This document shows, piece by piece, positions 1 through 64,000 of a stretch of 64,000 nt of DNA. Source of the DNA: Leucoraja erinacea. Taxonomy: Eukaryota. Location: positions 7,192,001-7,256,000 of the forward strand of contig NC_073406.1 in the NCBI RefSeq assembly GCF_028641065.1. The letters are read 5' to 3'. Under the pieces are notes generated by a model. The model did no database searches and was not told the DNA's origin. It worked only from the letters and a program-made list of their open reading frames with translations. Within the stretch, counting starts at the first letter, position 1, and each line of letters starts with the position of its first letter. Made by a program: the position numbers and the translations under genes.

Positions 1-69
1 TTTATACATATTTTTGTTTTGTTTTTTTGTATGCTGTTTCACATTTGCTTTTTATTCTTTTATTCTGCT

Positions 70-133
70 AGAAATAAATAAATAAATAAATGGACAAATA
101 AATAAATAAATAGATAGATAAATAAATAGATAA
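70..133 (+). repeat. (TAAA)n/(TAGA)n microsatellite
   Basis: Direct reading of the sequence. Confidence 0.85.
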
Positions 134-1376
134 CTAAAGCCGCAGAAAGGGTCAAACCCAGGTCTCTGGCACCGAGAACGTAAGGCTGGAAGGCAGATAG
201 ACCCCATGCCATCAGAACAGAAGTAATTGTGAATGCTGCACCTTCCCGACTTGGAAATATCTTTCATCAATGCCCCACCAGAGTCCAAATATTTAATACC
301 CTGCAGCATTCTGCTGGCACCTTCACTGGAAAGCTGCGGTTCGAGGCAGCATTCCACCATTACATTGTCAAGGGCAACAATCGTACAATGGCCAACAAAC
401 ACCTGCACTGCCAGAGACACCCACCCCCCGCACCCAGTGAATGGGACAGTGGGCAGAAGATACAATCATGATGGGCACCCCTAGTTTTCAATGGCACTAC
501 GTACCAGCACCTCTAAAAATTAAAAAATAGATTTTTAATTTGATATCATTTAGATTTTTTAATGCTCTTCACTTTTTAAATTATTTTTATGAGAAAAAGA
601 TTTAGAACAGTTTTAAAAATAACACTTTTTAACCTAGACGTCGGAGCCCCTTAAACAGCTTAAAGGTGGTCAGACCAGCAGCCAAGATTAATTATTTGAT
701 GTACAGCAGCCAATAGTGTCACATGAACCTTTGTATCAAAGGCTGTGACTATCAACATCGTTATATTATTTTACGGTTACGTGACATGCATGTTTGGTGA
801 ATGTTCTAGTGTGTATTATATTAAATATCATATTTAATTTTTCATCTTGCATTGATTTTAAACTGTTTGCTTATTAGTTTATTCAATTGGAAGTTGATTG
901 GTGATAAATCAATTGATCATAGTTGAGGCAGGTAAGGAACATTTAGACAGGTACGTAGATAGGACAGGTTTAGAGGGGTATGTAGGCAGGTGGGACAAGT
1001 GTAGATGGGACATGTTGGCCAGTGTGGGCGAGTTGGGCCGAAGGGCCCGTTTCCACGCTGTACGACTCAAAAATCCATACTGAAGAGATTGGGGAACATA
1101 CAAGGAAAAACAAAATGTTGATAAATGTAGCTTCATTTTTAATTGATATTCGTGCTGGCACCATTTTGTCGACAAAAAAAAAAGCACAGTGGGCATCACA
1201 AGTGGATGGAGGGTAAAGGGAAGAAGCTTTTACAAAGCGCTGATCAGATGCATTGAATTTCTGTGCCAAATCCTGCCTCAGATATTCACGCAAACACATC
1301 CGCTTTCCAGTGCAGGTTGACTGTCCCACGGGTTACTGTGTGGTCACTGTTTGCTTGCACTGAGGTGAGATATTCA

Positions 1377-1814
<438 letters not shown>

Positions 1815-2217
1815 TCAAACGCACTTGCTTAAAAAAAGAAATGATTTGCTAACACCATGCGCTCAGGATTTCAAAGATTTGGGTAGGTTCTGGAAAAAAG
1901 AGTGGGAGGAAGCACTCACTATATGTGACTAGAATTCAATGTAATCCAGATGCAGAAATGTGCAAGGGACTGAACTAGTTTTAAACCAGAATCTTAGAGA
2001 GGTTGGAGGAGTTGACTTAGCTCCAGCCCCCACATCCCATATGGGATTCATGCACATGGCCAGTTTGTGAACTATACACCCAGACACAGCTCAAAGGCAC
2101 AAGCTCTGTTCATTTACTCACTCGGAAATAATAAGACCATCTTTGAGCTTGGTACCAAGCCCAGCCCAGATAATCTGCCACAGGCCAGGAACTGAACCAG
2201 ACACCTCCTTCCATCTG

Positions 2218-2435
2218 TTCAAGAAGGAACTGCAGATGCTGGAAAATCGAAGGTACACAAAAAAACTGGAGAAACTCTGCGGGTGCAGCAGCATCTATGG
2301 AGCGAAGGAAATAGGCAACGTTTCGGGCCGAAACCCTTCTTCAGTCTGAAGAAGGGTTTCGGCCCGAAACGTTGCCTATTTCCTTCGCTCCATAAATGCT
2401 GCTGCACCCGCTGAGTTTCTCCAGTTTTTTTGTGT
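2218..2435. mobile_element. Penelope pLTR-derived fold-back element with hammerhead core on both strands
   Basis: 94-bp inverted arms (2251-2344 / 2346-2439); core CTGAAGA-AGGGTTTCGGCCC-GAAAC-GTT; 15-bp TSD ACCTCCTTCCATCTG at 2203-2217 and 2436-2450. Confidence 0.8.
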
Positions 2436-3000
2436 ACCTCCTTCCATCTGCCCTGGGAGGCTGGGAGGCACTCAGCAGGTGGGCCGCCAGGAGCAAAGAG
2501 GGACCCGGTGAGGAGGGACCTGGCAGGCTGCAGCCACGTGCAGCAGCAGGGCTGGTTCACCGCTGCGAGAAGATAAGTGGACTGAGAACATTTGAAACCT
2601 TGTCGGTGCCAGAAATGTGCGACTCGTTGTGTACTGCCTCGGTGAAATCTGCTGTATGGTTTTACCAGATTGTATGCAAAAACAAATAATTTCACTGAAC
2701 CTAAATGCATGTGACAATAAAGTAGCGTTGGATCATTGACTGGTCCTCGATATGAGATGGTCCTGCACACACACAGGTGTCAGCGGTTATGGGGAGAAGG
2801 CAGGAGAATGGGGTTAGGAGGGAGGGATAGATCATCCATGATTGAATATATCTGATCTATGGTAGACTAGATGACTGAATGGCCTAATTCTACTCCTATT
2901 CCTTACGACCGCACAAGTGGTTCACCCGCCAATGCGCGGGGGGACACTGCAACGCAATGCATCCACAGAGAAATCTTTCAAGATGATGTTGATTACTTAC

Positions 3001-3127
3001 ATTTCTTCTTTCGCTTGCCACCTTTCCTCCTCCTTTTGCCCAAACCGGCCGATCCCTCGGATCGCACCGAGCAGCTGTGGATGCTGGCACTGTCCAGGTC
3101 AGATTCACCATGGTCATCTTCATCACT
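3001..3127 (-). CDS. CHD5: CHD5 exon (SDEDDHGESDLDSASIHSCSVRSEGSAGLGKRRRKGGKRKKK)
   Basis: gcag| acceptor, |gtaagt donor, 127 bp. ESDxDSASIHSxSVRSE motif of CHD5. Confidence 0.93.
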
Positions 3128-3883
3128 CTGCGGCACAAACACAAGTACAAGGAGACTTCTAGCTTTCAGGCTTCCACATTTCCTGCTTTATCTCTTATCA
3201 AGTAGCAGCTTCAGCTACACCAATATTGCTTTAGCCCCTGCTTCAAACAGCATCTTCTGGCAGCTTGTTCCATACACCCACCACCCTCTGTGAAAAGGTT
3301 ACCCCTCAGGTTCAAGGCGACATTAATCCCCACCTCCGAGCCATGTACAGACAGAAGATTTTAAGCTGGAAAGATTACAGAGAAGATTTACAAAGATGTT
3401 TCCAGGACTTGAGGGGCTGTTTCCAGGACTAGAGGGAAAATCTGGGCTAGTTAGGATGTTATTCCATGGAGGCAGGAGGTTGAGGAGTGATCTCATAGGG
3501 GTATATAAAATCCCGAGGGGAATAGATAGGGTGAATGCAAACTGTCTTTATTCCTACATAGGGGAATCTAGGTTTAAGATGAGGAGTGGAAGATTTAATA
3601 GGAATGTGAAGGGTAACTCTTTATCACAAAAAGGGTGGTGGGTATATGGTACGAGCTGTCAGAAGGTGTAGTAACAATATTTAAAAGTCACTTGCACAGA
3701 TACAAGGATAGGAAAGGTTTGGAGGAACATGGGGCAGGCAAACGGGACTAGTTTGGATGGGACATCTTGGTCAGCATGGATGGTTGGGCTGCAGGGCCTG
3801 TTTCCATATGATTCCATCAGGATTGGAAAGGATGTTCCTCCATCAGGAACATCACAATTTAAAACAGAACAGTCCAGTCTTAC

Positions 3884-4014
3884 CGAAGATTCTTTTTTCC
3901 GTTTGCCACTGAATCCTCCAAGTTTGATTTTCAGGGGCACCATCTTCTTGCCCTTTCCTTTCTTCTTCAGTTCTGCAGCCCGAGCACTTTTGCTTTTCTT
4001 CCGCACCCCCGGGC
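3884..4014 (-). CDS. CHD5: CHD5 exon (PGVRKKSKSARAAELKKKGKGKKMVPLKIKLGGFSGKRKKESS)
   Basis: acag| acceptor, |gtaaga donor, 131 bp, phases consistent with neighbouring exons. Confidence 0.93.
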
Positions 4015-5108
4015 CTGTGGACAGGAGGCGACAACCATAGTCATACCCCGAATGCTGTACGCTCACCTGCAACAATTGGGTCTCTCCACCCCCTCTCAGT
4101 TTCAAGCCCTGTTGTCCTGATGTGGACTCTCTGTGGATTACATCCCTAGCCACTGGAGTTGATATTACTTGTCCACAATCACCCTTCCGTCATGAACAAG
4201 CACAGAAGTTGATCACTGCCAGGCTATTATCACAGAGATGTTACAATTGATCCGAGCTCAACCCTGCCCTCACCAAATTCCGCACACTAACACCCATCCC
4301 AGTCATCAGAACCCTTCAGTGATACAACACATAGAGACGTTGTGTTGGTGTCAATTCTTCGGTGGGTTCGTCAAAATAATGCATCTTGCAAATATTTATC
4401 CTGACCCTCCCTGAAATTCACCGCTCAGGCGGTTATTCTGAGTCACTACAAATTTCTTCCTCAAAATGAATCCAGGAGACCCTCAATATACATTGCTCGC
4501 CTCTAGTTAATGGCGATTCTGAAATGGCCGTGGCATTACATGGAACGCAGAACAGTACAGACACAAAATGCTGGAGTAACTCAGCGGGTGAGGCAGCATC
4601 TCTGGAGAGAATGCCTCACCCGCTGAGTTACTCCAGCATTCTGTGTCTACCTTTGACTTTAACTGGTATCTGCAGTTCTTTCTTACGCAGAACAGTACAG
4701 CACAGGAACAGGCCCTTCTGCCCACAATGTCTGTGCTGTACATGATGTCAGGTAAAACTAATCTCTGCCTGCATGTGATTCTGATCCCTCTGCTCCCTGT
4801 ATATCCATGTGCCTATCCAAAAGCCTCTTCAATACCATTATCATATCTGCCTCCACCACTACCTCAGGCACCTCATTCCAAACACCAACAACCCTCTGTG
4901 ATAAAAAGAAAACTTATCCTGCACATCTCCTTTAAACTTTGCCCCTCGCGTCTTAAAGGTATGTTCTCTAGTCTTTGACATTTCCACCCTGGGGGAAAAG
5001 GTTCTGACTGTCCACCCTATCTATGCCTCCCATCATTTGATACTTCTTCAGGTCGCCCCACCATCTGTGGTGTTCCAAAGAAAACAATCCAAGTCTGTTC
5101 AACCTCTA

Positions 5109-5492
<384 letters not shown>

Positions 5493-7150
5493 TTAGTAAA
5501 GGAAGTTGCTGGAGTAACTCAGCGGGCAAGGCAGCGTCTCTGGAGAAAAGGAATACGTAACGCTTTGGGTCGAGACCCTTCATCAGACTGAAAGGATTAT
5601 TAAAAGATTCAGATAACCCGAAGGAAACAATTTAATACTGACAGACAATTTCAAAGTAACTAATACCTACATAGTACCTTTAAAGTATTTAAGTGGCTCA
5701 AAGCACTTCAAATGAGGGTTACCAGATCAAAATTGACAACAGTGTGAAATAATCACAGTGAGATGTTTACATTGCATTACACAGGCCATTCAGTCTGCTG
5801 GTTAATTCAATGTTTAGACTCGCTAGGAGACGCTTTCCATCCACCATGTTGCCCAATCAATGCTTTCTTCTCATTTCTTCCACTAGGAAGCTTTCCTACG
5901 GTACATCTCAAACCATTGGCTCAATTATTCTGAATTATTAATTCTGAAGGGTCACGACCCAAAATGTCACCCATTCCTTCTCTTTAGAGATGCTGCTGGT
6001 CCTGCTGAGTTACTCCAGCATTTTGTGTCTATCTAAAGTTTTCCATGAGCTCAGAGTAGTGCCGAATAGAGACTGGAAGCCGTGTTCTTTCAAGGTTGCA
6101 GGAGCAAAGCCTTGGAGCGTGTTAAATTAAAAAAAAACAAGTTTTCTCACGCTGCCTCCAGCTCTTTTACCAAGAATCTTAAATTTGACCTGTTACCTCG
6201 AAGTAGCAGCAGTAAGAAGGGAAATGTGGTGAGGGGAACTCCCAATGTGGTGAGCAAGGTGAGAAACACACGAGAGACCAAGCTGAAGTGTCAACTTTGC
6301 CCCACACATTGTTGACCTGCAAACTATTTCTAGTATTATCCATTGTTATACCAAGTCTCAACATTTACATATTTTGCTTTTATAGAGAAGCTATGTTTTC
6401 CATGGCAAAACAAAGGCATGAGATAAAGTGAAATGAATAAAAGTATTTTTAATTTGCACACAGAATATTGACTTCTTGGTGCAAGATGATTAAACAGTAA
6501 GAACCAAAAATAGAATCAGTTAATCCAGGGTTACAGAGACTGAGCAGGAGTTCAATTAATGGGATAGTCCTAACATACCCGCTGCTCGGGCTCAATGGCC
6601 TCCATCTGTGCTGCACCGTTTAATGTTATATAAATAGATAGGTCACAGCACACCTCATATAATCAGAGAAAACCAACACTAATTCTAGAGGGTACTTACT
6701 TTTAGAATGTTAGTTGGCAACAAAATATAACCAACTTTTCACTCCAATTACCAACCTGCTCTCTAACGAAGACATCTCGAAGAAGATGCAAAGTCCTTTA
6801 ACTGAACACTCTAACAATGTAGTGAATGATTGATCCCGGCAGTTAATGTCATTCATACTGATGCAGAAGACAACTCACTGTGTCAAAACCACGGCACTTC
6901 AGCGCCACACTGGGCCCAGAAGTGCATCTAATGCTTATTAGTCCAGACCGGATTGGACTTTCTGAATTGAAATGGATTCGGTTCCCTTTTAACAAGATTA
7001 ATTCTCTTGCTTTTTGGAATGCAACAGAACTGCATGGAACATTGAAGCAACCCGACACTTAATAGGACAGAACAGCTGAAGCAATCCAAAACAAAATTAA
7101 CCCTTTCAAAGAATGGATTTAAAAATAAAATATTCTTAATTAGGCTTAAG

Positions 7151-7608
7151 AGGGCGGCACGGTGGCGCAGCGGTAGAGTTGCTGTCTTTCAGTAATAGGA
7201 CAGCACTTTCAGCACCAGAGACCTGGGTTCAATCCCAACAACGGGTGCAGTCTGTACGGAGTTTGTACGTTCTCCCCGTGACCGCGTGGGTTTTCTCCGA
7301 GATCTTCGGTTTCCTCTCACACTCCAAAGACGTACAGGTTTGTAGGTTCAGCAGCATCTATGGAGCGAAGAAAATTTTCTTCGCTCCATAGATGCTGCTG
7401 CACCCGCCGAGTTTCTCCAGCAATTTTGTGTACCTTCGATCTTCCAGCATCTGCAGTTCCTTCTTGAACAGGTTTGTAGGTTAATTGGCTTGGTACAAGT
7501 GTAAATTGTCCCTAGCGTGTGTAGGATAGTGTTAATGTGCGGGGATCGCTGGTCGGCATGGACTCGGTGGGTCGAAGGGCCTGTTTTCGCGCTGTATCTG
7601 TAAACTAA
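7151..7608 (+). mobile_element. tRNA-derived SINE (HE1/V-SINE type)
   Basis: GGCGGCACGGTGGCGCAGCGGTAG A-box head, GGTTCAATCCC B-box at 7226-7236, V-type core, AAACT tail; related copies at 8218, 17953, 19670, 37219 and 60845. Confidence 0.8.
7349..7467. mobile_element. Same fold-back family, short hairpin, nested in a SINE
   Basis: 15-bp TSD ACAGGTTTGTAGGTT at 7334-7348 and 7468-7482; terminus CAGTTCCTTCTTGA shared with the 2218 element. Confidence 0.8.
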
Positions 7609-7611
7609 TTA

Positions 7612-7809
<198 letters not shown>

Positions 7810-8217
7810 TCACTCCCAAATCCAGAAATCTCCGCAACTCCCCATCCCTCCACCAAGCTCCACCTGACATTCAAAAGCAAACACTGGCAAAGAACCAGAA
7901 CACCTGTCTCTCCCTCTGGACATATGGGTACAAGCCACATTCAACAACTTTGCCCTGGCCCAGTCAGTATTTACAGAATGTTCTGCTTGTATTCCTGACT
8001 TTACCTGATTATTTCTTCCACTCTCCCCATCACTAAATACAGGCGACTGTGACAGTGGAGCCAAAAAACAAACTGCTGGAAGAAGTCAAAGGGCTAGGCA
8101 TCGTCTGAAACATTGCCACCCTTCTGCTTCCACAGATGCTGCTCGACATTCCATCCGTTTGTGTTTTGCTCAAGATTACGGCGTCTGCAGTTCCTTCTCT
8201 CAACATTGTGATAATTG

Positions 8218-8466
8218 GGCGTCCAGCGGTAGAGTTGCTGCCTCACAGCGCCAGAGGCCCAGGTTCAATCCTGACTACGGGTGCTGTCTGTACGGAGTTT
8301 GTACGTTCTCCCTGTGAACGTGTGAATTTTCGCGGAGTGTATCTAGTTTCCTCCCACACTCCAAAGACATGCAGGTTTACCCCTAATGTGTAAGGTGGTG
8401 CTAGTGTACAGGTTGGTGTGAACTCGATGGGCTGAAGGGCCTGTTTCCACTCTATAACTAAACTAA
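8218..8466 (+). mobile_element. tRNA-derived SINE copy
   Basis: Same consensus as the 7151 copy, ending TAAACTAA. Confidence 0.75.
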
Positions 8467-8560
8467 TTACAATACAATTGTGTTTGGTGATGTTGGTTGA
8501 GATTTTTTTTGATGTAATATTGGTCTAGGAACAGACAAAATATGTCTGATATTGGCTATA

Positions 8561-8797
8561 TAGTGCCCTCCATAATGTTGGGCACAAAGACCCGTCATTT
8601 ATTCATATGCCTCTTTACTCCACAATTTGAGATTTGTTATAGAAAAAAAATCACTCTGTACTGAGCAAAATCCTTTTAATAAAATCTGACAATGTTTAAC
8701 CGCACGTGATTTTTTCTATTACAAATCTCAAATTGTGGAATACAGAGGCAAATAAATAAATGATGGATCTTTGTCCCAAACATTATGGAGGGTACTC
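8561..8797. mobile_element. Tc1/mariner-type MITE
   Basis: About 90-bp inverted arms starting (C/T)AGTGCCCTCCATAATGTT, flanked by TA on both sides. Confidence 0.8.
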
Positions 8798-10076
8798 TAA
8801 CCCATTACAGGCATGAGGAATTATTCTGAAAACCTGGGGACAGAAACAGACAAATGTTTTTTGGATCAATAAAGGGATGATCTGGGTTGTTGGAGGATCA
8901 GCAAACAAGTGCTCCTTTTGGGGTATTGCTGATACAGGAAGGAAATATACAATAGTTTCAAACCAAGAGCTAAGATGCTTCCTTCCTGTATCGGTAGTGT
9001 CCGAAGTTCACGAGAAACCACGAGGCCCACTAAATGCTAAGTGTAAATCACAAATGTTGTTGCTCATATCAATTATATTTATACCTAAAATTACCAGATT
9101 TTAAGTTATAAAAGTGATGAAAGAGCAAAAGTTTGCATTAAATCTGAAGGATCAAATAAGGCCATAATACATAGGAGCAGAATTATCTTTCGGCCCATAG
9201 AGCCTGATCCGCCATTCCATTGTGGCTGATCTATTTTTCCCCTCTCAACCCCATTCTCCTGCCTTCTCCCCATAACATTTGACACCCTTGCAAATCAAGA
9301 ACCAGAGGGCATATGTTTACGGTGAAAGGGGAAAGATTTTAGAGGATCCTGAAAGGCAACTTTTTCACACAGAGGGGATGTTTGGTATATGAACCGAACT
9401 GCCAGAGAAAGTGGTTGAGGGAAGTACAATAAACAACATGTAAAAGACACTTGGACAGGGACATGAATAGGAAAGGTTTGGAGGGATATATAGGCCAGGC
9501 ATGGGAAAAGGGGACTAGCTTAGATGGGGTATCCTGGTCAGCATGGATTAGCTGGGCCAAAGTGGTTGTGACCAAACACTACATTGCATCAATTTTCATG
9601 GAGCAGAGCAAAGTATTGTTGTAAAAAGACACACAGAACAGGTCCCTCCCCAACTCATGGCAATGCTCATCTTTCCAGCAATATCACCAGAACCATGGCA
9701 TGTTATAGTTTGGGAGCTTGCTGGCCTTTAAGAAGATGCCTTGTTTCCTACATGTGAAAGGCATCCACACTTCAAAAACAACAAATAAGATGGAAAGCAA
9801 CTTTGAGCATCATGGGCATTGGAAAAGTGGCCACAGTGAGAGAAACTATGGAACAGTTGGATTTTGTAAATACCTCTCTGGTTAAATGATCTCCTTCACA
9901 AAGGAACCTTCTGCCAAGACTGCCTTTCCTCACTCATCAACGTGCTTGAAACTTAGAAGCCTCCTCAGTTCAGGGGCAATTAGGAGTGGACAACAAAACC
10001 CTAATGTTGGCAGCAACAATTACACCCCTTAAATTAAGCTCACAGCTAAAGTCCCTCCCATCCTTCCACACCCTAC

Positions 10077-10222
10077 CTCTTTCTTTCTCTTCTTCATTTT
10101 CGGAGTCTTGTTCTCTTTCTGTTTCCGAGGTTTTCTTTTCTTCTTCACTTTGGCCGGCTCTTCATCGGGAAACATCGGTTCGCGACTTTCCTCTTCCTCC
10201 TCTTCCTCTTCCTCCTCTTCCT
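10077..10222 (-). CDS. CHD5: CHD5 coding exon 2 (poly-E, SREPMFPDEEPAKVKKKRKPRKQKENKTPKMKKRKKE)
   Basis: Acceptor tttcag|, donor |gtaggg, 146 bp, phase 1 to 0. K-rich motif matches CHD3/4/5 exon 2 (PKKxKENK..KRKKKE). Confidence 0.88.
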
Positions 10223-12109
10223 CTGAAATTTAAGAGGGACATTCAGGATTTGGCCAAATCCGCCAGGGCTCAATGCACCAGATGGGAAGACCTCAACCTC
10301 CACGTTAAAAAACATGAAACGGTTTACGTATCAGAGTGAGTAGCAACTGCATGGAGTTTCCAATTATTTATAGATCTGTTACCGCAGTTACGCATTAAGT
10401 CGACAACTGCAAGCAGATCAAAATTTATGCTTTAATGTCCTTAGTGGATTGTTTTTCACCAACCATTGAAATGAAAACAGCTTCCATTTATGTAGTGCCC
10501 TTATTGTAAAATACCCCAATAATCAGACACAATTTGACCTCGAGCCAACTAAAGGGACGTCAACGCCAAGAACGATAGCAAAAGCACAGCCTGGAAAGTT
10601 CTACACGAGCAGCTTGAAAGAGGCAGACAGCTTTTAGCATTTAGCAATGAACTTCCAGAGTTCAGGGTCGAAGTACTCAAAGGCATACCTGCCAGAGGTC
10701 AAGTGAAGGATATCAGACAGGCCAACAGACCAAACCTGGAGAAAGACAAAGACCTCCAGGTGTTCCCAGAGCTGGAATATGCTGGAGACATGAAGTAACA
10801 AGGTTATGCAGGAATGAGAAACATATATGTTTTACTGGACCAGGTAGCAGTGAACAAAAGTGTGTTGACTGAACAAGATGCAGAGGTACAGGCACTGTAG
10901 TTTGGGAGCTTTCCAGGGAAGGAGTCAAAGTATTAGCAGAAGCTCCTCTGTAGCCAGCAGCCTGTGTGTGGACCTGCCTGATATTCACCCCAGGCAACGC
11001 CATCTGAAAGAGTCCGGGCTCCCAGTTCCACTTAATCCCTTCAACAGACAATTCCGGAATCAAATAAGCACTGTTACAAATCAAACATTGTAAAATCATT
11101 GACTAATTTAATAAAAAAACTATTCTCCTCCAGACCACCAAGGGACTGTGAAGAACCCAGCTCAGATAGCAATGAACCCCAATAACAGAGTTTACCCAAC
11201 CTATCCAACAAAGTAGTCATCAGTCTAGCTAGTTTGGGTGGCATTAGTTACTGGGGCTCATTGCCCTGATTACAAGGGTCCCCCTGAAACTTATCAACAG
11301 CTTCTGAACATCCAAACTAATAATATCACCTGGTCAGGCAGCCTGACCCGCTGAGTTACTCCAGCCTTTTGCGTATGTCTTCGGTTTAAACCACCATCTG
11401 CAGATCCTCCCTACACTGATGGAAAATCACCCAGACTGAAGAAGGGTCAGCCAGGTATTGTAAATAAATTGTATTTGAATTCTGCAGTAAAATCATTAAA
11501 AAGAGTTATAGACTTTATTCCCCTGTAGGGCAACATTGATCATTGTCAGAGACAGCTTCAGTTAGAGAATAGTCATTTTTATACTGTCCCATCAAACATT
11601 GCCAGGGGAGCTGCAGTAAGACAGAGTTGACTCGATGGGTCAAATGGCCTAATTCTGCTCCTATGATGGAGACGTGGATACAAAGCAAGGCTCCTCCATT
11701 GCACCGTCATTCCCTCACAGGAGGGGTACAGTAAAGATCAGAAACTGAAGAAGGGTCCCAACCCCGAAACATCACCTGTCCATGTCCGCCAAAGATGCAG
11801 CCTGGCCTGCTGAGTCGCTCCAGCACATTGTCTCTCTTTCAAATTCCACCACCGCTCAGCCCAGTTCTCCCAGATGTTCAGTTTATATCCTACACAGCGT
11901 AATACGGTGCGTTTGCAGTGGTTACAGGTGTTGGTGTTGATGAAGACGGCCGCGGGAGGCCCAACGCCAGCCAGGTGAGTGGATCGAGTGCAGCCTATAC
12001 CAGCTGCACAGAGCGGTGGTGGAAGGATATCCAATGGTATCTGGCTAGGCCCGACCAACCCTCACTTCATCGATTCAGTGCCACCGGGCCATCATCATGC
12101 GCAAATTGC

Positions 12110-13615
12110 ATGTGTCCTTACGCCAAGATTGGACAGGGACCTGTTTATCAACTATAGCTCCACCTTCAACACCATTAGCCCATCCAAACTCATCTCCAAA
12201 CTCCTGGACCTAGGAATCAGCATTGCCCGCTGCCAATGGCTCCTCGACTTTTAGATTCACAGACCATAATCAGTGAAGATAGGTAACAACACCTCCTCCA
12301 CAATTATTCTCAACACCAGTGTTCCACAAGTATGCGTTCTCTGTTCATTATTGTACTCCCTATATACTCATGACTTTATTTTTACAAAATCACGAGGGGA
12401 ATTGATAAGGTGAACGCAGAGTCTTTTACCCAAGATTAAGGTGAGAGGGAAAAGATTGAATGGAAACACAAGGGGCAAAGTTTTCATTCAGAGGGTGGTG
12501 GATATATAGAATGAGCTGTCTGAGGAGGTAGTTGAGGCAGGTAAAAAAATAACATTTAAAAGGCACTTGGACAGGTATATGGATAGGAAAGATTTAGAGG
12601 GATATGGGCCAAATGCTGGCAAATGGGACTAGTTTTGATGGAGCATCTTGGTTGGCATGGACAACTTGGGCTGAAGGACCTGTTTCTGTGCTGTACAACT
12701 CTACGACTGTACAGCCAAAGTCGGCTCCAACTCCATTTACTAGGTTGGAGACGAGACCACTGTGGTGGGTGGGATCCCAAATAACGATGAGATTGAGTAG
12801 AGGAAGGAGATGGGGAACCAAGTAACATGGTGTCAGGACAATAGCCTCCTCTCCCTCCATGTCAGCAAGATGAAGGAGCTACTTATCGACTTCTGGAAGC
12901 ATGCATGGAGAACCCGCCATAATCAGAGTCAATGGTGCTGAAGTGGAAATGTTTGAAAGTTTCAACTTCCTTGACGTTAATATTACCAAAGATCTGTCGT
13001 GGAACAACCACAATGAGGTGACAGCCAACACCTCTACTCCTGAGGAGTATTTAGCAAGTCTCCAATGACTTTCACAAACTACTACAGATTAATGATAGAC
13101 AGCGTACTGTCTGGTTGCATCAAAGCTTGGTTTGTGAATAGCTCTGCTCAAGACCACAAGAAATGACACAAGAGTTGTAGATGTAGCTCAGTCCTCCCAC
13201 CATTGATTCCAACTGCACCTCACACTTCCTCAGAAAAGCAGCCAATATAATCAAAGACTTGTCAACCCTGGTCATTCCTTCTCCCTAATCCCGTCAGGCA
13301 GAAGGTACAGAAGCTTGAACGTGTGCACCTCGTCAGGAACTGCCTCTTCTCCTCTGTTATCAGGCTTAAGAACAGCTCTTCCAGATGCTAGGATCCTGTC
13401 TGATTCACCTCCAACCTGTTGCAGACATTAAACTTTATAATGGAACTGACCCGCTGCGTTGCTGAGATTAATATTCTGCGCTCTGTATCTTGCACTTTGC
13501 TCCATCTATAATACTTGAGTTCGTATTTATGTGATCGTATGTATAGCATTAGCTCAACTGACTGGACAGCATGCAGAAGCTTTTCACTGTACACGTGACA
13601 ATAATAAACCGAAAC
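12110..13615 (+). mobile_element. Degenerate Rex1-type LINE interrupted by a CR1 fragment (about 12385-12700)
   Basis: DYSSAFNTI-like motif (INYSSTFNTISPSKLISKLLDLG), later KELLIDF-like motif, and a GTGACAATAATAAAC tail. Confidence 0.65.
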
Positions 13616-16600
13616 AAACAATTCTCCTCAGCATCAAACACATCAAGAACCACATCTGTGGCATTGAATTCTCCTTTAAATATTTGGCCAACTGCAACTC
13701 AATTAAAGAAGAGCACAATTCTCCCATTCAGTTGCCATTTGAAGGACTCCTGCTCGCTTACTTACTTGTTCCAACCTTAAACTTCATCAATAATCTTGGA
13801 AACTCAAGAGTTCTCATTTAAGGTATTTTTAGTCTACTCACTCACCCAATGTGGATGCCAGTGGCTTGGCCAGCATTTATTACACAACTCAACTTGCCCC
13901 TAAGTCTGTATGCTGTGTCAGAAGCGAACTACTTTGATACAGGTCTGGATTCCTTTATTGGACTGACAAAGAAAGGATGGACAATTTCCTTCACGAAAGG
14001 GCACCAGCAAAGCAGCTAGACACAAATGGAGTAACTCATTAATACGTGACAGGCAACATCTCTGGGTACAAGGAATGGGTGACGTTTTGGGTCGAGACCT
14101 TTCTTCAGACTGCAGCTGCATTTCCTTCCTCCACATCAGCAAAACATATTGTCTTTTACACAATTCAGTGGTTCAATGCATAGCATCATTGACATCAAGG
14201 AAACATAAAAATTTAAATCACTTAAATTATTCACATTTAATTAATATCAATAAACAATAACAGTTTTAAACACATTTGGACAGGTACATGGATAGGAAAG
14301 GTTTAGAGAGATTTAGACTAAGGGGTAAGCCATTTAGAATGGAGTCGAGGAAACACTTTTCTCACAGAGAGTGGTGAGTCTGTGGAATTCTCTGCCTCAG
14401 AGGGCGGTGGGGGCCGATTCTCTGGATACTTTCAAGAGAGAGCTAGATAGGGCTCTTAAAGATAGCGGAGTCAGGGGATATGGGGAGAAGGCAGAAACGG
14501 GGTACTTATTGGGGATGAATCAGCCATGATCACATTGAATGGTGGTGCTGGCTCAAAGGGCCACATGGCCTACTCCTGCATCCATTGTCTATTTAGGCCA
14601 AATGGGAAATGGGACCAGCTTAGATGGGGCATTGTGGTTGGCATGGACAAGTTGGGCCGAAGGGCCTGTTTCCGTGCTGTATGACTCTATGACTGAAGGA
14701 GACCGTTCAGTCCATCGCCTCCTTGCTGGGGAGTTTCCACTTTGACAACAAAGTTGTACGTCATCTGTTCTTTGTAACATTAGACCAAGTTTACAGATTA
14801 CCAGGAACTCCTGACCCTCTCCACCGGATCTATTTTTAATTACGCTAACCCCCCACACCCTGTCACCAGTCTAAATGCTAGTCCCGCAAGTTCCCCTTAG
14901 TGTTAACTAGTGTTGCAGATACTGGTTTACAAAAAAAGACACAAAGTGCTGGAGTAACTCAGCAGGTTGGGCAGCATCTCTAGAGAATATGGAAAGATGA
15001 CATTTCAGTCAGATCCTCCTTCAGACTAACCAGTGCGTTTGTTTTCTGCAGCTGTAGCACTCCATGGTTTAATAATCTTTTAAATTGAAATCTCCAAACA
15101 CCAATTAGCCCCACGCAAGGAGGCAAGATGGTTCTGTCGGATTGTGGACATCAAAGAACATTAACAAAACAGAACATAATGTATCCCTGTTTTTTTGCCA
15201 GTTGCAAGCGCTTCTCCCGTGTACAATCCTGGCTCCGTCATTCCCGGACAAATCTCTCTAGACCACGACAACGTGTGAAGCCAGTTTCTGGCGAATCACC
15301 GCGAGGTTGAGCCACATTTATCCTGCACAGATTCACTTCGCAACTGAGCCGACAAAATGGCCATCGCTAATACAGCAACGCATTATCTTCAGTGCTGCCC
15401 GATATAATTAATCTAATGTGGCTGCGCTGGACTCTGATGTAGCTGAACGTATTGATCAGTAAATTTAAAAGAGTAAAGCACGCTATCTTCAGTCATTTGA
15501 TCTCAATTTGTTGATGCACACGTGACCTAAACATTTTATACATATCTTAGAAAAATAGTGAGACAGAAGAGAGAGTATTAAGACCCAAAAGACATAGGAG
15601 CAGAAATAGGCCATTCAGCCCATCGAGTCTACTCTGCCATTCGATCATAGCTGATCGATTTTAGCCTCGGAACCTATGACATCCATACCAATCAAGAACA
15701 TATCAAACCCCACTTTAAAAATGTCAAATATCTTGACCTCCAGTCACATATTGCAATGAATTCCACACACGCACCACTCTCTGGCTAAAGAAATTCCTCC
15801 TCATCGCCAATCTAAAGTTATGTCTGTTTATTCTAAGGCCGTGCCCTCTGGCTCTAGACTCTCGTATTATTGGAAACATCCTTTCCACATCCACTCCATC
15901 TAGGCCTTTCATTATTCGAGAGGTTTCACTGAGATGATCAAAATGGTTTGACCCTCGTAGGTCTTCTTTGGGGACGCTAGCAACTGCAGACGCTGGAATC
16001 TTGAGCAAAACACAAAGTGATGGAGGAACAGGACGAGTCCCTTCTTCAGGGTGAAATCACTCAGGGCCAGTGGGGAACAAATGCTGACGAGTCAGCGAAT
16101 CATCACCTGGGAATATAGTACGGCACAAAAAAAAACAGAGCAGGCCCTGGGCCCCTTGAAGCCTTTGCCACCATCCACTGACGTAGACACTGATTCTGTC
16201 CTTTGCAACCTAAGCCTCTCCTATCCTTTATGCCCCATATAAATGATTGATCACCTTTCGTAAATGCACAACTATCAACCACAGATTTCTGTGAGGGTGA
16301 ATTCCAAACATCATTAACTCTCCTAAATACAGGAATCCCTCTTCCTTCCAGCCCCCAAAAAACTGGTGTCATATTCTGAAACCCAGCGCTCCAGTTCTAG
16401 ACTCTTCAACCAGAGGAAACAGCCTCAATACCCATCTTGTCCGTTGGTTCAGCATTCCTTGTGCAATAATACTGATGGGAAAAACTGGCGTCAAAAACAT
16501 CTTTGAGGATAACAGGCTACACAACTCACAATGGTATAAAAAAGCAAATTGAATATGCTGGAAATGTGACGTCACTCAGATAACAAGGGCAGAAGGGATG

Positions 16601-17389
16601 CAAGAGTGAACATCGAAGAGTACTACAGCACAGGAACAGGTCCTATAGCCCACAATGTATGTGCCTATCATGTCGCCAAGTTCAACTAATCTCATCTACC
16701 TGCACGTGAACCATATCTCTCCATTCCCTGCCTATCCATGTGCCTATCTAAAAGCCTCTTAAACACCACTATTGTGTCTGCCTCCTGACAGACATTACTG
16801 AAAGGGTGGAGCCTATGGTCAGGACACAATCTTTTATTTTGTACCTCGGTGACTGCCAATCCACCTTACTTACTGACAAATCGTTTGCTATGGCTCTTCA
16901 AGGGAGATGTAAATGCATTTCGGTACACACTGGACAATGACAATTAAAATTTCTGAATCTGAATCTGAATTTTCTTCAATTGCCAGAAATCGTGGCAGGC
17001 AAACCATTTTCCATACACCTGGCACATCCAGCACAATAACAATACAGTGGCAGAGCCATGCAGCACAGCAACAGGCCCTTTGGCCCAACTTGCCGATGCT
17101 GACCGAGATATCCCATCTACACTACTCTCATCTGCCTGTGTTTAGCCCAAACCCCTCTAAACCTTTCCTGTCCATGTAGCTGTCCAAATTGCTTTTAAAT
17201 GTAGTTATAGTACATTTATAGCAACATATATATGTACTCAAGATACCTACTCTAGCAGCCCGTTCCATATACCCACACCCTCTCTGTGGAAAAACTTACC
17301 CCTGAGGTTCCTAGTAAATCTTTCTCCTCTCTCCTTGAACCTATGTCCTCTGTTTCTTGATTCCCCTACTCTGGGTGAAAGACTCCTTA

Positions 17390-17540
17390 AAGGGCCTGTC
17401 CCACTTACGCGATTTTTTTCGGCAACTGCCGACACCCGTCATAGTCGCAAGCAGGTGGCCGAAATATTTCAACATGTTGAAAATCCAGCGGTGACCAGAA
17501 AAAGGTATGACTCTTTGGCCGACTACTCACGACCAAACAG
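17390..17540 (+). mobile_element. One end of a DNA transposon (Harbinger-like AGGGCCTGTCCCACT terminus)
   Basis: TTAA-AGGGCCTGTCCCACTTACGCG start, CpG-rich body; second terminus not found. Confidence 0.4.
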
Positions 17541-20500
17541 GCACCATGTGTCCTATCTATTGCTCTGCAGATAATGAAAATACAAAACAAAACATAAAAT
17601 GCATGGAAAAGCTCGGCAGGTCAGTCGGCATCTGCGGAAAGGGGACCAGTGTTAATAGTCCAGATCTGAGACCCTTTGTCAGAATGTTTCGCTTTCCACA
17701 GATGCTGGCCTGCTGGTTGTTTCCAGGATTTTATGATTTTATTTCAGATTTCCAACATCTGCAGTTGCTTTTTATTTTCAAAATACTAGAGGCAATCAGC
17801 AGTTCAGTCAGCTTCAGGAGTGATAGAAACAGAGTCCGCAAAGCATGACCATTGAGAATGCAGTGATTGAAACCAAGAACAAACAATTGGAACAGCACTG
17901 CTAAACATTTGTAGTAATTTTAAGATGGTTCATTAAAATGATTATTTGGCCAGTCCTACTTTCTCCCTGTGACCGCGTGGGTTTTCGCCAGATGCTTCGG
18001 TTTCCTTCCACATTACAAAGACATGCAGGTTTGTAGGTTAATTGGCTTGGTATAATTGTAAATTGTCCCTAGTGTGTAGGATAGTGCTAAGTGTACAAGG
18101 CGATCGCTGGTGAGCTCGGACTTGGCGGGCAGAAGGGCCAGATGCCACGCTGTATCTCTAAACTAAAACTAAACACTAGTCGCACCTGCCTGCATTTGGC
18201 CCATATCCTTCTAAACCTGTCCTATCTATGTATCTGTTTAAATGTTTCTTAAATGTTGCAACAGTACCTGCCTCAACTACCTCCACTGGCAGCTCGTTCC
18301 ATACACCCACCACACCGTGTGAAAACATTACACTTCAGATTCCTATTAAATTTTCCCCCCTTCACCTTAAATACATGTCCTCTTCCATATTAAGAATCTA
18401 TCTCCCTTGCCTTCAAAATATCCAAAAATTCCTCTTCAATTAACCTTTAAGGAAGAGTGTTGCATGAAATGTCGGGTATAGTCAACCCCAGACCTTTATA
18501 TAGTTCCTAGACCCGCACACATGGAACAACAGCCTCGTCGTATCCACACTGCGCAGGATCTTAGGTTTCCACCAGGAGGAAAAAAACAAAATACTATGCA
18601 CAGTTTTCCAGTTGTAGTCTCATCAATGTCCTCCATGACTGTAGCATCTCCTCCCTCCAATAGTGGACCAAGTCCATTATGTGCTGGACATAAGTTACAT
18701 CGACACATATATATCTATAGAAAATGTAGGCATGGGAACAGATTGTTAAACTCCTCAAACCTTTTTGCTCCATCGAATGAAATAACTGAATTGTGACACA
18801 AATCTATACTCAGACATACAGCATGTACATGTCCTTCAGTGCAACTCAACAATGCTGCCCAAGATGCCCAATTTAAACTAGTCCAATCTGCTCATGTTTG
18901 ACCTACATCCCTTATTTTTGTCCAATTTTACCAACAACCTTAGTTTATAACAGAATACACAAAACTCCAATAAACATAAATTGTCATCATTTCTACAATT
19001 TCACCATTAGTCTCTGATCTATCCCCTTTGATCCAATAAAGTGAATGACCTCTCACTCACTTACAATGAAATCCTTTTGCTGTGAATACCTTTGAAGTGT
19101 AATTCTTACTCTTATCCTACTCACATTGCCATTTACCTTTACGCTGCTGGTAAACTTGTTTAAAATTATTTTTGCAAGCACAACATTTTGCAGGCCGTAG
19201 GGATAAGTGAACAATGCTCATACTTCACAAAGCTCATTAAAATAGCCACTGATGAAAATGAGAGATATCTACCGGTGTAAGACACCTAACTAACATGCAA
19301 AGCCTGCACGAGTAGAAATGAGAACCATTTGGATAAAAAAAAACTAAAGCCAAAACAAAAGAAACCAATTCAGAAGAGTTAACAGTCAAACTGTTTAGCT
19401 TATCATTAGTACCATGTCCATTCCTGATCACACATAGCTCTTAGTGTCAACTGTGGGTCAGTTAATAACACAGTTCTTTTCAAGGGAAAAGATTATGGCT
19501 TCAAGTTCACAGCACAAAAATACAAACTAGCTCTTCAGAGCAGCAGATGCTGACCATTGAGCTCATATCGGTTTCGAACGAGACATTAAAGAAAGTCCAG
19601 AACCTATGAACAGAACAAGTCCCATTACAATAATCTAAGGAGAGGTTACAATGATCCAAAAAACCTCGGATTTATAGGTTAATTGGCATCTGTAAAATTG
19701 TTCCTAGTGTGTAGGGGGGAGTGGATGAGAAAGTGGGCTAACAGAGAACTAGTGTAAATGGGCGATTGATGATCGTTGTGGACTCGGTGGGCAAAAGAGT
19801 CTATTTCCATGCTGAATTTCTCAATGATTCAGAGAAAGCAAGATACTACAGATAATGTGAAATAAAAGCATCATGTTGAAAATCTTCAGCAAGTCAGACA
19901 GCATCTGTAGAGCGAGATAATCTATAATCTGAAGAGCTAATTGATTAGAGGTCATTGACCTAAGGCATTGAGTCTGTTCAAATGAGTTCAAATTGGCTAC
20001 AAAACATTTTAGAACATCCAATAAAAGTGGAAACCAATTACTTTGAAATAGACGTTGAGCTCCCTGGATTTTAAGCAGTTTCTTGCAGATTGGAAAGCCA
20101 CAAATATAATCTTACTTTCCAAAAAGAAGGCAGAAGGATAGCAGAAAACAATAGGCCATTGTTGGTGTCCATTAGAATGAAGTGCGGACAGAACACAAAG
20201 AAAATCTTAATATAATTAAGCAGGGAAACCACTTTTCTACCAGCTGGTTAGTTATAGAGGAACAGATGGATGTAGTTCCTTTAAATTTCCAAAAGATATT
20301 CAGCTGTGTCACACAAAGACATATGATACTGAAAATAATATTATAATGGAATAAAAATTGGTTGACCTGGTATGGAGTCCAGTGTTGTTTATAAGTTTAG
20401 TTTAGAGATTTAAAGTACAAATGGAAGGAAGGTCTTGTTCTATCTGTACTGGGCTTGGGTGTGACCACACCTTAGTATTGGGTAGAGTTTTAGTCTCTCT

Positions 20501-22529
20501 AGTTAAGAAATTAGATGCTTGTATTGGAATCAATCAAGTAAATCTACGTGGGAAGAATGCATAGATTGGCCCTCTAAGGATGAGTGGTGATCTCATCAAA
20601 GTCTGCAAGACTTTGAGAGGTTTTGTCACTTTAGTTGCTGCAAGAACACTTCCTCTCTTGGGAAAATCCAGATCCAGGGAGTAAAGTCTCAACAGAAAGT
20701 GAAGCTCATTTAGGACAGATCCAAGAAGCAATATTTTTTCCCACAGAAACTTGTCCATTCTTGACATTCTTGGCCAGGGTGCTGTGGAGCCAGAATCATT
20801 AAATGTATTCAAGGCTGAGGTAAGTTTAGATTTAGGTTTATTGTTGTCACATATACCGAGGTACACCAAAAAGCTTTGTTTTGCATGTTACCCAATCAAA
20901 TCAGATAATACTATACATAAATACAATCAAGTCAAACTCGTACAATTGGTAGAGCAAAGGGAAAGATACAAAGTGTAGAATATAGTTCTTAGCATTGTAG
21001 CGCATCAGTTCCAAAGCCAAAGTCTAATGTCCACAATGGGGTAGAGGTGAATCGGACAGTACCTAGCTTTTGGAAGGGCTGTTCAGAAGCCTGATAACAG
21101 AGGGGAAGAAGCTGATCTGGTGATGGTGCACGTTTTCAAGCTTCTGTTATCTTCTGCCTGACAATGCCCTGCCTGGGTGGGACAAGTCTTTGATTATGTT
21201 AGTTGATTTTGTGACTGTAGCAGAATCAAGACTTACACTGGACTGCCCAGAACGTGAAGCCAAGGCCAACAATAACATCAGCCATACTCCGAATCATATC
21301 GCCTGCTCCTATGTTCTTGTCTGATTATATGTGCATGCATTTCTGCGCACATGTGTGGGTGTGGAAAGGTTCCTGCATGCAGTCACGCATCGACACACAT
21401 CACTCCTGGCAACTGGTTCTAAATAAAACTGAGGCTTGGGCGAAATATTAACAAGTCATCTCATCACCTTGTGTGGAGGATGGTAGAACAGAAGAAAATA
21501 TAAAAATGACATTTTTAAAAGCATCTGGTACTCCCTAGCGACAGGGTCAAGCGGCATCGGTGATCCCGACCGGGAGAGAACAGCTAAAACAAAAGATTTT
21601 TTTCTGCCTTTTGGATACAAGTAATTGCTACATTCAGTGCCGCTCAACCTAACCTCTGCCACTGACCTATCACAGAGCCGGGCATTACTCTGCGGGCCAA
21701 TGGGGAGGCATGGCTCCAACCACCAGCAGGGTAGGCTGCAGCCTGCTTTGTGACGTCATAATAGGCCTGCTTTGAATAATATTTGTACTTCAAGGGAGAG
21801 GGGGTGAGATGGGCAGCTAATGGGGCAAAACACACCACAAATCTCTCTCTCACTGTAACCCCAAACGCTTAGCCACCCCAGAAATGTTGGCCGCAGAACT
21901 TTTCTTGAAAAGTAAAACTCCTCTCTCAGAACACAATGCAAGAATTTGTAACTAACGGTGCGATATTCCAACATTAAAACATTCTTCCAAAATTATCACC
22001 ACAACTAATATCCTCAGAAATTGTTTCCTCCTTATCCTTTCATTTACCCAGTAAATGCAACAAGTAAAACATCACTAAAATTAAAAGCAGTACTGGGATT
22101 AATAATTTGCATCCTGAGACTAAAAAAAACAATGATGCATGCATGTGTGATCAGACAGGCATGTATCGAGGGTAAAAATTGCAGCAAATGTCAACGCAAT
22201 GTTAATTTATAATTATTGGTGGAGGTGGCGGATTAAAAATAAGATCACAGGTTAGAGCACTATAAAAAACAATACATTTCAATTTAGATATGAATACTGT
22301 TTGCTCCATTGATCAACGTAAGATGGAGCAATTAAAATCAATTAACAAAATAAACAGAGTTTCAGAAAAAATACGAAAACATAACAATTAACATTTTCTG
22401 ACAATGTATTCAGGCCCTGGTAAATATTCCTCTTTTATTTTTGTGAATATAAATTGCGCTGCTTTAAACGGCCACTTTCCGTTTTAAAGATGCGGATCTG
22501 GACATTTTAGCGAGAAAAAAAAACAAAAG

Positions 22530-22800
22530 ATCAGTCTTGCGTATGCATCAGTCGCGTAACTGGCTCCTGTGCCCTGTCTGTCATCGGTCGGTGGCATCGA
22601 GCACAAAGTGCCGGCGGCAGCGGCTTGAGGGAGCGGAGGCCGGCCGGCCGGCACAACACAACTTGCAAATGAGACCGAGGAAAAGCCCCCGAATCTCGGC
22701 TTCCCGCGGCCCGGGCTTCCGCAGACATTCCGGGGCTTGGCCGAACCCTCAACTTGTCCGCATTTGCTCCGGGGCTGGAGTTACTCCCGGATAGCTAATG
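22530..22800. promoter_or_regulatory. CpG-rich island at the start of CHD5 intron 1
   Basis: Visibly high GC and CpG density against a CpG-depleted background. Confidence 0.6.
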
Positions 22801-22929
22801 CTCTTATTTACATCTACAACGTAGAATAGGGGGCTGTTGCCTGGTTATTAGTCTCATCTTCCCCTTTTTTTGAACGCCGCCAACTTGAGCAGAAAAATGA
22901 TTATTAATGAGAACCTCATCAGCACCTAC

Positions 22930-22990
22930 CTGGAGCTCCCTCATCGTTTTCCATCCCGTCCTCCTCATTGCCAAAAGATGCCGGCATCAT
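22930..22990 (-). CDS. CHD5: CHD5 coding exon 1 (MMPASFGNEEDGMENDEGAP, ends phase 1)
   Basis: ATG at 22990/22987 and donor G|GTAGGT. Acidic N-terminus resembles CHD5 (..EEMENEDE..). Phase joins exon 2. Lies between a CpG-rich intron start and a promoter motif cluster. Confidence 0.8.
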
Positions 22991-23061
22991 TGAATGTTAA
23001 GTTATATATATATATATATATGTGCGTGTGTATTTAAAGAGAGAGGAAGGTGTTGGGAAGA

Positions 23062-23082
23062 GGGGGGGGTGGGGGGGGGGGG
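23062..23082 (+). repeat. G-tract (G8TG12) in the probable CHD5 5'UTR, next to a (TA)n run
   Basis: Direct reading of the sequence. Confidence 0.8.
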
Positions 23083-23269
23083 TCACAGAAAATTTACATT
23101 GAAGAAAAAATCCTGAGAAGGATACATATATATTTTTTTAAATGCAAATAAGGAGGCTATTTAACAAAAAAAAACTGAATGAATAAAAGGCAGGAGGGAA
23201 CCCTTATTGGGTTTGTTTAGGGAGGACAGGAACGGATGGAGTGACTATATTGACAGATTTGTCAGGGTG

Positions 23270-23420
23270 AGGTGGAAAAATGGCCGCCACACTCCAACAA
23301 AAAAAATCTCCTCAGCCCCCCGCCTGAAAATAATCCAAAAAAAGACAGAAAGAGGGGAGAGAAAAAATTGGAACGCACATGCCCAGTTGTGACGTCTCGT
23401 CTGGTTGCCCCGGTAACCAT
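23270..23420 (-). promoter_or_regulatory. Putative CHD5 proximal promoter: YY1 site, CRE-like site and RFX X-box
   Basis: AAAATGGCCGCC at 23277-23288, TGACGTC at 23390-23396, GTTGCCCCGGTAAC at 23404-23417; 300-430 bp upstream of the ATG in repeat-free sequence. Confidence 0.55.
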
Positions 23421-25364
23421 GCATCCCATAATTATCCCTAACCTGCTAGTTATGGTAATAGTTAACCAGTTTTTGGTGCTAGTAGTCTGTTTAGAATGTG
23501 TGTGTGGGGGGAGGGAGTGAGTGAAGGAGGGAAAAAAAGTTTTGGTGCCTCTGCACATCACTCATGAAATATTACCCAATTACTTTCACCTTGCCTTTTT
23601 TGAGCACACACATTTCTGATTAAATATATCGAAGGTTTAAATATACAGTCTGTGCTGGGTACTGTAAATATATATATATATATATATTTTTTTTAAACGT
23701 ATCGTGCAAATAACTGAATTCATCTTACTGGAAATAAACTAGGTTGCCAAGTTGCTTTGGCAGATCAGCAAGAGATTTTCTCAGAGAAAATATTGAGAGT
23801 GGAAGGAGTCAAAAGTGCAATAGATATTTCTCTCAGATCATTAGCAAAAGCAATGAATTACATTATTTTTTTACTGCAATTTATCCTTTATTAATTATCA
23901 TTCCTAAAAAATATGTGCCATTTATGACTAACTTTGGCACCTCATTTGTTGCAGAATTAAAAGTCACTTTTGGTACTGCCTTACCAAATTGTGTGATCAA
24001 AATGTTCTACACATTTGGCACATAGAAGGTCGGATTAATGGATAGTGGGATTAAGTTAGAGTATTGCAGGAAAATGCCATTGATACTTGTGGGAATATTA
24101 CACTGCAAAGTCACTCAACCTAACAACCCAACCCTCCTATCACAATAATCTTCCATCCTTTTACTCTCTATGAAAGCATCAAACTACCTTTTGAACCTGC
24201 CAGTGTGTTTTCTCAATAACCTATTCCACAACTCATTTTACCTAAAGCAACTAAATGTTGTGACTGGCTTTTCTTCTTCCTCTCATCCTGCTCATCTTTA
24301 GCTTTTGCCTTTTGATAGTTGATTTCAATGTTACAATTAACGCATTTTTCACAGATCAACCGAGGCAAGCTGCTTATCTGCTTAAGTTCCCAATAAATAA
24401 AGTTAAAACACAGTGAAAGTTTTATTTTCTTCCCTGAAAGGTTTCTAAAAGGTCTCTTTCTTCAATAATGTGTCTCTGGCTGGTACTGAACACCAAGAGA
24501 TTAGTTTAGTTTATTGCCACATGTACAGAGGTACAGTTGCGTGTTAACCAGTCAGCGGAAAGACAATACATGATTACAATCGAGCCATTCACAGTGTACA
24601 GGAACATGATAAAGGGAATAATGTGAATAATGTTTAGTGCAAGATAAAGCCTGTAGAGTGTGATCAAAGATAGTCCGAAGGTCTCCAATAAGGTTGATAG
24701 TAGTTCAGGACTGCTCACTAGTTGTGGTAGGATGATTCAGATGGTATGAAATCTGTAGAAATGATTAAACCGTGCACCAAGTCTCACAGGTAATTCAGGT
24801 TTTAAATTGGCGTGATATAGAACAGCTAGGCTGATTGCAATTTTACAAACTCCGTCATTCACAAAATGTTTCAACAAAAGAAAACATACACCCGAAATCC
24901 GTCAGGAACTGCATAACATTTATTTGTAATGATTTTGTTTTCTATTTGCAGCACCCTACAAAAAGAGTATACATCTGTGAGTGTTTTGTTTGATGGCCTT
25001 CAAGTATCACCGCTTCTCCTGATGGATTTTGCAAAGGACAAAGATTTAGATTTTGAGATTTTTTTTTTTGTTTAGTTAATTTTATTCCTTGGTTACAATG
25101 TGTCTGTTGATAGCATTGTTGAATGTATGGAGGTTCATTGCAGTTGGAAGCAGTTATTGAAGGCCTGTGATTTTATGACATAAACCTTATCCCCAGGCAA
25201 TGCCAGTTCTGTGCATATACTGCTGTGCTCTACCTTTGTTCACACCATGTGAGCTTGGGCTGTCTTCAGTTCCTTTGGCAATTTATTTATTTGGCACGCT
25301 ACTTATGTGTCAGCCAGCTTCTGACAGCAAGCCAATAACTAGAAGAGACCACACTTGGTGAAGG

Positions 25365-25535
25365 GAATCCAGATAGCCATGGGAGTCAGTGGGTTTATAG
25401 TAGATGTCGGTCAGTAGTCTGTCACCTGCGATGGAGATAGTGTGGTCTAGAAACGGTAGAGAGATGTCGGAAATAATCCAGGTGTATTTGAGTGCCGGAT
25501 GGAAGTTAGTGGTGAAATGGATGAAGTCAGTGGGT
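25365..25535 (-). mobile_element. Penelope reverse-transcriptase fragment
   Basis: Translates as TDFIHFTTNFHPALKYTWIISDISLPFLDHTISIAGDRLLTDIYYKPTDSHGYLD, a typical PLE RT C-terminal motif. Confidence 0.8.
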
Positions 25536-25694
25536 TAAGTCAATGGTGAAGAGTTTGTCTTCACCCAACCTTAAAGCGGATGCATTTTCCACAGACTCAA
25601 CCAACTTCCAATACCCACAAGTTTTGAGTATTCCTCCTGCAGTTACCAAAAAAAAATGGTACCAAGGTCACATTGTGGCCACGTTCTGTGTGGA

Positions 25695-25910
25695 AGATAC
25701 ACACAAAAAGCTGGAGTAACTCAGCGGGACAGGCAGCATCTCTGGACAGAAGGAATGGGTGACGTTTCGGTCTGAGAGTCTGAAGAAGGGTCTCGATCCC
25801 CAAAAACGTCACCCTTTCCTTCTCTCCAGTGATGCTGCCAGTCCCGCTGAGTTACTCCAGTTTATTTGTGTCAATCTTCAGATTAAACCAGCATCTGCAA
25901 TTCCTCCTAC
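25695..25910. mobile_element. Penelope pLTR fold-back element
   Basis: Inverted ACACAAAAAGCTGGAGTAACTCAGCGGG arms around a degenerate CTGAAGAAGGGTCTCGA core. Confidence 0.7.
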
Positions 25911-26758
25911 ACATTCTGTGGGTAAGATGTGATTGTATCCCTAAGGTCTGAGCACACCAGGTGTTATCACTTATTATTTCGCTGTGCATTTGATCAGCGC
26001 AATCTATCAAAGGTGTTTTCATGCATTCGCATGTAACTCAAGAACTACCATCCATTTACTATGGGGACAATGTCACGGGAACGTATCCTTGCAACGAGTA
26101 AGGCCATAGGCAGCTGGACGTCAGTTCTTGGACACCTCCTCCGTATTAACTTTGTCTTAAAAAGAGACTGATAAAGGGTGCTTACCTGAAACATCACTGT
26201 CCATTCCCTCCTCAGATGGTGTCTGGGTTACTCAAGCACTCTGCATTTTGCATAAGATTCCAGCTTCTGCAGTCTATTGCGACTGCCCTCCCCCTCCCTC
26301 CTTCAGTGTCCCCTTGGATGTCTGCACTGTTTACATTATGTTATTTTCATCAAAATCTCTTGGCTTCATTTTTGTCTGCAATGTGTCTGGTCATTCTGGC
26401 TGCCTGCCCGTATCTGTACTATTCTCTCATGGTATAATACACTCCAACCTCTGTGTCATCTGCACATTAATAAGTGGTGTTTCTGTACATCCAAGATCAA
26501 GTCATTAACACATTAAGCGAAGCAGCCATTCTAATACCAATGAGAACTCCACTACACACTTCCCTTCAGGGTAAAACACAACCGTTCACTCTATTTCCTG
26601 ACATTTGACTTTTTCAAGCTATCTTACTTCTGCTTCTTTTATTCCATGGGCTTCAATCTTGATGTCAAGCCTACAATGTGCTATTTGTCATATGTCCCAA
26701 AATGGCCCAGAAATTCTTACTTGCAGCAGCACAACAGGTATGTAAACATAGTACTCAG

Positions 26759-27151
26759 CAAAGATCCTATAGCAAGCAAGATAATACCACTCGACAAAAG
26801 TGACGTAGTACGGTCATGGGCAGATTCATGGGTAATTTTCGGCCCCATTTCCGTAACCGGCTTCCGTCTCCGCAACAAAGATCCCATAGCGGAGCAAAGA
26901 TACTAGTGTGGAGACGGAAGCCGGTTACGGAATCCTCGTAAAAATAAGTTATTTGGTAAAAATCTTCTCATTTTCAGAATTATAATTTATTAACACAAGC
27001 TGTTCCCCCGCAACGTTGATTACACTGCGAGTCGGGTCGGGTTACTGAAATGGATGAAAAAAAAGGCACACATACGGCTCCGTTGCGTTCTACACGTCAG
27101 CCCATTGCATTTAGCAGGAGTGGTCTATCTTGCTCCGCTATAGGATCTTTG
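26759..27151. mobile_element. MITE with CAAAG termini and 8-bp TSD (P-element-like)
   Basis: TIRs CAAAGATCCTATAGC(GG/A)AGCAAGATA; TSD GTACTCAG / GTACTTAG; internal third TIR copy between 23-bp inverted repeats. Confidence 0.75.
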
Positions 27152-30100
27152 GTACTTAGTAGATACCATAACATGGAGTTCATAGTGATCAATGGTTTGA
27201 TGATTGTTGGGAAGAAACTTAGGAAGATACACATGGGTGTGGGCAGATGGGTTTCTTCTTGTTTGGTTTATCTTTCCTAGACAATATTATTGATTGTAAT
27301 CAAGCAGAGGCAGAACTAATCAGAGCAGGTTCTTTCCCACAAATTGTTGTCCAACATACACAAAATGATCTTCGACAAAGTACTACAAAATTGGAACTAG
27401 TATGGATTTCAAACATGAACAGAAGCAGCTGAATTACTTCCTCTAATATAAATGTGTTACTATAATTCTAACATTTTGCAGCACAGAAACAATGAACCAG
27501 AAGGGATGCTGCAAGTCTCTGGAGGAATTTTTCTCTGGGAATGCCAGGGGTTGCAGGGAGACCCGATAGAAGCATATAAAATTATGAAGCTTTAGAAAGC
27601 ATAGAAAGTTATAGCATTTTTCCCCAGGATAAAAAAAATCAAATACTAAAGGGCAAAGCTTTATGGTGAGAGGGACAAAGTTTAAAGATGTGTGTGTGGG
27701 GGTGCGGTGGGGGGGGGGGGGGGTAAAAAGCACAGAGGTGGTGAGAGTTTGGAACAAGCTACCAGGGATGGTGGCTGAGGGAATTACGATTTGCCTCAGA
27801 CTGTTGGAAATTTTTAATCTATTTATACAGATTTGTTAGAATCACTTGTTATTTGTGAAATTGGTGTAGTTGACTGGCAAATTTATTTTAACAGTTCTAA
27901 GTTGATGGCCTAACAGACACACTACAGATGGTTCGCTTTCACACTATGCATTACGTAGTCAGCAAAATCTCACAAGATGCAAACATCGCAAAGTAAGAAA
28001 ATAACCATAAATAACAGACTGCATTCAAAAACATTCCTACAGACTCCTGAATTTCCCAAAAAATGACAACACGCAGATAAGTGGCATATGATGAACTATA
28101 AAATTGGCACCTATTTAATTATCCACGACTGAAATTTCCACCAATTTCTTTATCTAAAAAAATCAAAGCGTTATTATTCCCACATTCATCTTCCAAGTGG
28201 CTATTCTTTCGAACTGTAGCTGCCAGGTGTGGAGCTGCCAGGCAAGGATCAACAAGCATGACTGCAGAAGACCATCTTTTGGCCGTATCTAAGCCTTTTG
28301 AACAAGGTTTATTTATCAGCAGGCAAGACCTGAACACTAGCAGTTTCTACCTTTCCTGAATCACAAAGCATAGTGGCTAATAATCTGTTCCTTCCCTGCC
28401 ACCAAATACCTGTAGCCAACACAGCAGATAACAGTGAAGAGCCCCAGTCAGTTCCTCACTGGCTAAAGCAACTATCTATGGAGCTGTACCGTACACACCT
28501 AGATGTTGCCAAGACTCAAGGGCCGAAGCTTCGGGGAGATGTTGAGCAGGCTAACACTATCCTCCTTGTGCAGAAGGCTGAGGGGTAATCTTTTACAGGT
28601 GTTCAAAATCACAAGGGGAATACACCAAGACTTTTTCCCGAGTCTAGGGGAATCAAGAACCAGTGGGCATAGATTTAAGGTAAGAGGTGGAAGAATTATT
28701 AGGAATCCGAAGGGTAGCATTTTCAGAGGATGGTGTGTATATAGAATAAACTGCCAGAGGAAGGGACAATTACATTTAAAAGACACTGGGACATGTACAA
28801 GAATAAGAAAGGTTGCGAGGGATATAGACCAAATGCAGGCAAACAGGACTAGCTTGGATGGGGCATCTTGGTCAGCATGGATGAGAGTAGCGAAGGGCCT
28901 GTTTCTATGACTATCTCCGATAACTCCGAATACAGCTGAAAACATTTGTTGAAATTAGAGGGTAAAAACAAATCGATAGAGCATTGGAAAACAAGTTCTT
29001 GAACTAGACGAGAATAAATAGGCATCAAGTGAGCAAACTAACTTTAATCGTCATGCAGAAACATCCACAATGGCAAGAACTGAATGTGGGTTTAAATTGT
29101 TGACTGATGGAGATAGTCAATTGATGCATCCCACAAACTAAAGCTTGTTAACAAGCAAGGGAAGTTCAAACCTGGTTAGTGCGAGACTGTTTCACAGGGT
29201 GTAGGATAAATAACATGCAGTTCCCTTAAAACTAAACTAAATTGTTTAGAGAAACAAAAGCACCTGGAAGGCATTAAGAATAGGAATTCATTGCCCATAG
29301 CAGTAAACATAGAAAATAGGTGCAGGAGTAGGCTATTCGGCCCTTCGAGCCTGCACATTCAATATGATCATGGCTGATCATCCAACTCAGTATCCCGTAC
29401 CTGCCTTCTGTCCACAAGTGCTATTTGTGACAGAAGTGACAAAAACTCTCATCACACATAAAACAATGCCTGGTTGCATTCGGTAGAGCCATAACCTGCA
29501 GGGCCACAGATGCTGGATGGTAGATCAGTTTTTTTTCAACCACCAAAGACACTGGGTTAAATGGCCTCTTCCAGCATCAATGTTCAGTAATTCCAAAGTA
29601 TGCCACGGAAGCAAAGCCAGAATTGTGCATTGAAATTAGCCAAAAAAGGTACAAAAATATACAAGAAATGAGCGCACCATCATGGATGATATACTATTTC
29701 ATTCTACCTTTCTGCACACTCCAACTTCTTAATATCTTGAATTAATCTTGATTATACTCCGTTTCCTTTGGGGTTGGACCTTCAAAGATTCAGAAAGTCT
29801 TGCAGTGAACCTGTTCACTGAACATATACTAATGTGGCCCTTCAGCTCATTGTATCTCTACTAGTTCATCCAACTGGTCCCGTACCTTTGTTCCTTAAAC
29901 AGTACTGCAAATGGTTCCCTTTTTAATTGTATATTTAATTATTTTAGAACAAGTAACAAAGAAAACTAGTGTTAAAATTCAGAACTCTGAGACAAGAAAA
30001 ATGACAGCATTTAAATGTGATTTCAGTAACCCTATGTCCAGGATCATGATTCCACATATTCTTAATTTTTAAGTTTGAATGTTCAGATTAAAATGATTTT

Positions 30101-30950
30101 TGAAAATGGAATTTGATACAGCTTTCCACATTGTTTGTTGTGAAGTGTTATAGGTATAAGTGAGGCCGGATAGTACGTATGGATCTAATTTTTTTCACAT
30201 TCATACTTTCATCCAATTATTGAGATGCTGCTTGAAAGACAAGGGACGAGCTGTAGGAGGGACCCATTCCTTCTCTCCAGAGATGTTGCCTGTCCCGCTG
30301 AGTTACTCTGGCATTTTGTGTTTACCTGGGGGTGGGGAGGAGACAGGATATTTGGAAGCTGAAGATGATACGTTATCTTGAAATACATTGTTACATACAG
30401 TGGGGGAAGATACCCAGCCCAAGGTGCAATGAAAACAGTCAGGTCAGGCATAGTCTGTGGGAGAAAACATTAATATGTCAAGTTGAAGATACTTTGTCAT
30501 GAATGGGAAAGTATTAACTTTATGTTGCAAAGACAGCGGGGGAAGAAATTGGACAAAGACGCAGATAGGGTAAACCCAGGGTTGCCATGGGGATAAATGA
30601 TAAGATTATCTGGTCAATGGGGCCAGTTAAATATCCAAATTTAAAAGCCTTGAAGCAAGGCAAATTAAAGACTACAGAGGAATGGAGGAGAAATGGCAAA
30701 ATGCTGAGCTGTCCACATCAGTCTGTGCTAATTGTCAGAAAAACCAAGCCACCTATCAAAGCTGACTTACAAAAGGAATGAGAAATTCCAATACGGACAG
30801 TGAAAGCAAGTTGTAGAATCCAAATAGGGAAAGAAAATGAACAAAATGCAATATTTATAACTACATGCATTAATAATAACCTAGAACACAGCAGATGACT
30901 TCCAAGCAAAGAAAGAAACCCAGAGCTTCACGATTTTCCTTTGGACCAAT

Positions 30951-30956
30951 TTTATT
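30951..30956 (-). terminator. RPL22 polyadenylation signal AATAAA
   Basis: tttatt on the + strand about 40 nt past the stop, followed on the transcript strand by a U/GU-rich tract. Confidence 0.8.
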
Positions 30957-30994
30957 GAATATAATTTGTACAAAAGTCCAGACCAGGTTTGGGC

Positions 30995-31192
<198 letters not shown>

Positions 31193-34100
31193 CTACTTGG
31201 TCTTTCCCAATGTTTTACCCCACCTATTTCCTTCAGTCTAAAGATCAAAGCCTGTCAAATCTAGACACCATTTCCTTTCACTGCTTTCTTGTATCAAGGT
31301 TTGATCATCTGACAAATATAAGGAATCACAACAAATCTAAAATAAGAATAACCAATAATTTTTGATGAGCTTATTAGCAGAAGAGATGATGGCAATATAT
31401 TTTCTATACGAGACAAATTGTAATCCACCTGCCCTGCTCAGAAAAAGATCAGACAGGTGGGTTATCTTGGTGTTGATCATATTAAACTCAACCATTCATT
31501 ACAAGGGGGCCAAGTAAATTGTGAACGTGCACACTCTGGATCTCATATACACATACAAGACAGTGAAGACACAGCAGTGTGAGGGGATGGAAGTAGTGCA
31601 CATTCAGACCTGTCCCCAGGACTACATTGGGCCAAGAGCTGGTACTGGATGTCTTTCAGTCTTGGTCAGAGGATTCAATGCGACCGGCACATCATCCGTC
31701 ACAGAACTTTCAGGGCCATCATTGCTCACACATCAGTTGAAGAGTGATGGCGAAAGGCAGAGAAAGGACAAGCTGGCTCCCAGCAATAGCCACAAGAGCC
31801 TCCAGAAACAAAACTGTCCACCAAAACCAATCCTTATGGCCTGTGCATTGTCCCTAGACCTCCATACCCACATGCTTATCCAAGTATTTTAAATGCCACC
31901 ATCGTATCTAGCACCACCATCACACCTGGCAGCGCATTCTAGACATTCACCACTCTTGCCCGCAATTGAGTTTTACATTTTCTTTTAAAATTTATACATT
32001 TGGTAGGGCCTTAACTATGATCATAGTAAAATAAACACTGCAATCCAGAAGGAACAGGGCAAGACAAAATTGATTGCTGTTTCACCATACTCAATACCTC
32101 TCCCTGCATTTGAGAACACAATACATACAAGTACAACAAGAGGGGGATGTTTAGGATTTTAAAAAATAATAATTAGATAGTTCAGGTACCAGAGGATGGA
32201 TAGATTATATTCTATCCAAAGAGCAGAGGTACAAGTAATGCCATCTGAGATTGATAAGTTTATCCATATACAGAGATGGGAGAAGAAAATAACAGGGGCT
32301 CCAACAATTGCAATTATTTTCCAATCTTGTCTGGCTGTAGATACGCAAACAGCAAACTAACACTTATTTTAGACAGAAGGAATATACCAATTAGATTTGT
32401 TTATTGTTAAATATACCAGAGTGCAATTAAATTTCTTGTTCATATGAAGCTCAGAGTAAATAATATATACAGTAACGATAAACACCAAAATACAAGAGTG
32501 CGAAGCAGCAGAATGGTGCACAAATAATGCAAAATTTGACTAGTGCAAAATAACAGGCTAGCTAGTCTACAATGCAAAGGCCAGTCTACAATGCAAAATA
32601 GAATTCCCAGAATGTTTAAAATTCTTTGAAAAGAACAGTTAGAATAGTGTTAATGGAAGACTGAAATATTGAATTGAAATAAGATAGAATTCAATATAAT
32701 CCACAATTTCTTTGAGCTCCTCAAAATGGAATGATTAAAAAAAAGATCACAGCATCCACCAAATGAGAATCTGGTTTCAACAGCAGCTCATTATCAATGC
32801 AAGACTAATGGTTGACAAATATTTTAATGAATAGAAATTTATTAAATGAGGATTCCCAGGACTCCTCGCTTTTCATAACATGCACGAATGATTTAAATGT
32901 AGAAATCATGATTAATGCTCACACTGAAAAGTGAGTACATGGTTAAAGAGAGGAAGAAAGCTGCTGGATATCAATAGATTGGTTTCCTATATGGGATAAT
33001 TTTAAGCAGGGTGGCCAACTAGAGTTTCGAAACTTTTCTCAATATTAAAATGGCATCAGAAAAGGAATCACTGTAAAAATTATGATGTGGTATTTATAGC
33101 TTGGCGATGGGAATTCCCGGTCAATACATTTCACACAAGCCTCCTCACATTCTTTATGAAGGTTAAGATATCTTATTTCTTTACTAGCATAATACAAAAA
33201 CACAATGGCTCCCAATTGATCCAACTCAATAAACTTGCCTTGTCTATCAAATCTCCCCGAACCTCCATGGCTCCAGGAAAAAAAAACGCAGCCTAAACAT
33301 TCCACCCCCATAAATGATGTCCTCCAATCCAGGCAACATCTTGGTGTACCTCCTCTGCATCCTCTCCATGGTGTTGCAATTAAAATCGTACAAACTTCAA
33401 TTGCAGTCTAATCAATGATTTGCCAAGTTGTAATATAATATTCCAATTCATATATACTATGCCCTGACTTTGAAGCAAGCATATCCGATGTCTCCTTCGC
33501 CATTCCTTTGAACTCTATTTGGGGAACAATGGCCTTGAACTCCAAAGTCTCTGCCCCATTACAGGAAGGATGTGGCGGCTTTGGGCAGGTTGCAGAGGAT
33601 TACCAGATTGATGCCTGCATTGGGTGGTATTAGCTACAAGGAGAGGTTGGTCAGACTTGGATTGTTTTCGCTGGAATGCCTGGGGTTGCAGGGAGAATAT
33701 AAGTATATAAAGTTATGAGAGGCATAGATAGGATAGACTGTCAGAACCTTTCCCACCCTGGATGAAAAAAAATCAAATACTAGAGGGAAAAGCTGAGAAG
33801 GGCAATGTTTAAAGGAGTCGGGGCAAATTGTTATTTTACACAAGGGTGGCGGGTGCCTGGAACACTTCTGGGGTGGTGTTGAGGCAGATATGGTGGAATT
33901 TAAGAGTCTCTTGGATAGGCATATGAATCTGCAAGGAATGGAGGGATATGGATTATCACAGGTAGATAAGAGATGGTCATGACATTATGTTCGGAATAGA
34001 CATTGTTGGTCAAAGGGCTTGTTCCTGAGCTGTACTGTTCTATGTACTGTCAACATTTGTAAGTGCCATACAATTTATTGTACATGCCTTACTCCTTTTG

Positions 34101-34844
34101 AGTTGCCAAAATGCAGATCCTCACATTTGTTTAAATTCCGTCTGCCAATGGTCTGCTTAACTTCCCATCTGATCTGTATCCTGCATTAGCCATAGACAAC
34201 TTTTCTCACTATCCTCAACACCACCTGTTTTTGTTATCCACTATCTTATTAATCATATCTCCAAATTGTCGATATATCACAAACCAAAATTCAAGCACTA
34301 GTCATTGTGTCATACCACTAATCAGACTTCTAATTTAAAAAACCCTTCCACTATTATTCTCTGCCTTCCATCACCAAACCAATTCTGAATCAAAGTAGCC
34401 AACAACTGTAGGTTAAGAGGTTTGTCCTAAATTATTCGATTGATATTTATGGCCATGTTCCAATATGACCAGAATAAAAACATAATTTCCTCAATAACCA
34501 GATGCTTCCATGGTTCTATAACCTCTAATACAGGTACCAATAAAGGATTGCATCCTCAGCCTGTTCTCCACTTGCAACCAAGAAACAAGGGGTTCATATA
34601 GCCGCTAGTCTAATTCTGCAGATTTAGTAAGTTCCATGCAAATTATAATATTTTGCTTTCCTGAGGCTAAAGTGTTCAATCCCAGCATTATTTCTTTTGG
34701 AACATCACATGCCACATTTGGTTTTAACCAGCATAAGCTAAGCAAGTCGGAACCTCTGTCTGAAATATTTGGCATATGAAGAGATGGCATTTGAAAAGGA
34801 ATATTTTTCTTTAAGAATAATTGCTCCCTTTGTCTTCCAACTCA

Positions 34845-35084
<240 letters not shown>

Positions 35085-36056
35085 TTACCAATGTAACCAA
35101 CAAGATTACATTTTGTAAATTCCCACTCTTGATGACAACCTAATGAGCTTTTTTAACCAGACAGGCCTGGACACGAGAACTGGCACTGATGCGTCATCTG
35201 CCACAAGCTAGCATTGCCTGGCCTTGAACAATGGGGAAGGTGCAACAACCATACAATCACAAATTTCCTGCAATTTCAGAACACCCAAAACCATTTTCAA
35301 ATGCAAGGGGAAAATATACAATTAATGCATGCCCCTTAACAGGAATTATGTACAGGAGATCTTGGGATCCAAGACAATAACACCCTGAAAGTATCAACAC
35401 AAGAAGATATAGTGGCAAAGGCGGCATATGGTATGCTTGTTTAAGGTCACAGCAATGAGTATAACAGTCAACAAGTTTTGATGCAGCTTTATAGGACTTT
35501 AGTTAGGCTGCATTTGGAGTATTGGGTGCCGTTCTCCTCACCCTATTACGGGATGTATGTGGAGGCTTTGGAAAGGATGCAGAGTTAGGCAGTATTAGCC
35601 ACAGGAAGAGGTCGGACAGACTTGGATTGGTTTCTCTGGATTGCTGGCGGTTGTAGAGACTAGATAGAAGTATACAAAATTATGAGAGACATTATCTAAG
35701 TAGGTAGTCAGAACCCTTTTCCCATGACGGAAAAATCAAATACACGAGGACATAGCCTCAAATTGTTAGTGCCATTTAAAAAACTTTTAGATAGGCATAT
35801 GGATATGCAGGGAACGGATCTGGATCACATGCAGGCAGAGGAGACTAGTTTTGTGTTCATCACAGACAATCTGGGCCGAAGGGCCTATTCTTGTGCTGTA
35901 CTGTTCAATGTTCTATTTGAGTGTTCATTCCTGATATTTATTAACTCTCATGCTACCAGCCAATTGTATTTGAGGAATTCCAATGATTTTGTTTCAGCCA
36001 GCTTTCTAGTGTAACAAAAATGTATCACTCATATTAGAAACCGTAAGCATCGAAAC

Positions 36057-36090
36057 CAAAGATACTATAGGAGCTCCTCTCGTATCTTTG
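36057..36090. mobile_element. 34-bp palindromic remnant of a related CAAAGAT element (17+17 bp)
   Basis: CAAAGATACTATAGGAG|CTCCTCTCGTATCTTTG between perfect 8-bp direct repeats ATCGAAAC. Confidence 0.7.
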
Positions 36091-37218
36091 ATCGAAACTA
36101 CATGGCTTCTTTAGAATCTTTAGATTCCATCTACTATAAATTAATTTGACATTAAAACAATAGAAAAAAAGTGCTTCACTCATGACCCATGTCAGACGTG
36201 GTCAGGTCTAAACCAATAGTTGAAAAAGCCAGAAGACAAGCCACATTATTCCCCACAGAACTCCTCCCAACACTCAGCATCAAGATCCACAAACTAAAAC
36301 CCACATTTTTCCAATGGGTCATAGACAAAAGCAAGGCAAAGATCGCCCAAGTACAATGAAGTCATCTGGTATTTTGGGTAAATGCAAAGCAATCAAAGCA
36401 CTCAATGCAGTAATTTTCAACACATTTCCCAACTAATACATTCACTTAATATATGCAACCTATATGCTGCACTCACTAGGAATAGTTTGCAATCTATGTG
36501 GAGTGAGCTGTCAACAAGGAGGTTGGTTCCACAACTTAGCTTAGATCATGGAGAACACATGATCTACAAAGGTTTGGTGATCAGTCTTCAATGGTCAGCT
36601 TATATTCAACAAACCATAGGGAAGATAGGAGTGAACACTCAAATGACACAAAAAGCTGGAGTCACTCAGTGGGATAAGCAGCATATCTGGAGAGAAGGAA
36701 TGGGTGACATTTGAGGTCGAGACATCTGAAGAAGCTGAGTTACTCCAGCTTTTTTTTTGTCTATCTTCAGTTTAAACCAGTATCTGCAGCTCCTTCTTAC
36801 ATAAACCATAGGGAAGTTGTCCAGATGTACAGCATCAGAAAGTATCCGATTCAAGAACACTTGGGGGAAGGACTAATATTGAAGGGAATCTGTAATTGTA
36901 TCTGTCTATCTAGTCCAAGGGGAATAAAAGAAGTCAACTTGCTCCAACCGTTTGATATGAAAAGTTGCTGAATCGCATTTCACATTTTATTATATGAAAT
37001 GTCAGGAGCTAGGAAAGTCACAACAGGTGAGGTATGAAACAGTCAATGGGAAATGGACAGAGATTGCAGATGCTGGAATATTGAGCAAATAAAGTGCTGG
37101 AGCTGAGTGGGTCAAGCATCTGCGGTGGGGAATAGACAACTAGAAATCATGCCACATTGCTAGAAATGGACTCCATCCTGTTGACATTTCTAAGTAAAAA
37201 ATGCACCTACAGCACCAA

Positions 37219-37502
37219 AGGGCAGCACAGTGACTGCCTTACAGCGCCAGGGACCTGGGTTCGATCTTGACTATGGGTGCTGTCTGTACAGTTTGTACAT
37301 TCTCCCTGTGACTGAGGGGTTTTCTCTGGGTGCTCCGGCTTCTTTCCACATTCCAAAGACGTGCAGGTTTGTAGGTAAATTGGTGTCTGAAAATTGTCCC
37401 TAGTGTATAGGATAGAACTAATGTACAGGTGATTGCTGGTTGGTACGGACTTGGTGGGCCATGGGGCCTGTTGCCCTGTTGTATTTCTAAAATAAACTAA
37501 AA
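37219..37502 (+). mobile_element. tRNA-derived SINE copy
   Basis: GGTTCGATC B-box, same core and TAAAATAAACTAAA tail. Confidence 0.75.
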
Positions 37503-37514
37503 GGGCCCAGTAAT

Positions 37515-37777
37515 AAAAATGTAATAAAAATAAACCGCAGTTGCTGGTTTATACCAAAGATAAACACAAAATGCTGGAGTACCTCAGGTCAGGCTGCATC
37601 TCTGGAGAAAATGGAAGATAACATTTTAGGTCAGGACACTTCTTCAGACTGACTTTAGAAGGGAGGAACCATGCAATCAGCCTGAAGAAAGGCCCCGACC
37701 CAAAACATCACCTATCCATTTTCTCCAGAGATGCGACATGACCCGCTGAGTTACTCCAACATTTTGTGTTTATCCAA
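37515..37777. mobile_element. Penelope pLTR fold-back element
   Basis: Inverted pLTR arms with degenerate cores; GGCCCAGTAAT duplicated at 37504-37514 and 37778-37788. Confidence 0.7.
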
Positions 37778-39550
37778 GGCCCAGTAATTGCTAGTCCACA
37801 AGCAATTCCTTCCTGATCCACCACTTCCTACCTACCCAACAGGACATGGAGCACCTACTGTACTGGCCAAAGAAATGTGGTCCAAAATGTGTCAGACCTA
37901 TAGAAGGAACCCAGCCACAAATCCTCTGAAAACTTAACAGCCAGCAAGTCCATATCCTCAGCTTATAGTTATTTTTAAAATAAATTAAAAAATTAATAAT
38001 TAAACCAGTAACACTGAAGCAAATAAAATTTAAAAAGAAACCAAAAGCATCTATGCATACACAATTAAAAATGCCAAAGTAAGCACAAATAATTTAAATT
38101 AAGCCCTCTACCCCTTAATCTGCTGCCCCATTGAAATGAGAGAGCTTTTGTATCCTGCCAGTGGTGCAGAATCCAAACTGCAGTTCAATTTCAGACTGGG
38201 ATCCACTTCTGGACTCCCTTTTTGTATTCTGAATCAATTTATCAAATCTGGGACTTTCACATTTGACAGTCCACACACGGAATTTCTAGTTTTATTTTAA
38301 TTTATGCTCATGACTGCACTGGAAGATCCAAACCAATGTTACATCAGAATCAGTTTAAAAAAATACATGCCTATATTTTTATCATATTCCATGATATTGA
38401 ATACAATAGTTCAGACAATCCAAAGCCAACTCAAAGATGCAATATAAGGTTTGCAAATTAATGGCAGTGTATTTTAACAGGCATGAGATTGGAGGTACAA
38501 GTAGGAAAATGATAGAATCCATGTAGATGAGCCAAACAGCCACATATCTACAAAAAGATAGAAATGTATGAAGGTTGTTAGTTCTCAAGGATCCTAGGTG
38601 CGCATTGATACATAGGCCGGATTCCAGACACAATGAGGATCCATTGCAACCAATTTTAAATAAAACATAATTTTATGTAATCGTCCAGTTTCAAATTTTG
38701 ACTGTCCTAAAATAGCCAGTTACCAAAGATAGACAGAAGTTGGTTGTGCAGTTTGTAATTCAAGGAATTAAATCCAGAACTGCATACAATTTAAAAGTAG
38801 ATTGGAGGAATTAAACTTAGTATCATTGTCGTACAAAAATGTTGCAATTAGCACATTTTGTCACCAGGAAATTAGAACATAGAACAGCACAACAGAGGAA
38901 TGGTCCCTTTGGTGCAGCGTTTGTGGCAAATTGATCTTACCTGCCTTCATGTGATCCATACCCTTCTATTCCCTGCATCTCCATGTGCCTAGTGAAAAAC
39001 ATCTCAAATGCCACTATCGTAATCTGACTCCACCACCACTATAATTTAGGCCCCCACCACCCCCTGTGTAAAATAATATTTTGCATCCACCAATGTCGTC
39101 CTCCTGCCTGAACCTGCATATTAAAACTACAGTGAAAACATTATGCTGCCATAAAATTTCACTAGTTACAGAATAACAAAATGAATAGAAGAGCACAGTA
39201 ACGTCTTGAACTCAGAACCTTCGATTTAGAAGCAATAATTCTACCAACTAAGCCACGGCTGACAACTCGCATCAACTCAAAATGGAAAGACATCTCTCAC
39301 AACATGCTGTGTAAGAAGAAACTGCAGGTGCTGGTTTAAATCGAAGATAGACACAAAAAGCTGGGGTAACTCAGCAGGACAGGCAGCATCTCTGGAGAGA
39401 AGGCATGGGTGACGTTTCAGGTCTAGACCCTTCTTCTGACTCAGAGCATACTATCAGCAATTTCCATATGACATACAGCATTGACAAAGTCGCATCTGTG
39501 GCCCATGCATTATATTCCTGTGTTACCCAATAAAGACTAGGAAAACTTAC

Positions 39551-39652
39551 AAAGTTGGAAGCATCCATGATTCCATCTTCCACTGGATGTGTGCAGTCTA
39601 AGGTGAACTTCAGCACCTGTTTCTTCTTTTTGCCCCTTGTTAGAATCTTCTT
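39551..39652 (-). CDS. RPL22: RPL22 exon 2 ([34 protein letters not shown])
   Basis: ttacag| acceptor, |gtaagt donor, 102 bp; eL22 signature [17 protein letters not shown]. Confidence 0.97.
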
Positions 39653-41026
39653 CTGTAAAGCAAAAGTCAAACAGTTAAAGAGATGCAGAAGGGAAAAATT
39701 CTGAAATGATAAAAGTATCGTGCAAAAAATAACCAGTTTTGTTTATTATCACGTTTACCGAGTTACAGTGAAAAGCTTTTGTTGCGCGCAATTGAGTCAG
39801 CCGAAAGACAATACATGTTTACGATTGAGCCATTTAGTTTACAATGTCACATCAGGGATTAAGTTTAAAATAATTTAGCTTTTTCATTTTGAAGGAGGGT
39901 CCTGATCCGACATGTCACTAAAGGAATATTTTATTTAAGACCGATGTTTTTTCAGAATTAATTGTGATTATTCAGGTTCCTGAAGGCTGTGTATATGGGA
40001 GGTATGGTATAAGTACATTGCAATGTACAGCAGTAGTAAGTTTTTATAAAACATATTCTGCTTGCTGAATGCTGACAATTATATGGTTGCTGCTGACAAT
40101 ACCAACTTTGTGTACATCTCCTTTTTCTCATCTGAAATGGCTAGTTATAGCAAGTTGATCACATTTTCACCTCATCAGTGATATTCTCTTCATTCTGCCC
40201 AATCTTCCTAAACATTATCTATTACTTAAAACTTTTCTTTCTGACAACCATCAACTGTTTCTACTTGCAGGATTTCTGGCCGATTTGCTGAATGCTTCGA
40301 CCGTTCTAATTTTAGAACACATTGATGTCTGGAAACAAATATAAGACATGGCAAGCATGGCACATTTTCCATCCTTGAAGTGAATCAAATGGATTTTTGA
40401 AACAATCCGTGGTTTCATGTTTACTGAGGCTAACTTTTAAAAAAAGTTCCCTAGTTGCCTTCTTAAGATCTAAACTCAGATTGTTAAACAGCTGTCCAAC
40501 AATTTTGCCTCTTGGAACAGTAAGGAATGGCTGCATTTAGCATGTGCTGTGAAAGCGCAAATGACAGATGTCGGCTACTGATCTCGAGGCCGGACAAGGT
40601 GAAAACCCGTCTCTGATCAAGAAAAAAGTTTTTACTTTATTTGTAGATCTTTAAATTAATTAAATGGGTTGAAAAACTTCCCAAACACGTGCCACGCGGG
40701 GCGAAAGATCAGCTCAACATTTCACCACTAAAACGGAAAGCAGCCGATCCCAGCAGTAATGAGGGACAGTGCTGACGCCTGGGCCGGTTGGTGCAAAGAC
40801 CGAGAACAGTCTCCACATTACAACTCGCACCCGAGGCCGAGAGCTCAGGCCTACACCCACCGGCCCGCCCGCCCGCTAACCGCCTGTCCGGGGGCCGGAA
40901 GGATAAATCGGTACAAAGGCCCAACGCGGGGAACTCAAGGACTCATGGTTTCGAAGAGCGGAGAGAACCACTCGGTTTTTCCGCCACAGCCACCGGCAAA
41001 AGGCTGGGTCGCGGCGGCGGACTCAC

Positions 41027-41038
41027 CGCAGGAGCCAT
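41027..41038 (-). CDS. RPL22: RPL22 coding exon 1 (MAPA)
   Basis: ATG GCT CCT GCG|GTGAGT, preceded by a pyrimidine-tract 5'UTR; a 12-nt first coding exon as in vertebrate RPL22. Confidence 0.92.
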
Positions 41039-41039
41039 G

Positions 41040-41280
41040 TCTCCAAAAGATGGCGGAGCGAGAGAAAGAGGGAAGGCGGGGCCAGCGCGCGCATGCGTGA
41101 CGGCTGGTCGCAGGAGCTCCAATCACCACACAGGTAGGGCGCAGGCGCCTCCCCTTGCCAGCCGGGTCGAGGGATCCCACCAATCAGGGAAGGGTTCAAG
41201 ACGTCACCGCGAGATGGAGCAATGGGAGCACAACCTGTGCGCTTGCGCATTGGTGCGAGGGAGCGTACCAATCAGCGAGC
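41040..41280 (-). promoter_or_regulatory. RPL22 promoter/5'TOP: TCT-type initiator, YY1, NRF1 and CCAAT boxes in a CpG island
   Basis: CCTTCCCTCTTTCTCTC on - (41060-41076); AAGATGGCGG 41047-41056; GCGCATGCGT 41089-41098; TGCGCTTGCGCA 41238-41249; CCAATCA at 41119, 41180 and 41268; CpG-rich about 40690-41370. Confidence 0.8.
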
Positions 41281-42779
41281 AGATGGAGCTGCAGGCCCCG
41301 CGGATGGGTCGGGCTAGGCCCTAATGACAGGTACAGGGACAGGGACAGGCCTCGTCGCCGCCCTCTCGGCTAATAAACGTTTCCATAACCCATTATACAG
41401 ACTGCATGCAAAGAAAGGTATGGGATACATGCAATGACACAGTGTAGGGTCCAAACCAGAAACGTCACCTACTCAAAAAGACAGACACTAAAATACTCGA
41501 GTAACTCAGTGAGACTGACAGCGTCTCCAGAGAAGTGGATGACGTACGTGAAGCTCACCGTTTGACCTGTTTTTACAAAATGTTAAATGGTCAGCTCGTC
41601 ATAGACTACAAGACCTACACCAAACCCAAACCAATTAGGAGCAGACGAGGCATTCGATCCAATTTGTGATCCCAGCTACAAAGACAGATGTATACAGCAA
41701 TTCGTTCGTCCCCCACACAATTAAAGCATGGAATAATCTCCACCCAACTATAGTTACCCAACCAGATACAACTACATTTAAAGTAGCTCTTTCTTCCCAA
41801 TAACCCTTTCTGGCTTAAGCCATCCCTTCACCAACTCCAGTTTAAATTCCATTTGGAATATTTTGGAGGACCAAGAAACCAAGAAACCAACCAAGAAAAA
41901 TCGAAGGAGTAACTCAGCGGAACAGGCAACATCTCTGGAGAGAAGGAATGGGTAACGTTTTGGGTCAAGACCCTTCTTAAGTACTGGATACCAGCTGAGT
42001 TACTCCAGCGCTTTGTATCTGTTGAAGAGGCTCAGCCAACGCTTCATGAAAGTTTGTTTTTTTAACCTTTTATCAGTAGATCTGTCTAAAATCCAAAAGT
42101 AAGTCTATCTGAAACATTGATTGTTTCTCTCAATAAATCCTCCCACTCCTACATTTTCACTGATATACTGGAAATTTATACGTTGATTTATACTGTTGAT
42201 TTATACAAGAAACAAGGATACTTTTTTTTTAAACTTACGATGGTTGTAGCTTTCTTATTGTGGCATTTTACACCCAAATTAAAAAATTTCAAACAGTATA
42301 TTACTGCAACAACGCAGAGAACATTGTGTCTGTAACACCCATTGAGGTCCGATCTATACAAATACCATTTCCCAGCACAAAGCCCTTGTTTTGATGCCCA
42401 TGGTTCATATACATGCTTCTTAAACATTGTGTGTAGGCCTCCATCATGTTATAGCTGAGGAAAAAATCCCCACGTCCTTCCAGAATTTCCTAACATTACC
42501 GTAACCCCATGATCTCTGGTCATAGATATCTCTACCAAGACGAAACATTTTCTCTATCTACCATCCGTCACCTTGCCTGCATTCACATGCAGGTTGTTAA
42601 TGTGTATAACAAACAGTAAAGGTCCCGGCACTGATACCTGTTGGACACCATTGACTGAAGTCCCCGTGGACTGCATCAACTGCATTACCCTCATCAGCAC
42701 ACTTGGCCATCTAAAATTCATTTAGTTTAGTCAGATAAGGCTTCCCTTAATAAAACCATGCTGACTCTCTCTTATCAAT

Positions 42780-42927
42780 GTGTAGGAAGGAACTGCAGTT
42801 GCTGGTTTAAATCGAAGATAGACACAGAAAGCTGGAGTAGCTCAGCGGGTCAGACAGCATCTCTGGAGAAAAGGAATAGGTGACATTTCAGGGCGAGACA
42901 CTTCTTCAGACTGCTCAGTTTTCTGTG
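42780..42927 (-). mobile_element. Penelope pLTR mini-element
   Basis: Same pLTR consensus; 14-bp TSD TCTCTCTTATCAAT at 42766-42779 and 42928-42941. Confidence 0.75.
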
Positions 42928-44369
42928 TCTCTCTTATCAATTTCTGTCTCGCTGTGAATCAATTATCTTCCTCAGAAGTTTTTCTATTAATTTCCCCCGG
43001 ACTTCTGTTGCACTCACCTGTCATTAATTAGTTAGCTTATCCCTGCTGACCTTGGATAAAGGCACAGCGTGTACTGTCCTCCAGTCATCTGACACTTCCA
43101 CTGCGGTCAAAGCAGATTTGAACATTTCTGCCAAAGACCCAGAAATCAATGCAACCTTGTATATACCTCATCTAGCTCTGCAGATTTATTGACCTTATAG
43201 CCCATAAATCTAATACCTTCTCTTTTTCAACTATAATTTGTTCTGGAATTCCATCACCCCTCATTTTGAGTTAGACAATAGACAATAGGCAATAGGTGCA
43301 GGAGTAGGCCATTCGGCCCTTCGAGCCAGCACCACCATTCAATGTGATCATGGCTGATCATCTACAATCAGTACCCTGTTCCTGCCTTCTCCCTATATCC
43401 CCTGACTTTGCTATCTTCAAGAGCCCTATCTAGTTCTCCAATTACAATATTTTTCTCATCCGTCATGTACAGATTGGGGCCTTAATCCATAATGAACCCT
43501 CTTCTTTCCCCGATTACCTTCTTGCCTGGGTATATTTTGCAAAATATTTTGATATTTTCCAAATCTTTCCTGCCAATGCCTTTCTGCGTTCCTCTTTGTC
43601 TTCATAATTATTTTGGAACTTCCCCTCCAGATTCTATTCCACACTTTGGCATTTTCACTTCTCCAAACCTGCCTCCGACCATCAATGTCCCTTGTCATAA
43701 AGCTTTCGAGTAACTGTCTACCTTACCCGTCACCATTTCAGGGACATCGTGGCCCTGAACTCTCACAATTTAAATTTTGTTTTCCTGCATTGGTTTTCTG
43801 TTGACTTATCTGAAAATGGCTGCTTCCAGGCTACTTCAACTAGATTTGGTTGTGCTCCCAACCCAAAATGTCACCTGTCTATGTTCTCCAGAGATGATGC
43901 CTGACCCACTGAGTTACTCCAGTACTTTGTGTCTTTTCTAGTTAACCTGCATCTACAGTTCATTATGTCTCCTTGACATGTTGGGAGCACAGTTCGTGTT
44001 CACTTGCACGTAGGTCTCTGCGCAGAACTGTTCATCAACACTTGGGATTGCATTATTACAATGGATCTCTTACTAAGACCACACAGGGGGTGTTGTGTTC
44101 AATGCAGGTCCCCTAATCTGAAAAAAAGTTGTACATTACACATACTATCGAGGTGGTGCAGCAAAGAGTCACGACTGGTTCTTCACGCCGAGGGTCTGCC
44201 TTACAAGGAGTGATTAAAGTAGCTCAACCTCCCTTCTCTACAGTATACAAATGAGAGATGATCTTATTAAAAACTTTTACAAGAGGGTTCACCAGGATAG
44301 ATACAAAGAGGATGTTCCTGGGCGAGGAGAATTGAAATGCACAGTCAAAAAATAAACCATAGGTCAATT

Positions 44370-45225
44370 GTATTGTATATCTTTATTGTCATTTCCTGAG
44401 TATTCACATACCCAGAGGAAACAAAAAAACGTTGCTCAACCAGTGTCCATTCAGTGTGCATTAAAAATAAATAGAAATAAAAATACATGTATCATGAACA
44501 AATTTAACACTCTTCTAAACATTCAATAGGCGTTCCGATCGGCAGCGGCACAACAGTGGCTCTGCTGCAGTGTGTCCAGGTTGGTGGTTGGTGCGCGATA
44601 CTTTGGCAGGGGGCAAAATCCATTTAGCAGTCTTATAGCCTGTGGGAAGAAGCTGAGGAGCATCCTGCCTTTTTGGAGTGCTAAAAGTAGCTGCTCCTGT
44701 ACCTCTTCCAATGGCAGGATGGAGAAAAAGAGGTCATGCGATGGGTGGTAGGGGTCTTTGATGATGGAGATGGCTCTGCTGATACATCTCTCTTCCTGTA
44801 TATGTCCAGCAGGAAAGGGAGTGGAGCACCAATAATCCTGCTGGCGGTCTTCACAATCCTGTCTAGTTGGTGCCGTTCGTACGCCTTGCAGCTCCCGAAC
44901 CAGGAAGTGATGCCGTAGGTCAATGTGCTCTCGATTGTCCCCCTATAAAAAGTCCGTAGGTGTGTAGTGGGGAGACCTGCTTTACGTAGTCTTCGGAGAG
45001 GGTGTAGTCGCTGCTGGGCTCTCTTGACCAGTGCTGTGGTGTTGGCCGTGGACGTCAGGTCATCAGACAGATGTAGTCCTAGGAACATCACGCTGCTGAC
45101 CCTTTCCACATCAGCTCCATCGATGTGCAGAGGTGTATGGTGTTGTTTCCCCGCCTTCCTGAAGTCAACCACCATCTCCTTAGTTTTTCCCACGTTAAGA
45201 ATGAGGTTGTGGGATTTGCACAATT
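44370..45225 (-). mobile_element. Rex1/Babar-type LINE 3' fragment
   Basis: ORF LNVGKTKEMVVDFRK..FLGLHLSDDLT..KRAQQRLHPLRRLRK..FYRGTIESTLTYGITSWFG and SFFPQAIRLLN. Confidence 0.85.
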
Positions 45226-46044
45226 GGTGCTGAAATTAGGAGGAATTTCTTTACACAGATGGTGGTGAAGCTCTGGGGTCCTCTACCTTGGCGGCAATGG
45301 AGCCTTGGTCACTGATTACATTCAGAACAGAAGTTAATGGATTTCTGATTATGAAAGGAATGGAAACGGCACGGAAACAAGCTCTTCAGCAAAACTCATC
45401 CAAGCTAACCAAGTTGCCCAACCAGGCTCGTCCAATTTACCTGTGGCAGGCCCAGATCGCTATACAAGTACCTGTCCAAGTATCTTATACATGTCATACT
45501 TGTACCTGCTTCTACCTCTTCCTCTGGTAGCTCATTCAATATACACACAACCTACTGTGAAAAAGTTGCCTATCAGGTACATTTTACGTCTTTCCCCTCT
45601 CACTTTAAACCTATTTTCTCTTGTTTTTGATTGATGATGATGATGATGATACTTTATTGTCACCTGCACCTCGCATACAAAGTATACAAAACAGTCACCT
45701 CAAAGCCGCTGATGAAGTTACAATGTACTCATTCCTTCTTCGTTCCCCCCCCACCCTGATCCCCCTTTGTTCTCAGTGCCTCCCTCGCCGGGTCCCCCTT
45801 TGTTCTCAGTGATGCGGTCCAACCCCGTCCTTAGTCTGTCTGAACCCTGAGGCTCCGTCCTTGGCCCGACTGCGTTCAAGGCTCCGACCCGGCCTGCAGC
45901 TTGGGGGAGGAGGAAACATGACTGGAGCAAAAAATAAACAGCTGGAGGATCTCAGCAGGTCGAACAGCATCTGTGAGGAGAAAGGAATTGTCGGCCTTTC
46001 GAACGGAGAACCTGCATCAGGACACTTGAATGGAGTTGGGAGAA

Positions 46045-46437
46045 AACTGGAGTTTAGAAGAATGAGGGGAGATCTTATAGAAACCTATAAAATTATAAAT
46101 GGACTGGACAAGCTAGATGCAGGAAAAATGTTCCCTATGTTGGGAGTCCAGAACCAGGGGTCACAGTCTTAGAATAAAGGGGAGGTCATTTAAGACTGAG
46201 GTGAGAAAAAACTTTTTTTCCCAGAGAGTTGTGAATTTATGGAATTCCCTGCCACAGAGGGCAGTGGAGGCCAAATCACTGGATGGATTTAAGAGAGAGT
46301 TAGAGCTCTAGGGGCTAGTGGAGTCAAGGGATATGGGGAGAAGGCAGGCACGGGTTATTGATAGGGGATATGATCACAATGAATGGCGGTGCTGGCTCAG
46401 GGCCGAATGGCCTCCTCCTGCACCTATTTTCTATGTT
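46045..46437 (+). mobile_element. CR1 LINE 3' fragment
   Basis: LEFRRMRGDLIETYKII..FFSQRVVNLWNSLPQRAVEA plus 3'UTR ending TTTTCTATGTT. Confidence 0.85.
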
Positions 46438-46619
46438 TTTAAAAGTTTAACAGATGTGAATAAAGTGAAACAATTCTTACACTCAAATCAGTCAGAGCTG
46501 CTTAAAGTTACCATCACCTCAACAGCAGCATTTTGTGCTGAAGCAAAACAGGCCAGCCCTCAGCCCAATCCCTGGCCTGCTGAAAGCAGGAGCCTCCCAG
46601 TGAAGGACACAAGTTCATG

Positions 46620-46712
46620 GGGCCCTGACGTCAATGGGCAGCTGCTTTCTAAAAGAGATCAGAGATTTCTCTCATACCAACCCGAGGCCAGAGAGACAAA
46701 ACTGAGGTAAGG
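46620..46712 (+). promoter_or_regulatory. Candidate RNF207 promoter and non-coding first exon
   Basis: CRE TGACGTCA at 46626-46633, E-box CAGCTG, TATA-like TTCTAAAA, then a strong donor GAG|GTAAGG at 46707. The RNF207 ATG is directly preceded by an acceptor, so an upstream exon is required. Confidence 0.45.
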
Positions 46713-49303
46713 AGAGCGGAGCTGAATCCCAGATAACATCTCCGGCTACTCTTGTTAAAATCACTTTAATATTTGGTATTATTATACAACATGGTCATAG
46801 GATGTGCTGTGTGGTGTGAGGAGGAGAGGGACTGCTGGATGCAGCCTCTCGTTGTGCCGTTCATACCTGATTGAGCATTTGAACCTTGTCTTTTGTGTGA
46901 GCTTGCTCTTTGTAGATTCCAGTAGAGTAGTGACATCATTGGATAGTCAGACACACAATTATTTCTCTAGACAATTGGAAAAATTACAACCTAAATCACA
47001 TAGTTACTTTACTTTTATAGAATGTTTTAAAAAAAATAGTTGTAGCATATGAAAAGTATAGGTTGGTGTCTGCACTGGTGTCTTTTATAAAATTGCAATT
47101 AATGAAACACAACTTACATTCTGAGGGACATCTTTAAATGCATTGAAGCAAAATTAAAAGAACGAAATTGGGTGAGAATTACCAAATTCCGTATACATTT
47201 AAAAAAAAAATTTACATCTTTCAAATGCAGAAACCTTGTAAAAATAATTTATACTTTAAAAAAAAGATATGGTATTTGGAAAATATCTTGTCAACTTTTC
47301 CCATTGGAAATCTCAGTGAGTACATTTATATTGGGGGATGGCAGTGTAAAGTGGTCACGCTGAAGTGAGGAACTGCAGTGCCTCAACTGGCAGGTAAACA
47401 TGATGACCACACAAGCAGGCTGTGCTGTGGGCTGGTGACAAGGATGCATCGTGACTTCAGGCGATGCAGACAGGTTAAGTGAAGAGGCAAGGATGTGGCA
47501 GATGGAATGGAAAATGGAAAAAAAGGTATGGTCACTCACTTTGATCGAAAAAAATTGAGTATTTTTAAACGGCAAAAACAGAGGGACTGGTTTTCCTTGA
47601 GCGCAAATGGGACGAGCTTAGATGAGGCAGCTTGGTCATGAAGGCCCTGTTTCCATGCTGTATGATTCCATGAAGCACTAAGGTTATGTATGTTCAGAAA
47701 TTAATTAAGAATGCCAGATGATGACAAAAATTAAAGAACTCAGTAGAACTAGTAGCTTCTGTGGGTGCAGAGGAATGGTAGACGTTTCGGGTTGAGACCC
47801 TGCATCAGGACTGAGAGTGCAAAGGGATGGCAGCTTGTATATAGAAGCGAGAGGGAAGGTAGAGGCTGAGGATGGTATGTGAGAGGTGGTACCAGGTGCC
47901 AGAGGGATGGTGGGCAGATGAAACTGCCTGGGGGAGGGGATAGACAAGTTGACCCAAGCAAGAAGAATCCAGGAAGATAGGTACTTGGACAATTTTCACA
48001 TATGTAGATCTGTTTATTCACAGGACAGACAATTTTTTTGCACAAGGAGAGATTAAACAAAGTAAGCCTTTACCCGCGAGTTCAGAGGAAAGAGGGTGCC
48101 TCATTGAAACATTTAAATATACAGGATAGATGTGCGAAAAGTCCCAATACTTCTACAGATGCTGCCTGACCCACTGTGTTCCTCATGCACTTTCATTTTT
48201 GCTTAAGCCTCCAGCATCTGCAGTGTGTCTGTTTCTTGGTGTTTCTTTTGGCTGGATTGAATAGAACTAGGGATCTCTCATGACAGGGTGAGTGCAGCAA
48301 AGCTTCACGAGTCTGATTTCAGCAGTGGCAGGTTTTTAATTTGAGCAGAATTTAAACAGACTCTTTTAAGTTTAGATTCCATTGAATGCAAAATTCTTGG
48401 CGAATTTGAGTTGATAGATGGATAATTGTTTTTTCCTCAGCTGAGGTATTTGAAACCAAGGGTAACAATTTCAAAAGAAGTGGTTGGCTATTCAGGACCC
48501 AGATGAGGAGAAATGTATTCACCTGGAGGGTGAAGAGTCTTTGGAGTTCTTTATCCAGAGAACTGTGATGATCTGGTTGCTGAGTAAAGCAAGACAGTGA
48601 CTGAAATTAAGGGAATCAAGAGATTATGGGGTTTGTGTAGGATAGTGGTGCTGAGTTAATGATCAGCTGTACCAGTCAGTTGAATGGTCTTCCCCTGCTT
48701 CTGCAACCCATGTTTTAATATTCTTTTGTTCCCTTTAAATGAAACTGCATCATTTGCCTCGGCAGTACTTTGTGTAGTAGCAAGTTGTGGATTTTCTGTA
48801 ATTTTTATTGGATTTATGAATGAGTTTCACATGATTATAGCCACAGCTTTGGGGATGCTCCACAGGTGAAAACATCTTTGCTACATCTACCCCATCAAAT
48901 CCTTTCCTTATTTTCATAATGATCTGGTCATCCTTTAGCACATCCTTTCTGGAGATGATTTTGGTAATAGTGATGTGTGAGAGCTTTTAGATAAACACAT
49001 ATGCAGGGAATGGAAAGATATGGATCACATGCCGGCAGAGGAGATTAGTTTAACTTACCGTCATATTTAGCATAGACATGTAGGCTGAAGGGCCTGTTTC
49101 TGTGCTGTACTGTTCCATGTTAATAATAAACTAAACTAACGTTACCACTTTCTCAACTTGCCATGCCACCTTTAGTGAACTGTGGCTGCACACGCTCAGA
49201 TCTCTCTATTCTTGCATCCAATTTAGAATTGTCTTCTCTAGTTTATGCTGCTCGATGACCTCAAATGAACAGCTATTTCTTGAAAGATCTTTTTTTTTTT
49301 CAG

Positions 49304-49494
49304 ATGTCGGGCGGAATATTCTCCCCCTTGGATAATCTGTATGAGTTGGACAATGCAAATAGTCACCCACTGGTCTGTCATCTCTGCTACGAACAGTATG
49401 AACACCCTTGTCTGCTGGACTGCTACCACACCTTCTGCGCCACCTGTCTGCGAGGCAGGGCTACCGAAGGCCGCCTCTCCTGCCCTCTCTGTGG
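49304..49494 (+). CDS. RNF207: RNF207 first coding exon, RING finger (MSGGIFSPLDNLYELDNANSHPLVCHLCYEQYEHPCLLDCYHTFCATCLRGRATEGRLSCPLCG)
   Basis: T-tract cag|ATG, donor |gtaagt, 191 bp, C3HC4 RING; HPLVCxLC..PCLLDCxHxFC..CLRGRAT is RNF207-like. Confidence 0.95.
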
Positions 49495-49778
49495 GTAAGT
49501 CTCAAGCACATAATACATTGCAAAACAGGCAGTTCCACTTCCAATTAAATGCAGTTGGCTTGTAATTATACAACTCATGGTTGGGGTGCTACAGTACATT
49601 AGTGGTGTTACTGAACCTGCAGCCAAAGTTCTGGACCATTGATCAGTGTGTATAAGTTTGAATTTAAAGTTACAGGTAATTAAATAAATCTGGTATTTAA
49701 CATTTTTAGGGATAATTAGAGGAAATACATACTGGCATTGCTGACGACATCCTCCTCCGGTGAAGGAATTATCACTGA

Positions 49779-50525
49779 GTGCAGGAAAGAGCTGCAGATG
49801 CTGGTTTAAATCAAAGGTAGACACAAAATGCTGGAGTAACTCAGCAGGACAGGCAGCATTTCTGGAGAGAAGAAATGGATGATGTTTCGGGTCGAGACCC
49901 TTCTTCAGACTGATGTCAGGGGAGTGGGCGGGACAGAGATAGAATGTAGTCGGAGACAATAACTGGGTGGGGTAACTGGGAAGGGGGAGGGGATGGAGAG
50001 AGGGAAAGCAAGGGCTATTTGAAGTTAGAGAAGTCAATGTTCATACCGCTGGGGTGTCAGCTACCCAAGTGAAATATGAGGCGCTGTTCCTCCAATTTGG
50101 CAGGAACAGAAAGGTCAGATTGGGAATGGTAGGGGGAGTTAAAGTGCTGAGCAACCAGGAGATCAGGTAGGTTAAGGCAGACTGAGCGGAGCTGTTCAGC
50201 GAAACGATCGCCGAGGATGCGATTGGTCTCACCGATATCCAGGACTTGACACCTGGAACAGCGGATACTGTAGATGAGGTTGGAGGGGGTGCAAGTGAAC
50301 CTCTGCCTCACCTGAAAAGACTGTCGGGGTCCCTGGATGGCATCGCAGGAAGAGGCAAGGGGACAGGTGTTGCATCTCCTGCGGTTGCCTGGGGAGCGGG
50401 TGGTTTAGGTGGAAGGGACGAGTTGACCAGGGAGTTGCGGAGGAAACCGTCTCTGTGGAAAGCAGAAAGGGGTGGAGATGGGAAGATGTGGCCAGCAGTG
50501 GGATCCTGTTGGAGGTGGCGAAAAA
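49779..50525 (-). mobile_element. Penelope-like retroelement 3' part: GIY-YIG endonuclease remnant plus pLTR with hammerhead core
   Basis: ORF 50057-50311 FTCTPSNLIYSIRCSRCQVLDIGETNRILGDRFAEQ..HFNSP..LEEQRLIFHLG (GIY-YIG with internal CxxC), contiguous with the pLTR; core at 49881-49908 on -. Confidence 0.85.
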
Positions 50526-50934
50526 CACTGTGACACCGATAAAAAGAATCGTGTGTCTTCTATATAGCATCTGTCAAAAACCTTGTGACATTGCTAAATA
50601 CTTAATTGATATTTAAGAAATCGGCTCCAAAGTTCCGCATAATTTTCACACAATCAGATTCAACAAAACGCAGTGTGGTGATGAATAGTCACATCGAGTT
50701 TATTGTCACATGCACAAATACAGTGAGGCATGCGTAAAAAGAAAATCTTTCTTGTAACAACATCTCAGGCATATAGACAGCCAAACTCACATAACACATC
50801 AATTATACATAAACTTCACATAAGTTCGACAAGACATTGAGAAGAAAAAGACTACGCAGAAAAACATGGAGAATATTAGTGCAAAAATACAAAAGTAGGA
50901 AATGGCCATGTTAGTACAAGAGGTGATCTATAGT

Positions 50935-51145
50935 ATAGGAAAAAACTGCAGATGCTGGTTTAAATCAAAGGTAGACACAAAATGCTGGTGTAACTCAGTG
51001 TGCCAGGCAGCATCTCCGGAGAGAAGCTATGGGTGACGTTTCGGGTCGAGACCCTTCTTCAGGCTGGAGAGAAGGAATGGATGACGTTTTGGATAGAGAC
51101 CCTTCTTCAGTCCTGCTGAGCTACTCCAGCTCTTTGTGTCTACCT
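50935..51145 (-). mobile_element. Penelope pLTR mini-element with two tandem hammerhead cores
   Basis: Intact core CTGAAGAAGGGTCTCGACCCGAAACGTC on - at 51035-51062, second degenerate core about 51083-51110; 14-bp TSD AGGTGATCTATAGT at 50921-50934 and 51146-51159. Confidence 0.78.
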
Positions 51146-51862
51146 AGGTGATCTATAGTGTTCTGTTGCCGAGGTAGGATTAGGGTTGTGCAGTTCAGGA
51201 ACCTGATGGTTATAAGAAAGTAGCTATTCCTGAACCTGGTCGTGTGGGACATCGGGCTTCTGCACCTCTTGCCCAATGGTAGCACCAAGAAGAGGGCATG
51301 GCCTGGTTGGTGGGCATCCTTGATGATTGATGCCATCTTCCTCAATGCACCACCTCCTGTAGGTGCTTCTGATGTTGGAATGGTCTAAGTCCCTTTATTA
51401 TACTTGTGCCTTGGACTTGCTGTACCAGGCCATGATGCAACCAGTCAGGATACTTCTTACAGTGCATCTGCGGAAGTTTGTTAGAGTACTCAGTGACATG
51501 CTGAATCTCTTTAAACTTCTAAGAAAGTAGAAGCATTGGCTCTGTGATTACATCCATGTGCTGGGCTCACGACTGGTCATCTGAGATGTTAACCCCCAAG
51601 AATTTGAAACTGCTAATTCTCTCCAGTGACAACCTACCATGAAAACTGGCATATGGTCTCCTGACATCCCCTTGTAGCATTGTTATTTTAAAGACAGAAT
51701 GTACACCCCTTCTCTACTGTCCTTCTGAGAAGCAGACCACCTCCCAGCCCCAACTGAAAGACCGCTCTTCTGATAACGAGGTATTTCTTCAGGACTTCCG
51801 GTTGTGTCAGGAAAGTGTTGAGAGACTCAACCACCATGGAAATGCCGGCCTGATTGATGGGA

Positions 51863-52373
51863 CATAGAAACATAGAAAATAGGTGCAGGAGTAGGCCATT
51901 CGGCCCTTCGAGCCTGCACTGCCATTCGATATGATCATGGCTGATCATCCAACTCAGTATTCCATCCCTGCCTTCTCTCCATACCCCCTGATCCCTTTAG
52001 CCACAAGGGCCACATCTAACTCCCTCTTAAATATAGCCAATGAACTGGCCTCAACTACCTTCTGTGGCAGAGAATTCCACAGATTCACCACTCTCTGTGT
52101 AAAAAATGATTTTCTCATCTCGGTCCTAAAAGACTTCCCTCTTATCCTTAAACTGTGACCCCTAGTTCTGGACTTCCCCAACATCGGGAATAATCTTCCT
52201 GCATCTAGCCTGTCCAACCCCTTAAGAATTTTGTAAGTTTCTATAAGATCCCCCCTCAATCTTCTGAATTCTAGCGTGTACAAGCCGAGTCTATCCAGTC
52301 TTTCTTCATATGAAAGCTCTGCCATCACAAGCCGAGTCTATCCAGTCTTTCTTCATATGAAAGTCCTGCCATC
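51863..52373 (-). mobile_element. Young 5'-truncated CR1 LINE 3' end
   Basis: ORF 51954-52328 LSYEERLDRLGLYTLEFRRLRGDLIETYKILKG..FFTQRVVNLWNSLP; (CATAGAAA)n tail; ATGGGA on both flanks. Many related fragments (about 3360, 9300, 14315, 15600, 28490, 33555, 35350, 46045, 63855). Confidence 0.9.
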
Positions 52374-55061
52374 ATGGGATGGGGCGTGGTTGGTGGGATA
52401 AATGAGTGAGGGGAGTAAAGAGGCAGAAATGGGTTTGGGAAAAGAAGATAGACACAAAGTGCTGGAGCAACTCAATGGGTCAGTGTTAAGAAGGGTCACG
52501 ACCTGAAACATCACCCATCCTTTTTCTCCAGAGATGCTGCCTGACTCGTTGAATTATTCCAACACTTTGTATCTCTCTTTGGTATAAACCAGCATTTGCA
52601 GTTCTTTGTTTCTACATTGGGAAAAGAAGAGTTAGCTCTGTTCCTGATTCTGATTTGGTGAACTTGACTGGCAGGGCCAGAGGTGGAATGGTTCAGGGGC
52701 TCTGACTCCATCTGCTAGCAGGGACAGCTCATCTAACACACTGTTGACTAGTGTAACGTAAGTTGCTGTTTGGGAATCCGATGAATCTGGTGGAATTACA
52801 TGTTTTACACTTCAACATGCTCCTTTTATTGTGTAGCATTTTCAGTGAGGTGAGGACAGGAGGGAATGACCTGGGGATAATTCTTGGCCCTTGTTTTGGG
52901 TCTGGAGAAACAGGGCAGATCACAAATGGACAGTTAACTCATGCTAATAAGCTTCTGTCACCCACTCAGTTCTCTGTAACTAAGGGGAAGTATTAATCGC
53001 ATCAGGCTTATTGTTGAACAGCTGCACAATAAAAGCCGGGCTACTTTTAGAGTGATTGGAATGCAAGGCAAACCAGGATGACAGAGCCAAGATAGCAGAG
53101 GCATGCAAACCCGCAGCAGTAAACAAAAGGCTTTCTAATCTAATAGTGGACTGAAATCCAGCACTGGCCAATTAAAACACGCCCCGACAATCCCGTCCAC
53201 ACCAAATCCCTCCACCCCATGCCACCCCAACCTCTTAACAAAAAAAACCTGATGCCAGCTTTTGTTGTTGGGCAGTCCTGGTGTGTACCTTTCAGGCTGT
53301 AATCCCTGGGTGACATTTACATGGTGATATGACCCTCTTGTCAATTTTTAATTTTAGATTTGACATTGCATAAATCTAAACCCAGTGGGATAAAAAATAA
53401 AATCCACACCATGTATATGATTAGATTCAGGCCTGTTTATTCACGGTTTCAAAGTGTTATTTACATTTCCAAAGTAGCGTTGAATTGTTGCTTTTGGATG
53501 AAAATTACAATTGGATTGTGGGCATGGCCATGAAGATTAGGAAGTCCAGGAGCTGAGCCAGCGATAGAGGCATAGCGCGGGGCAGCTGGAACCCTTTGTG
53601 ATGAAACGCAATCCCCCACAGGTGACTGGCTGGCTGTGTCTTTTTTAGTCACTGGGCTGCTCCCCTTGCCAACCTGATGTTCATTTTGTCCCTGCAAGCT
53701 TGTCCAGTCACCACTGATCAGCCGTCGACAGTCCGCTCACCGACGGAGACTCGGGACATTCCATTGACGGCACGTTCGGAGGGCGGCCAGCGTGAGGCGG
53801 GGGAGGGGGTGACTGCGGGGTGGGAAGGAGGGCGGCTCGTGTGTAACCTGGATGACTGAGAAGACCGAGGATCAGAGATGAGGCTGGATGAAACTGATGA
53901 CCACAGGTGAGAGCCCCCATTTCTATCTGAGTTTGACACATTGACTGGTGAAGTGGCTGAGGTGCAAGGTGGTGTTTCGCAGATCCACCGGGAGGAACTG
54001 AGTTGGTTCAGCAATGTTTTTACAGGGAAACGAGTGATGTTTTGACTATCTTGGGCTGGTGCAGTAGTATGGGGCCAAGCCAGATTTGTTGCCTTGCCTC
54101 TGACAAAATTGTGTGATCTTTTTGAGAGTCAAGAATGTTTAATTGTCATATGTACCAACAGTGGAACATTGAAACTCTTACTTGCAGCTGCAAAACAGGC
54201 CAGTAAATGCATTGCACATAGATAATGTATAATAAACAAAATTAATAACCACATTAGGGCATAAAACGGGAAACTTCCTGAGGCATGAGCATGTAATGTG
54301 ACGGTTCATCATGGTGCAGAGGTAGTGCCAAGCATGACATCTCTAGCCTATCAGATGAATGAAAACAACATGCCATGGTATAATATACATCAGGGTGTAT
54401 AATATTGTCCTGGAGCCCGGGGCAATGTTACTCACTATCATCACCAACAACAGATTATCAGGAGGTTAACACATTGCTGCTTGTGCCAAGTTGCCGTTCA
54501 CAGGTTTGCGTTCGTATCTCCTGCATTACCCACGGTGACTAAATCTCAATGCTACATCCTCGGCTGGGAGCATTTCGCTCATCCTGAAATCTGTTATAGA
54601 AATGCTTTTTTTTCCTTTCCTTCACAGAAATAGACAAAAGATAGAGATTTTCAATGGGCCAGGCTGCATCTGTGGAGAGAGACACAATTAATATTTCATG
54701 TACTTGGCTTTTCATCAGGACTGGGAATTAGAAAACCAACATAATGTGAATGGCGTGGAAGGAAGAAGGAGGAAAAATCAAAAGGACGGAGATCAGGAGA
54801 GTACGATGCAAACCTTCGCATCTCTTTTCTCTCTTCTCTCGTTCTGATGAAAGGCCTTTAATCTGAAATGTTAACTCAGTTCTCCACAGATACCACCTGA
54901 CTGGCTATGTATTTCTAGCATTTCTGATTTTATTTCAGATTTCCAGAATCTGCGGTTTTTGATTTTGTGATGCAAACGGAGATGGGTTTCGGCTGAGAAA
55001 AATTAGTGATTGTTTGATATTCACTGAAGAATTGTCAGAAACAAGACATAAAAAGGAGATG

Positions 55062-55248
55062 GTGCACAAAAATGCTGGAGAAACTCAGCGGGCGCAGCAG
55101 CATCTATGGAGCGAAGGAGATAGGCAACGTTTCGGCCCGAAACGTTGCCTACCTCCTCCGCTCCATAGATGCTGCTGCACCCGCCGAGTTTCTCCAGCAT
55201 TTTTGTGTACCTTCGATTTTCCAGCATCTGCAGTTCCTTCTTAAACAA
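55062..55248. mobile_element. Same fold-back family, folded at hammerhead stem II
   Basis: Hairpin centred on GTTTCGGCCCGAAAC; 14-bp TSD ATAAAAAGGAGATG at 55048-55061 and 55249-55262. Confidence 0.8.
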
Positions 55249-55329
55249 ATAAAAAGGAGATGAACGAAGAAGAGAGAAAAAAACAACACTGAAACTATGA
55301 GATATTAAAGACTGAGGTCGCCAAAAATC

Positions 55330-57190
55330 AGAACTAAAGGGTTGCCGGAAATACCCAGCAGAGCAGACAGCATCACTGGAGAGAGAAAGATTGAGTAATG
55401 TTACACGGTGTCGACCTTCCATCAGAACTGGCAAGACCGGTTCCCTGAAATGGTTGAATTCAGTGTTGTATCCTAAGAGCTAGATCATGCTGAATCAGAA
55501 GATCAGATGCTGCTCCTTGAACTTACATTGAGCTTTTTTGGAAGCGGTTTAAGTGGCAAAAGGCAGAGAGGTTAAAGCAGGAGAATTAATGGAGAATTAA
55601 AGTGAAGGCAACTGCAAGTTCAGTGTCCCCTTGAGGACTGGATGGAAATGTCCCGCAAAGTGATCACGCGGTCTCCGTTTGGTTTCTACAATGTAGAGGA
55701 GATCACCTCATGAGCACCGCATGCACTACACTAAATGGAAGGAGACAAGAGACTTGCTTCTTCATTTGAAAGAAGTGCTTGGATCGCAGGATAGTGGGAA
55801 GGGAAAGGGTGAAAGAGCAGGTCTTGCATCTCTTGCGCATGGAAAGATACCGCGAGTGGTGGAGATGACAGAGCGAACTAGGGAATTGCAAAGGGAATGG
55901 TCCCTTTTGAATGCTGAAAGGGTGTGAAGACATGGCTGGTGATGGCATTGAAAGAGGAGGAAATTACAGGGAATGTGGAGGGTGGTGGGGGGTAGAATAT
56001 GGGGAATGATCTACATTCAATTTGGTGTTAAAGGAGGGTATATGAGAGTAGAAATGCAGTAGGTTTGACAGATGTGGTTGAGAAGCTTGTTAATGATGGA
56101 AGAGAGGAAAGCAAAGGTAAGGAAAAAGGAATTCAACTGAGATTCTGTTGAATTTGTCCTTATCAGAACAGATTCAACAGAAATGAGTAAAATATACATG
56201 ATCATTCAGGATATCCAATAGATAAAATAGATAGCTTGTCCAAAGCAAGCGCTGTCTGCGGAGGGCGCTCAGCATCGCCAAGGACTGCTCTCACCCCAAC
56301 CATGGACTGTTTACCCTCCTACCATCCGGGAGGCGCTACAGGTCTCTCCGTTGCCGAACCAGCAGGTCGAGGATCAGCTTCTTTCCGGCGGCTGTCACTC
56401 TACTCAACAACGTACCTCGGTGACTGCCAATCACCACCCCCCCCCCGGACACTTATTATTATTTATTCAAATCGTTTGCTATGTCGCTCTTCCAGGGAGA
56501 TGCTAAATGCATTTCGTTGTCTCTGTACTGTACACTGACAATGACAATTAAAATTGAATCTGAATATGCCAGGGTAATTCAACTTGTGGATCTTGGAAAG
56601 GAGGTGGAAGCAGGGGACTGTAGTCCTGGAAGAAAGATCACCAGAGGCATTGAGGTCAGTGGTAATAGCCTCATGTAGAATGGTGGGTCATGGTTCTGAA
56701 GAAGGCATGAGGCAGTGCAGAGAGCTGGTCTTCAATTTTCCAAATCACAGCAGCACCGTCTTTGTCAATGGATTTGATGTCTCGGCTCGGGGTTAGTCAG
56801 CAGTAAACAGAATGCTGTGAGTTCAAAGGCGGGAGGTCAGAGTGAGTAAGGGTAGCGGACAAAGTGAGATAATGCATTTCACCGTGGTAATGAATAGAAA
56901 TGGAGAGGGTACACGGGGAGAGAACATCGACCAGGGGCATTGGGAATTCTGAAGCAGGAGGAAGGCTCTGCAGTCTGGGGTGAAGGCTCCTGATCAAGTA
57001 AATAGCATGGAGGTGAGCAGGACACACTGGAGCCTCTGCTGAGAACAGATAGCTGAGTGGGGAAGATTCTGGCAGGATGGTGAAAACACAGCAAGTGGTA
57101 AGACTAGGTGGAGAGATGGAAGTCAGAAGAAAGAGAAGCGGCAGAAAATTCAGAAGGGGTATTACAAATCAAGAGGACTTGATTCACAGA
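55330..57190 (-). mobile_element. Old degenerate Penelope element (RT N-terminal region, EN and pLTR), interrupted by a Rex1 fragment
   Basis: - strand remnant IKSIDKDGAAV at about 56745-56780 resembles IKPADKGGAVV; region 55440-55990 resembles the EN region at 50040-50525. Confidence 0.6.
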
Positions 57191-57262
57191 TTTTCCACAG
57201 GAATATTCCATGTATCCTTTGAATAATATAACACTGGGCCATGTGGTCTGTTTCTATTCCAG

Positions 57263-57395
57263 GCGTCTGTCGGTTGTGAAGGGAACCAGTGGACTCCCAA
57301 AGGTTGACCGATTGTTGAAGTTCCTGGTCGATAGCTCGGCTGACTGCGAGGAGGTGGTGCAGTGTGCAAACTGTGACCTGGAGTGCAAGAAGCAG
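57263..57395 (+). CDS. RNF207: RNF207 exon (RLSVVKGTSGLPKVDRLLKFLVDSSADCEEVVQCANCDLECKKQ)
   Basis: ttccag| acceptor, |gtgagg donor, 133 bp, phase consistent. Confidence 0.94.
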
Positions 57396-58403
57396 GTGAG
57401 GGGCGGGGGAGTTCTTGTAAAATCACTTAGAAAGTTGAAAAAGTAACAATTGCACGGGATTCTGACGGTGGCTTGAGTTTGGCTTGATTGTATTTGTGTA
57501 CGGTATTCGATGGTATTGCATCGCAAACAAAACAAAACTTTTCACTGTACCTCGGTATTTGTAACAATAATAAACCTAAACCTAAAGAATCTGTCTCTCC
57601 CAACACAGCACCTATTGCTGGGATCCAGTTCAATGAGAACCAGACATGTTCCTTATTTAGACATGTTTGAGTTTGGATGTTGAATCATTTTGATTGTGAG
57701 GTGTGCCTTTATTCAAATCGGATTCGGTCCCTATCCTCTTTTCACCCAGTTTCAAAAAATATCAAAGCACGTATGTCAAAATAAGTGTTGCCTATTCATT
57801 TTATGTCACCTGGTGCTGATTGGGCTTTGTTGAAATTGTTTACCCTTGTGGATCCCGGCATGATTGATAAATGGCCTGCATTGAAGTAGCCTTTCATCGC
57901 CTAGTTTAGAGATAGAAAAGTACAAATGGTGGTGATGCACTTCATGTGACCTAGTGAGGAGCTCAGCGGACTATATTGGTTTCCAATCTATCACCACATT
58001 TGTTTTAAAATTCCTAATGGTTCACATGTGCTAACACAGTGAAATTATTTTTCTTACCAACAGTCCAGTAGAGTATCGCCATATCCCCAATTATTAATTA
58101 GCAAGTGTGCAAAAATTGTCTACTGAGCCCGCATGCAAGAGGCGCCGTATTTAGTCGCCATTTCCAAAGTCCACGCTCCAGTTCCTATGAGCGGAGCCTG
58201 TTCCAGGCAAGTCCCAGGCTGTTGCGGGCCTCCAGCCATCTTCCTCTCCTCACTTGCCCACCTTTGTTCCCGGGAGTGCCTTCTGCAGTCAATCACAAGG
58301 GCGCTTGCGGCCAGAACTCATTCTTGTTTTTCCAATTCCTCCAGGATCTGGTCTTTCCAAATCTCTACAATCTCATCCAACCTTACAATTCTTGAAGAAT
58401 CTC

Positions 58404-58617
58404 GGGACGACAGATAGCACAATGGGCTAAGAGTTCGGCTGGCGACCGGAAGGTAGCCAGTTCAAATCCCGCTTGGAGTGCATACTGTCGTTGTGTCCTT
58501 GGGGCAAGACACTTCACCCACCTTTGCCTGTGTGTAATGTAATGTAATTATGTGAAGCACTTTGGGGTCAATGCAAGTTGACTGAAAATGTGCTATATAA
58601 ATAAGATTATTATTATA
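58404..58617 (+). mobile_element. Distinct tRNA SINE with CORE-like segment and L2-type tail
   Basis: B-box AGTTCAAATCC, GTGTCCTTGGGGCAAGACACTT core, (TGTAA)n spacer, tail AAGCACTTTGGG..AAAATGTGCTATATAAAT(TTA)n. Confidence 0.65.
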
Positions 58618-58724
58618 AGAACTTCGAGCCCCTCCAAATCTAACATCCTAGCAATCCCCCAACAACATGACTCTGAGTTCTCTCTTTGGCGCAGTGACTC
58701 ATGCTAATACTTTCTCTCATTCAG

Positions 58725-58869
58725 GATGCGAATGCCATGTTTTACTGCAACACGTGTGACCAGCCGCTCTGTGGTTCCTGCCGAGATGACACTCACAGAG
58801 CAAAAATGTTCGCCCGCCATGAAATCGTCACCCTCGCCAAACGCACCAAGGAGCTGCACAAGAAATGCC
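58725..58869 (+). CDS. RNF207: RNF207 exon, B-box (DANAMFYCNTCDQPLCGSCRDDTHRAKMFARHEIVTLAKRTKELHKKC)
   Basis: ttcag| acceptor, |gtaagg donor, 145 bp. Confidence 0.95.
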
Positions 58870-59905
58870 GTAAGGATCTCTCGTCTTAACTCAGAAACGG
58901 CACATTTCAAATAGTGGATGGGCGGTGATGCACTTTTGTGGCAACAAATAACATATTCAGAATAAATATAATAACTAAATCAGTATTTAAATCAACATTA
59001 ACAGAAAGCCAAGGAAATGCAAATGCTGAAATCTTGAACGGAACACAAAGTGCTGGAGGAACTCAGTGGGTCAGGCAGCATTTGTGGAGGGAATGTTTCG
59101 GGTCAGTCTGAAGAAGGGTCACCACCAGATATTCCATCTGTCCATTCCTTTCACAGAAGCTGCCTGACCCGTTGAGTTCCCCTGACAGTTTTTTTTTTGC
59201 TCAAACCTCAGAGCTGCACAGATCAGGGAGGCTTGTGTTTCAATCCCTGACACATGACGAGTATCTAGCCTGAGCCAGACTGACACATAAGGAGTTGCTA
59301 TATTACACAGCCAGCCAGAAATGGTGCATCAAGCAACAACAGGATTGGACTTAACCTTGATGTACCCCAAGGTCAAAAACCTGATTGTCTGGGCTCTTAA
59401 ATGTTGCCCAAGGACAACGGTCAAACTGCTTTGGTTGATCACCGCCTTTTGACAGTTAGGAAAATATTTGATGAATACAAAGGGAAAACAATGAAGGAAA
59501 CATACAACACTTCTATTGGGTATTGGCATCCCATACCACCTTATGGCAGCGTCTTTTTTTTTACAAAAAGATAGACATATCAATTAAAAATGAAGTTACT
59601 TTTATAAACAATATTTTCATCAATTCATCAGAATTGATTTTATGATTCTGTAAACTTTACTTGTGTGCTACACTCCTGGTTCCGATAAAAACGTCCTAAA
59701 GCCCCATTTTGCTGGGCTCGTGTTTCAAACCTTCTCCGGTCTCTCCATGCTTCTCATAAACATGCCAGGCAGCAGATTCTGATCGCTGGGAATGTGAGAC
59801 ATCGGGTGAACAAAATCAGCTTAGGAAGAGGATTTACCTAAATAGGCTCGAGGGGCTGTTCTCACTCTGACTTATGCTGTTGTATCTTGTGCTTCACCTC
59901 CTCAG

Positions 59906-59987
59906 CTCTGCATGAGGAACCATACATCATGTTCTCCACGGAGAAGATGTCCATGCTCTGCATCAACTGCTTCCGGGACATGCAAGT
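59906..59987 (+). CDS. RNF207: RNF207 exon (LHEEPYIMFSTEKMSMLCINCFRDMQ)
   Basis: ctcag| acceptor, |gtgagt donor, 82 bp. Confidence 0.93.
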
Positions 59988-60671
59988 GTGAGTCAGGCAT
60001 CCTTTGCCCAGGGCCCCCGATACATAACACGGGGTCGTGCAGATATAGAGTCAAGAAACAGGGTGTGCAGCTCTCCAGCAATTAACTAAGCACTTTCACA
60101 GTCAGGTGTTAATGCCAAGTGAGCTACAAGCTCCCTGCTGTTGGGTCTGGAATAACTTCTGGGGGCTTGTTAACACTCGGCTTAGACACCTTGACCAGAG
60201 GTGCCCAGGGAAAATGAGCATCTCCTTGTGCTACCCTGTAACTGGGAGTTGAAACTGGGACATCCCTGTACCAATGGTCAAAGATGGGGAATATTAGACA
60301 GACTTCAGCAAGGGTTACCTAGGCTGATAAGCCCTGTTTCACAGCAACCAAGCTGACTGACACAACAGTGTTATCGTAATTGCATCTGTGATGTATATGT
60401 AAATGCCAGCATCCTTAGACAGTCACATTTTCATTGACTGCACATCCCAGAATATTTACCCTTTGAAACAATGATGAGAAGATAGGGTAGAACTAAAACA
60501 AAACCCTGCATGCATTGAAAATCTGAAATGGTAAGAGATTGCAAAAATAATTGGAGAGGGAAACTAAACTGTGGCCATGATGGACATACGGATTTATTTT
60601 TTGAAGTAAAGTGCCTTTAAGGGTGTCTCTTGAACTGTTTGACTCATATGCCAATTATTTACCTCATGCAG

Positions 60672-60747
60672 TGAGAGCCGTGCCCACTGTATCGACATTG
60701 AGACCGCCTACATGCAAGGTTGTGCGAAACTGGACCTGGCTGTGATG
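60672..60747 (+). CDS. RNF207: RNF207 exon (ESRAHCIDIETAYMQGCAKLDLAVM)
   Basis: tgcag| acceptor, |gtatgc donor, 76 bp. Confidence 0.92.
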
Positions 60748-60844
60748 GTATGCACACTGGAACTTCATTAACTGGGATTAAGAGGGAATGTAATTCAGAT
60801 ATATAATCCGCCAGGATTACTCTGGAGCCTGGGGTAGTTTTGTC

Positions 60845-61144
60845 GTGAGATGGAGCATGGAAACAAGCCCTCTGCCCATCGAGTCCACGTCGATCATCGA
60901 TCACCCATTCACTAGTTCTATGTTATCCCACTTTCACATCCACTCACGGCACACTTGCAGTGATTTGAAGGGGGCCTGGTAACGTACAAACCCGCATGTC
61001 TGGCATGTGGGAGGAAACCGGAGCACCTGGGGGAGACAAACGCAGTCAAAGGGAGAACATGCAAACTCCACGCAGGCAGCACCCGAGGTCAGAATCAAAC
61101 TTGGGTCTCTGGTGCTTGGGACTAGCTGCTCCACTGTGTCGCCC
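60845..61144 (-). mobile_element. tRNA-derived SINE copy (reverse orientation)
   Basis: Reverse complement of the same consensus. Confidence 0.7.
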
Positions 61145-61675
61145 TTAGGAATCAAAGATGAATTTCCAGGGCAGTTTTGTGAGAGAAACCCAGGAGAAAA
61201 ATCATATTCTATTAAATGAAATTGTTTATTTTCAAATTTTCTTTTAACAATTTGCTTTCTCAGTTGCAACAATATTGGGGATGGAAACTAAGACTCTGGT
61301 GCAGAACCGCACAACTCTGGTTCACACAAAGGGTGGTGGGTGCATAGGACGAGCTGCCAGAGGAGGTCGTTGAGGCAGGGACTGTTGCAACATTTAAGAA
61401 ACAATAAAATAGGTGCAGGGATAGAATAGGTTTAGAGAGATATGGAGAACACGGATAGGCGATGTTTCGGGTCAGATTGTTACCTATCCATGTTCTCAAG
61501 AAATGCCGCGGAGTTTTACTCCAGCAGTATGTGTGTCTTTTTTTTTAAATGCAATAAAGGTTTGGCTTACCAAAGGAAGCCCAGATTGGATGAGTGGGAG
61601 CAACGGAACAGATGGTGCTTTTGAAAATGTAACCGGACACAGACAAAGGTGATTTTGTTGAGTTTTGTTTACTAG

Positions 61676-61801
61676 GCAGTAAAGGAGCTACAGACGTCCA
61701 CACGAGAGGCCATCATCCTCCTGAAGGCCATGATTGATGAGGTGAGACTCAATGCAAATGAGGAGGAGTCGTCCATCAGCTCACTCTTCAATAGTATGCA
61801 G
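61676..61801 (+). CDS. RNF207: RNF207 exon, coiled-coil (AVKELQTSTREAIILLKAMIDEVRLNANEEESSISSLFNSMQ)
   Basis: actag| acceptor, |gtgagg donor, 126 bp. No further exon was recognised before the window end. Confidence 0.92.
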
Positions 61802-62110
61802 GTGAGGCAGCAAGTCAATCATTTAAATGACTGTGGCTATTGCTGATGGTGAGGGTCTAGACACACAGACTGTTTTTCATTTCCTTGACTATTCTAGTGA
61901 TCCCCTGGTTGTTTCCCCATTGTCTACCACTGTGAGCCTGAGCTCATCCATAACTCAGCGTCCTAATTTTGAAATGATCAACTCGCATTCACCTTTGTCC
62001 TCGTAGCCTACGCTGTGTCCTGGCCCTTCAACCCTCGATTGTTAAATTGTCATCTGTTTTCAAACCCTTCATGATGTCCATGTCCCTGCAACCTCATCCT
62101 GTCTTACAAC

Positions 62111-62254
62111 TGGTGATTTTTTAGTCGACAAAAATGTGCCGGTACGCACCTGAAATAAACATACATGTTTTGTGGACGGACAACAAAATAACGACATTGA
62201 ACTTCTTAGAAGCATCATTAAACTGTACAAAATACCGTCACAAAAAAAGCACTG
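62111..62254. mobile_element. hAT-type MITE
   Basis: Right TIR AAAAAAAGCACTG, degenerate left TIR TGGTGATTTTTT, perfect 8-bp TSD CTTACAAC (62103-62110, 62255-62262); related remnant at about 1145-1190. Confidence 0.7.
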
Positions 62255-63311
62255 CTTACAACCTTAGAAATCGTTATGACCCTCCAGTTCACCCCTAACT
62301 TTCATCAATCCACAATGTGGGGGCTGGGCCTTCAATCATGCAGGCTCTACACTTAGGAATGCCCTCTCTGTGTCTTTCTTCAACTTAAGACACCCCTTAA
62401 AACCAACGGCATTCATTTAAGTTTTTGGTCAACTGCCCTAAAATCTCCAGATGTAGTCTGGTATCAAATTTTGTTTGGTCACATTTCTGTGAGGTGCATT
62501 GTATTGTTGCATTGTAGACAAGGTGCTACATCAATACGTTGTTCTTGTTTCTACTTTCTCCCGGCATCCATCCTTCACCAAGAAAATACAGGGTCCGGTT
62601 GTTCTACAATCTCTCCAAAATTCTTTCACTCTGAGCCCAGACAGCAGGGGATATAGACATCAGGGAAAAATGTTCCTTGTCTGTTAGTAATCCCAATTAA
62701 TAACCTGCAACTGGGAGGCTAGTAGTGATCCACCTCCCTTACTGTTAATTGAAAGACAAATCAGATAGACAATCTTGAGATCCAATGTTGGAGTTACTTG
62801 AGCCATGAGCCCCCAAGGCTCTCGCCATGAAGCGTTTCCTCACCACATCTCTGCGCCTGTTGTGAATTAATTCATAAAGACATTAATCATTGTCCATGAA
62901 CCTTGTGACCAGTTGAAAGATAAAAGGTGAGGAGATGATGCTTGTGTCCAGCAATTCTGATCCTTTTAAAAGCAGCTGCAATCTCCTTGTTGTTCAGTCA
63001 TGTTTCAGCCATGGTGCGATGAAGCGGTGGCCTTTGCGTGATGACAGAGATACATACCAATCCGAGGCATCATCACTTTATATAAACTCCATCTGAATTC
63101 ATGCTTCCAAATTAAAAACAACAGGACGCAGAGATAAATAGGAAGAAAAAACATCACAGCAATTAAGTTTGAACAAAGTCAGAAGGACCCCAAACCCGAA
63201 GCGTCGCCTAGCCATGTCTTCCAAAGATGCTGCTTCACCCGCTGTAAACCAGCATTTGTAGTTCCTTGTGGAGCAATTAGATATGCCGCATTAGGCCTCA
63301 GAGCCAATAAA

Positions 63312-63440
63312 CAGGGCTGCCAACTCTCACGCATTGAGCATGAGAATCACGCATTACGCCAAATTCTCACGCTCTCACGCTGATCACAAATTTCTCACGC
63401 TCTGTCGTGAGAAATTCTGTGAAATTTCAAAACTCATATC
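63312..63440 (+). mobile_element. Left end of a non-autonomous DNA transposon (hAT-like CAGGGCTGCCAAC terminus)
   Basis: Terminus CAGGGCTGCCAAC followed by several TCTCACGC/GTGAGA subterminal repeats; right end not seen. Confidence 0.6.
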
Positions 63441-63485
63441 AACCGCATGGGCCGCAGGTGTTGGAGAGCTGGGGCAGAGGGGGGG

Positions 63486-63753
63486 ATGGAAGCAGAAGCA
63501 GCGGCGGGGACAGATGCGGACAGGGAGCCGGGGCTGGCGAGTGTTTGCCAGACTGGCGAGTGTTCGCCGGGCTGGTGAGTCGCTCGCTGCAGCTCTGGCC
63601 ATGGAGCAGCCTCAGTGCAAGAGTCCCGGGCCGTCGGAAGCGTTGCGCTGCTGCCGTGAGAGTCTCTGTGCCGAATTCACCCAGGTGACCGGCATGGATC
63701 AGGCTGCGGCTCGGTGCATCCTGGGAGACAACCAGTGGCTGCTGGGAGTTAGT
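63486..63753 (+). pseudogene. TDP2: TDP2 (TTRAP) exon-1-like fragment, N-terminal UBA-like domain
   Basis: GCCATGG at 63601 opens MEQPQ..RESLCAEFTQVTGMDQAAARCILGDNQWLLG|GTTAGT, resembling TDP2 RRxLCxEFxxVxxxDxAxAxCxLxENDWxxE, with a donor at the expected exon-1 end. An upstream ATG at 63486 is shifted out of frame by a 19-bp tandem unit. Confidence 0.7.
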
Positions 63754-64000
63754 ACCAAGCACTGGGTAGAAACGGTGGAAGATAGTGGCCTTCAAATGGG
63801 GGTGGTTGGAGAAAGCATCCTGCTTGCCTGCTAGATTTTCACTTACTGTAACTGCAGGAAAAATGTTCCCGATGTTGGGGGAGCTCAGAACCAGGGGTCA
63901 CAGTTTAAGAATAAAGGGTGGGCCAGTTAGGACTGGGATGAGGACAAAATGTCTTCACCCAGAGAGTTGTGAATCTGTGGAATTCTCTGCCACAGAAGGC

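Follow-up and report, generated by a model that had tools for sequence, protein, structure and literature searches.

The question raised by this locus is how a short insertion within an intron comes to read as a hammerhead ribozyme core on both of its strands. Is it a mobile unit in its own right, a hairpin that carries its ribozyme with it, or does the symmetry have a more ordinary origin? The window, which is the whole 64-kb stretch of DNA that was analysed, holds the insertion at 2218-2435, referred to here as copy A. The answer in which we place high confidence is that copy A consists of the head-to-head pLTR ends of a Penelope-like element (PLE), flanked by a target-site duplication (TSD), where the mirror half was likely built at insertion, the dual motif is likely a by-product and the cores are predicted to be inactive in the host transcript.

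Setting and anatomy of copy A

Copy A lies within CHD5, as the earlier note had proposed. The exon at 5205-5459 (minus strand) is 96% identical to ray proteins named CHD5, and tblastn with a ray CHD5 protein places copy A between two minus-strand exons, that at 3047-3127 and the PHD exon that follows it, which confirms the intronic location. The best protein matches in the window come from batoids, and the genome is thus probably that of a ray or skate. A frame at 63295-63831 (plus strand), in divergent orientation to CHD5, has a UBA-like domain (PF14555, E 6e-4, under the curated cut-off) and presumably resembles the start of TDP2. The features on which the argument depends are given below, where element positions are counted from +1, defined as the A of TCAGT at window position 49911 (minus strand).

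2203..2217, plus strand: left target-site duplication, 15 bp, a 15/15 match to the right copy
2218..2250, minus strand: 33-nt 'tail', present in the long arm only, which fits the 30-40 bp tail in the available text of PMC8557442 and PMC3846280
2218..2344, minus strand: long arm, a pLTR from hammerhead box to tail, whose sense is that of the minus (CHD5) strand; 77% identity (133 columns) with the truncated Penelope-like copy at its 3' end
2317..2344, minus strand: minimal hammerhead core, with a predicted cut at 2317/2316 and an A-G stem I pair beside the cut
2341..2349, no strand: junction, a native palindrome with 4-bp arms (TCAG-T-CTGA), in which A2343 is the +1 equivalent and the common arm 5' end
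2346..2373, plus strand: minimal hammerhead core, with a predicted cut at 2373/2374
2346..2439, plus strand: short arm, inverted and tail-less, which ends at +97 and has its last 4 nt in common with the TSD
2436..2450, plus strand: right target-site duplication
3047..3127, minus strand: CHD5 exon upstream of the host intron, from CHD5 protein matches and tblastn
7334..7482, plus strand: sister copy B, with a 15-bp TSD, which turns at about +37 and has no hammerhead core
49782..50520, minus strand: 5'-truncated Penelope-like copy of an older subfamily, with a decayed GIY-YIG endonuclease end, a pyrimidine-rich 3' UTR and a pLTR with hammerhead and tail, which gives the native sequence upstream of the core
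55048..55262, plus strand: sister copy C, with a 14-bp TSD, which turns inside stem II at a native palindrome with 7-bp arms and is without the CUGA box

The TSD-flanked insertion is 218 bp long and is made of two head-to-head copies of a pLTR end, with no coding capacity (no ORF). Its hairpin is as first described, with 94-nt arms (2251-2344 and 2346-2439) that are 98% complementary across a 1-nt spacer and that differ at only two pairs, 2278/2412 and 2295/2395. The palindrome is nevertheless asymmetric in that 33 extra nucleotides (2218-2250) are confined to one arm, and 4 nt of the short arm also belong to the right TSD. When folded as RNA, the region 2190-2470 reaches -207 kcal/mol (z = -23.9), and none of 200 shuffles folds as well. 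The 15-bp direct repeat that had been reported around the insertion is also present, with 2203-2217 and 2436-2450 identical at 15/15 positions, but the recent date that had been read from it does not follow, since copies with arms only 79-89% alike also have perfect (14/14) TSDs and the TSD alone therefore gives no date. By its arm differences (2/94), copy A is the youngest long-armed two-armed copy within the 64-kb window.

A long inverted repeat of this type invites comparison with a miniature inverted-repeat DNA transposon or a microRNA hairpin, and Rfam does return weak miRNA matches. In that search no hammerhead family appeared at E ≤ 10, and the best matches to copy A were generic miRNA hairpins with scores far under gathering (49.7 vs 81). 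Moreover, the arms are of unequal length and meet head-to-head, unlike terminal repeats, TSD length varies from 11 to 15 bp among the related insertions, and the sequence is that of a retroelement 3' end, all of which makes such an origin scarcely credible. Two unrelated inverted repeats are also found in the window, one AT-rich (8559-8799; 90-nt arms, 88% complementary, 61-nt spacer), which gives the impression of a small DNA-transposon derivative, and one GC-rich (26849-26932; 26-nt arms, 32-nt spacer).

The Penelope-like parentage

Sequence related to the pLTR occupies 37 merged intervals of the window, amounting to 5,089 nt or 8%. The arms of copy A are 77-80% identical to the 3' end, that is the pLTR, of the copy at 49782-50520, and thus represent the pLTR of a younger sister subfamily. 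The frame of this truncated copy has a CxxC linker, the motifs IY..C..C..IG, R, H and EEQ, and a C-terminus that is short, as is usual. Over 83 columns its peptide shares 69% identity with a little-skate protein. As a lead, GIY-YIG occurs on 29% of members in the top Atlas cluster (score 0.95) and on 29-35% in the nearest clusters; Pfam gave no match to the decayed endonuclease peptide. The definition of Neptune and Nematis elements used here, from the available text of PMC8557442, is a CX2-5CxxC linker before the endonuclease together with a CCHH motif. In this older-subfamily fragment the linker CxxC and both CCHH cysteines are present, and the first linker cysteine and one histidine have decayed. 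Judged from its residues and by those definitions, the endonuclease fragment, 47 kb from copy A, would be of the Neptune/Nematis type with one linker cysteine lost. A second and much older fragment at 55636-55930 (minus strand) resembles the Penelope-like endonuclease region with 59% identity.

The earlier note had copy A mobilised by the local Penelope reverse transcriptase (RT) and endonuclease. No Penelope RT was seen in the 64-kb window by ORF list and motif scan, and only decayed endonuclease fragments were found, so that this part of the proposal is not upheld and the mobilising element would lie elsewhere. LINE reverse-transcriptase C-terminal fragments are present at 44681-45235 (minus strand, matching PF09004), 28503-28910 and 51954-52337, to which we take the Rex/Babar and CR1 labels to apply.

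The structure of copy A is that of an EN+ Penelope-like insertion, with homology to the pLTR 3' end, an inverted 5'-truncated pLTR, a 33-nt one-sided tail and a 15/15 TSD. The arm homology to 49782-50520, the tail and the TSD thereby bear out the Penelope-like origin that had been suggested, along with its minimal pLTR-type hammerhead, inverted 5' pLTR and retro-type insertion. The EN+ PLE insertion units described in PMC3846280 and PMC8557442 share with copy A the adjacent inverted 5'-truncated pLTR, a 30-40 bp tail at one end, the TSD and a palindrome or overlap at the junction. Unlike those published units, as far as their available descriptions go, copy A has only two pLTR arms with no ORF between them, and the 5' ends of the arms cluster; the TSDs here are also 11-15 bp, in comparison with 8-10 bp in the rotifer examples. 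Poseidon PAc of Anolis carolinensis (Frangieh et al. 2024, PMC11167929) offers further points of likeness in the accessible part of the paper: a hammerhead near the front end of the RNA, two RT starts a tail apart, an AC-rich tail end, extension of both strands and an insertion for which cleavage is unneeded. PAc is a Poseidon element, whereas the local endonuclease has a linker cysteine motif that would be of the Neptune/Nematis type. In metagenome contigs the 17-nt family motif occurs at 73 loci, where the longest arm alignment spans 28 columns, and all of these were taken as chance. A search of the literature on such elements in sharks and skates, a scope outside which most subscription papers fell, gave nothing relevant.

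The hammerhead core and its predicted folding

A motif scan of the whole 64 kb for CTGAnGA, a closing stem of at least 3 bp and GAAA gives six sites. Two of these are in copy A, on the plus strand at 2346 and on the minus strand at 2344, both with a 4-bp stem, and the claim of a core on each strand is accordingly sound. Both strands read CUGAAGA, an extra A, the 4-bp stem, GAAA and CGUU. On the plus strand the CUGAAGA box (2346-2352) is followed by the extra A, stem II (2354-2357/2362-2365) and GAAA (2366-2369), and then by a palindromic ACGU and a GUU triplet before the predicted cut at 2373/2374. The UUCG-capped stem II of the first description needs one correction, in that the 4-bp stem is present but it is a U-G pair that closes the UUCG. 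Similarly, the stem I of about 2 bp holds for the plus strand (U-G, G-C) but not for the minus, CHD5-sense strand, where an A-G stands beside the cut. Elsewhere stem I measures 2 bp in 6/11 older arms. It extends to 3-4 bp in pLTR families that are more distantly related and have CUGAUG boxes, and in one such family C-G takes the place of U-A at the cut. These families are represented at 45922-46025, 47726-47814, 54651-54900 and 55343-55431, and the pair at 54651-54900 forms an inverted structure with a 119-nt spacer.

The core has the CUGANGA and GAAA boxes, the extra base before stem II, the G-C closing pair and the palindromic stem III remnant that characterise minimal PLE hammerheads. In the available text of PMC4209133 the likeness covers the boxes, the extra base before stem II, the G-C first pair, the palindromic 15.2-16.2 and the lack of loop 3. 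Copy A differs in its 4-bp stem II and in a stem I of only 2 bp, as is seen in the D. virilis variant, compared with 4-5 bp in the usual type. Unlike the type set out there, copy A has a GUU triplet and two cores that lie back to back within one helix. That source also describes dual hammerhead motifs on opposite strands, 100-700 bp apart, and finds minimal PLE hammerheads to have low activity even as dimers, and the review PMC6765202, in the part available, is in agreement on PLE hammerheads.

Is the core under selection? The earlier note had asked whether it is better conserved than the flanking pLTR, and it is: across 18 arms, non-CpG mismatches number 9/176 in the core versus 88/517 and 84/550 downstream (Fisher P 3e-5 and 2e-4, the 18 arms not being independent). 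Such conservation, as a pattern in aligned arms, suggests that the source elements are under selection. Stem II is paired in 83% of 72 cells (18 arms), compared with 6-63% when it is slid. The covariation in stem II that had also been looked for did not emerge, since among the 18 arms it is not above shuffles, 313 of 500 of which reach the double-change count (272-472 of 500 across measures). In the available text of PMC11167929 the Anolis PLE hammerhead cleaves only with protein and is dispensable for insertion in vitro, and PLE hammerheads can be refolded by protein. It is probably the source elements, and not copy A, that preserve the hammerhead, which would work there as a dimer or with the aid of protein.

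Within copy A, the early caveat that the long hairpin would compete with the ribozyme fold agrees with prediction. In a read-through transcript of either strand the predicted probability of stem II is 0.0, and in the host-strand context fold the unpaired probability is 0.0 at 26/28 core positions. On these folding models the cores of copy A are likely inert passengers in the host transcript, and the dual-strand ribozyme motif is likely a by-product of insertion.

Construction of the palindrome

All counts here come from one 64-kb window, in which the young subfamily comprises three copies (2218-2435, 7349-7467 and 55062-55248). These turn at three places, which are the 5' edge of the core in copy A, a point downstream of it in copy B and the interior of stem II in copy C. 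Only copy A has the full core on both strands, with half of it in copy C and none in copy B. Among candidate insertions in the window, 11/20 have an edge direct repeat of at least 10 nt; with edges set by hand their TSDs are 11-15 bp, 9/11 of them perfect, and all 11 are two-armed on inspection. The usual pattern in these TSD-flanked copies is one arm that runs to the tail and a second that stops around +93 to +98, and no two of the 11 have the same junction. The different junctions among the sister and TSD-flanked copies mean that the mirror half was likely made anew at each insertion, and thus that the palindrome was likely built during each insertion rather than inherited as a unit. In one two-armed copy, at 50937-51145, which has a 14-bp TSD, 48 bp of the core region are duplicated in tandem and the second arm has an internal deletion.

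These junctions bear directly on the idea, central to the earlier note, of palindromic ribozyme hairpins as a non-autonomous family in their own right, which would be transcribed in either orientation and would move whole. Such a family would account for a complete core on both strands, a clean TSD, the lack of an ORF and the conservation of the core across arms, and non-autonomous hammerhead-bearing PLE derivatives do exist. Those are the non-LTR retrozymes (bioRxiv 10.64898/2026.07.22.740005, available in part), which are like copy A in being non-coding, hammerhead-bearing and derived from PLE pLTRs, and which are found in one cartilaginous fish. Retrozymes, however, are head-to-tail tandem units with a ribozyme in each, whereas copy A is head-to-head and single; no tandem array, their criterion, is present at copy A, where the arms are inverted. 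Both cores occur in just 1/3 same-subfamily copies, the others having different junctions and an incomplete or absent core, no junction recurs among the 11 TSD-flanked insertions, and the core is predicted to be buried in a 94-bp helix. Movement of the palindrome as a unit is accordingly highly unlikely, and a short non-autonomous single-arm RNA is a possible template.

If the palindrome is made anew, where do its arms begin? Of the CUGAAGA-type arms that reach the core, 18/19 stop within -2..+4 (TCAGTCT) and one continues into the ORF, and the 45 nt upstream of +1 are unrelated between arms, save where the partner arm supplies the sequence. The rate of stops from +10 to +95 (18 stops in 2,603 nt) leads to an expectation of 5% in 7 nt, which gives a binomial P of ~3e-23 for ends that were set by hand in arms that are not fully independent. 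The count omits the tandem-duplicated 51064-51110, the distant families (45922, 47726, 54651, 54841 and 55343) and very decayed arms (8065, 15979, 17749, 19864, 48145 and 63185), and 18/19 would drop by one or two if the 24-nt spacer 37653-37676 were native upstream sequence. In the asymmetric copies 25693, 52445 and 59011 one arm starts at +1 and its partner stops at another point, with 2-4 nt of microhomology where the two join, and +1 therefore acts as a cDNA end itself. The clustered arm ends suggest a fixed RNA 5' end.

Hammerhead cleavage was considered as the source of the arm 5' ends and rejected, as only 1/37 tabulated arms starts at the cut (+32, 30262). The arm in question, in 30250-30327, begins at the predicted cut (+32, within a 2-nt microhomology) and is joined to an apparent tiny tail remnant. 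A splice acceptor at +1 would be in keeping with the 102 nt before it (49912-50013, minus strand), which are 79% pyrimidine and close with a branch-point-like word and then CAG, and with the D. virilis Penelope, whose start site lies upstream of an intron with an end that abuts helix I (PMC4209133 and PMC2377424, in part). It is disfavoured, because the arms keep the AG and share no common upstream exon, and +1 may be fixed instead by a transcription start site or an RT stop.

A related suggestion is that the centre of copy A is a two-way transcription start, from which each arm gives a hairpin-free RNA, such that copy A could itself be a source and its RNAs could pair as a dimeric ribozyme. 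The word TCAGTCT matches the initiator consensus, YYANWYY; both strands carry such an initiator-like word at the centre (TCAGTCT and TCAGACT), and arm 5' ends pile up at the central A. The D. virilis Penelope also has an internal, TATA-less promoter, according to the accessible text of PMC2377424, but the start there is upstream of the intron just mentioned and the position in question may be a splice acceptor. Against ribozyme activity of these RNAs, stem II in a solo young-subfamily arm has a predicted probability of <0.003, because the purine run pairs with downstream pyrimidines and another fold is favoured, two solo cores together are predicted to form a duplex that is not a hammerhead, and one strand has a broken stem I. 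Taken together, this makes a two-way start very improbable.

The preferred reading is that of an ordinary Penelope-like insertion. A source element elsewhere in the genome would nick both target strands, 13-15 nt apart, and each nick would prime one cDNA on an RNA that begins at +1, just 5' of the hammerhead. One cDNA would start at the tail end (~+130) and the other ~33 nt upstream (~+97). As the two cDNAs have the same polarity, they would be joinable only at self-complementary sequence or at chance microhomology. In copy A both would have run to +1, where their ends, AG-A-CT, could pair to create a symmetric centre with a full core in each arm. L1 twin priming likewise involves two target-strand primers and two cDNAs that are joined by microhomology, which leaves an inversion between two TSD copies. 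The L1 cDNAs are made from different stretches of the RNA, whereas both cDNAs would here copy one and the same stretch, hence the palindrome. The Anolis PLE protein acts in vitro on both strands, which it nicks and extends, using uncleaved RNA and two internal start sites a tail apart, although joining of the inverted arm is not described in the available main text of PMC11167929. A literature search on twin priming in PLEs returned nothing relevant, which is weak evidence given that most subscription papers lay outside its scope. Twin priming, with one cDNA per target strand, is favoured as the mechanistic step with a confidence just above even.

The main competitor is fold-back, in which a single cDNA, or an antisense RNA, primes its own copying at a small palindrome, and resolution follows ~33 nt before the tail is reached. 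Copies C and A turn where the young arm has its two strongest native palindromes, at +21 and +3 respectively, and the sequence just upstream of the core in the 49782-50520 copy is natively TCAG-T-CTGA. The young copies also have private variants that are common to both arms and absent from the sister copies (two bases in A, one in B and one in C). For the older two-armed copies (n=8) own-arm identity is clearly above that of the best other arm in only 2, and a shared arm origin is therefore shown for the young copies only. Most TSD-flanked copies have a short arm whose sequence is contained in the long one, and in the part of PMC3846280 that was available Arkhipova et al. explain junction palindromes by self-priming on an antisense template. 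On the other side, copy B has a zero-spacer junction without a native hairpin, and the end of the short arm at about +93 to +98 in most copies is directly explained by a second RT start site. Furthermore, in 14014-14132 and 59011-59204 the tail-less arm is the longer at its 5' end and holds sequence that the tailed arm lacks. These two copies, which seem to need two cDNAs, are old, and could reflect later deletions from a full palindrome. Fold-back is on this evidence unlikely, though a genuine contender. In copy C (55058-55248) each of the 5 arm differences is a transition (T/C or A/G), and most are T to C when read on the sense strand; in this one copy they may represent RT wobble errors, antisense-RNA editing or GC-biased repair.

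What does an insertion of this kind mean for the elements and their host? Copy A itself matters little, as one of many pLTR stumps in an already described layout. The manner in which PLEs form inverted pLTRs is described as undefined in the available text of PMC8557442, and a fixed 5' end with two fixed 3' ends, in abundant short insertions, makes twin priming versus fold-back testable by junction counts. A bolder proposal, which we regard as improbable, is that elasmobranch Penelope RNAs start at one fixed nucleotide, on the hammerhead's 5' edge, that twin priming of both target strands at two RT start sites accounts for the inverted pLTR, the tail and the TSD alike, and that symmetric products rebuild a two-way start that could fire hairpin-free single-arm ribozyme RNAs and seed a SINE-like amplification. 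For the host, intronic pLTR hairpins would be a large source of double-stranded RNA in pre-mRNA. If the fixed start and twin priming are true, the stumps, of which thousands are to be expected per ray genome, would serve as a natural record that decides how inverted arms are made.

Follow-up and report, generated by a model that had tools for sequence, protein, structure and literature searches.

An intron of RPL22 in Leucoraja erinacea holds a 34-bp, almost palindromic pair of transposon ends inside a perfect 8-bp direct repeat, and we put the probability at about 0.55 that this structure is the excision footprint of a long-stagger, P-type transposase. On this reading a DNA transposon would have inserted and duplicated its 8-bp target, as the intact duplication and a related miniature element (MITE) of the same geometry indicate. 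By analogy with the Drosophila P element, the transposase would then have cut about 17–18 bases inside each end and left a long single-stranded stub on either flank, and the two stubs would have been fused by end joining, either as blunt ends (17+17) or with GC as an overlap of 2 nt (18+18), so that both target copies stayed intact. The scar would afterwards have been inherited by related skate-like species; it is bridged in one sequencing run and probable in two more. In those features that could be compared, the site behaves as a P footprint would. P footprints are already known from the laboratory, and P-like elements are known from zebrafish and mosquitoes. A literature search in which subscription papers and Repbase/Dfam, where the family may already be classified, were poorly covered returned nothing on P elements in skates and nothing on natural scars of the P type in vertebrates.

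Structure of the site

The window, by which we mean the whole 64-kb stretch of DNA that was analyzed, contains the two copies of the direct repeat, ATCGAAAC, at 36049–36056 and 36091–36098. They are identical at 8/8 positions, and the repeat is 8 bp exactly, since lengths of 5–7, 9 or 10 bp give no match. The insert between them (36057–36090) is 34 bp long and is made of a left end stub on the forward strand at 36057–36073 (17 nt, or 18 counting the next C) and a right end stub on the reverse strand at 36074–36090 (17 nt). These halves are inverted copies of each other at 15/17 positions, with mismatches at 36079 and 36081, and a 10-bp palindrome occupies the center of the stub. A perfect 8-bp duplication around a 17+17 bp palindrome is exactly what the first-pass annotation had claimed, and it was confirmed by a scan of the window for exact 8-bp direct repeats that enclose an insert of 20–60 bp with at least 80% palindromic positions. 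The 8+34+8 structure was the sole match in the window, against none in each of 20 shuffles in which base pairs were shuffled within 2-kb blocks.

Single-strand folding of the 50-mer gave z = −2.9, nothing beyond what any palindrome gives. We propose no function for the stub and regard it as inert intronic DNA, a single site without sign of function.

A MITE with related ends

A non-coding MITE of 393 bp lies at 26759–27151. Its inverted ends are exact over 15 nt and imperfect over about 34 nt, and it is flanked by a direct repeat (26751–26758 and 27152–27159) that agrees at 7/8 positions. The left arm of the stub is identical to the MITE end at 13/14 bases, which bears out the earlier remark that the arm begins like the terminal inverted repeat of this element, and the stub and the MITE are the only such ends inside a direct repeat within the window. 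We regard the MITE as a putative sister family with related ends; as the parent of the 34-bp stub it is only a candidate. The MITE end carries the C that would be the 18th base of the stub, and where the stub has its junction, the MITE end is self-complementary over no more than 2 nt.

In its build the MITE seems composite or nested. Within it, two tandem end-like 19-mers (26876 and 26895) are enclosed by an inverted repeat that is perfect over 23 bp (26849–26871 and 26910–26932), and the second 19-mer begins like the left arm of the stub. One 6-mer sits 43 nt from one end of the MITE and 53 nt from the other; the 10-nt offset recalls the unequal subterminal spacing at P ends, and the two copies may be regarded as candidate binding sites.

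The orthologous site in related fishes

Four of the 24 fish runs (X15, X3, X20, and X7) were aligned over 35870–36340, where the flanks are about 1–4% different from the window; runs with small shares were left out, except X7. One record of X15 (record 7) spans the site with six differences, all of which fall outside it, so the stub and both target copies are identical in X15. In X3 the 34-mer is covered by two overlapping records (one to 36085, the other from 36061), and likewise in X20 (to 36080 and from 36060). The stub is very probably present in both, although neither run has a record that counts as bridging under the 31-letter rule. For X7, the alignment of the left record ends at 36080, and the right one, record 32, has 53 unaligned letters. 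The first-pass annotation had looked to the orthologous intron of related species for empty or full sites; the comparison gave the stub instead, in X15 and probably in X3 and X20, with neither an empty nor a full site among the records listed for the four runs.

The summed depth over 36062–36077 was 39, 79, 35, and 31 times the single-copy depth in the four runs. Other loci with similar ends must therefore number in the tens; the depth is not a copy number, because stubs and the ends of full elements are counted together. The stub ends belong to a multi-copy family. Record 8 of X15, which aligns without gaps over 36046–36099 with seven differences and has unrelated outer flanks, is a second 34-bp stub locus. 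In X3, X20, and X7 the contigs are interrupted within the 34-mer, which suggests that identical 30-mers exist elsewhere, as would be expected from a mobile mini-element and equally from a cut at a fixed position.

Such a mini-element, an end-only minimal MITE that arose a single time and was mobilized thereafter, as a unit of 34 bp, by a transposase acting in trans, with an 8-bp duplication on each arrival, would account for the second gapless locus, for contigs that break as they do at repeated sequence, and for the lack of a full element at the orthologous site among the four runs. We nevertheless consider it rather improbable. A 34-bp duplex would probably be too short to join both ends in one complex, and a transposase with a fixed cut position would likewise make identical scars at independent sites. 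The P-MITEs described in PMC1562414 keep about 100 nt of each end.

Some smaller features of the alignments may be recorded here. The mismatch of the arms at 36081 may be recent, to judge by differences and alignment stops in X3, X20, and X7, and the older stub may have been palindromic at 16/17 positions. At 36108–36114, 10–16 bases to the right of the duplication, the window has four substitutions and one extra base that are private to it relative to X15, X3, and X20; these may represent an allele, a local repair event or an assembly error. A repeat tail near the stub (35872–35916) dominates the listed loose alignment ends and is also present at other loci, and joint rows running from 35900/35915 to 36053/36054 were read as other loci that hold this tail together with the end motif and were set aside.

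Stubs in metagenomes

A pattern made of the ends only, two 14-base arms with 0–16 bases between them, which admits lengths of 28–44 bp only, matched eight metagenome loci (L001–L008), no viral contigs, and no prokaryote genomes. One of the eight (L004, 501–538) was rejected as a transposon stub, since it is a hairpin between bacterial genes whose flanks are inverted, and it does not enter the counts of seven that follow. The other seven lie in animal-like DNA and are 32, 33, 36, 38, 38, 39, and 40 bp long. All of them share the 14-base end, and their interiors differ in 7/7 cases. Five of the seven are flanked by a direct repeat of 7–9 bp with at most one mismatch, for which the chance rate is 0.4% per site; the repeats agree at 8/8 positions in L001, 7/8 in L007, 7/7 in L006, 6/7 in L005, and 9/9 in L003. 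The remaining two, L002 (501–540) and L008 (501–538), are end-only stubs in which no duplication is clear. In L002 the left 7-mer recurs in the right flank as a near-tandem copy.

Three stubs (L001, L003, and L007) have one end type, and the junction is the single place where they are unalike, which is what separate repair events would produce. Seven interiors among seven stubs, three of them of one end type, argue against the amplification of a single minimal MITE. Made1 (PMC3814204) offers a comparison in this respect, for it is an element of two ends only, as the stub is, but as described there one junction was amplified many times, in contrast with the varied junctions of the metagenome stubs. 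In the fish runs a single repeated junction is possible, given record 8 of X15 and the interrupted contigs.

Five of the seven stub contigs carry names with the same prefix and cannot be counted as independent with regard to host. The host DNA is likely invertebrate, judging by an exon of Delta24-sterol reductase on L008, the only locus of the seven examined; the closest matches of this exon are unnamed proteins, and its named relatives are scallop proteins (53%).

Patterns of a single end matched 67 viral and 44 prokaryote loci, none of which had the partner end in a direct repeat, and we regard these as chance matches. One of the loci examined as a stub (L083, ~5972–6018, reverse strand) was rejected as a bacterial terminator-like hairpin that lacks direct-repeat flanks. 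L004 and L083 thus serve as negative controls: they are bacterial hairpins with the same arms, but their flanks are inverted or are an A/T run. That such hairpins exist is the one point in favor of a chance palindrome or a local duplication, with no transposon involved, as the origin of the site in the window. Neither hairpin has direct-repeat flanks, the shuffled windows gave no match, and these ends recur on the MITE of the window and on five stubs in other DNA that have flanking duplications; we consider such an origin most improbable.

The lengths bear on another alternative, in which the stub would derive by internal deletion from a transposon with an 8-bp duplication, of the hAT or another type, and no long stagger would be needed. 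It could arise by sister-chromatid gap repair that copied a few end bases and was followed by end joining, or by collapse at a self-complementary end motif. Aborted gap repair with microhomology is described as making miniature elements in several superfamilies (PMC3814204), the central 10-bp palindrome of the stub would be a ready microhomology if the parent end had one, and the search range of 28–44 bp favored this size class. We still think this origin unlikely, though it is the alternative that we take most seriously. Aborted repair has no reason to stop at 14–21 nt on both sides in 8/8 cases, and the sister MITE end offers just its 2-nt overlap at this place. None of the seven stubs falls at 28–31 or 41–44 bp, which speaks against deletion (P = 0.01, with the exact range picked after the fact). 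Selection is the weak side of the lengths as evidence for a footprint: the scan range was preset at 28–44 bp, and under a flat distribution over that range a spread as tight as 32–40 bp has P = 0.06, which does not establish a peak.

Junction geometry

In the excision junctions of the Drosophila melanogaster P element given in tables 2 and 3 of PMC2895639, as at the site in the window, neither 8-bp target copy is lost, and the fused stubs between them are mostly 28–44 bp long. Both tables show up to 17 nt of each end retained, mostly 13–17, and joins that are blunt, use an overlap of 1–3 nt or contain filler. We counted 39 of 47 published junctions there as 28–44 bp long; this set comes from repair-mutant flies, one deletion row was left out, and one out-of-range row is one base short. 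The median length was 37 bp for the eight stubs including that of the window and 32 bp for these fly junctions (P = 0.06). Two traits of the P-type footprint are thus found, namely intact target copies around fused stubs and junctions that vary between sites, the latter in 7/7 metagenome stubs. The skate scar differs from the fly junctions in being natural, old, and fixed in the germline rather than induced, in the sequence of its end, and in that the stubs extend to 18 nt in several relatives.

The junction in the window can be read equally well as a blunt 17+17 join or as an 18+18 join in which GC overlaps by 2 nt. Among the metagenome stubs, L005 has perfect 18-nt arms around three extra bases, L007 reads 18+18, the 18th base of L003 agrees with that of L007, and L001 and L006, both shorter, may have overlaps of 1 nt. 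Taken together, the ambiguity at the window junction and the 18-nt relatives suggest that 17–18 bases were kept rather than exactly 17. The first-pass annotation had attributed the scar to a P/THAP9-type transposase with the 17-nt cleavage geometry of Drosophila P. The remnant of transposon ends within an intact target duplication stands, whereas a cut at 17 nt does not follow, since 18+18 fits too, and the assignment to P/THAP9 stays tentative, both window targets fitting the hAT rule, NTNNNNAN, as well.

Proposed superfamily of the transposase

The placement of the enzyme in the P/THAP9 superfamily is an inference; it draws on the scar and on duplications of 7–9 bp, and no protein enters into it. 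Ends that start with CAAAG agree with the terminal consensus of P elements and with that of hAT elements alike. Duplication sizes of 7–9 bp, as in P, were found at both window sites (8/8 and 7/8) and at five metagenome stubs, and PMC4168063 and PMC3698922 report members of the P superfamily with 7-, 8-, and 9-bp duplications. hAT families with 7-bp duplications exist as well, according to PMC4455052. The same source gives a working rule of Repbase by which two families belong to one superfamily if their duplication length is the same and their first 11 bases are alike; by this rule the 8-bp metagenome cases and the two elements of the window would be one superfamily, and the rule is silent on which.

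Target motifs give little help. The hAT target rule is fitted by both window sites, which counts in favor of a deletion product of a hAT element, and by L007, but it is not fitted by L001, which counts against it. The Drosophila P target consensus reported in PMC2577343 has the same T and A as the hAT rule, and motifs at so few sites cannot separate P from hAT. The mode of excision is more telling. Non-autonomous hAT elements of the Ac/Ds and Tol2 type resemble the window in their 8-bp target, but simple hAT excision, as described in PMC3878927, passes through hairpinned flanks and does not leave element ends behind as the stub does. The retained ends at the window site thus rule out a plain hAT footprint, though not a product of hAT gap repair. 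The imperfect ends of the MITE and its unequally placed 6-mer may amount to a P-like arrangement.

The MITE may also be compared with the P-MITEs of Anopheles gambiae (PMC1562414) and with BuT5 (PMC3698922), which have the same build, with ends of about 30 nt, no coding capacity, and an 8-bp duplication (8 or 9 bp for BuT5). Those elements are tied to coding P masters, unlike the window MITE, and the 34-bp stub is without subterminal sequence. The zebrafish element Pdre2, with its transposase zfTHAP9 (PMC10983969), shares with the skate elements a vertebrate host, an 8-bp duplication, and short inverted ends that start with CA, but its 13-bp end is of another sequence. Excision by zebrafish THAP9 is reported in the same work to give larger flanking deletions, and forward transposition was not obtained in its cell assays, which counts against the P-type reading; a footprint shaped like the skate site was not noted there.

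A long-stagger footprint could also have been left by a transposase outside the P superfamily. All of the footprint evidence is blind to the protein, and beyond the first two bases the ends differ from those of zebrafish Pdre2 and Drosophila P. The 7–9 bp duplications fit P, and the 17-nt stagger is presented in PMC7776569 and PMC2895639 as unusual and particular to P, the long staggered cut being described in these accounts for the Drosophila enzyme only. We regard a non-P enzyme as improbable, even more so than the minimal MITE; were the enzyme to fall outside P, the existence of another transposase with a long stagger would be more surprising still.

If the P-type reading is correct, natural scars within intact duplications would show that P-type insertion and excision were completed in the vertebrate germline, the stagger could be read from genomes across animals, and the scars would also serve to classify a skate MITE family without a known master. 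More tentatively, and with less than even confidence, we suggest that an undescribed P-like lineage, with one 14-base end common to skates and invertebrates, was active in the vertebrate germline, and cut about 18 rather than 17 bases in. Its fossil scars would number in the tens or more in each genome, and the cleavage geometry might be read from them.

Genomic context

The site is flanked by two exons of RPL22 on the reverse strand, which places it within an intron. The downstream exon (34845–34967) matches the Pfam family Ribosomal_L22e (PF01776) with an E value of 3.9e-12 and the upstream exon (~39551–39652, limits approximate and read from the frame) with 2.5e-05. The earlier placement in intron 2 of RPL22 is accordingly upheld as to the intron, which is presumably number 2 on a four-exon layout of the gene. 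A Pfam search of 150 of the 160 stop-to-stop frames of at least 80 aa in the window matched no transposase or THAP family, and an Rfam search of 26000–40000 gave no matches.

Four long near-perfect palindromes occur elsewhere in the window, at 2251–2439, 55058–55214, 8559–8799, and 25705–25866, with arms of 94, 78, 90, and 63 nt. Two of the four have a 1-nt spacer, and all four are by eye without direct-repeat flanks. The gene order of the window is a CHD-type gene (1377–5492, reverse strand) with PHD and CHDNT domains by Pfam, RPL22 (30998–39742, reverse strand), and the first coding exon of TDP2 (63601–63744, forward strand). The last of these was named from two matches among five candidates, both of them skate TDP2 proteins (81% and 70%).

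Follow-up and report, generated by a model that had tools for sequence, protein, structure and literature searches.

Transposon capture of host genes in animals was surveyed by Tan et al. (2021), who reported 370 Pack-TIRs in 100 genomes, with four multicopy cases (1.4%) in the part of the report available here (PMC8277862). In the same part, the frog element Pack-hAT-N8_XT carries the 5′ UTR of CAPSL and has three derived copies, and Ssk-FB4 has four. Since the survey demanded a unique top hit, as stated in its available text, high-copy families may have been missed (PMC8277862). In the bat Myotis, HelibatN3 holds the 5′ part of NUBPL from the promoter and 5′ UTR through the first exon into intron 1, and a thousand copies are given in the sections of the two papers available here (PMC4224331, PMC4778049). 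For cut-and-paste elements of animals, multicopy gene capture has been reported to be infrequent, with few copies per case (PMC8277862), and in vertebrates the capture of first exons at high copy is documented for bat Helitrons.

The 64,000-nt stretch of Leucoraja erinacea DNA analyzed here (the window) carries one copy of an element that joins a Pack-TIR-type end with a cargo design and copy number like those of HelibatN3. We consider it very probable that this is a high-copy Pack-type element of skates, likely non-autonomous and moved by cut-and-paste (probably hAT), which captured the 5′ end of TDP2 and then multiplied, and that the window copy is probably inactive. The family is more notable than the window copy. 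As in the animal Pack-TIRs described in the available text, host-gene DNA that includes intron-side sequence adjoins a TIR-type end, the parent gene lies on another chromosome, and copies lie in host introns, mostly as retained-intron passengers (PMC8277862). Unlike them, the skate family shows no fewer than 128-153 left junctions and probably numbers in the order of a thousand copies in several skates; the animal Pack-TIRs were described with two ends, whereas the skate element is known from its left end alone. As with HelibatN3, a host 5′ UTR, first exon, donor and part of intron 1 were amplified, which is a mobile exon-trap design (PMC4224331, PMC4778049, as far as their available sections describe it). 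In contrast, HelibatN3 is a Helitron (5′ TC, 3′ CTRR) and the skate element begins with CAGGG followed by subterminal repeats; the coding cargo is 6 codons in HelibatN3 and a whole UBA domain in the skate element; and promoter activity and exon trapping were demonstrated for HelibatN3 in the section available (PMC4778049), whereas splicing was not seen for the skate element and its promoter capture is putative. The search of papers returned no description of the element, and the main texts of two batoid genome papers contained no occurrence of "TDP2" or "hAT". The family may already be in Repbase or Dfam as an unlabelled consensus.

The ATG at 63601 (context GCCATGG) opens 49 codons (147 nt), which run up to a phase-0 donor, GTTAGT, at 63748. 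An earlier note on this DNA had read a TDP2-like UBA N-terminus here, and the protein comparisons agree. The 49-aa peptide matched Pfam UBA_4 (E 9.6e-5; 22.5 bits, only just above the cut-off of 21.8), the PDB chain 6Q00, which is the TDP2 UBA (E 7e-4), and Leucoraja TDP2 (P0002; 81%), with 43 of 49 aligned residues identical and the window exon 5 residues shorter. Against Amblyraja radiata TDP2 (P0004), 41 of the 49 aligned exon-1 residues were identical. The TDP2 homology breaks off exactly at the donor. When TDP2 residues 55-360 were searched in the 64-kb window, where just 250 nt are visible 3′ of the donor, no match to further TDP2 exons was obtained (best E 3.8). Because the homology ends at the donor and sequence other than exon 2 follows, exon 1 was copied here at the DNA level and not as a retrocopy, as the earlier note had also proposed. 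The 105 nt from the donor to 63852 are, we infer, derived from TDP2 intron 1. The window exon is like the TDP2 genes of Leucoraja and Amblyraja in its exon-1 peptide and in the stop of homology at the donor, and unlike them in that the catalytic domain is absent, the linker before the UBA helix is shorter, and the unit is repeated rather than single-copy.

The similarity to TDP2 starts at 63486 or earlier, 5′ of the ATG at 63601. In this leader, a 19-nt tandem duplication (63534-63580) shifts the ATG at 63486 out of frame, and a 30-codon upstream ORF results. The open frame 63295-63834 was rejected as a gene, since it needs the 19-nt duplication and is absent from three reading frames of other copies (P0001, P0003 and P0128). 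None of three window reading frames was present in the protein collection by exact look-up, and Rfam gave no match on 61500-64000. The features are collected in Table 1.

Table 1. Features of the TDP2-carrying element and its surroundings in the window.
Feature	Position	Strand	Basis or remark
RNF207 coding exon 6, encoding aa 210-251 and ending in a phase-0 donor	61676..61801	+	Element sits in the intron 3′ of this exon
Candidate target-site duplication on the left side, 8 nt if the element is hAT	63304..63311	+	Adjoins the left end
Left terminus, TIR-like, starts CAGGG	63312..63324	+	Repeat family starts exactly here on the left
Subterminal stretch holding direct and inverted TCTCACG motifs	63325..63421	+	Motif counts; 63311-63400 alike to the L001 and L002 ends
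Linker within the repeat family, either transposon DNA or DNA from upstream of TDP2	63422..63485	+	P0003 crosses the linker into the exon in one frame; contig 63422-63559
TDP2 5′ leader / N-terminal extension	63486..63600	+	Weak match to Amblyraja TDP2 aa 8-28 (E 0.24); strong match to P0001 and P0003
TDP2 exon-1 coding copy (UBA, 49 aa)	63601..63747	+	Pfam, PDB and TDP2 protein matches
Splice donor GTTAGT and likely start of TDP2 intron 1	63748..63852	+	Same read-through in P0001, P0003 and P0128
5′-truncated, very high-copy LINE-like repeat	63853..64000	+	Window copies 72-83%; joined to the element in other copies

At the left end, TCTCACGC occurs at 63325, 63365, 63373 and 63393, that is, four times within 76 nt, together with inverted forms. 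In the whole window, five occurrences were observed against 0.69 expected, and five were reached in none of 100 shuffles. An inverted partner of the left end (up to 2 mismatches) was not found within the window, nor was a second copy of the candidate target-site duplication; the element runs beyond 64000. The terminus pattern was also searched in three contig collections. No match was obtained in the genome contigs, a collection without skate genomes, or in the viral contigs, and three short loci (L001, L002 and L003) with unrelated flanks in all three cases were found in metagenome contigs. The ends in L001 and L002 are about 77-78% alike to 63311-63400. These two loci, L001 (reverse, from 221) and L002:709-895, hold a related end that is 93% alike between them over about 190 nt, with different flanks and without TDP2 cargo. 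L003:1936-2245 is a 310-nt element that starts with the common left end and has an imperfect inverted end on the right; the inverted partner of the left end (14 nt, 86%) lies 284 nt away. Its flanking letters agree at 4 of 8 positions, and its right side abuts a LINE-like fragment. The exons around this element belong to a gene that we take, from its reading frames, to be a WNK-like kinase, and going by these exons the three metagenome loci look like fish DNA.

The exon itself holds a copy of the subterminal motif: 63323-63331 and 63655-63663 form a perfect 9-nt inverted pair, and 63402-63421 is alike to 63651-63670 in direct orientation (16/20), a marginal likeness whose score was reached by 13 of 300 shuffles. 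This copy could have aided capture or deletion; one joint in run X1 is at 63400-63653. Just left of the element, 63200-63272 is a short interspersed repeat with many partial copies in the window.

To describe the family, 22 sequencing runs were listed, and contigs or reads of four of them, X1 and X6 (DNA-type) and X15 and X22 (RNA), were compared with 61600-63920 at 85% likeness. Fourteen runs of seven coded organisms contained 0.49-0.64 of the words of 63290-63855 (depth is known for two of the 14). The word share was under 0.2 in X17-X21. In X1, the flank 61600-63272 was covered by one contig with a depth of 20.5, four other letters and one gap. Over six bins of 63316-63783, the summed depth in X1 was 46,730-171,318, which is 2,280-8,357 times the flank, and in X6 it was 2,375-6,245 times the flank; at seven single sites, the ratios were 378-8,061 (X1) and 359-6,226 (X6). 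Summed contig depth, which varies about twentyfold along the element, gives an order of magnitude and no copy number. The exon is deeply covered, at about 5,000 times the flank, and 64-86 contigs show the majority letters at 63725-63750.

A firmer lower bound is given by the contigs that part from the window sequence exactly before 63312, 128 in X1 and 153 in X6; these are counts of termini, some of which might be without cargo. The consensus agreement of their flanks was 0.35 and 0.34, respectively. Thus, the flanks left of 63312 are unrelated to one another. Furthermore, three reading frames with the exon and read-through past the donor were obtained in the protein searches, and the residues common with the window exon were 45/49 in P0001, 42/49 in P0003 and 36/49 in P0128. 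These three could partly be orthologues. A representative-protein search with P0001 gave two matches, P0128 and, without relation to the element, the bacterial-like repeat protein P0136; neither is a chimera. The TDP2 exon-1 unit is most likely a family of hundreds or thousands of copies in skates.

The end and the cargo are linked in other copies. P0003 starts in the linker at 63423 and continues through the exon and intron in one frame; therefore, the subterminal side is tied to the cargo on another contig. Overlapping contig pieces tile 63316-63912. Among 15 of 54 joints, internally deleted copies connect the terminus with the cargo, at 63335-63691, 63400-63653 and 63422-63526 in X1 and at 63393-63527 in X6. 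Among the contigs listed, none spans the whole element or the junction 63272-63312; the X1 and X6 contigs end in the repeat 63200-63272 (record 1 of X1 at 63272), and thus the left junction is not bridged. From this linkage, the high copy and the sharp left end, it follows that the unit is a Pack-type mobile element rather than a native gene or a retrocopy, and this supports the suggestion of the earlier note more strongly than it was made there.

On the right, the repeat from 63853, presumably the 3′ region of a CR1-type LINE, is joined to the element elsewhere as well, as seen in a contig covering 63774-63912 and in a joint at 63819-63863 (depth 255). Among the loose-end sites listed for X1 and X6 (six each, the weakest with 61 contigs), none lies between 63313 and 63852, and a right end with many flanks is therefore unlikely in that interval. 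The element continues past the window, which stops 147 nt into the LINE-like piece.

We then consider the class of the element. Two features expected of Pack-TIRs are present: internal host-gene DNA other than an intronless retrocopy, and, for multicopy cases, an end-plus-cargo unit at many unrelated sites. The survey's definition also asks for cargo between the two ends of one TIR element, and for a parent locus with DNA identity of 90% or more whose flanks are free of the transposon (PMC8277862); here the parent TDP2 was compared as protein, and a transposon end may conceivably adjoin the parent gene. The designation as a TIR element is based on one end, with no right end, target-site duplication or transposase seen. 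Tc1/mariner and piggyBac were rejected, because insertion at TA or TTAA is not observed: none of four left junctions follows TA or TTAA, and the last two consensus letters of the left flanks are AG for the 128 contigs and TG for the 153. Helitrons were rejected as well, since the visible end, CAGGG on the + strand or a CCTG finish on the - strand, fits neither 5′ TC nor 3′ CTRR. In the available sections of two reports, hAT ends are described with short imperfect TIRs (10-25 bp), 8-bp target-site duplications and clustered subterminal repeats (PMC3942097, PMC10368747). The left end of the skate element works like a hAT end, and membership in hAT itself is fairly probable. A TIR superfamily other than hAT would be an unlikely agent of the capture and amplification. 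For such a superfamily it can be said that the CAGGG end, the subterminal repeats (a hAT-type feature found here which is not exclusive to hAT) and the missing TA or TTAA target do not single out hAT, and that the terminal 13-mer had no literature match in a transposon context. However, a short imperfect TIR with clustered subterminal repeats suits the hAT ends described in those sections (PMC10368747, PMC3942097), and hAT accounts for 208 of the 370 animal Pack-TIRs in the available part of the survey (PMC8277862).

The window copy lies downstream of six RNF207 coding exons on the + strand, which encode aa 1-251 of 650, the last ending in phase 0 at 61801. Mismatches inside these exons numbered 0 in Leucoraja erinacea, 1 in Amblyraja and 2 in Rhinoraja. 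Skate RNF207 isoforms of 596-597 aa are annotated which have a different N-terminus joined at the second coding exon (around 57261); they are without the first RING exon and have no relation to the element.

The earlier note had proposed a UBA-RNF207 chimera. Its observation that the element donor and the preceding RNF207 exon are both in phase 0 is correct. In such a chimera, the window copy would serve as an alternative first or cassette exon, and the UBA would precede RNF207 aa 252-650 in one protein that lacks the RING and B-box. The sense orientation, the two phase-0 donors, the intact 49-codon frame and the GCCATGG context favor this, as does an AG at 63410-63411 followed by an in-frame, stop-free cassette of 336 nt. 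Measured against the consensus, real RNF207 donors in the window likewise reach only 5-7 of 9, and HelibatN3 operates in this way according to the available section of PMC4778049. However, the donor of the window copy has changed. In both DNA-type runs, 99.6-99.98% of the depth at 63725, 63746 and 63750 shows the A of the other copies. With A at 63750, the standard hexamer GTAAGT stands in the other copies; thus, at donor positions -2 and +3 the window copy no longer agrees with the family. In addition, the ATG at 63486 makes an out-of-frame upstream ORF, and the AG at 63410-63411 is preceded by G, not by C or T.

The RNA data also speak against a chimera, and no splice junction from 63747 was found in them. 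Among the polyA reads of X22, 63746 is covered by 34 and 63750 by 32, so that 32/34 run through the donor; both strands are represented, and neither a listed joint nor a pile-up of starts or ends is seen. X22 comes from the more distant organism I, about 6% of the run was read, and it holds 0 RNF207 reads. In X15, which is from organism C and may be without the insertion, a 2217-nt spliced RNF207 contig matches 61675-61802 only, i.e., the exon. A contig of X15 with a depth of about 240 covers 63746 but not 63750 and could be a spliced copy; the drop between these sites is, however, equally simple as native TDP2 mRNA. Furthermore, the exon is in 0 of 127 fetched RNF207-type proteins, and a longer-protein search, which is a weak search, gave two candidates, neither of which is chimeric. 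We thus regard the proposed chimera as very improbable, and the copy in the RNF207 intron is probably a mutated, inactive passenger of the Pack-type family.

The variation among copies bears on the history of the family. In X1, the non-majority depth at 63746 and 63750 was 1.5-1.7 times the flank, as expected with this single copy in organism A. In X6, the non-majority depth at 63746 was 0.8 times the flank; this would fit the presence of this very insertion in organism C. The 19 listed element pieces differ from the window copy by 6.5-13.8%, and the flank of organism C differs from the window by 4.9-6.8%. Since the divergence of the element exceeds that of the flank, the amplification probably predates the split of organisms A and C; this age is rough, because the longest pieces are biased to diverged (old) copies and the cargo is CpG-rich. 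At an indel near 63634, three of six listed pieces had the short form of the window, two were about 9 nt longer and one was 9 nt shorter. Over 63534-63571, none of the three pieces covering most or all of it had a 19-nt gap, whereas the duplication is missing in the three reading frames P0001, P0003 and P0128. The indel and duplication differences point to at least two subfamilies.

Spread of the composite by retrotransposition via the LINE 3′ piece, as an SVA-like passenger and not by DNA transposition, is hardly credible. Two things would suit this explanation: other copies of the element, too, are joined to the LINE-like piece that starts at 63853, and a right TIR is not in view. Against it, at least 128-153 copies begin at one first base of a TIR-like end; the depth does not rise steadily toward the 3′ side (7,653 times the flank in the terminus bin, 2,280-2,751 in the middle and about 5,000 in the exon); and the intron side is retained.

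A native nested TDP2 gene, a one-off segmental duplication or a misassembled junction is just as implausible: only 250 nt are visible after the donor and 63272-63312 is unbridged among the contigs listed, but the exon depth is thousands-fold, the residual depth of X1 at 63746 and 63750 fits one real copy, and native TDP2 differs in exon sequence and sits on a separate contig of chromosome size (TDP2 and RNF207 on 139.7 and 28.2 Mb contigs in Leucoraja, and on 151.6 and 32.2 Mb contigs in Amblyraja), so that the window exon is not the native gene. A functional TDP2 gene at the window locus was rejected in view of the high copy; the lack of a phosphodiesterase exon in the short visible stretch is a weak argument alone.

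For the capture and spread by the Pack-type element, the following course may be envisaged. In one event in a skate ancestor, the TDP2 5′ end would have been taken up as DNA, by template switch or gap repair. The element would then have been mobilized in trans by a transposase predicted to bind the terminal and TCTCACG subterminal motifs, and at least two subfamilies, with and without the 9-nt indel in the exon, may have arisen. Amplification would have taken place mostly before the split of organisms A and C, with putatively neutral decay of the copies since.

The skate family links the two pictures of gene capture outlined at the beginning, and it suggests that similar families may hide in repeat libraries. 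Its many copies also provide natural material for two questions: with what frequency host genes take up a mobile exon together with its donor, and whether the parent DNA-repair gene is affected by so many TDP2 5′ ends. In practice, the family will confound read mapping, primers and annotation of skate TDP2 exon 1. More tentatively, and with a chance that we put well below even, a hAT-type element may have spread a TDP2 start site, a UBA exon and a strong donor to thousands of sites in skate genomes, with some of its copies acting as exon traps for host genes. If so, this would be the equivalent of bat HelibatN3 among cut-and-paste elements, with a whole protein domain being shuffled, and it would supply new first exons or N-terminal ubiquitin-binding domains.

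RNA of the family is present in X15, at a depth of 397-1,227 against 13.9 for RNF207. It is low per copy and, in X22, derives from either strand, which is what intronic passengers should show. In the polyA reads of X22, the terminal bin 63316-63393 was strand-biased (84 v 18) and exceeded in depth the remainder of the element (3-20), perhaps because the end is part of a transcript in one orientation.
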